From Candidatus Terasakiella magnetica (lineage in GTDB: Bacteria; Pseudomonadota; Alphaproteobacteria; Rhodospirillales; Magnetospirillaceae), in assembly GCA_902729415.1 (NCBI GenBank), contig LR746520.1, positions 68,728 to 100,727 on the forward strand: a stretch of DNA of 32,000 nt, in the 5' to 3' direction. Shown in pieces: positions 1-32,000 of the stretch. The notes under the pieces are model-generated. The model was not told the DNA's origin. It was given only the letters and a program-made list of their open reading frames with translations, and ran no database searches. Both the position numbers and the translations under genes were made by a program. Each line of letters opens with the position of its first letter. Positions within the stretch are counted from its first letter, which is position 1.

Positions 1-1
1 A

Positions 2-262
2 GCCCTGCGCCTGTTCCGCTCCGCCGCCGAGGCGGGCAACGCCCTGGCACGCTATAATCTCGGGGTGATGTACGCCACCGGCCAGGGGGCGGCCTCCGAC
101 GACAGCGAGGCCCATTACTGGCTGGCCCTGGCAGCGGCATCCGGGGTTGACCCGGTGGCCGCATCCGCCCGGAACGGTATCGAATCCCTTGAAACCCGCA
201 TGCCCGCCGATGCCATAGCCAAGGCCAAAGACCGGCTTGGGGCCAAAGGGGGGACGGCATGA
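2..262 (+). CDS. Sel1 (SLR) repeat protein, C-terminal fragment; 5' end lies outside the window
   Basis: Frame 2 is open from the window edge. It translates to ALRLFRSAAEAGNALARYNLGVMYATGQGAASDDSEAHYWLALAAASG, the typical Sel1 repeat consensus (A..G...A...LG.MY..G.GV..D...A..W). Its stop TGA (260-262) overlaps the next ATG (259). Confidence 0.6.
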   Translation, partial: ALRLFRSAAEAGNALARYNLGVMYATGQGAASDDSEAHYWLALAAASGVDPVAASARNGIESLETRMPADAIAKAKDRLGAKGGTA

Positions 263-1941
263 GTTCCCCCAAAACCTCGTTCGAGGTTCATGTTCTCGCC
301 GACAAGAACTGGGTGATCGCCGAAATGGCGGCCGACGAAGGCAAGGCCATGGCCTTCGCCGATAATCTGCTGCAAAGCGGCAACCATGCCGCCGTCCGGG
401 TGGTCAAGGACTTCCAGCGTATCGACGGCACCCATTCCGAAACGGTGCTGATGGAGAAAAAGGCTGCCGAGAAGGCGGCGGGCGACCCGACCCTCACCCA
501 TATCTCCGAAGCGCCGCTTTGCGCCGATCTGGAGGATTTCTACGGCTTGCAGGCCCGCATCACCATGGGCAAGCTGCTGCGCAAATACCTCGACGAAGCC
601 CTGATCACCCCCACCGAACTGCTGCACGATCTAAAGGAGATGAAGCGGTTCGGTGACAAGGGTAACCTGCTCTATTCCGCCATCGACCGGGTGGCGTCGC
701 TCCAGGCCAAGGCCTCGGGCGAGGACAGCAAGGCCCGCAAGGATCTTCTCGACAAGACCTGGGAGCAGATGGGGGCGCGGTCCAAGGCGTTTGCCGCCAC
801 CAAGCCCAAATCCCCCAAGACCCTGGCCGAGGCCCTGGCCTCCTCCGGCGGCGATGCCTTCGCGCTGCGCTCATCCATGACCCTGGCGCTGTTGGAGCGC
901 CGCAGTTGGTTCGGCAAACTCGACATGCTGCTGGCCTGGGCCACCGAGGACGGCGCCGCCCCACATATGGCCATCCTGGATGGCGTCATCGCCGATCTGG
1001 TGGTTCCCGCCCAGGTGATCCAGGATCTGCTGGGATTTCAATCCAATCTCGCCGCCGCCCTGTGCCAGATCCTGGACCTGGCTGACGGCAAGGCCGAGGC
1101 AGCGAAATTCGCCCCCGCCACCTTCATCGAACTGAACCGGCTGTTCGACAGCGGCGCCCTGCCCCAGACCCGCGAAGTCCTGTCCACCCGCGTCGTGCGC
1201 GAGATCAGCGGCACCAACCCGCTGTCGCGCAACGACCCGGCGCAGGAATTCGAGATGTTCCACAAACTGCTCCACCGCCTGGTCGACCGCGACCGGGTGG
1301 CGGGCGGCCCGCTGATGGCCGAGGCGCTGCTGCAACGCGGCGCCCGAGTGCTGAATTCAGGGGGAGCGTCGGTGAGCGCGCCCCAGGCGCTGGAGCTGCT
1401 GCTGGGAGCGCTGGCCGACGGCTGTGTCCGGCTGCAATTCCTGCTGACCCTGTGCGCCTCGCCGCTGGGCAAGAGCATGGGCGAAATCCTGACCGAAGCG
1501 GTGGACGCCCATGTCCGCAGATCGTCCCACATCGATCAGTGGATTCCCGTTCGCCTCGCCCCACCCGCCCGCATGGCGGCCCTGACCGCCGCCAACAAGG
1601 CGATGAAGACCTGCCCAGTGCTGGTCGACGAGTTCAAAAAGACCCTGGCCAGCCTGATCGATGATGTGATGGTGCGCTATCTGCAAGCCGAAGGCGTGAT
1701 CGAAAAGATCGACAAGCCCGACGATCCCCTGGCAGCGCGGGCAATCCGGCTGGTCAAATTCTGCGGCTCGGGCGTACTGATCGAAGGCAAGTCGCTCAAC
1801 ATGGCCAAGGCCCGCGTCATCGAGCATCTGCGGCAGAAGCAGTTCGAGGAGAAGTTCGTCGCCAGTGTTCCCGACCCGACCCAGGGCGAAAAGCATCTGC
1901 GCGATTTCCACCGCCTGCTGGTGGAATGCGGCTTTGGGTGA
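259..1941 (+). CDS. Hypothetical protein, 560 aa, Leu/Ala-rich (probably helical), soluble, no domain recognised
   Basis: Long ORF with coding-like composition (not the R/G/P-rich antisense type). The ATG overlaps the upstream stop (ATGA). No TM segment or signal peptide. I recognise no motif. Confidence 0.6.
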   Translation: MSSPKTSFEVHVLADKNWVIAEMAADEGKAMAFADNLLQSGNHAAVRVVKDFQRIDGTHSETVLMEKKAAEKAAGDPTLTHISEAPLCADLEDFYGLQARITMGKLLRKYLDEALITPTELLHDLKEMKRFGDKGNLLYSAIDRVASLQAKASGEDSKARKDLLDKTWEQMGARSKAFAATKPKSPKTLAEALASSGGDAFALRSSMTLALLERRSWFGKLDMLLAWATEDGAAPHMAILDGVIADLVVPAQVIQDLLGFQSNLAAALCQILDLADGKAEAAKFAPATFIELNRLFDSGALPQTREVLSTRVVREISGTNPLSRNDPAQEFEMFHKLLHRLVDRDRVAGGPLMAEALLQRGARVLNSGGASVSAPQALELLLGALADGCVRLQFLLTLCASPLGKSMGEILTEAVDAHVRRSSHIDQWIPVRLAPPARMAALTAANKAMKTCPVLVDEFKKTLASLIDDVMVRYLQAEGVIEKIDKPDDPLAARAIRLVKFCGSGVLIEGKSLNMAKARVIEHLRQKQFEEKFVASVPDPTQGEKHLRDFHRLLVECGFG

Positions 1942-1977
1942 GGAGGCCTTCCCTGCCCAAAGCCGGTTACAGCAAGA

Positions 1978-3960
1978 TCAGGCCGCCGCCCGGTCCATCC
2001 GCTGGCGCCACTGATTGACGTTGGCGGCAAGGAGCTGCTGAGTGGCGTCATCGAGGGCGAATTGCAGATGAGTTCTGCCGCCCCGCAGGGCGACGATCCG
2101 GCCCCGCACCGCTACTTGGCCATCCAACGACACCTGAACCGAGGTTCCCACCGGCAGGCCAAGGTCGCCGCCCAGGCACGCGCCGCCTTCCGAAATATCC
2201 TCGGTAACGGCGCTACGTCCGTCCACAGTGGCGGCGAGGCGCAGTGTGACCCGTTCAAAGCGGCGGCGGTTGCCACCTTGTTTCAAGGCGGTCAGGAAGT
2301 CGGTGACATCACCGGTCAGCTCTTCGGCCTGGGTGGTCAGTTCGTTGGCGGTATCGAATAATTGCTTGGCCGATTGGCCGGTGGTGGTGGCGCCGGTACT
2401 GACCTCGGAGATGGTTTCTGTGACATTGCGGGTACCCATGGACGCCTCGTGGACGTTGCGGGCGATCTCGCGGGTGGCGGCGCTTTGCTCCTCCACCGCG
2501 GCGGCGATGGCCGAGGCAGTCTGATCGATGGCGGAAATTGTGGCACCGATCGAGCGTACCGCCTCGACGGTCTCGTGGGTCACCGATTGCACCGCCTGGA
2601 TATGGATGCCGATTTCATCGGTGGCCTTGGCCGTCTGATTGGCCAGGGTCTTGACCTCGGAGGCGACCACGGCGAAACCCTTGCCCGCCTCGCCCGCCCT
2701 GGCCGCCTCGATGGTGGCGTTCAAGGCCAGCAGATTGGTCTGGGCCGCGATATCGTTGATGATGCCGACGATATCACCGATCCGGCCGGTAGCTTGGGCC
2801 AAGCCCTGCACGATACGGTCGATCCGCTCGACATCGCCTGCGGCCTGACGGGCGATGTGCGACGACCGCGCCACCTGCTGGGCGATCTCGGTCTCGGCGG
2901 CGGCCATTTCCTCGGCTGCTGCCGCGACGGTTTCCACATTGGCCGAAGCCTGCTCGGCGGCGGCGGCGACGGTGGAAGCCTGCTGGCTGGTACCCTCGGC
3001 CACCTCGGACAGGGCATGGGCGGCGGCACGCAGTTGCTGGGTCGAACTGGTGACCGAATGCAGAACCCCCTCCACCCCCTGATTGAAGTCTGAGGTCAGG
3101 CGGTCGATAGCGATCTGCCGCTGATCGCGGGCCGCCTGCTCGGCGGCGCGCTCGGCCTCCAGGCGGCGGCGCTCCAGGGCGTTGTCCTTGAACACCGCCA
3201 TGGCCTCGGCCATCTCACCGATTTCATCGCGGGAACCGCTGCGGTCGATCTCAACCTCCAGATCGCCATCGGCCAGTTGCAGCATGGTCTGGGCCTGATA
3301 ATGGACCCGGTTGCCGATCCGCATGCCGATCCAGATGGAAAAGCCGGTCACGGCGATCATGATCACCAGTGCGATCAGACCGACCTTCAACATGGCGGCA
3401 CGGGTCACCGCCTCGACATCATCGATGTAGACGCCGGTACCGATTCCCCAGTTCCAGGGGGCATAGGGGATGATCTGGGCCAGTTTGGGTGAATCGTAGG
3501 ACTCGTTGCCGGGACGGCGTCCGACATAATCCACCACCCCGCCGCCGGGAAGACGGCCAGCCTCAACGAAGGCGCGATAAATGAACTTACCGGCGGAATC
3601 CTTGACCTCCAGCATGCTCTTGCCCACTTCCTTGGGGCGGAAGGGGTGCATCTGCAACACACCGTCCAGGTCGTTGACCCAGAGATAATTGTCGCCGTCG
3701 AAGCGGATCATACCGATGGCGGCCAGGGCCGCCGCTTTGGCCTCGGCCTCGGTGATCTCCCCCTTTTTCGCCTTGGCATGATAAGCCTCGGCGATCTTGG
3801 TGGCACCCTCGACGACGCTGTGGATCTGGACCCGGCGGATCTCCATCTGCCCAGACCGGACCGTCAGCACGGTGATGGCGGCAAACGCCAGCAGACCAAG
3901 GGCCGCTAAGGCGGGAATCGCCAGAAGGCGAAAACGAAGCGAAAGCGTCTTTACGGCCAT
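1978..3960 (-). CDS. Methyl-accepting chemotaxis protein: N-terminal TM, periplasmic single-Cache-type sensor, TM, HAMP, MCP signalling domain, C-terminal PilZ domain
   Basis: MCP hairpin-tip core [39 protein letters not shown]. Cache-like segment [25 protein letters not shown]...[14 protein letters not shown]. Two TM helices ([39 protein letters not shown]). I prefer the ATG at 3960 (MAVKTLSL...) over the ORF-track start at 4071, because the extra 37 aa precede the first TM helix and read as non-coding. Confidence 0.9.
2050..2268 (-). other. PilZ (c-di-GMP receptor) domain at the MCP C-terminus
   Basis: Both PilZ signature motifs are present with correct spacing: RRRFER (RxxxR, nt 2251-2268) and DISEGG (D/NxSxxG, nt 2182-2199), followed by a beta-rich segment [18 protein letters not shown]. 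Confidence 0.7.
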
Positions 3961-4191
3961 GAAGCCCCCCTCGAAATGAGGTTCTGCCGCCCCCACGGCC
4001 TCAACGACCTTTCGTATAGCACCAAAGGTATAGCGCGAGGAAATGCGAATGCGACACCCGAGGCATGCCAAAATAAGCCGCTCTTTTTTGCGTGAATCAA
4101 AGAATCTCTGGCGGATTCAGACACAAAAGTTGTAACAAGCCTGCGTACAGTTGGGTGAATTGTCACTCCGCTGCGAGGAGTCTTGTTTCGC

Positions 4192-5184
4192 ATGCAAGGG
4201 GTTACCCTGGTTACCGGAGCGACCGGTTTCGTTGGTGCCGCCATTGTCCGGGCCTTGCTGGCGCGTGGGCGCGCGGTGCGGGTTCTGGCGCGCCCCAACA
4301 GCGACCGGCGTAATCTGGCGGGCCTGCCCATCGAGGTGGCCGAGGGGCGCCTGGAGGATGGCGCCTCGCTGGAGGCGGCACTGGACGGCTGCAATGCCCT
4401 GTTCCATGCCGCCGCCGATTACCGCCTGTGGGTGCCCGACCCAGCCGCCATGCTGCGGGCCAATGTGGATGGCACCCGCACCTTGATGCGCGCCGCCATG
4501 GCGCGTGGCATCGGGCGGATCGTCTATACCTCCTCGGTGGCGACCCTGGGGCATGTAGAGCCGGGCGAAGCCGACGAGAATACGCCCAGCACGCTGGCCG
4601 ACATGGTGGGGCCTTATAAACAATCCAAATTCCTGGCCGAGGCCGAGGTGCGCCGCATGGCCGCCGAAGAGGGGCTGAAGGTGGTGATCGTCAATCCTTC
4701 CACCCCCGTGGGACCGAATGACGTCAAGCCCACCCCCACCGGCCGCATGATCGTCGAGGCCGCCTCGGGCCGCATGCCCGCCTATGTGGATACCGGCCTC
4801 AACATCGTTCATGTGGAAGACGTGGCCGAAGGCCATCTTCTCGCCATGGACAAGGGCAAGAATGGCGAGCGCTATATCCTGGGCGGCGATAATCTGGGTC
4901 TGGGCGAGATCTTGCGCCGCATCGCCCTGATTACCGGACGCAAGCCACCAACGGTCAAGCTGCCGCGCCTGCCTCTGTTTCCCCTGGCCCTGGGGGCTGA
5001 ACTTTGGGCAAGGTTGACCGGCGCCGAGCCCTTCGTCACCATCGACGGCCTGCGCATGGCCCGCTGGCATATGTTCTTCAGCTCCGCCAAGGCCGAGCGT
5101 GATCTGGGATACACACACCGTCCCTCCCAGGAGGCGCTGGAAGCGGCGGTGGCCTATTTCCGCACTACCGGAGAGGTTTCATGA
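4192..5184 (+). CDS. hpnA: Hopanoid-associated NAD-dependent sugar epimerase/dehydratase HpnA
   Basis: Rossmann motif VTGATGFVGAAIV at the N-terminus, with an SDR-extended YxxxK (YKQSKFLAE). GAGGAG lies upstream of the ATG at 4192 (the ORF-track TTG at 4183 is the alternative start). The stop overlaps the hpnB start (ATGA). First gene of a hopanoid cluster. Confidence 0.8.
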   Translation: MQGVTLVTGATGFVGAAIVRALLARGRAVRVLARPNSDRRNLAGLPIEVAEGRLEDGASLEAALDGCNALFHAAADYRLWVPDPAAMLRANVDGTRTLMRAAMARGIGRIVYTSSVATLGHVEPGEADENTPSTLADMVGPYKQSKFLAEAEVRRMAAEEGLKVVIVNPSTPVGPNDVKPTPTGRMIVEAASGRMPAYVDTGLNIVHVEDVAEGHLLAMDKGKNGERYILGGDNLGLGEILRRIALITGRKPPTVKLPRLPLFPLALGAELWARLTGAEPFVTIDGLRMARWHMFFSSAKAERDLGYTHRPSQEALEAAVAYFRTTGEVS

Positions 5185-6341
5185 CTCTATCCTCGTCCGC
5201 CGCCTTTGTCGCCGCCGGAGCCTGGGCGTGGTTGCTGACCATGCGCGGCTCGTTCTGGCACATCGATAAGGTTCCGCCCCATGCCGCCCCCGAGCAATGG
5301 CCGGCGGTGGTGGCGGTGATTCCGGCCCGTGATGAGGCCGAAGACATCGGCAGCACGGTGACATCCCTGCTGTCGCAGAACTACCCCGGCCCGCTGTCGG
5401 TGGTGGTGGTCGATGACCACAGCAGCGACGGCACCGCCGATATCGCCCGCGCCGCCGCCGAAGCCGCAGGCGCGGGACCGCGGGTCAAGGTGGTCCCGGC
5501 CCCCGACCTGCCGCCGGGATGGACCGGTAAGATGTGGGCGCAGAACCATGGCGTCAAAGTGGCGGCGGAAAGCTTCCCCGAAGCACATCTTCTGCTGCTG
5601 ACCGATGCCGACATCCGCCATGGCAAGGGCGAACTGCGCCACATGGTCGCCAAGCTGGTGGCCGAACGCCTGGACATGGCCTCGCTGATGGTGCGGCTGT
5701 GGACCGAAGGCTTCTGGGAACAGGCCATCGTTCCCGCCTTCGTCTTCTTCTTCCGCATGCTCTACCCCTTCTCGTGGGTAGGCGACAAACGCAGCTCCAC
5801 TGCGGCGGCGGCGGGTGGCTATGTGCTGATCCGCCGCGCCATGATCGAGCGGATCGGCGGCATCGCCGCCATCAAGGACGCCCTGATCGACGATTGTTCA
5901 CTGGCGGCGGCGGTCAAGGCCCATGGTGGGCGCCTGACCCTGGATCTGGCCAAGGAAACCATCAGCACCCGGCGCTATCACGGCCCCGAAGGCTTGTGGA
6001 AGATGATCTCGCGCTCGGCCTTTACCCAATTGCGCCACTCACCGCTGTTGCTGCTGGGCACGCTGCTGGCCATGCTGATCATCTTCGTGCTGCCGCCGTT
6101 CCTGGCGCTGCGGGGCGGGCACGGCGCTACTTTGGGCTGGTTCGCCTGGGGGGCCATGACCTACGCCTATGTCCAGATGGTGATGTATTATCGCCTGTTG
6201 CCGTTCTGGGCGCCGCTGTTGCCGCTGGTGTCGCTGTTCTATCTCGGCGCGACCGTTGATTCGGCGCTGAAATACTGGCGCGGCGAAGGCGGGCAATGGA
6301 AAGGCCGGACCCAAGACCCGCAAGCGGGAAGGACCGCCTGA
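5181..6341 (+). CDS. hpnB: Hopene-associated family-2 glycosyltransferase HpnB
   Basis: GT2 motifs VAVIPARDEAEDI, VVVVDDHSSDGT and LLLTDADI (DxD). Hydrophobic C-terminal TM helices. Sits between hpnA and hpnD. Confidence 0.8.
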   Translation: MTLSSSAAFVAAGAWAWLLTMRGSFWHIDKVPPHAAPEQWPAVVAVIPARDEAEDIGSTVTSLLSQNYPGPLSVVVVDDHSSDGTADIARAAAEAAGAGPRVKVVPAPDLPPGWTGKMWAQNHGVKVAAESFPEAHLLLLTDADIRHGKGELRHMVAKLVAERLDMASLMVRLWTEGFWEQAIVPAFVFFFRMLYPFSWVGDKRSSTAAAAGGYVLIRRAMIERIGGIAAIKDALIDDCSLAAAVKAHGGRLTLDLAKETISTRRYHGPEGLWKMISRSAFTQLRHSPLLLLGTLLAMLIIFVLPPFLALRGGHGATLGWFAWGAMTYAYVQMVMYYRLLPFWAPLLPLVSLFYLGATVDSALKYWRGEGGQWKGRTQDPQAGRTA

Positions 6342-6343
6342 CC

Positions 6344-7198
6344 ATGAACGCCATGGCCATCGATGCCGGCATGTATGACATGGTGGCCGACAAGGTGCGG
6401 GCCTCGGGCTCGTCCTTTTATTGGGGCATGCGGCTGCTGACCCGGCCCCAGCGCTATGCCATGTACGCCGTCTATGCCTTCTGCCGCGAGGTGGACGATA
6501 TCGCCGACGAACCGGGCGAACCGTTGGAAAAGGCCCGCCTGCTGGCCGAATGGCGTAGCGAGTTGGACCGCCTCTATCAGGGCCGCCCCACCCATCCCAT
6601 CGCCGTGGCCCTGGCCGGGCCGGTGGCGCAATACGGCCTGCCGAAGGAGGACTTCCTGGCGGTGGTGGACGGCTGCGAGATGGATGGGCGCAACGAGATG
6701 GTGCGGCCCGATATGGCGACGCTGGAGCTTTATTGCGACCGGGTGGCGTCGGCGGTGGGCCGCTTGTCGGTCCGGGTGTTCGGCGAGTTCCGCCCCCGCA
6801 GCCTCGACGTCGCCAACGCCACCGGCATGGCGCTGCAATTGACTAATATCCTGCGTGACGTGGCGGTGGACGCGGCCATCGGGCGGCTTTACCTGCCGGA
6901 CGAGCTGCTCAGCGCCCACGGCATCGCAGGCCGCGACCCTCAGGCGGTGCTGGCCCATCCCAACCTGGCGGCGGTCTGCCGCGAGCTGGGGGCGCGGGCG
7001 GCACGCTATTACACCATGTCGGATCAAGCCATGGCCGAGTGCTCGCACCGGGCCATGCGCCCCGCCACCTTGATGAAAGAGATGTACCGCGAGATCTTCA
7101 AGCGGGTCGAGGCCGAAGGCTTTGTCCCACGAGATCCACCGGTGAAGGTGTCCAAGGGCTTCAAGCTGTGGTGCATTTTGCGCCATGGTTTGTTGTAG
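6344..7198 (+). CDS. hpnD: Squalene/phytoene synthase family enzyme, best match by memory to presqualene diphosphate synthase HpnD
   Basis: Asp-rich motifs FCREVDDIADE and NILRDVAVDAAIGRLYLP. Also YCDRVASAVGRLSVRVFG and ALQLTNILRD, which are typical of HpnD. Length 284 aa, the HpnC/D size and shorter than single-enzyme Sqs. The ATG at 6344 lies 2 nt after the hpnB stop. The ORF-track start at 6296 would overlap hpnB by 46 nt. Confidence 0.75.
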   Translation: MNAMAIDAGMYDMVADKVRASGSSFYWGMRLLTRPQRYAMYAVYAFCREVDDIADEPGEPLEKARLLAEWRSELDRLYQGRPTHPIAVALAGPVAQYGLPKEDFLAVVDGCEMDGRNEMVRPDMATLELYCDRVASAVGRLSVRVFGEFRPRSLDVANATGMALQLTNILRDVAVDAAIGRLYLPDELLSAHGIAGRDPQAVLAHPNLAAVCRELGARAARYYTMSDQAMAECSHRAMRPATLMKEMYREIFKRVEAEGFVPRDPPVKVSKGFKLWCILRHGLL

Positions 7199-7229
7199 TA
7201 ATGCGAGGTCGGAAGTGTCTCCCAGTGAA

Positions 7230-9173
7230 ATGAACCCCCGCACATTCGATGCCACTGTGTTCCGCGATCCGCTGGAAAAGGCGATCAACACCTCTGCCGC
7301 CGCCCTGCTCAAGCAGCAACGCGAAGACGGCCATTGGGTGTTCAAGCTGGAGGCGGACGCCACCATTCCCGCCGAATATGTGCTGTATCTGCACTATCTC
7401 GACGAGCGTGATCCCGAACTGGAGCAGCGCATCGGCGTTTACTTGCGTGATATTCAAGAAGACGCCCACGGCGGCTGGCCGCTGTTCCATGGCGGCGACT
7501 TCAATATCAGCGCCTCGGTAAAGGCCTATTACGCCCTGAAAGCCATCGGTGACGATGTCGATGCGCCGCACATGAAGCGGGCGCGCGACGCCATCTTGGC
7601 CCATGGCGGCGCCGCCACCGCCAATGTCTTTACCCGCACCCTGCTGGCGCTGTTCGGCCAGATTCCCTGGCGCGGCGTCCCGATCATGCCGGTCGAGATC
7701 ATGCTGCTGCCCAAGTGGTTCCCCTTCCACCTGGACAAGGTCAGCTATTGGTCGCGCACGGTGATCGCGCCGCTGGTGGTGCTGATGAGCCTACGGCCCA
7801 AGGCGCGCAATCCGCTCGGCATCAATATCTTCGAGCTGTTCACCACGCCGCCGGAAACCGTGACTAACTGGTATCTGGATGAGGTCCGCTCCAACTGGGC
7901 CTATGTCTTCCGGGCGCTGGACCGGGTGCTGCACAAGGTATTCCCCTTCTTTCCCAAGGGCTTGCGCAAGCGCGCCATCGACAAGGCGGTGGCCTTCGTC
8001 GATGAGCGCCTGAACGGGGAGGATGGCCTGGGCGCCATCTTCCCGGCCATGGTCAATTCGGTGCTGATGTATGACGTGCTGGGCGTGCCCAAGGACGATC
8101 CCCGCGTGGTCATCGCCAAGCAATCCATCCGCAATCTGGTGGTGGAAGAAGGCGAGCGCGCCTGGGTGCAACCCTGCCTGTCGCCCATCTGGGATACCGC
8201 TTTGGCCACTCACGCCATCTTGGAGGTGGGAACCCCCGAGGCCGACGCGGCGGCGCGTAAGGCTGCCGAGTGGATGGTGGAACGCCAGATCACCGACGTG
8301 GTCGGCGACTGGGCGGCGCAGCGTCCCGATCTCGAACCCGGCGGCTGGGCCTTCCAATACGCCAACCCCCACTATCCCGACGTGGATGATACCGCCGTGG
8401 TGATGGCGGCGCTGGACCGTATCGATCCGGTGCGCTATGCCGAGCCCATCCGCAAGGGCGCCGTGTGGGTGCGCGGCATGCAGTGCCGCGACGGCGGCTG
8501 GGGCGCCTTCGACGCCGAGAACACCGCTCATTACCTCAACCACATCCCCTTTGCCGATCATGGTGCCCTGCTGGACCCCCCCACCGCCGACGTGTCGGCG
8601 CGCTGCGTCTCGGTGCTGTCGGTGCTGGGCGAGCGCAACAAGGACGTGGTAGCGCACGAGGGTGTCGATTATCTGCTGCGCGAACAAGAAGCCGACGGCT
8701 CGTGGTTCGGGCGCTGGGGCACCAATTACATCTACGGCACGTGGTCGTCACTGGCGGCCTTGAACGCCGCCGGCCTGCCCCATGACCACCCCTCATTCCG
8801 CCGTGCCGTTGCATGGCTGGAAAGCAAGCAGCGGCCCGATGGCGGCTGGGGCGAGGACGGGCGGTCTTATTGGGCAGGACAGCCCCCCGGCGAAGGCCCG
8901 GTCAGCACACCGTCCCAGACCGCCTGGGCGCTGCTGGGGTTGATGGCTGCGGGTGAAACCACCAGCCCGGCCGTGGCGCGCGGCATCGACTATCTGATCC
9001 GGACCCAGAACACCGAAGGCCTGTGGGACGAGGAGCATTACACCGCAGTCGGTTTCCCGCGGGTGTTCTATCTGCGCTATCACGGCTATCGCCAGTTCTT
9101 CCCGGTCTGGGCGCTGGCGCGCTATCGCAACCTGACCACGGGCAATGCCGGCCCGGTGATGCATGCCCTCTGA
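7230..9173 (+). CDS. shc: Squalene-hopene cyclase
   Basis: Catalytic DxDDTA motif (DVDDTA, nt 8379-8396). Multiple QW repeats (RQITDVVGDWA, MQCRDGGWGAF, EQEADGSWFGRWG, KQRPDGGWGE, TQNTEGLWDE). I prefer the ATG at 7230 (MNPRTF...); the ORF-track start at 7185 would overlap hpnD. Confidence 0.95.
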   Translation: MNPRTFDATVFRDPLEKAINTSAAALLKQQREDGHWVFKLEADATIPAEYVLYLHYLDERDPELEQRIGVYLRDIQEDAHGGWPLFHGGDFNISASVKAYYALKAIGDDVDAPHMKRARDAILAHGGAATANVFTRTLLALFGQIPWRGVPIMPVEIMLLPKWFPFHLDKVSYWSRTVIAPLVVLMSLRPKARNPLGINIFELFTTPPETVTNWYLDEVRSNWAYVFRALDRVLHKVFPFFPKGLRKRAIDKAVAFVDERLNGEDGLGAIFPAMVNSVLMYDVLGVPKDDPRVVIAKQSIRNLVVEEGERAWVQPCLSPIWDTALATHAILEVGTPEADAAARKAAEWMVERQITDVVGDWAAQRPDLEPGGWAFQYANPHYPDVDDTAVVMAALDRIDPVRYAEPIRKGAVWVRGMQCRDGGWGAFDAENTAHYLNHIPFADHGALLDPPTADVSARCVSVLSVLGERNKDVVAHEGVDYLLREQEADGSWFGRWGTNYIYGTWSSLAALNAAGLPHDHPSFRRAVAWLESKQRPDGGWGEDGRSYWAGQPPGEGPVSTPSQTAWALLGLMAAGETTSPAVARGIDYLIRTQNTEGLWDEEHYTAVGFPRVFYLRYHGYRQFFPVWALARYRNLTTGNAGPVMHAL

Positions 9174-9879
9174 ATCCCCCCCGTCCTTCCCCGACGCGTG
9201 CTGGGGAAGCGGCATTCCCTCCGGGGTGAAGATCGGGGTTCTGGTGGGGATGAAGAGCGAGGCGGCGCTGCTGCCGCCCGGTATGCCCCATGCCTGTACC
9301 GGCGGCATCCCGGCCCGGGCCGAGGCGCTGGCGCGGCGCTTGCTGGCAGAAGGCGCCGACGCCCTGATCAGCTTCGGCATTGCCGGGGGGCTCGACCCCG
9401 CCCGGCAGCCCGGCGACGTGGTGGTGGCCAGCGGCGTTCACGTGGACGGCGCGGTCATTCCGGCCAACAGCGTGTGGCATTGCCGCCTGATCTCGGCCAT
9501 CCCCTTTTCCCATTCCGGCCTGATCCTGGGGGCCGCCACGGTGGCGGCCGGCGCCCTCGACAAGCAGGCCCTGTTCAACGCGACCGGCGCGGTGGCGGTG
9601 GATATGGAAAGCGGCCCCCTGGCACGGGTGTGTGCCGAGGCGGGCAAGCCCTTCACGGTGCTGCGCGCCGTGGCCGACCCCGCCGGGCGGGGGTTGCCGC
9701 GCTCGGCCCTGTCGGGGCTGGACGCCCATGGCAACACCCGGCCCTGGGCGGTGATGGCGGGATTGATCCGCAGGCCGTGGGAATTGCCGGGATTGATCCG
9801 GGTCGGCCTGGACAGCCAGGCCGCCCTGTCGGCCCTAGGACATGCGCTTAAGGTTGTTGGTCCGACCTTCGGTCTGTAG
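9163..9879 (+). CDS. hpnG: Hopanoid-associated phosphorylase HpnG (PNP/MTAN-like nucleosidase acting on adenosylhopane)
   Basis: PNP_UDP-like pattern KIGVLVGMKSEA...ISFGIAGGL...AVAVDMESG. Immediately follows shc. The start is uncertain: ATG 9163 overlaps shc by 11 nt, and an in-frame GTG at 9226 (VKIGVLVG) is an alternative. Confidence 0.75.
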   Translation: MPSESPPSFPDACWGSGIPSGVKIGVLVGMKSEAALLPPGMPHACTGGIPARAEALARRLLAEGADALISFGIAGGLDPARQPGDVVVASGVHVDGAVIPANSVWHCRLISAIPFSHSGLILGAATVAAGALDKQALFNATGAVAVDMESGPLARVCAEAGKPFTVLRAVADPAGRGLPRSALSGLDAHGNTRPWAVMAGLIRRPWELPGLIRVGLDSQAALSALGHALKVVGPTFGL

Positions 9880-11016
9880 CGTCTCCAGGTTCTGGGCCAG
9901 CAACTGGTCGTAATTGTTGATGGCGGGACGCTGCTTGTCCAAGGGCAGATCCGGGGCCATGGGGCCTTCGGTCTTGGGGCCGCGCAGCGCCACCAGCGCC
10001 GCCTTCAGCGGATTGTTCAGCGTATCGGTGACGGCGGTGGCTTCATAGCCGGAATGCACCATGCAATCGGCGCACTTCTCGTACTTGCCGGTGCCATAGG
10101 ACTCCCAGTCGGTCTCGTCCATCAATTCCTTGTAGGACTTGGCATAGCCCTCGCCCAGAAGATAGCAGGGACGCTGCCAGCCGAACACGTTGCGGGTGGG
10201 ATTGCCCCAGGGGGTGCATTGATAGGTCTGATTGCCCGCCAGGAAATCCAGGAACAGCGATGATTGGGTAAAGGCCCAATTCTTGCCCTTGCCCAGGCTG
10301 AACAGCTTGCGGAACAGATCCTTGGTGGCGCGGCGGTTCAAGAAGTGCTCGCCATCCGGCGCCCGCTCATAGGCATAGCCTGGCGACAAGGTGATGCCCT
10401 CGACGCCGATGGACTGGGTGAAGTCGAAGAACTCGGCCATACGCCCGGCATCGGCGTTGTTGAACAAGGTGCAGTTGATATTGACCCGGAAGCCCTTGGA
10501 CTTGGCCAGTTTGATGGCCGCGACCGCCTGATCGAAGGTGCCGTCGCGCGACACGGCGCGGTCGTGGTCTTCGCGGTTGCCGTCCAGATGGACGGTCCAG
10601 GTGAAATAGGGATTGGGCTCGTACAGGTCGATCTTCTTTTCCAACAGCAGGGCGTTGGTGCAGAGATAGACGAATTTCTTGCGGGCGATGGCGCCCTTGA
10701 CGATCTGATCCATCTCGCGGTGCAGCAGGGGCTCGCCGCCCGCCATCACCACCACCGGGGCCGGGCACTCGTCGATGGAGGCCAGCGCCTCCTCCACCGA
10801 GATGCGCGAATTCAAGATGGAATCGGGATAATCGATCTTGCCGCAGCCGGCGCAGGTGAGGTTACAGCGGAACAGCGGCTCCATCATCAGCACCAGAGGA
10901 TAGTGCTTTACGCCGGAAAAATGCTGGCGCATGACGTAAAGGCCGATACGAAGGGTCTGGTGCAGGGGAACGGACACGGGCTTTACTCTATGCTTGCTGA
11001 TGGGCGGGCGGATCAT
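9835..11016 (-). CDS. hpnH: Adenosyl-hopene transferase HpnH (radical SAM)
   Basis: Radical SAM cluster motif CNLTCAGCGKIDYP preceded by YPLVLMMEPLFR. SAM-binding MAGGEPLL. C-terminal Cys-rich SPASM-like region (CTPWGNP...CYLL...CADCMVHSGYE). A GTG at 10977 (VSVPLHQ) is an alternative start. Confidence 0.9.
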   Translation of the reverse strand: MIRPPISKHRVKPVSVPLHQTLRIGLYVMRQHFSGVKHYPLVLMMEPLFRCNLTCAGCGKIDYPDSILNSRISVEEALASIDECPAPVVVMAGGEPLLHREMDQIVKGAIARKKFVYLCTNALLLEKKIDLYEPNPYFTWTVHLDGNREDHDRAVSRDGTFDQAVAAIKLAKSKGFRVNINCTLFNNADAGRMAEFFDFTQSIGVEGITLSPGYAYERAPDGEHFLNRRATKDLFRKLFSLGKGKNWAFTQSSLFLDFLAGNQTYQCTPWGNPTRNVFGWQRPCYLLGEGYAKSYKELMDETDWESYGTGKYEKCADCMVHSGYEATAVTDTLNNPLKAALVALRGPKTEGPMAPDLPLDKQRPAINNYDQLLAQNLETLQTEGRTNNLKRMS

Positions 11017-11134
11017 ACAGGGGCCGGTCCCGAGAGTTCAACACTTGAAGGAGTAAGGGTTTAGCCAAACATCACATGGCATCCATCCGCCGGAATATGT
11101 TATGGCACCCATTCCATGTTGGGAGTTCCATGAA

Positions 11135-11746
11135 ATGCGTTCCCGTCTCCTTGCCTCCATCGTCATGGGTTTCCTGGTCCTTGGGCTTCCCGGCATGTCC
11201 CATGCGGCGGAGCATCCTGCCGAGGCAGTGATCAGGCATCTGTGCGATACCCTGATCGAAATGATGAAGGCTGGTGACAAACTGGGCTTCAAGGGGCGGG
11301 TGGAAAAGCTGAAGCCGTTGATCCCCGCCGTCTACGACATGCCGTCCATGACCCAAAGCACCCTGGGCACCGCCATCGCCGCCAAGCTGACGCAAGACGA
11401 GACCGCCAAGCTGATCGACCTTTACACCCGCTTCTCGGTGGCGACCTATGCCTCGCAGTTCAATGACTGGGACGGCGAACGCTTCGAGATCGACGAGCCG
11501 CGCCCCTCCACCGCGGGCGCCATCATCCTGCCCAGCCGCATCGTGCCCAAGACGGGCGAACCCACCGAGATCCATTATGTGATGCGTCAGGAGCAGGGGC
11601 ACTGGAAAGTGGTCGACGTTCTATTCGAAGGCACCATCAGCCAAGTGGCGGTGCGGCGGTCGGAGTTCGTCTCGATCTTTCGGAGCAAGCAATTTTCCGG
11701 CCTGATGGAGGCCCTGGAAAAGCAAACCGCATCCCTGGAAAAATAA
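11135..11746 (+). CDS. hpnM: Periplasmic MlaC/Ttg2D-family lipid-binding protein, hopanoid-associated HpnM
   Basis: Signal peptide MRSRLLASIVMGFLVLGLPGMSHA/AE. The Ttg2D-like body is called on overall similarity as I recall the family; no signature motif was extracted. The gene lies directly upstream (2-nt gap) of hpnI-hpnJ. The ATG at 11135 gives a clean signal peptide; the ORF-track start is 11102. Confidence 0.65.
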   Translation: MRSRLLASIVMGFLVLGLPGMSHAAEHPAEAVIRHLCDTLIEMMKAGDKLGFKGRVEKLKPLIPAVYDMPSMTQSTLGTAIAAKLTQDETAKLIDLYTRFSVATYASQFNDWDGERFEIDEPRPSTAGAIILPSRIVPKTGEPTEIHYVMRQEQGHWKVVDVLFEGTISQVAVRRSEFVSIFRSKQFSGLMEALEKQTASLEK

Positions 11747-11748
11747 CC

Positions 11749-12903
11749 ATGTCCACCCTCTGGCAGGGGTTGTCCCTGCTGCTTCTGGCCCTGGCGGCGG
11801 CGGGATGCCTGTTTCAGGGCGCCGCTGCGCTGCTGGTGCGGCGCTTTGCCGCCGCCGCCCCCAAGCCCGCCACGGCACGGCCGCCCATCAGCGTGATGAA
11901 GCCGCTGTGCGGAGCGGAAGAGGGCATGGCGGAAAACCTGGCTTCGTGCCTGCGCCAGGACTATCCCGCCTTCCAGATGGTGTTCGGGGTGGCCGACCCC
12001 GCCGATCCGGCCCTGGCCGAGGTGGCACGGCTGCCCGCCGACCAGCCCGGACAAGAATTGGTCACGATCATCGAGCCCAAGCGGCATGGCCGCAACCTCA
12101 AGGTCGGCAATCTGCTCAACATGTGGCCCCAGGTCCGCCACGACCTCATCGCCATCGCCGACAGCGATATCCGAGTCGGCCCCCATTACCTGGATGACGT
12201 CGCGGCGCCCTTTGCCGACCCCGAGGTGGGCGTGGTCACCTGCCTTTATGTGGGGCGCCCGGTAGGCGGCATCTGGAGTGCGCTGGGGGCGTTGGGGATC
12301 AATCACGGATTTTTACCCTCGGCCCTGGTGGCGCGCGCTTTGGGCCGCAAGGACGGCTGCTTCGGCGCTACCATGGCGATCCGGCGCGCCACCCTGGAAC
12401 AAGGCGGCGGGCTGGCGGCACTGTCCGACATGCTGGCCGACGACTGGGCCTTGGGCGAGATGGCGCGCAAGCAGGGGCTTGGCATCGCCCTGGCGGCGCG
12501 GCCGGTGGACATCATGGTCCACGAGGCCGACCTCAAGACCCTGCTGGCTCATGAAATCCGCTGGGGCCGCACCATCGCGGCGGTGGACCGGCCCTCGTAT
12601 CTGGCTTCGGTCATCACCCAGCCGGTAGCGCTGGCGGCGCTGGCGGTGGTTGCCGGGGGAGCAGGTGCCCTGCCGTTGGCGGGGCTTGGCATCGCCGCCT
12701 TGTGCCGCATCGCCGTGGTGCGGGCCGAAGAGAAAGCCCTGATGCTGGAGCCGGTGGGGCTGGGCCTGCTGGCCTTGCGCGAAATTCTGTCCTTTATCGT
12801 CTATGTTGTCGCATCTTGCGGACGGAGTGTGGTATGGCGTGGCCGCCGATTCATCGTCCGCCGCGATGGAACTCTTGAGCTTGTTGAAGGTGGCACACCA
12901 TGA
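11749..12903 (+). CDS. hpnI: Hopanoid-associated glycosyltransferase HpnI (GT2, ceramide-glucosyltransferase-like)
   Basis: N-terminal TM helix, ISVMKPLCGAEEG, DxD motif IAIADSDI, HEIRWGRT, C-terminal TM helices. Stop overlaps the hpnJ start (ATGA at 12900). Confidence 0.8.
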   Translation: MSTLWQGLSLLLLALAAAGCLFQGAAALLVRRFAAAAPKPATARPPISVMKPLCGAEEGMAENLASCLRQDYPAFQMVFGVADPADPALAEVARLPADQPGQELVTIIEPKRHGRNLKVGNLLNMWPQVRHDLIAIADSDIRVGPHYLDDVAAPFADPEVGVVTCLYVGRPVGGIWSALGALGINHGFLPSALVARALGRKDGCFGATMAIRRATLEQGGGLAALSDMLADDWALGEMARKQGLGIALAARPVDIMVHEADLKTLLAHEIRWGRTIAAVDRPSYLASVITQPVALAALAVVAGGAGALPLAGLGIAALCRIAVVRAEEKALMLEPVGLGLLALREILSFIVYVVASCGRSVVWRGRRFIVRRDGTLELVEGGTP

Positions 12904-14330
12904 AGAAGACCCTTTTCCTCAATCCGCCCTCCTTTGAAGGATTCGACGGAGGAGCGGGCGCCCGCTATCAGGCCAAGCGCGAAATAAAATCCAACTGGTA
13001 TCCCACATGGCTGGCCCAGTTGGCCGCCTTGGTGCCTAATTCCAAGCTGGTGGATGCCCCGGCCAGCGGCAAGACCCTGGACGACATCGTCGCCATGGCG
13101 CCCGATTACGAGATGGTGGTGATTTACGCCAGTGCAGCCACCTACGCTTCCGAGGTCCGGGTGGTCGAGGCCATGAAGGCCGCCAATCCCAAGCTGATGG
13201 CCGGCATGGTCGGCGCCCACGTGGCGACAGTGCCCGAGCCCTCGCTGCTGGCGTCGCCCGCCATCGATTTCATCGCCCGCCACGAATTTGACTACACCAT
13301 CGTCGATGTGGCCGAAGGCAAGCCCTTCACCGAGATCGACGGCCTGACCTTCCGCGGCCCCGACGGTCAGCCGGTCCACACCAAGGACCGCGAACTGATC
13401 CACGACATGGACGCCCTGCCCTTCGTCGCCCCGATCTATCGCCGCGACCTCAACGTCGATGATTACTTCGTCGGCTATATCAAGCATCCCTATATGTCGT
13501 TCTATACCGGGCGCGGCTGCAAATCGAAGTGCAGCTTCTGCCTGTGGCCGCAGACCATCGGCGGCCGCGTCTACCGCGCCCGCAGCGCCGCCAAGGTGAT
13601 CGAGGAGGTCACCCAGGCCCGCGCGCTGTTCCCGGAAGTGAAGGAATTCTTCTTCGACGACGACACCTTCACCGACGATCTCGAACGGGTGGAGGAGATC
13701 GCCCGCGGCATCGGCAAGCTGGGGGTGCCGTGGTCGTGCAACGCCAAGGCCAATATTCCGCGCAAGACCCTGGAAGTGCTGAAGGCCAACGGCCTGCGGG
13801 TGCTGCTGGTGGGCTATGAATCCGGCGTGCAGGAGATCTTGAACAATATCCGCAAGGGCCTGCGCCTCGACATCATGCGCAAGTTCTCCCAGGACTGCCA
13901 CGAATTGGGCATCATCGTCCACGGCACCTTCATCGTCGGCCTGCCGGGCGAGACCAAGGAAACCATCCAGCAGACCCTGGCCTTCGCCAAGGAAGTCAAC
14001 CCCCGCACCCTTCAGGTATCCATGGCGGCGCCCTATCCCGGCACCGAGCTGTTCCAGCAGGCTATCGATAACGGCTGGTTCAAGCAGGATAAGGATCTGC
14101 TGATGCACGACGGCTGGCAGATGGCCGCCCTTAGTTACGAACACCTCAGCTCGGAAGACATCTTCAAGGCGGTGGCCGAGTTCTACAAGGCCTACTACTT
14201 CCGCCCCAGCAAGATCGGCGAGATCCTGTGGGAGATGCTGCACGACTGGGACATGATGAAGCGCCGCCTGCGCGAAGGCGTCGAGTTCTTCCAGTTCCTG
14301 CGGACCCGCGACAAAGCCTCCCAGTGCTGA
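12900..14330 (+). CDS. hpnJ: Hopanoid-associated B12-binding-domain radical SAM protein HpnJ
   Basis: N-terminus MKKTLFLNPPSFEGFDGGAGARYQAKREIKS is typical of HpnJ. Radical SAM motif GRGCKSKCSFCLWP. Length 476 aa. Followed by a strong terminator. Confidence 0.85.
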   Translation: MKKTLFLNPPSFEGFDGGAGARYQAKREIKSNWYPTWLAQLAALVPNSKLVDAPASGKTLDDIVAMAPDYEMVVIYASAATYASEVRVVEAMKAANPKLMAGMVGAHVATVPEPSLLASPAIDFIARHEFDYTIVDVAEGKPFTEIDGLTFRGPDGQPVHTKDRELIHDMDALPFVAPIYRRDLNVDDYFVGYIKHPYMSFYTGRGCKSKCSFCLWPQTIGGRVYRARSAAKVIEEVTQARALFPEVKEFFFDDDTFTDDLERVEEIARGIGKLGVPWSCNAKANIPRKTLEVLKANGLRVLLVGYESGVQEILNNIRKGLRLDIMRKFSQDCHELGIIVHGTFIVGLPGETKETIQQTLAFAKEVNPRTLQVSMAAPYPGTELFQQAIDNGWFKQDKDLLMHDGWQMAALSYEHLSSEDIFKAVAEFYKAYYFRPSKIGEILWEMLHDWDMMKRRLREGVEFFQFLRTRDKASQC

Positions 14331-14342
14331 GAGACGGAACAG

Positions 14343-14376
14343 AAAAAAAAGGCCGGGCAGATTGCCCGGCCTTTTT
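14343..14376. terminator. Bidirectional rho-independent terminator between the convergent hpnJ and HExxH genes
   Basis: A8 tract (14343-14350), 9-bp perfect GC-rich stem GGCCGGGCA (14351-14359), loop GAT, TGCCCGGCC (14363-14371), then T5 (14372-14376). It reads as stem plus U-tract on both strands. Confidence 0.85.
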
Positions 14377-14394
14377 ACTTTCAAGATATTGGCG

Positions 14395-15060
14395 TTACGA
14401 ATCCGCGAACCAACGGGCGAAAAAGGTGTCATCGCCCTCTTCGCGCAAGCCCATGGTCGGGCGGCCGTCGTCATCGATCAGGTCCATGGCGCGCAGCCAG
14501 CGCACGATCTTGCGGAAATGGCCGACATTGTGAAGGCTGGTGCCGCCTTCCAGCCAGTTCTGCTCGAGAAAGGCCAACACCGCCGGTTGGCCCAGATCGG
14601 CCTCCCACAGAATTCCCAGCAACGAGCACAGCCCCTCTTCCACATCACGTTCGGGACAGAACAGGGTCTGGGCGGCCTCGCCCTCGGCCTTGCGGCCCGA
14701 TTCGGGACCGGCGCCCAGGCCGAAATCGACCACCGTCCGGCGGGCGGGGGCGGCGCATTGGTAATGGGCCACCTCGTGGATCAGGACGCTGGGCTCCATA
14801 CGGATGGCGACCGCCTCTCCGTCCCAGGTGAAATAATCCTGGGGCCGCTCATCGATGATGCCAAAGCCGAAACGGCGGCACAATTCGACCCCTTGGGCAT
14901 GGTGACCGGGGTCGGTGGAAAGGCTGAGCAGATCCGAATCCGGCACCAGGGCGGTGACGCGGCGGAACACCTTCAGCGCCAGCGGATCGGAGGCCAAGGC
15001 CTGGGCAAAGTCATCGCTGATGCGAAACAGGGCGGAGTGATCGATGGGGGTCAAAATCAT
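14395..15060 (-). CDS. Hypothetical 221-aa protein with an HExxH metal-binding-type motif
   Basis: Clean ORF with an ATG start, divergent from the PPTase gene. Central segment VLIHEVAHYQCAAPARRTVVDFGLG contains HEVAH. No signal peptide or TM segment. Family not confidently recognised (see findings). Confidence 0.6.
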   Translation of the reverse strand: MILTPIDHSALFRISDDFAQALASDPLALKVFRRVTALVPDSDLLSLSTDPGHHAQGVELCRRFGFGIIDERPQDYFTWDGEAVAIRMEPSVLIHEVAHYQCAAPARRTVVDFGLGAGPESGRKAEGEAAQTLFCPERDVEEGLCSLLGILWEADLGQPAVLAFLEQNWLEGGTSLHNVGHFRKIVRWLRAMDLIDDDGRPTMGLREEGDDTFFARWFADS

Positions 15061-15176
15061 GATGGCCTGTCATATCGTCAGGCCACTGATCAGGTCAATG
15101 GGGGATCGGGCCGCCGGAATAATCTTGCGGGCGGGAGGCATCAGGCTCTATCACCTTCGCATCACCATTCCATACT

Positions 15177-15803
15177 ATGCCGAAGGCCGCCTTGCCCGCC
15201 ATTCGTCTGGATGCCGAGACCTGGCTCTACCAGGGAATCTTTGACCGTCCCAGCCTTCGTGAAGCGGCGGCGCGGCGGCATCTGGCTGGAATTCTCGGCT
15301 GTCCCGAGGATCAGATCCGCCTGAGCCGAGATCAATATGGCAAGCCCCGCCTTGCCGCCCCCCATGGCGGCCTGGACTTCAGTCTGGCCCGGCGCGGCGG
15401 CGTCCTGGTCATCGCCACGACCCGGAGCGGCACCGTGGGGGTGGATATGGAACAGATCGGCCAGTGCGATAATTGCGACGGCGTGGCGCGGGATTTTTTC
15501 GCACCGGCCGAGGCCCAGTGGCTCGTCACCCTGCCCCGGCCCGAGCGGCGCCGGGGCTTCGCGGCGCTGTGGACCGCCAAGGAAGCAGTGCTGAAGGCAC
15601 GGGGGCAAGGGATCGCCGCCGGATTATCCAATCCCGACCTGTCACCCTGGCTGGAAGACGGCAAGCCCCTCTGCCTCTCCCCCCTCCAACTCCAGTCGGG
15701 GGGAGACACTTATACTCTGGTCTGGTATACCCGCCCCCTGGAAGGGGATTCCGTCATGGTAGCCCGAGCGCAGGGATTGCCCGCGTCTCCCTTCAATCCT
15801 TGA
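15177..15803 (+). CDS. Sfp-type 4'-phosphopantetheinyl transferase
   Basis: PPTase motifs GVDMEQI (GxDxE) and WTAKEAVLKARG ((W/F)xxKE(A/S)xxK). Length 208 aa. The stop lies 6 nt before the NRPS start. Confidence 0.85.
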   Translation: MPKAALPAIRLDAETWLYQGIFDRPSLREAAARRHLAGILGCPEDQIRLSRDQYGKPRLAAPHGGLDFSLARRGGVLVIATTRSGTVGVDMEQIGQCDNCDGVARDFFAPAEAQWLVTLPRPERRRGFAALWTAKEAVLKARGQGIAAGLSNPDLSPWLEDGKPLCLSPLQLQSGGDTYTLVWYTRPLEGDSVMVARAQGLPASPFNP

Positions 15804-15809
15804 GAAGTC

Positions 15810-18800
15810 ATGCATCCTGTCGCTGCCCCAGAACCGTCGTCCCTGATCGGCCCCCGCGATCCCTCGCTGCTCCGTGATGAGCTGTTGTGGGAACTCTTCG
15901 CCGCCACCGTCGAACGCAGCCCCGATTCCATCGCCGCCACCTTCGGCGACCAAAGCCTCAGCTATGCCCAGTTGTCCGACCGGGCCGACCGGGTGGCGGG
16001 CGCCTTGGCGGCGCAGGGCATCGGGCGCGGCGCCTTCGTGGGCTTGTGGATGGCGCGCTCGCTCGATCTGCATGTGGCGCTGCTGGGCATCCTCAAGACG
16101 GGCGCCGCCTATATTCCCTTTGATACCGACGCGCCGCCCGAGCGAGTGGGCGAGTGCCTGAGCGATTGCTCGGCCGCCGCTATCATCTTGGACGCCACCA
16201 CCGCCGGCGCGGTGGAACGCTCCCTGCCCGCCCCGGCGCTGCTGCTGCCCGCCTTGGCCGAGGCGGAGCCGTCCTCGCCCTGCCCCGATCCGCGTGCTGC
16301 CGGGGCAGATCCCTTTGATCCCGCCTATGCCATCTACACCTCGGGCTCCACCGGCAAGCCCAAGGCCATCGTCATCAACCACCGCAACATCTGCCACTAT
16401 CTGCGCTCGGCCAATTCCCTTTACGGTATCGGCCCCACGGATGTGGTGTTCCAGGGGGCCTCGGTAGCGTTCGACCTGTCGCTGGAAGAGATCTTCATCC
16501 CCTATCTGGTGGGGGCGTCCTTGTGGATCGGCGGCCGTCAGACCCTGGCCGAGACCGAAACCCTGCCCGACGTACTGACCAGGGCCGGAATCACCGTCCT
16601 CGACACCGTGCCTACCCTGCTGTCGCTGCTGCCGCGCGACGTGCCCGGCTTGCGGGTCATCATCCTGGGCGGCGAGGCCTGCCCCTCGGCCCTGGCGGAA
16701 CGCTGGTGCCGTCCGGGGCGGCGCATCTTCAATTCCTACGGCCCCACCGAGGCCACCGTGGTCGCCACCATGGCGGAAGTGCGCCCCGGCGAGACGGTGA
16801 CCATCGGCGGCCCTATTCCCAATTACGCCTGCTGGGTGGTGGACGATACCCTGGCCCCGGTGGCGCCCGGTACCCAGGGTGAGCTGTTGATCGGCGGCCC
16901 CGGCGTGGCTTCGGGCTATCTGGGCCGGGCCGAGCTGACCGCCGAGAAGTTCATCCCCAATCCGTGGCCTCATGACGGCCTGTCGCCCATGCTCTACCGC
17001 TCGGGCGATGCGGTCAGCATCGACGCGAACGGCAATCTGGCCTTCCACGGCCGCATCGACGATCAGGTCAAGATCCGCGGCTTCCGCGTCGAACTGGGCG
17101 AGATCGAGGCCCGCCTCGCCGCCCTGCCCGGCCTGACCCAGGCGGCGGTCCTGCTGCGCACCGATGACGGTATCGAGCGTCTGGTGGCCTGCGTCGTCAC
17201 CGAGCCGGGGGTGGGACTGGACACCGCCGCCTTGCGCGAGCAGCTGCGCGAGCAGCTTCCCGCTTATATGGTGCCGTCGCATCTTCTGGCTCTGCCCGAA
17301 CTACCGCGCCTGATCTCGGGCAAGCTGGACCGCAAGGCACTCAAGCTGGTGCCGCTGGGCTCGATCGCCGCCGAGGCCCAGGAACAGCCGGAAACCGAGA
17401 GCGAAGCCGCCCTGCTGCAAGCGGCCCAGCGCGTTTTTCCCGGTCAATCCATTGCCTTCGATGCCGATTTCTTCATTGATCTCGGCGGTCATTCCCTGCT
17501 GGCTGCCAAGTTCGTCTCGGCTGTGCGCGAGACCCCGGCCCTGGCCAGCCTGACCTTGAACGAGATTTACGGCCTGCGCACCCTGCGCGCCATGGCCGCC
17601 CTGCTCGACACCCGCAGGCCCGCCCCCGGCGCCAAAGCCGCAGATCTATCCTTCACGCCGCCCTCGCTGCTGCGCCGCTTCCTGTGCGGCGCGGCCCAGG
17701 CGGTCGCCATGCCCATCATCCTGGCGCTGACCACCGCGCCGTGGCTGGGGGTGTTCATCAGCTACATGCTGTTGTCGGGCGACGAGGCCGGGCCGCTGGC
17801 CGAGGTGGTGACCCTGCTGCTGACCTATGCCGTCATCAATATCGGCACCATCGTTTTGTCCATCGTGCTGAAATGGCTGGTTCTGGGCCGGACCAAGCCG
17901 GGCCGCTACAAGCTGTGGGGCGTTTATTATTTCCGCTGGTGGCTGGCGCAAAGGGTGGTCAGCATCGCCCATATCAAGTGGTTCCAGGGCACGCCGATCA
18001 TGAGCATGTATCTGCGGGCCTTGGGTACCAAGGTCGGCAGCGACTGCAACATTTCCGAGGTGGAAAGCGGCGCCTTCGATCTGGTTTCCATCGGCCAGGG
18101 CGTGGTGATCGGCGGCAAGGTCCGCCTTGCCAATGCCGAGGCCATCGGCGACGAGTTGGTGATCGGCACCATCGATCTGGGCGACGACAGCTATGTCGGC
18201 ACCTCGTGCATCCTCAGCCACGATGTGGTGGTCGAAGACGGCGGCGAGCTTGCGGACATGACCGCCCTGGCCGCCGGAACGCGGGTGGGCCGGTTCGAAC
18301 ATTGGGAAGGCTCGCCCGGCCGCAAGATCGGCGTGATCGACGAATCCTCCCTGCCCGAAGCCGCCCATGCCGGGCCAGGCCGCAAGGTCGCGCTGACCGT
18401 GCTGTACCTGTTCTTGCTGGTGGTGCTGCCGCCTATCAGCCTGATGCCTATCTTCCCGGCCTTCTTCCTGTTCGACAATCTCAGCGAGATCATCGCGGGC
18501 ATCGGCGGGCCGCAGGACTATCTGTACATCCTGCCGCTGCTGGCCTGGCCCACCGCCATGGCCCTGATCGTCATCACCGTGCTGCTGATCGCTGCCGTGC
18601 GCTGGACGGTGCTGCCGGTGGTGACCGCAGGGAGCTATTCGGTCTATAGCGGCTTTTACGTCCGCAAGTGGGTCGTCGCCCTGGCGACCGAGTTGATGCT
18701 GGAAACCCTGTCATCGCTCTACGCCACCGTCTATATGCGGCTGTGGTACCGCCTGATGGGCGCCAAGATCGGTAAGGACGCGGAAATCTCCTGCAATCTG

Positions 18801-19805
18801 TCGGGCCGCTACGACCTGACCGAAATCGGCGAGAAATGCTTCATCGCCGACGAGGTGGTGCTGGGCGACGAAACGGTGCGGCGCGGCTGGATGCACCTGG
18901 AGCCGGTCAAGACCGAGGCCTGCGTCTTCGTCGGCAACGACGCGGTGGTACCGCCGGGCTCGGTCATCCCCACCGGCACCCTGATCGGCATCAAATCGCT
19001 GCCGCCCGCCAATCATCTGATGCAACCGGGCGACACCTGGTTCGGCAGCCCCCCCATGAAGCTGCCGGTGCGCCAGCGCTTCGACGACGTCACCGCCAAC
19101 TGGACCTATGCGCCGCCCCTGTGGCGCCGCTGGTGGCGGGCAGTGTTCGAAGCCTTCGCCGTATCGCTGCCCAGCATGCTGTTCATTACCTTCGGCATCC
19201 TCAGCGTCGAAGTGCTGGCGCCGTCGATCCTGCGCCGCGACTACCCCGCGACCCTGGCGCTGTTCGTGGCCGCCAGCGTCGCCATCTCGTTCGCCCTGGT
19301 CACCGCCTCCATCACGGTCAAGTGGCTGATGATGGGCGTCTACCGCCCCACCGCCAAGCCCATGTGGTCGTGGTGGGCGTTGCGCACCGAAGCGGTGGCG
19401 GTGATGTATTGGGGGCTGGCGGGCAAGGTGCTGCTGGATCACCTGCGCGGCACGCCGTTCCTGCCCTGGGTGCTGCGCCTGTTCGGCTGCCGCTTTGGCG
19501 CGGGCGTCTTCATGGACACCACCGACATCACTGAATTCGACTGCATCGATGTGGGCGATTTCTGCGCCATCAACTCGCTGTCGGCGCTGCAAACCCACCT
19601 TTACGAAGACCGCGTCATGAAGGTGGGCCGCGTCAGCCTGGGAACCGGCGTCACCGTGGGCAGCGGCTCGACCGTGCTTTACGATACCCATCTCGGCGAT
19701 TTCTCCCGCATCGGCAAGCTGACCATCGTCATGAAGGGCGAGTTCATCCCGGCCCATAGTCAGTGGGAAGGCGCCCCCGCCCAGACGGCGCCCGCCGCCC
19801 CATGA
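15810..19805 (+). CDS. Single-module NRPS of the epsilon-poly-L-lysine synthetase (Pls/PosA) type: A domain, T domain, six TM helices interleaved with three tandem hexapeptide-repeat acyltransferase-like domains
   Basis: A-domain cores [83 protein letters not shown]. T-domain core [12 protein letters not shown]. Three soluble blocks then follow, each bracketed by pairs of hydrophobic helices. I found no HHxxxDG condensation motif and no thioesterase GxSxG. Confidence 0.85.
   Translation: [1331 protein letters not shown]
15900..17330 (+). other. Adenylation (AMP-binding) domain of the Pls-like NRPS
   Basis: Core motifs A1 to A10 as listed for the CDS. Specificity-pocket codons run from D222 (nt 16473) to K505 (nt 17322). 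Confidence 0.85.
17400..17610 (+). other. Thiolation (PCP) domain; predicted phosphopantetheine attachment Ser at nt 17493-17495
   Basis: [45 protein letters not shown] contains the LGGHSL core. The Ser codon TCC is at 17493-17495. Confidence 0.8.
17679..19802 (+). other. Membrane-embedded polymerisation region: TM1-TM2, C1-like (about 17900-18340), TM3-TM4, C2-like (about 18650-19070), TM5-TM6, C3-like (about 19350-19802)
   Basis: Hydrophobic helices: [157 protein letters not shown]. Each soluble block carries hexapeptide-like [LIV]-G-x4 repeats (for example [44 protein letters not shown]). Boundaries are approximate. Confidence 0.7.
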
Positions 19806-20041
19806 GCGGCGACATCCGCAAGCGCTCGGTGGTGATCGCGGGCCATGCCACCAGCATCACCCTGGAGGCCCCGTTCTGGGACGAACTGAGGGAAATGGCC
19901 GAGGCGCGCGGCCTGTCGCTCAATCAGATGGTGGCCGAGATCGATCAGGGCCGCAGCGGCAACCTATCGTCAGCCATCCGGGTTTTTGTTCTCAGCGAGA
20001 TCAAGCGCTTAGCCGCCGACGATCGCGGTACGGACAGGTAA
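19802..20041 (+). CDS. Ribbon-helix-helix domain protein (RHH_4-like), 79 aa
   Basis: The sequence KRSVVIAGHATSITLEAPFWDELREMAEARGLSLNQMVAEIDQGRSGNLSSAIRVFVL matches the stand-alone alphaproteobacterial RHH family as I remember it. The ATG at 19802 overlaps the NRPS stop (ATGA), which I prefer to the ORF-track start at 19763. Confidence 0.7.
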   Translation: MSGDIRKRSVVIAGHATSITLEAPFWDELREMAEARGLSLNQMVAEIDQGRSGNLSSAIRVFVLSEIKRLAADDRGTDR

Positions 20042-20188
20042 GGCACACCCTGCCACTTACATTTCTTTACGCGGGCGGTCATCTTAGGGTTACACAGCCA
20101 TGCTGGAATGACCCTTTGAAGACCTGGGATGTTCAGCTCACCCGGCCGTGAGCAACAGCACAGAGCCCGTACCAAGAAAAAAGGTGCA

Positions 20189-20521
20189 ATGGCCATGTCG
20201 ACCGACGCACTCGTGGTAACCCATTCCTTTGCCCTTAGAGGCGCTGCCCCCGACTCTGTGACCGCCACATTGAAGGAACGCCCTGGCGTGAAGGATGTTC
20301 ACACCGGAAAAAACGGGCGAAACCTCAGTGTCACCTACGATCTTCGTTTCTTGCGCTTTGATGATATTGAACAGACCGTGGATAAATTCGGCGCAAGACC
20401 CGCCATCGGGTTTGTCAGCACCATCCGGCGCAGTTGGAAACGCTTTACAGAGGAAAACCTCCTGGCCAGTGTCAGTGCGCCCGTCTCCCCGTGCTGCAAT
20501 CGGCCTCCTGACACGAAATAA
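20189..20521 (+). CDS. Small hypothetical protein (110 aa) with C-terminal Cys-Cys motif
   Basis: The ATG at 20189 is preceded by AAAAAAGG. The alternating pattern (LVVTHSFAL...LSVTYDL...IEQTVDKFG) suggests a ferredoxin-like beta-alpha-beta fold without a CxxC. The C-terminus is ...APVSPCCNRPPDTK. Weak support, and the start is uncertain (the ORF track uses 20129). Confidence 0.45.
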   Translation: MAMSTDALVVTHSFALRGAAPDSVTATLKERPGVKDVHTGKNGRNLSVTYDLRFLRFDDIEQTVDKFGARPAIGFVSTIRRSWKRFTEENLLASVSAPVSPCCNRPPDTK

Positions 20522-20548
20522 CCGCTTCGGGAACCAAAGTCCTCCCGA

Positions 20549-21691
20549 TCACCCCATCAGATCCGGCATCTCCTTGGCCAAGCTCTGACGCTCGGCAGCG
20601 CGGCGGCCCGAAAGGGCAAAGCCCAACGCCGTGCCGTCGGCCCCCACGAACAGCGCCTTGCGGTCCCGGCCCTCGCCTTCGACCCGCCATTCGCCCGCCT
20701 TGCCGGGAGCGGGCGGGCACACCGCCACGGCAAGCGCCGGTGTCTTGACCACCACCGGCAGGGCGGGCAGACTCAGCGCGGTCTCGGTTCCGGCCAGGGT
20801 GAAGGCCAGAGCCTTGGCCTCGGCCATCAGCGGCAACACGAAAGGCAGCGGTCCGGCCTCGGTCTGGGCGCAATCACCCAGGGCGAAGATGGCGGGATCG
20901 GAGGTCCGCAAGGTCCGGTCCACCACGATCCCCTTGTCCACCGCCAAGCCCGCTTGCCGCGCCAGGTCCAGCCTTGGCACCAGACCGATGGCCGACAACG
21001 CGTGGTCGAAGGCGATTTCGCTGCCGTCATCCAGCACCGCCTTACCGGGCGCGATCCGCACCACCGAACGGCCAAGATGCAAGGCGATGCCGATCCCGCC
21101 CAAAGCGGCGGCGACTTCCTCGCCGACCTCGCGCGGCAACAGACGGCCCAGGGGCCAGGGGGCGGGATCGACCACGCTGACCCCATACCCGGCGGCGGCA
21201 AGATCATTGGCGAATTCGCAGCCGATCAGCCCCGCCCCGATCAGCAAGATGCGCGATGACGTCCCGATCAGCGCCCGCCAGCGGGCGTAATCGTCGAGGT
21301 CGTTGACGCTGTGGATGGTGACGCTCTCGCTTCCCGCGACGCCATAGGGGCGCGGATCGGCGCCGACCGCCAGGACCAAGTGGTCATAGCCAAGCCCGAT
21401 GCCGTCATCAAGGACCACCTGCCGGGCGGCCCGATCGATACGTTCCACCCGACGCCGCGCCAGAACCCGCAGCCGAAGATCCTCCTCCACCTGTCCGCAT
21501 CCCTTCTGGACCAGGGTCAGGGCGGTCTTGCCCTGGGCGAAGGCCGCCGACAGCATGGGCTTGCTGTAGGCCTCGCCGCCATCGGCGGTCACCACGGTGA
21601 TGGCGACCGCCCCATCCAGCTTGCGGAGTTCACGGGCGAGGGTATAGCCCCCCAACCCGCTCCCCACGATGACCACGCCACCGGACGACAT
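20549..21691 (-). CDS. Rubredoxin-NAD(P)+ reductase (FAD-dependent pyridine nucleotide-disulfide oxidoreductase family)
   Basis: FAD-binding GxGxxG (VVIVGSGLGGY) at the N-terminus, a second dinucleotide fold ILLIGAGLIGCEFA, and GDCA near the C-terminal third. Length 380 aa. The ATG at 21691 lies 4 nt after the rubredoxin stop. The ORF-track N-terminal extension to 21850 is an out-of-frame read through the rubredoxin gene. Confidence 0.85.
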   Translation of the reverse strand: MSSGGVVIVGSGLGGYTLARELRKLDGAVAITVVTADGGEAYSKPMLSAAFAQGKTALTLVQKGCGQVEEDLRLRVLARRRVERIDRAARQVVLDDGIGLGYDHLVLAVGADPRPYGVAGSESVTIHSVNDLDDYARWRALIGTSSRILLIGAGLIGCEFANDLAAAGYGVSVVDPAPWPLGRLLPREVGEEVAAALGGIGIALHLGRSVVRIAPGKAVLDDGSEIAFDHALSAIGLVPRLDLARQAGLAVDKGIVVDRTLRTSDPAIFALGDCAQTEAGPLPFVLPLMAEAKALAFTLAGTETALSLPALPVVVKTPALAVAVCPPAPGKAGEWRVEGEGRDRKALFVGADGTALGFALSGRRAAERQSLAKEMPDLMG

Positions 21692-21695
21692 GATC

Positions 21696-21860
21696 TTAAC
21701 CTTCCTGAACTTCAAAATCGGACTTGGACACGCCGCAATCGGGGCAGGACCAATCGTCGGGGATATCCTCGAAGGCGGTCCCCGCCGGGATACCCTCGTC
21801 GGGCAGGCCGACCGTGGGGTCATAGACGAAACCGCAGACGACGCAGACATACTTCTTCAT
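21696..21860 (-). CDS. Rubredoxin, 54 aa (not in the supplied ORF track)
   Basis: My own minus-strand translation gives [54 protein letters not shown]. It has both CxxCG knuckles (CVVCG, CPDCG) and the conserved YDP...F.D.PDDW.CP. GAGGAG lies 7 nt upstream of the ATG. Confidence 0.92.
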
Positions 21861-21911
21861 GGTTCTTCTCCTCAATAATATCTGTTCCTCAGTGCCGGGC
21901 GGGAGGCTGTT

Positions 21912-22391
21912 TCAGCCGCCCTTATGGGCCGCCAGGGTATCGCGGTAGTGGTTGGCGTGCTTTTCCTCCACCTTGGCCAGGGCGGCAAAGCGCTTGGCGG
22001 CGGTGGCGAGAATCTTGGCGAAGCGCTCGGCATGCTCCTTGGATTCGGCGATCTGCTCGTCGATCTCGGCCACGGCGGCGCTGTGACCTTCCTGCTCGGC
22101 CAGATGACGGAACTGCGGATACATCTCGGTGTATTCATAGGTCTCGCCGTCGATGGCCATCTGAAGCATCGTCTCCACCGTCAGTTCGTCCTTGGGATAG
22201 AGCAGGTCAAGATGACCGAAGGCGTGCGCCGTCTCCTGCTCGGCGGTACGCTCGAACACCTCGGCCACCGCCACCGCACCCAATTCGCGCGCCCGGCGGG
22301 CGAAATAGAGGTATTTGCGGTTGGCCATGGACTCGCCCGCGAAGGCGGCTTCAAGATTCTTGATGGTGGGGGATGTGGTGGTGGGGGCCAT
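21912..22391 (-). CDS. Rubrerythrin-family diiron protein lacking the C-terminal rubredoxin domain (erythrin-like)
   Basis: N-terminus IKNLEAAFAGESMANRKYLYFA. Diiron ligand motifs EQETAH (ExxH), GETYEYTE (ExxE) and EEKHANH (ExxH). It ends ...AAHKGG with no CxxC pairs. Confidence 0.88.
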   Translation of the reverse strand: MAPTTTSPTIKNLEAAFAGESMANRKYLYFARRARELGAVAVAEVFERTAEQETAHAFGHLDLLYPKDELTVETMLQMAIDGETYEYTEMYPQFRHLAEQEGHSAAVAEIDEQIAESKEHAERFAKILATAAKRFAALAKVEEKHANHYRDTLAAHKGG

Positions 22392-22394
22392 TTG

Positions 22395-22427
22395 GGTCTC
22401 TCCTTGGGTTGATCCGATGGAGAGACC
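22395..22427 (-). promoter_or_regulatory. 5'-leader hairpin that pairs the rubrerythrin Shine-Dalgarno sequence
   Basis: The minus-strand RNA reads GGUCUCUCC-AUCGGAUCAACCCAA-GGAGAGACC-CAA-AUG. This is a perfect 9-bp stem whose 3' arm is the SD (GGAGAG), ending 3 nt before the start codon at 22391. Confidence 0.5.
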
Positions 22428-22485
22428 TTAACAAAAACCTATGATCGAGTGAAACGAGTTAAAACTGTTTCTAAAATCGATTTAG

Positions 22486-22837
22486 TCGATTTATTGTCCC
22501 TCAGGCGCCGGGCGTGCGCATCCGCGCACTTGGCTTCCGCGCCATAAGGCGCGCCGACCTTTGGTCGCAACTCCGAGCCAAAAGGCTCGTCGATTTATTG
22601 TCCCTCAGGCGCCGGGCGTGCGCATCCGCGCACTTGGCTTCCGCGCCATAAGGCGCGCCGACCTTTGGTCGCAACTCCGAGCCAAAAGGCTCGTCGATTT
22701 ATTGTCCCTCAGGCGCCGGGCGTGCGCATCCGCGCACTTGGCTTCCGCGCCATAAGGCGCGCCGACCTTTGGTCGCAACTCCGAGCCAAAAGGCTCGTCG
22801 ATTTATTGTCCCTCAGGCGCCGGGCGTGCGCATCCGC
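22486..22837. repeat. Tandem repeat: 104-bp unit x 3 perfect copies plus a 40-nt partial fourth copy
   Basis: Units start at 22486, 22590, 22694 and 22798, and I read them as identical base for base. Each unit is an AT-rich head TCGATTTATTGTCCCTCAGG followed by three GC hairpins: GTGCGC-ATCC-GCGCAC, CGCGCC-ATAA-GGCGCG and CGAGCC-AAAA-GGCTCG. Confidence 0.95.
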
Positions 22838-22846
22838 CCCCTCCCA

Positions 22847-24259
22847 TTATTGTGCCTGCCAGCCGCCGCCCATGGCCTTATAAAGCCCGACCAAGGCCTG
22901 AAGATGCAGCAAGCGGGCCTGGGCCAGGGCATCTTGGGACGAGAACAGCGTTTTTTGGGTATTGAGAACGCTGGTGACATCGACGATACCGCCCGCCATC
23001 TGGGCCTGAGCGATCTCGAAGCCGCGCCGGGCCGTGGACTCGGCCAGCTTCTGGGCCGTCACTGCTTCCGCCGTCTTTTCCACCGCGATCAGGGCGTTCT
23101 CCACATCGGAGAAGGACGACACCACCGCCTTGCGGTAGGTCTGAGCCAATTCATCGAAGCGGGCGCGCTTTTGCTCCACCGTTCCGGCGATCTTGCCGTT
23201 ATCGAAGATGGGCTGGGTCAGAGACGATGCCACCGACCACAACAGGGAATCGTGACGCATCATCCGCAACAGATCGAGGCTTTGAAAGCCGGTCTGGGCC
23301 GTCAACTGGATCGAAGGAAACCACGCGGCGCGGGCCACCGCCACATCGGCATTGGCGGCACGCAGTTGCGCCTCGGCGGCCTGGACATCGGGGCGGCGCA
23401 TCAGCAATTCCGACGGCAGCCCCGGCGCAGGAATCGGAAGGCGCAGATCATCCAGACGTTCCGGCACCAGCGTCAATTCCTCGGGCATGCGGCCCAACAG
23501 AATGGCCAAGGCGTTGAAATCCTGACGCATCTGCTGTTCCAGCGGCGGCAGGGCGGCGCGCTGGCCCACAACCACGCTTTCTTGCTGGGTCACATCCAGC
23601 GAGGTGGCGGTCCCGGCCATCTGACGGTCGCGGATCACCGCCAGCACGCTTTCCGAATTGGTGATGCTTTCACGGGCCAGCCGCAGCCGCTCCTGCAATC
23701 CCAGGATATCGAAATAGGTGGTGGCGATGCTGGAGTGAACGGTCAGATATACGGTCTGCTGGTCAAAGCGGCTGGCCTGGGCGGCGGCTTCGGCGGCTCC
23801 GGCGGCGGCGGTGTTCTTGCCCCAGAAATCGACCTCATAGCTGGCGCTGAGCAGGGTATTGGTCGAGGTGGAATGGGTGGCCTTGGTGATGGGCCGGGCC
23901 GAGGATGAGGAAGAGGAACTGGCGGCCATGGAGCTGCGCGAGCGGGTCACCCCGGCGCTGCCCGACAGGCTGGGCAACAGCGGCGCCCCGGCGATGGTGG
24001 CCTGGGCATCTGCCTGACGCACGCGGGCCATGGCTGCGGCAAGGTCGAAATTGGTCTTGACCGCCTGGGCCATCATCTCGTCCAGACGCACCGAGCCGAA
24101 CGCGCGCCACCACTCGGCCGACGGCCATGCCGCCTGAGCCTGGGGTGACGCCGGATTCTTCCAGGCGGCGGGGGGCTTGGCCTCGGGGCGGACATAGGGG
24201 TCGCCCACCGAACATCCCGACAGCAGCAGCACTGCCAGGGCCACGGATACCTTCTTCAT
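22847..24259 (-). CDS. RND efflux outer-membrane lipoprotein (NodT/OprM family)
   Basis: Lipoprotein signal MKKVSVALAVLLLSGC/S (lipobox LSGC). Two TolC-like repeats. The C-terminus LYKAMGGGWQ is typical of the family. The ATG at 24259 overlaps the mdtC stop by 1 nt. The ORF-track extension to 25042 is spurious. Confidence 0.88.
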   Translation of the reverse strand: MKKVSVALAVLLLSGCSVGDPYVRPEAKPPAAWKNPASPQAQAAWPSAEWWRAFGSVRLDEMMAQAVKTNFDLAAAMARVRQADAQATIAGAPLLPSLSGSAGVTRSRSSMAASSSSSSSARPITKATHSTSTNTLLSASYEVDFWGKNTAAAGAAEAAAQASRFDQQTVYLTVHSSIATTYFDILGLQERLRLARESITNSESVLAVIRDRQMAGTATSLDVTQQESVVVGQRAALPPLEQQMRQDFNALAILLGRMPEELTLVPERLDDLRLPIPAPGLPSELLMRRPDVQAAEAQLRAANADVAVARAAWFPSIQLTAQTGFQSLDLLRMMRHDSLLWSVASSLTQPIFDNGKIAGTVEQKRARFDELAQTYRKAVVSSFSDVENALIAVEKTAEAVTAQKLAESTARRGFEIAQAQMAGGIVDVTSVLNTQKTLFSSQDALAQARLLHLQALVGLYKAMGGGWQAQ

Positions 24260-27200
24260 CACGAATTTCCTTCCGTCACCCCGGTGCCGCGGCTCTGCCA
24301 CCAGCGCTTGGCGCGGGCCAGCGACAGATAGACCACCGGAGTGGTGTACAAGGTCAGCAACTGGGACAGCAGCAAGCCGCCGACAATGGCAATACCCAAA
24401 GGTTGGCGCAGGGCACCGCCCGGACCCGAGGCCAGGGCCAGCGGCACCGCCCCCAGCAGCGCCGTCGCCGTGGTCATGGTAATGGCGCGGAACCGGGTAT
24501 GGCAGGCGGCCAGAATAGCCTGATCGGGGGTGGCCCCGGCCCGTTCGGCCTCGATGGCGAAATCCACCAGCAAGATGCCGTTCTTCTTGACGATGCCCAT
24601 CAGCAGGAAGACGCCGATAACGCTGATCAGGGTCAGCTCGGTGCCGGTGATCATCAGCGCCAGTAAGGCACCGATTCCCGCAGACGGCAGGGTCGAGATG
24701 ATGGTCAGAGGGTGCAGCATGCTTTCGTACAGCATCCCCAGCACGATATAGATCGCCAGCAAAGCGGCGCCGATCAGGATGGGCTGGTCGCGCAGACTTT
24801 CGGCGAACACTTTGGCGTTGCCAGCGAATTCCCAGTGAACCCCGGCGGGAAGACCGATAGCCCGCGCCGCACCTTGCAGACGTTCCGCCGCTTCGCCCAG
24901 CGGCGTGCCCGGCGCCAGATTGAAGGTCAAGGTCGCCGCCGGGAACTGGCTTTGGTGGGCCACCGTCACCGGCGCGGTGGTGGTTTCGATGCGGGCCAGG
25001 GATTCCAAGGGCACCTGGGTACCATCTTTGGCCTTGACCCACAGGGCCTTCAGCGCCGACGGATCTTCCTGCTGGGCCGGGTCCACCTCCAGCACCACCT
25101 TGTACTGATTGCGCTGGGTATAGATGGTCGAGACCTGACGCTGGGCGAAGGAATCCTGCAACACCTGATCGATGTCGGTGACGTTGACTCCCATGCGGGC
25201 GGCGGCGTCACGATCGATCACCACCTGAATCTGGGGAATGGCCGAATCCTGGTCACTGGAGACATCCACCAGCCCCGGCTCGGCCTTCAGGCGCGCCACC
25301 AGCTTGGGTGTCCACTCGCGCAGCTCTTCCAGGGATTCGTCCCACAGCACGAACTGGAACTGGGCCTTGCCCATGCGGCCGCCGATACGGATATCCTGGC
25401 CGGGGAACATGAACACCGCCACGCCCGCCACCTCGGCCAGCTTGGGCCGCAGGCGGTTGATCACCTCCTGGGCGCTGGCCTTGCGCTGGGACAAGGGCTT
25501 GAGGCTGATGAACATGCGTCCCTGATGGCCGGTGCCGAAGCCCCCCGCCCCCACGAACGAGCCCAGCCCCTCCACCCCCGGATCGGACAGCACCACCTCG
25601 GCAACCTTCTGCTGACGTTCGGAAATGGTGCGAAACGAGATATCCACCCGCCCCTCGATGGTAGCGAAGACCAGACCGGTGTCTTGGGGCGGAAAGAAGC
25701 CCTTGGGTACCGCGCCATAGAGGGTGACGGTCAGTGCCACCGTCGCCACCACCACCGCCAGCATGAAACGCTGATGGGCCAGCACCCATACCAACCCGGA
25801 TTCGTAGGAGCGCTGCATGGCCGTCAGCACCGCCTCGCCTCCCCGCGCCAGAATCGAGGGCGGGCGCGCCTGCCTGCGGCTCATGAGATGCCCGAACAAG
25901 GTCGGCGTCACCGTCAAAGACACCAGCGCCGAAGCCACGATAGCCACCGACAAGGTGACGGCGAATTCGCGGAACAACCGCCCCAGGATGCCGCCCATGA
26001 ACAGCAGCGGAATGAATACCGCCACCAGCGACAAGGTGATGGAGACCACGGTGAAGACGATTTCGCGCGCGCCCTTGACCGCCGCCTCCAGAGGGCTTTC
26101 GCCGTTTTCCATGTGCCGCGTGATGTTCTCGATCATGACGATGGCGTCATCGACCACGAAACCGACCGAGATGGTGACCGCCATCAGCGAGATGTTGTTG
26201 AGGCTGTAGCCCATCAGCCACATGACGGCGAAGGTCACGGCCAAGGACAGCGGTACCGTGATCGACGCCGCCAAGGTCGGCGTCAGCCGCCCCAGCGACA
26301 GATAGACCACCAGGATCACCAGAGCGATGGAGATCATCAAGGTGGTCTCCACATCCTCCAGATTCCCCCGGATATTGCCGGTACGGTCCGACAGGATGGT
26401 GACCTTGGTTCCGGCGGGCATCCACCGCCGCAACTGGGGCAGGATCTCCTTGATGCCGTCCACGGTCTCGACCACATTGGCGCCCGGCTGCTTGTTGATG
26501 ATCACCAGCACGGCACGGTCGCGGTTAAACCAGCCGCCCAGGCGCGAGTTCTCGGTGGCATCCACCACCTTGGCCACCGCCGACAACCGGACGACGGCGC
26601 CGTTGGCGGCGCGCACCACCAAGGGCGCATAGCCCGAAGCGGTAAAGAGCTGGTCATTGATGCCGATGGACAGCGCCTCGGTCTCACCGTCGAAGCCGCC
26701 TTTGGGCATGTCCACATTGGCCTGGGCCAGGGTGGTGCGCACATCCTCCATGCCCAGCCCCATGGCTGCCAGGGCCTGGGGATTGACCCGCACCCGGACG
26801 GCGGGCTTCTCGGCGCCGCTCAAGGTCACCTGCGCCACCCCGGAAACCTGGGAGATGCGCTGGGCCAGAATGGAATCTGCTGCGTCGTAGACCTTGCTGG
26901 GCGGCAAGGTGTCCGAGGTCACCGCCAGAATCAGGATTGGCGATTCCGCCGGATTGACCTTGCGGTAGGTAGGCGGCTGGGGCAGGTCCAGCGCCAGTTC
27001 GGCGGCTGCGGAATTGATCGCCGCCTGAACGTCGTGGGCAGCGCCATTAATGTCGCGGTCGAGATCGAACTGCACCGTGATTGAGGTCGCGCCCTGGGTG
27101 CTGGTCGAGGTCAGCTCGGCCACACCCGGGATCTCGCCCAGCCTGCGCTCCAGCGGCGCCGCCACCGTCGCCGCCATGGTCTCCGGGTTGGCGCCGGGCA

Positions 27201-27351
27201 GCCGTGCCGAGACCGAGATGGTGGGGAAATCCACCTTGGGCAGCGGCGCCACCGAAAGCCGCGCCATGGCGACGACGCCGGTCAAAAACAGCCCCAGCGC
27301 CAGCAGCATGGTGGCGACAGGACGGCGGATGAACAGTTCGGAGAGGCCCAT
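24259..27351 (-). CDS. mdtC: RND (HAE1) multidrug efflux permease, MdtC-like
   Basis: 1030 aa with the 12-TM AcrB/MdtBC architecture. The N-terminal region LFIRRPVATMLL...VDFPTISVSARLPGANPETMA...FDLDRDINGAAHDVQAAIN...PTYRKVNP closely parallels E. coli MdtC as I recall it. It is the second of two tandem RND genes after an MFP gene. Confidence 0.85.
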   Translation of the reverse strand: MGLSELFIRRPVATMLLALGLFLTGVVAMARLSVAPLPKVDFPTISVSARLPGANPETMAATVAAPLERRLGEIPGVAELTSTSTQGATSITVQFDLDRDINGAAHDVQAAINSAAAELALDLPQPPTYRKVNPAESPILILAVTSDTLPPSKVYDAADSILAQRISQVSGVAQVTLSGAEKPAVRVRVNPQALAAMGLGMEDVRTTLAQANVDMPKGGFDGETEALSIGINDQLFTASGYAPLVVRAANGAVVRLSAVAKVVDATENSRLGGWFNRDRAVLVIINKQPGANVVETVDGIKEILPQLRRWMPAGTKVTILSDRTGNIRGNLEDVETTLMISIALVILVVYLSLGRLTPTLAASITVPLSLAVTFAVMWLMGYSLNNISLMAVTISVGFVVDDAIVMIENITRHMENGESPLEAAVKGAREIVFTVVSITLSLVAVFIPLLFMGGILGRLFREFAVTLSVAIVASALVSLTVTPTLFGHLMSRRQARPPSILARGGEAVLTAMQRSYESGLVWVLAHQRFMLAVVVATVALTVTLYGAVPKGFFPPQDTGLVFATIEGRVDISFRTISERQQKVAEVVLSDPGVEGLGSFVGAGGFGTGHQGRMFISLKPLSQRKASAQEVINRLRPKLAEVAGVAVFMFPGQDIRIGGRMGKAQFQFVLWDESLEELREWTPKLVARLKAEPGLVDVSSDQDSAIPQIQVVIDRDAAARMGVNVTDIDQVLQDSFAQRQVSTIYTQRNQYKVVLEVDPAQQEDPSALKALWVKAKDGTQVPLESLARIETTTAPVTVAHQSQFPAATLTFNLAPGTPLGEAAERLQGAARAIGLPAGVHWEFAGNAKVFAESLRDQPILIGAALLAIYIVLGMLYESMLHPLTIISTLPSAGIGALLALMITGTELTLISVIGVFLLMGIVKKNGILLVDFAIEAERAGATPDQAILAACHTRFRAITMTTATALLGAVPLALASGPGGALRQPLGIAIVGGLLLSQLLTLYTTPVVYLSLARAKRWWQSRGTGVTEGNS

Positions 27352-27356
27352 CGCCC

Positions 27357-30300
27357 CTACTCCGCCAGATCCGTGGCCAAAGGCGTCTCACCGGCCAGCC
27401 GGGCGCGCAAACGCTCCAGCGCCAGATAGATCACCGGCGTGGTGTAAAGGGTGATGAGCTGGGAAAGCAGCAAGCCGCCGACAATGGCGATACCCAAAGG
27501 CCGCCGCAGCTCGGAACCGGTGCCGCTGTCGAAGGCCAGGGGCAAAGCCCCCAATAGTGCCGCCATGGTGGTCATCATGATGGGACGAAAACGCAGCAGG
27601 CTGGCCTGGAAAATGGCATCGTAGGGAGTGTGGCCCTCGACCCGCTCGGCCTCCAATGCAAAATCGATCATCATGATGGCGTTCTTCTTGACGATCCCCA
27701 TCAGCAGCACGATGCCGATCAAGGCCACCAGCGACAGATCGTTGCCGGTAGCCATCAGCGCCAGCAAGGCCCCCACCCCCGCCGACGGCAGGGTGGACAT
27801 GATGGTCACGGGATGGATGGTGCTTTCGTACAAGATGCCCAGAACGATATAGATCACCACCAGGGCGGCGGCGATCAGCCAGGGCTCGTTGGCAAGCGAC
27901 GAGCGGAACTCGGCGGCATCGCCGTGGAACGAGCCGGAAATAGTCTCGGGCAGATCAAGGTCGCGCTGCACCGCCTCGATGGCCTCGGTAGCTTGGCCCA
28001 GCGCCACGCCGGGGGCCAGATTGAAGCTTAGGGTCACTGCCGGAAACTGGCTCTGATGGGTGATGGCCAGGGGCACCCGGCTGCGGGTCACGGTGGCGAA
28101 GGCCCCCAGCGGCACCAGGGCATTGGTGGTCGAGCGCACATAGATGGAGTTCAGCGCCTCGGGGCCAAGCTGATACTCGGGCGTCACCTCCAGCACCACA
28201 TGGTACTGGTTGACCTGGGAATAGATGGTGGAAATCTGGCGCTGACCAAAGGCGTCATACAACGTATCGTCGATGGCCTGGGGCAAGATACCCAGCCGCG
28301 AGGCCTTGTCGCGGTCGATGCGGATATCGGCCTGCAAACCGCCATCCTGGGAATCCGATGCCACGTCGGTCAGAAGGGGCAAGGCGACAAGCCGCTCCAG
28401 CACCTTGGGCACCCAATAGGCCAACTCGGCGGCATCGATATCGGTCAGGGAGTACTGGTACTGGGTGCGGCTGACCCGAGACGAAATCTGAATGTCTTGG
28501 GCCGACTTCATATGAACCGCGATGCCCGACAGTCCCGCCAGCCGCTGTGACAGCCGGGCGATGATCTGATCTGCACTGGCGCTGCGCTGCGCCCTCGGCT
28601 TCAGCACGATGGACATGTGGCCGCTATTGCCGGTGGGGTTGACCGTGCCCACCCCCAGGAACGACGCCACTGCCGTCACGTCAGGATCGGCGCGCATGAT
28701 CTCTGCCGCTTTCTGCTGGCCCTCGGCCATGGCACGGAACGAGATCTCGGGCCGCGAATCGGTGGTGGCGACGATCATACCGGTATCCTGGGTGGGCAAA
28801 AAGCCCTTGGGGATCACCACATAGAGCCAGATTGTCGCCACCAGGGTGGCTAAGGCCACCCATAGGGTCGCGGTCTGGCGCGCCAGCACCCATTCCAGCG
28901 AGCGGCCATAGACATCGCGCAATTTCAGGAACAGGCGTCCCGCTTCGGCCTCGTGGCTGCCGCCTTTCAGCAGATGGCCGCACATCATGGGGGTCAGGGT
29001 CAAGGACACCGCCGCCGAGACCACAACCGCCACCGTCAAGGTCAGGGCGAATTCACGGAACAGCCTCCCGACGATGCCGGTCATGAACAGCAGCGGAATG
29101 AATACCGCCACCAACGATACCGTCAGCGAAATGATGGTAAAGCCGATCTCCTTGGCACCAGCCAGCGCCGCCTTGAACGGATTCAGACCCTTTTCAATAT
29201 AGCGGACGATGTTCTCGATCATGACGATGGCGTCGTCCACCACGAATCCCGCCGAGATGGTCAGGGCCATCAGCGACAGATTGTCGAGCGAGAAGCCCGC
29301 CAGGGCCATGATGCCGAAGGTGCCCACCAGCGACAGTGGCAGGGCGATGCCGGGAATGAGAGTGGCCCGCCACGACCCCAGGAAGGCCCAGATCACACCG
29401 ACCACCAGTCCCACGGTCAGAACCAGGGTGAATTCCACATCCGCCACCGAAGCGCGGATGGTCTCGGTGCGGTCGGCCAGCACCGAGAGCTTGACGCCCG
29501 CCGGAATGGCGCGCTTGAGGTCGGGCAGCTTGGCCTGGATGCGATCGACGGTGGCGACGATATTGGCGCCGGGCTGGCGCTGGACATTGACGATCACCGC
29601 GGGCTTGCCGTCATACCAGCCGGCAACGCGGGAGTTCTCCACCCCCTCCACCACCTGGCCCACATCCTTGATGCGGATAGCGGCGCCGTTGCGCCAGGCG
29701 ATGACCTGGGTCTCGTACTGGCGGGGGTCGGTAATCTGGTCATTGGCACCGATGGACAGCGCCTGGGACTGTCCGTCGAAGCTGCCCTTGGGAATGTCCA
29801 CATTGGCCTTGGCCAGGGCGCTACGGACGTCTTCCAGTGACAGGTTATAGGACGCCAGCCGCGCCGGGTCCATCTGTACCCGTACCGCCGGGCGCTGGCC
29901 GCCCTCCACCAGCACACGGCCGACACCGGAAATCTGGCTGAGCTTCTGGGCCAGCAGGGTATCGGCGACGTCGTTGATGCGGGTAATGGGCAGGCTGTCC
30001 GAGGTCAGGGCCAGCACCATGATGGGCGGGTCGGCGGGGTTGACCTTGGAATAGACCGGCGGATAGGGAAGATTGGGCGGCAGCACGCCGCGCGCCGCGT
30101 CGATGGCGGCCTGGACATCCTCGGAGGCGACGTCGATATTCTTGTTGAGGTCGAACTGCAAGGTGATGGCGCTGGTCCCCTGCGATGAGGAGGACATCAT
30201 CACCGCAAGACCGGGGATCAGCCCGAACTGACGTTCCAACGGCGTGGTGATCAGCGAAGCCATGGTGTCGGCGCTGGCACCGGGCAATTGGGTCGTAACT

Positions 30301-30437
30301 TGAATGGTGGGAAAATCCACCTGCGGCAGGGCCGAGACCGGCAACATCCGAAATCCCAGCACGCCCGCCAGCACCACCGCGAAGGCCAACAGCCACGTGG
30401 CCACCGGGCGGCGGATGAACGGACCGGAGATACTCAT
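27357..30437 (-). CDS. mdtB: RND (HAE1) multidrug efflux permease, MdtB-like
   Basis: 1026 aa. FIRRPVATWLL...LPVSALPQVDFPTIQVTTQLPGAS...PLERQFG...PPVYSKVNPADPPIM parallels E. coli MdtB. The ATG overlaps the mdtA stop (ATGA). Confidence 0.85.
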   Translation of the reverse strand: MSISGPFIRRPVATWLLAFAVVLAGVLGFRMLPVSALPQVDFPTIQVTTQLPGASADTMASLITTPLERQFGLIPGLAVMMSSSSQGTSAITLQFDLNKNIDVASEDVQAAIDAARGVLPPNLPYPPVYSKVNPADPPIMVLALTSDSLPITRINDVADTLLAQKLSQISGVGRVLVEGGQRPAVRVQMDPARLASYNLSLEDVRSALAKANVDIPKGSFDGQSQALSIGANDQITDPRQYETQVIAWRNGAAIRIKDVGQVVEGVENSRVAGWYDGKPAVIVNVQRQPGANIVATVDRIQAKLPDLKRAIPAGVKLSVLADRTETIRASVADVEFTLVLTVGLVVGVIWAFLGSWRATLIPGIALPLSLVGTFGIMALAGFSLDNLSLMALTISAGFVVDDAIVMIENIVRYIEKGLNPFKAALAGAKEIGFTIISLTVSLVAVFIPLLFMTGIVGRLFREFALTLTVAVVVSAAVSLTLTPMMCGHLLKGGSHEAEAGRLFLKLRDVYGRSLEWVLARQTATLWVALATLVATIWLYVVIPKGFLPTQDTGMIVATTDSRPEISFRAMAEGQQKAAEIMRADPDVTAVASFLGVGTVNPTGNSGHMSIVLKPRAQRSASADQIIARLSQRLAGLSGIAVHMKSAQDIQISSRVSRTQYQYSLTDIDAAELAYWVPKVLERLVALPLLTDVASDSQDGGLQADIRIDRDKASRLGILPQAIDDTLYDAFGQRQISTIYSQVNQYHVVLEVTPEYQLGPEALNSIYVRSTTNALVPLGAFATVTRSRVPLAITHQSQFPAVTLSFNLAPGVALGQATEAIEAVQRDLDLPETISGSFHGDAAEFRSSLANEPWLIAAALVVIYIVLGILYESTIHPVTIMSTLPSAGVGALLALMATGNDLSLVALIGIVLLMGIVKKNAIMMIDFALEAERVEGHTPYDAIFQASLLRFRPIMMTTMAALLGALPLAFDSGTGSELRRPLGIAIVGGLLLSQLITLYTTPVIYLALERLRARLAGETPLATDLAE

Positions 30438-31663
30438 GATCCCTTGTCGCGGCGTCCCTTGCCGCCGTCCTTGCCGCCTTTAGCTTGACCCTGGCCCTGC
30501 GGGCCTTGCCCTTGAGCTTGGCCTTGGCCCTCACCGGTGCTGACGCGGCTGCCGTTTTGCAGCTTGATCATGCCCTCGGTCACCACCGTCTCGGATTCCT
30601 CCAGGCCGCTTTCCAGCAAGGCGAGATCACCTTCCACCGTCGCTATCTTGACCGGGCGCATCTCGACCGTGCGGTCGGGCTTGACCGTAAAGACGTAAGG
30701 CCCCTGAGGACCGCGCTGGACCGCCACCGCTGGGATTACCAGACCATTCAGACGGGTGGTCAGCAGCAGGCGCACACTGACGAAACCGCCTGGCCACAGT
30801 CGCCGCTCGGCATTGGGCAACACCGCTTTCATGCGGATGGTGCCGGTGGTCTGGTCGATCTGATTATCCACCAGTTCCAACTCGCCCTGGTCGATGATCT
30901 CGCGGGTTTCGGGACGGGTGGCCTGAACCGTCAACTTTCCCTCGTCACGCATATGATCATTGATGGCGGGTAGATTCTGCTGCGGCAGGGTGAACATCAC
31001 CGCGATGGGCTGGACTTGGGTCAGAGTCACCAGACCGGCGGCGTCGGAAGCCCGGACAATATTGCCGCGGTCCACCAGCCGCATGCCGGTGCGGCCGTCG
31101 ATGGGGGCAGTAATGACGGTATAACTCAGCATGGTCTTGGCATTACTGATATTGGCTTCATCAGCGCGCACCGAGGCTTCCAACTGGCGCACCAAGGCGC
31201 GCTGGGTATCGACGCTTTGGCCGCTGACCCGGTCGCCAAGGCCGACATAGCGGGAGAGATCGCGTTTGGCGGCCTCCAACTGAGCCGCATCCTTGTCCCG
31301 CGCCGCCAGGGATTGTTCATACTGGGCGCGATAGGTACGGGGATCGATCTGGGCCAGCACGTCACCGGCATGGACGTCCTGGCCCTCCTTGAACAACACT
31401 TCCACCAATTCGCCATCGACGCGCGAGCGCACGGTGACGGTGTTGTAGGCCTGCACCGTGCCCAGAGCATCGAGATAGATGGGGACATCCTTGCGCATCA
31501 CCTGGACCGCAGACACCGGCACCGGACGTCCATCGGCACCGCCTTGCTTGAAACCACCCGGCTTGCCCGCTTGCGGAGCCGGCCACACGGCATAAGCGCC
31601 GATAACCCCGGCGGCCAATAGAACCGCAAGGATGACGCCCCGGCCTCCTCCGTCTTTCTTCAT
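30434..31663 (-). CDS. mdtA: RND efflux periplasmic adaptor (membrane fusion protein), MdtA-like, with a Gly/Gln/Lys-rich C-terminal tail
   Basis: N-terminal anchor GVILAVLLAAGVIGAYAVW. HlyD/biotinyl-lipoyl-like motifs VTVRSRVDGELVEVLFKEGQDVHAGDVLAQIDPR and ITAPIDGRTG. I prefer the ATG at 31663 over the ORF-track TTG at 31678. Confidence 0.85.
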   Translation of the reverse strand: MKKDGGGRGVILAVLLAAGVIGAYAVWPAPQAGKPGGFKQGGADGRPVPVSAVQVMRKDVPIYLDALGTVQAYNTVTVRSRVDGELVEVLFKEGQDVHAGDVLAQIDPRTYRAQYEQSLAARDKDAAQLEAAKRDLSRYVGLGDRVSGQSVDTQRALVRQLEASVRADEANISNAKTMLSYTVITAPIDGRTGMRLVDRGNIVRASDAAGLVTLTQVQPIAVMFTLPQQNLPAINDHMRDEGKLTVQATRPETREIIDQGELELVDNQIDQTTGTIRMKAVLPNAERRLWPGGFVSVRLLLTTRLNGLVIPAVAVQRGPQGPYVFTVKPDRTVEMRPVKIATVEGDLALLESGLEESETVVTEGMIKLQNGSRVSTGEGQGQAQGQGPQGQGQAKGGKDGGKGRRDKGS

Positions 31664-31873
31664 GATGGGAAAGCGCAACCGCCCACTCCACTGCTTACGG
31701 GTAAGGCTGGATTATGCCCCGGCAGCAGGTGCCCTGTCTGTAACAGAGGGTAACGCCACGATCCTGACATTTTAGATAAATTTGATGGCTTGGTTATAAT
31801 TCGTCTACATCTGGCGTTTACCCTGTTGGCTCTGCCAGTGGCTGGACCTTTAAGAATAATCTGAGGGAGCGCT

Positions 31874-32000
31874 ATGTGGATCGAACAGCGGATTTGGACG
31901 GCGGGAAACGGCTGGACCGGAGCAGATACGAAAGGCGGGACGGCGGCATCTCTGGTTCTGTATTTCGCCGCCCCCGGCGCCATGGCGCCCGATGAAATCC
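31874..32000 (+). CDS. 5' end of an unidentified CDS running out of the window (possibly a FIST-type sensor N-terminus)
   Basis: The ATG at 31874 is preceded by GAGGGAG 6 nt upstream. It translates to MWIEQRIWTAGNGWTGADTKGGTAASLVLYFAAPGAMAPDEI and is open to the window edge. The FIST resemblance is from memory only. Confidence 0.35.
   Translation, partial: MWIEQRIWTAGNGWTGADTKGGTAASLVLYFAAPGAMAPDEI

Follow-up and report, generated by a model that had tools for sequence, protein, structure and literature searches.

The window analysed here is a 32,000-nucleotide stretch of the Candidatus Terasakiella magnetica contig LR746520.1, and it carries on its plus strand a compact three-gene operon, delineated from the list of open reading frames and their translations, in which genes for a 4'-phosphopantetheinyl transferase (PPTase), a nonribosomal peptide synthetase (NRPS) and a ribbon-helix-helix (RHH) protein follow one another (Table 1). 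The PPTase stop codon (TGA, 15801-15803) lies 6 nt ahead of the NRPS start codon (ATG, 15810), and the NRPS stop codon (TGA, 19803-19805) is overlapped by the likely start codon of the RHH gene (ATG, 19802) in an ATGA at 19802-19805, the RHH reading frame itself being open from 19763 to 20041. Judged by this overlap, the RHH gene is translationally coupled to the synthetase gene. The sequence-only reading had described both the 6-nt spacing of an Sfp-type PPTase gene and the overlap of an RHH gene with the NRPS stop codon, and both are borne out by the measured spacing and by the domain matches of the two small proteins.

Table 1. Features of the synthetase operon and its upstream boundary (window coordinates; residues are those of the encoded protein, "fragment" and "query" positions those of the C-terminal domain as modelled and searched).
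Feature	Position	Strand	Basis
Bidirectional terminator, boundary element outside the operon	14346..14376	.	14-bp GC-rich hairpin with A-run/T-run flanks; terminator scan
Presumed promoter/operator region of the operon	15061..15176	+	Gene layout: between divergent ORF 14395-15060 and the PPTase gene
Sfp-type 4'-phosphopantetheinyl transferase, 208 aa	15177..15803	+	PF01648 ACPS, E 3.7e-16
NRPS (synthetase), 1331 aa	15810..19805	+	ORF list and translation
Adenylation (A) domain, residues ~26-512	15885..17345	+	TIGR01733, 400 bits (cutoff 317); PF00501; PF13193
Thiolation (T, carrier) domain, residues 544-599	17439..17606	+	PF00550, E 3.5e-7
Transmembrane hairpin 1 (TM1-TM2), residues ~621-692	17670..17885	+	Hydropathy; AlphaFold helices, fragment 2-36, 43-73
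Soluble block C1, predicted left-handed beta-helix, residues ~693-855	17886..18374	+	Model strands, fragment 132-223
Transmembrane hairpin 2 (TM3-TM4), residues ~856-934	18375..18611	+	Hydropathy; AlphaFold helices, fragment 237-276, 282-315
Soluble block C2, predicted left-handed beta-helix, residues ~935-1103	18612..19118	+	Model strands; PDB LbH matches, query 390-503
Transmembrane hairpin 3 (TM5-TM6), residues ~1104-1174	19119..19331	+	Hydropathy; AlphaFold helices, fragment 485-522, 526-555
Soluble block C3, predicted left-handed beta-helix, residues ~1175-1331 plus stop codon	19332..19805	+	Pfam Hexapep, residues 1275-1302
RHH_4 ribbon-helix-helix protein, 79 aa	19802..20041	+	PF13467, E 4e-26

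Upstream, the operon is set off by a bidirectional terminator that sits between hpnJ (ending at 14330) and the divergent minus-strand ORF; all sub-threshold Rfam matches nearby fall on its hairpin. Scans of the intergenic region 15061-15176 found no sigma-70 consensus promoter and no Rfam element. The PPTase has the features of the Sfp-type (group II) enzymes: it belongs by its domain to the ACPS superfamily, falls within their size range of ~200-240 aa and carries their two motifs, (V/I)G(V/I)D together with (F/W)(S/C/T)xKE(S/A)xxK, here present as VGVD (residue 87) and WTAKEAVLK (residue 132); its top NCBIfam matches are the HetI and AcpT equivalog models, both under cutoff. The RHH protein matches RHH_4 with 91.3 bits against a gathering threshold of 25, over model positions 2-66 of 67, and as this Pfam family would predict, it is most likely a DNA-binding regulator of the operon.

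In the synthetase the A and T domains are followed by a C-terminal domain of 712 aa. The adenylation core motifs A3, A4, A5, A7, A8 and A10 are all found, and the phosphopantetheine-attachment residue Ser562 (nt 17493-17495) lies within LGGHSL (residues 558-563), in agreement with the earlier description of one complete adenylation domain followed by one carrier domain. Likewise confirmed is that the protein has neither a condensation motif nor a thioesterase: HHxxxDG and GxSxG are absent from all 1331 residues, and the only matches in the N-terminal part are to TIGR01733, PF00501, PF13193 and PF00550, with none to Pfam Condensation or Thioesterase, and no reductase domain, anywhere in the synthetase.

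What follows the T domain assigns the enzyme to its family. Residues 629-1324 match model positions 2-695 of 695 of TIGR02353, "Pls/PosA family NRPS", at 572.2 bits, well above the curated cutoff of 423.1, so that the C-terminal similarity to Pls and PosA proposed as a check is present, and the 1331-aa protein is, by this profile match, a member of the Pls/PosA family of cationic homo-poly(amino acid) (CHPA) synthetases. By Kyte-Doolittle analysis the domain has six hydrophobic segments, arranged pairwise (~624-655/663-694, 858-889/904-942 and 1111-1142/1145-1177), and an AlphaFold model of the domain (pLDDT 94.8, pTM 0.93; pLDDT 79-98 over the hairpin 1 block) shows three helical hairpins, each then succeeded by a beta-helix block. 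The anticipated 2-2-2 helix pattern is thus recovered by two methods, in the order TM1-TM2-C1-TM3-TM4-C2-TM5-TM6-C3, and this is the layout of the family, in which a soluble block of ~160-180 aa comes after each helix pair. Three hexapeptide blocks and six hydrophobic helices in ~710 aa had been correctly recognized from the letters; to be precise about the bracketing, a hairpin precedes each block.

Alignment relates the three soluble blocks to each other (27% identity, E 8e-10 for C3 with C1). Their sequence similarity to left-handed beta-helix (LbH) proteins is weak, and the fold search agrees with it: C1 finds gamma-carbonic anhydrase and hexapeptide transferases in the PDB (query 130-243) and LbH proteins by Foldseek, while C3 finds acetyltransferases (query 614-708). 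Foldseek recovers solved relatives only among the LbH proteins; most are acyltransferases, the others gamma-carbonic anhydrases, and each covers one block. None of the PDB sequence or Foldseek matches spans the whole C-terminal domain. A 60-sequence family alignment reports 15 invariant and some 60 near-invariant columns, and the residue of the window protein agrees in all 15 of the former and in the ~60 of the latter. The family-invariant motif of C3 comprises TEFD (1241-1244) and a 12-residue stretch at 1260-1271 containing QTHLYEDR; when the three units are aligned, the histidine motif is confined to the third, and the candidates for catalysis are H1263, D1244, E1266 and R1268.

The closest characterized relative is PosA, the delta-poly-L-ornithine synthetase of Acinetobacter baumannii AB307-0294 (ATY43264.1; structures 8G95-8G98; Patel & Gulick 2023, PMC10522769). 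The two proteins are of nearly equal length (1332 and 1331 aa), share the A-T-(TM2-LbH)x3 architecture and are 39.7% identical over residues 14-1324 of the window protein; both have Gram-negative hosts, the model published for PosA's C-terminal domain agrees with the fold predicted here, and in a rough neighbor-joining tree the clade of the window protein is placed with PosA-type (DMEHNGTVSK) sequences and not with the lysine type. PosA is a single-gene unit, whereas in the window a PPTase gene precedes the synthetase gene and an RHH gene, coupled to it in translation, comes after. The domain order had initially been ascribed to epsilon-poly-L-lysine synthetase and its relatives, and TIGR02353, the A-T architecture and the identity to PosA uphold that assignment. 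Pls of the actinomycete Streptomyces albulus (BAG68864.1, A-domain structure 7WEW) matches the same model and has the same architecture but is more distant: as a PDB match to the A domain it scores 275 bits (7wew, E 9.5e-81), whereas the A-core of PosA (8g95, E 2e-106) reaches 360 bits, and the clade's C-terminal domain is 30-35% identical to the lysine type as opposed to 36-39% to the PosA type.

In breadth, too, the enzyme is less novel than was first thought. A Gram-negative member of the family was characterized in 2023 (PMC10522769), and the clade is present in at least 361 species genomes, so that a Gram-negative host is not the anomaly it had been taken for. We compared 81 loci, the window and the best 80 related loci out of these at least 361 species genomes; the 80 are almost all labeled Alphaproteobacteria, the full-length orthologues, from many genera, show 60-83% identity, and they bear the NCBI label "Pls/PosA family". 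What we have, then, is a large alphaproteobacterial branch of a known family.

The comparison of loci also bears on the accessory genes. PPTase homologues occur directly upstream of the NRPS only in four related loci (L002, L003, L004 and L037), that is, in 5 of 81 with the window, and the system is therefore not defined by its PPTase; the epithet "dedicated" given to it earlier does not survive. In most genomes the synthetase gene stands alone, as do those of Pls and PosA. Linkage of the RHH gene holds for each of the nine loci from the Magnetospirillum/Phaeospirillum group, the window included: the ATGA overlap is kept in L001-L004, and the gap from the NRPS stop codon is ~15 nt or less in L005, L006, L007 and L009.

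Taken as a whole, the three genes probably constitute an operon for a CHPA synthetase of the Pls/PosA family. The earlier proposal of an operon that probably makes an uncharacterized homopoly(amino acid) gains from the TIGR02353 match and the 2-2-2 helices, and we found no paper on an orthologue with a characterized non-polymer product; nor did we find in the searchable literature a report of a CHPA product for this clade.

Pls is the founding case of iterative, template-free polymerization, with a T-bound donor and a free acceptor. Homotrimeric LbH acyltransferases, for their part, acylate an amine or hydroxyl from a pantetheine thioester, acyl-CoA. By analogy with Pls and PosA, the PPTase would attach phosphopantetheine to Ser562, and the A domain would adenylate one basic amino acid and then load it onto the T domain as a thioester. 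The C-terminal domain, its left-handed beta-helices joined in one chain, would be a pseudo-trimer seated at the cytoplasmic side of the six membrane helices, taking the T-bound thioester as its acyl donor much as the LbH acyltransferases take acyl-CoA. With the side-chain amine of the free monomer or the growing oligomer as acceptor, and with one active site, in which the invariant motif TEFD...QTHLYEDR of C3 probably takes part, the outcome would be short, isopeptide-linked cationic chains that exit the cell. It is homology that argues for polymerization, and by homology too that linkage type, chain length and export would be predicted. The fold of each soluble block resembles that of LbH enzymes such as serine acetyltransferase CysE, the O-acetyltransferases for maltose and galactosides, and AntD and QdtC, which are sugar N-acyltransferases (Foldseek E ~1e-4, TM-score to target <=0.56, identity only 13-21%), yet these enzymes are homotrimers, whereas the window protein holds three beta-helices and six membrane helices in one chain, and they use acyl-CoA where a protein-bound thioester is proposed here.

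Which amino acid the enzyme would polymerize turns on the adenylation pocket. With its positions located through motifs homologous to those of PosA and GrsA, the specificity code reads D222 L223 E226 D265 I285 G287 S309 V317 V318 K505, or DLEDIGSVVK, with D222 and E226 located in FDLSLEE. These provide the Asp at code position 1 and the Glu at position 3 that characterize the family; in PosA the corresponding Asp217 and Glu221 bind the two amines, alpha and side-chain, of the diamino acid (PMC10522769). The pocket is identical in 57 of the 81 loci, across two orders, and is therefore under selection; variants among clade orthologues include DLEDIGTVVK (L066) and DLEDLGTVVK. Of the six CHPA codes that have been assigned by experiment, none equals DLEDIGSVVK, and for that reason any substrate call is weak. 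Two other alphaproteobacterial proteins come near it, that of Rhizobium hainanense (WP_075855952.1; DLEDIGTVVK, one position removed) and that of a Methylobacterium sp. (WP_056379773.1; a DLEDIGTV(T/V/I)K-type pocket); both are entered as "uncharacterized binding pocket" in Supplementary Table 2 of PMC10522769, where substrate, product and gene context are not reported.

Membership of the PosA-type, ornithine-specific subgroup was rejected. The code differs from DMEHNGTVSK (with Met218, Thr304 and Ser313) at five of ten positions, His260 to Asp and Ser313 to Val among them, and given these five differences it would be wrong to class the protein as an orthologue of PosA. Asp and Glu of the pocket are the same, and a hydroxyl residue is retained at position 322, but loss of Ser313 costs PosA 183-fold in kcat/KM (PMC10522769), and its replacement by Val here speaks against a plain ornithine pocket on the PosA pattern. 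The second acidic residue, Asp at code position 4, is of a kind used by some ornithine-activating domains.

The strongest of the alternatives, and a rather unlikely one, is that the enzyme is a plain epsilon-poly-L-lysine synthetase making the Streptomyces product in an alphaproteobacterium. Seven of ten code positions are equal to those of DAESIGTVVK, including I, G, V, V and K, and lysine, a universal metabolite, suits a stand-alone gene. Against it stand the C-terminal domain, closer to the PosA type as given above, and the code itself, which departs from the Pls-type, lysine-specific one at positions 2 (Leu), 4 (Asp) and 7 (Ser). Position 2, which limits chain length, is Ala in every lysine-type representative examined, Met in the ornithine enzyme, Phe in the 2,3-diaminopropionate (Dap) and 2,4-diaminobutyrate (Dab) enzymes, and Leu here; that a bulky residue at this position disfavors lysine is seen in PosA, where M218A improves lysine use ~10-fold and so establishes the role of position 2 in chain-length selection (PMC10522769).

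On balance the pocket points, by a modest preference, to ornithine or 2,4-diaminobutyrate, with ornithine favored because the gene usually stands alone, without linked precursor-biosynthesis genes. Another substrate, such as arginine or a modified basic amino acid, would be a decidedly less probable choice, and lysine would rank lower again. It is conceivable, and we suggest it tentatively, that the monomer chosen by the DLED pocket is one that no natural cationic homopolymer has so far been seen to contain.

The setting of the operon brings up a different function, to which we give very little credence, namely that the membrane domain passes the T-bound amino acid to an envelope amine without polymerizing it, so that the synthetase would join a basic amino acid, ornithine for example, to a membrane lipid that bears an amine instead of, or besides, making free polymer. 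The genes on either side are indeed those named before, hopanoid genes upstream and rubrerythrin/reductase genes downstream, and the operon begins 850 bp downstream of hpnI-hpnJ in the hopanoid cluster. Candidate acceptors would be the products of the adjacent hpnI/hpnJ, glucosaminyl or cyclitol-ether bacteriohopanepolyols, and a membrane-embedded, LbH acyltransferase-like domain could in principle reach a lipid. To our knowledge no enzyme has so far been assigned to hopanoid aminoacylation; if the synthetase had such an acceptor, it would be the unidentified enzyme behind the N-aminoacyl hopanoids. N-ornithinyl, N-tryptophanyl and N-phenylalanyl aminobacteriohopanetriols do occur in some Alphaproteobacteria, but the survey in question (PMC12583986) reports aminoacyl hopanoids only in Rhodomicrobium and Variibacter, although Magnetospirillum fulvum and Azospirillum brasilense, two species in which we found orthologues, were among those it examined. 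Nor is the placement a conserved one: hpnH, hpnI and hpnJ are missing from all 80 related loci, and shc lies within 8 kb in just two of them (L001 and L002), there on the opposite strand, so that of the earlier remark on a location between hopanoid and oxidative-stress genes only the placement in this genome stands. In the window itself the bidirectional terminator and the divergent gene part the two units, which by this layout are transcriptionally separate, and the synthetase retains every invariant of the polymerizing family.

Least probable of all is that the CHPA synthetase gene is silent or catalytically dead, a productless remnant, as might be read from the empty consensus promoter scan and from the source record, which annotates the protein merely as a conserved membrane hypothetical protein; the 1331-codon reading frame is intact, all A, T and C-terminal invariants are present, full-length orthologues persist in many genera, the specificity code is conserved, and translational coupling to the neighboring genes has been kept.

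The three same-strand ORFs between 15177 and 20041 encode a phosphopantetheinyl transferase (PPTase), a 1331-residue synthetase and a ribbon-helix-helix (RHH) protein (see table). The last 712 residues of the synthetase match the whole of the NCBIfam model TIGR02353, "Pls/PosA family non-ribosomal peptide synthetase," and score 572 bits where the curated cutoff is 423 bits; the catalytic motifs of the synthetase are intact, and profile and motif searches of the 1331 residues return no condensation, thioesterase or reductase domain. The sequence-only reading had proposed this family, and the family model agrees with it; its observations on ORFs, domains, motifs and gene spacing were all borne out. 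The PPTase stop lies 6 nt before the synthetase ATG, while the most plausible RHH_4 start, ATG at 19802, forms an ATGA overlap with the synthetase stop, and the encoded protein would most simply be the transcriptional regulator of the operon. A promoter scan found no sigma-70 consensus site for the operon, and the search upstream for a riboswitch or leader, a possible hint at the substrate, gave only sub-threshold matches lying on the hairpin that follows hpnJ.

Features of the window, with positions, strands and distinguishing evidence
Feature	Position	Strand	Remarks
560-aa ORF	259-1941	+	no Pfam or NCBIfam match
Methyl-accepting chemotaxis protein	1978-4071	-	
Hopanoid biosynthesis cluster	4183-14330		all genes above NCBIfam cutoffs
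hpnA	4183-5184		
hpnB	5181-6341		
hpnD	6296-7198		
shc	7185-9173		
hpnG	9163-9879		
hpnH	9835-11016	-	
hpnM-like	11102-11746		
hpnI	11749-12903		
hpnJ	12900-14330		
GC-rich hairpin	14346-14376		
ORF after hpnJ	14362-15324		no family match
221-aa ORF	14395-15060	-	divergent from PPTase gene; protein-like composition
PPTase, Sfp-type, 208 aa	15177-15803	+	PF01648, E 3.7e-16; motifs VGVD87, WTAKEAVLK132
Synthetase, 1331 aa	15810-19805	+	one adenylation domain (TIGR01733, 400 bits); one carrier domain (LGGHSL 558-563)
Motif TEFD...QTHLYEDR	19530-19622		synthetase residues 1241-1271
RHH_4 ribbon-helix-helix protein	likely start 19802	+	third ORF; PF13467, E 4e-26
Terminator-like hairpin	20525-20539		
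FAD oxidoreductase	20549-21850	-	NorW-like or rubredoxin-reductase-like
Rubrerythrin	21912-22391	-	
RND efflux operon	22847-31678	-	MdtABC-type
NodT-family outer-membrane factor ORF	22847-25042	-	731 aa as listed
RND permease	24259-27351	-	
RND permease	27357-30437	-	
RND adaptor	30434-31678	-	

Among characterised enzymes, PosA, the delta-poly-L-ornithine synthetase of Acinetobacter baumannii (sequence from the supplement of PMC10522769), is 39.7% identical to the window synthetase over residues 14-1324, and the solved adenylation domains of PosA (A-core, 8G95) and Pls (7WEW) score 360 and 275 bits against it. The family comprises 620 clusters (50% identity) at E <= 1e-30 in a representative library, in which identity to the window synthetase is 61% within its own clade, 46% in the sister clade, 36-39% for PosA-type and 30-35% for Lys-type sequences; a rough neighbour-joining tree places the clade beside the PosA-type sequences. 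Scanning one genome per species finds members of this alphaproteobacterial clade in the genomes of at least 361 species. The close homologues, at 75-83% identity, all come from Magnetospirillum, Paramagnetospirillum or Phaeospirillum; next are Telmatospirillum, Azospirillum, Chelatococcus, Alsobacter and many Beijerinckiaceae and Methylocystaceae. Many orthologues already bear the TIGR02353 family name in NCBI, which is correct, and the identical record, CAA7628006.1, has no annotation beyond [quoted passage not shown] The G+C content of the window is ~64-65%; this record's organism label may be in error, or the contig mis-assigned. A literature search covering Magnetospirillum, Azospirillum, Methylobacterium, Rhizobium, Methylocystis and the name TIGR02353 found no characterised orthologue, and hence none with a non-polymer product, the outcome that the sequence-only reading had held to be contrary to its proposal. 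Its view of the Gram-negative setting as unusual does not stand, as Gram-negative occurrence of the family is already published.

Read through motif homology to PosA and GrsA, the predicted specificity code of the adenylation domain is DLEDIGSVVK (D222, L223, E226, D265, I285, G287, S309, V317, V318, K505). Both acidic residues with which PosA binds the two substrate amines, Asp and Glu, are present in the pocket. The code is identical in 57 of 81 loci (80 related loci and the window), most of the others being conservative variants, and it equals none of the experimentally assigned codes: DAESIGTVVK (Lys), DMEHNGTVSK (Orn), DFECLSAVTK (Dab), DFECLSCVSK (D-Dab), DFEYVGTVTK (Dap) and DGESVSVVNK (beta-Lys). 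It differs by one residue from DLEDIGTVVK of a Rhizobium hainanense synthetase, which is listed, together with a Methylobacterium code, as an uncharacterised pocket (PMC10522769). In PosA, code position 2 determines how long an accepted substrate's chain is, with Ala for Lys, Met for Orn and Phe for Dap or Dab, and the M218A variant uses Lys ~10-fold better (PMC10522769). Leucine at this position in the window synthetase argues for a shorter diamino acid and disfavours Lys. That the enzyme is a plain epsilon-poly-lysine synthetase is improbable, as Leu223 speaks against it. For a synthetase that instead uses a shorter diamino acid, our leading guess is ornithine, a universal metabolite, since precursor genes are usually not linked to the synthetase; some Orn-activating domains of other NRPSs carry an acidic residue at code position 4 (PMC10522769), which is Asp265 here. 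The guess is a weak one, because PosA Ser313, the loss of which costs 183-fold in kcat/KM (PMC10522769), is replaced by Val.

Clustering of the ORFs that lie up to 6 kb from the synthetase over the 81 loci (the best 80 of 361 relatives, plus the window) reveals no gene family that accompanies it across the clade, and no linked transporter, peptidase or precursor-pathway gene. The largest neighbour clusters reflect lineage-specific synteny (SDR oxidoreductase, fumarase, chorismate synthase, pseudouridine synthase and a sigma/anti-sigma pair). The synthetase stands alone in most genomes, as has likewise been reported for posA (PMC10522769). The RHH gene follows it in all nine Magnetospirillum/Phaeospirillum-group loci, the window counted, with the ATGA overlap kept in the window and in the related loci L001-L004, whereas a PPTase gene lies directly upstream only in the window, L002, L003, L004 and L037 of the 81. 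The ORF is shorter in L003 (Paramagnetospirillum kuznetsovii), where a 157-aa PPTase homologue (7680-8153 of that locus; HMM E 3e-31) extends into the start codon of the NRPS gene and may be decaying or N-terminally truncated, which would fit repeated PPTase loss in the clade.

The operon does lie between hopanoid and oxidative-stress genes in the window, as the sequence-only reading had pointed out, but the hopanoid adjacency is not conserved, and the rubrerythrin/reductase and RND efflux genes downstream are shared with L004 only. When Shc, HpnH, HpnI and HpnJ were searched against the 80 related loci by tblastn, hpnH, hpnI and hpnJ were found in none, and shc within 8 kb only in L001 and L002, on the opposite strand; hopanoid linkage as a conserved feature was rejected. 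In the window, hpnJ is followed by a perfect 14-bp GC-rich hairpin (AAAAAGGCCGGGCAATCTGCCCGGCCTTTTT) with A-runs and T-runs on its flanks. This hairpin, a bidirectional terminator, separates hpnJ from the convergent minus-strand ORF and explains nine sub-threshold Rfam sRNA/leader matches. That 221-aa ORF has only a weak, sub-threshold family match (EpmC, E 0.002) and, as no homologue is found in the 80 related loci, it may represent an insertion specific to this genome, lying between the hpn cluster and the NRPS operon. Because a terminator and a divergent ORF follow hpnJ, and the hpn genes are missing from related loci, the operon is a separate transcription unit whose position beside the hopanoid cluster looks incidental.

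Both points weigh against the idea that the synthetase aminoacylates amine-bearing hopanoids. N-ornithinyl, N-tryptophanyl and N-phenylalanyl aminotriols do exist (PMC12583986), which lends the idea its appeal, but that survey, which took in the orthologue-carrying species Magnetospirillum fulvum and Azospirillum brasilense, reported aminoacyl hopanoids from Rhodomicrobium and Variibacter only, and we give the idea very little credence. The hopanoid cluster itself has a single squalene-synthase-like gene (hpnD); the stretch from hpnB to shc contains no separate hpnC or hpnE, and no hpnK is recognisable in its expected place after hpnJ.

For the polymer synthetase that we favour, the membrane domain has the expected architecture. 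The sequence-only reading anticipated a 2-2-2 helix topology, and Kyte-Doolittle hydropathy gives six hydrophobic segments so paired, as does an AlphaFold model. The three units are mutually alignable (C3 vs C1, 27% identity, E 8e-10). With a shallow alignment (six sequences, 64-70% identity) the model was unusable, at pLDDT 36; an alignment of 60 diverse representatives, drawn from a 1.84-billion-protein representative library, brought mean pLDDT to 94.8 and pTM to 0.93. This model predicts three long helical hairpins (~621-692, ~856-934 and ~1104-1174), each leading into a block with many short beta strands. Foldseek against the PDB matches only left-handed beta-helix (LbH) proteins, one block apiece (serine acetyltransferase, maltose and galactoside O-acetyltransferases, sugar N-acyltransferases and gamma-carbonic anhydrases); neither this search nor PDB searches by sequence returned a solved structure spanning the whole domain. 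Patel and Gulick give the same picture for their PosA model (PMC10522769). With cytoplasmic A and T domains, and only very short loops connecting the helices of each hairpin, the soluble blocks C1, C2 and C3 should all lie in the cytoplasm.

All invariant residues of the family C-terminal domain are kept in the window synthetase, and a dead gene is unlikely at this level of conservation. Conservation centres on the third beta-helix block, at TEFD (1241-1244) and a 12-residue stretch (1260-1271). The family-invariant His/Asp/Glu/Arg motif occurs in this block only, the other two having no equivalent His motif; the domain may thus be a pseudo-trimer with a single catalytic site, in which C1 and C2 are structural or form a substrate channel.

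By analogy with Pls and PosA biochemistry, the PPTase would prime Ser562, the A domain would charge the T domain with one basic amino acid, and the pseudo-trimeric LbH domain, anchored in the membrane, would catalyse attack on the thioester by a side-chain amine, from either a free monomer or an oligomer. Isopeptide-linked cationic oligomers of variable length would thereby be freed and reach the cell exterior. LbH acyltransferases use acyl-CoA, a pantetheine thioester, and the structural kinship of the LbH domain with these enzymes makes such thioester-attack chemistry plausible.

To our knowledge, only seven natural polymers of the cationic homo-poly(amino acid) class are known, with one family enzyme behind each; epsilon-poly-lysine is a commercial food preservative. 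The window clade is large and tightly conserved, extends through Magnetospirillum, Azospirillum, methanotrophs and others, and has a pocket unlike the assigned ones. Its product could be a new cationic biopolymer from common soil, rhizosphere and freshwater bacteria, and identifying it would add a specificity-code rule for Leu at position 2 with Asp at position 4. The PPTase beside the synthetase makes a convenient, compact cassette for heterologous expression. The family, its architecture, its proteobacterial spread and even the pocket signature are already in the literature (PMC10522769), and there is no conceptual surprise here; new ground would lie in the monomer, polymer and biological role of a very widespread alphaproteobacterial clade.

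Elsewhere in the window, the 560-aa ORF adjoining the chemotaxis gene could be a true orphan gene or a spurious ORF, the sequence being 65% GC. The oxidoreductase and rubrerythrin genes, beside which the terminator-like hairpin lies, look like an oxidative-stress pair; in Paramagnetospirillum marisnigri (L004), too, they come after the RHH gene in this arrangement. The NodT ORF overlaps a permease gene and its NodT domain begins at residue 269, so that the true start is probably much further downstream.
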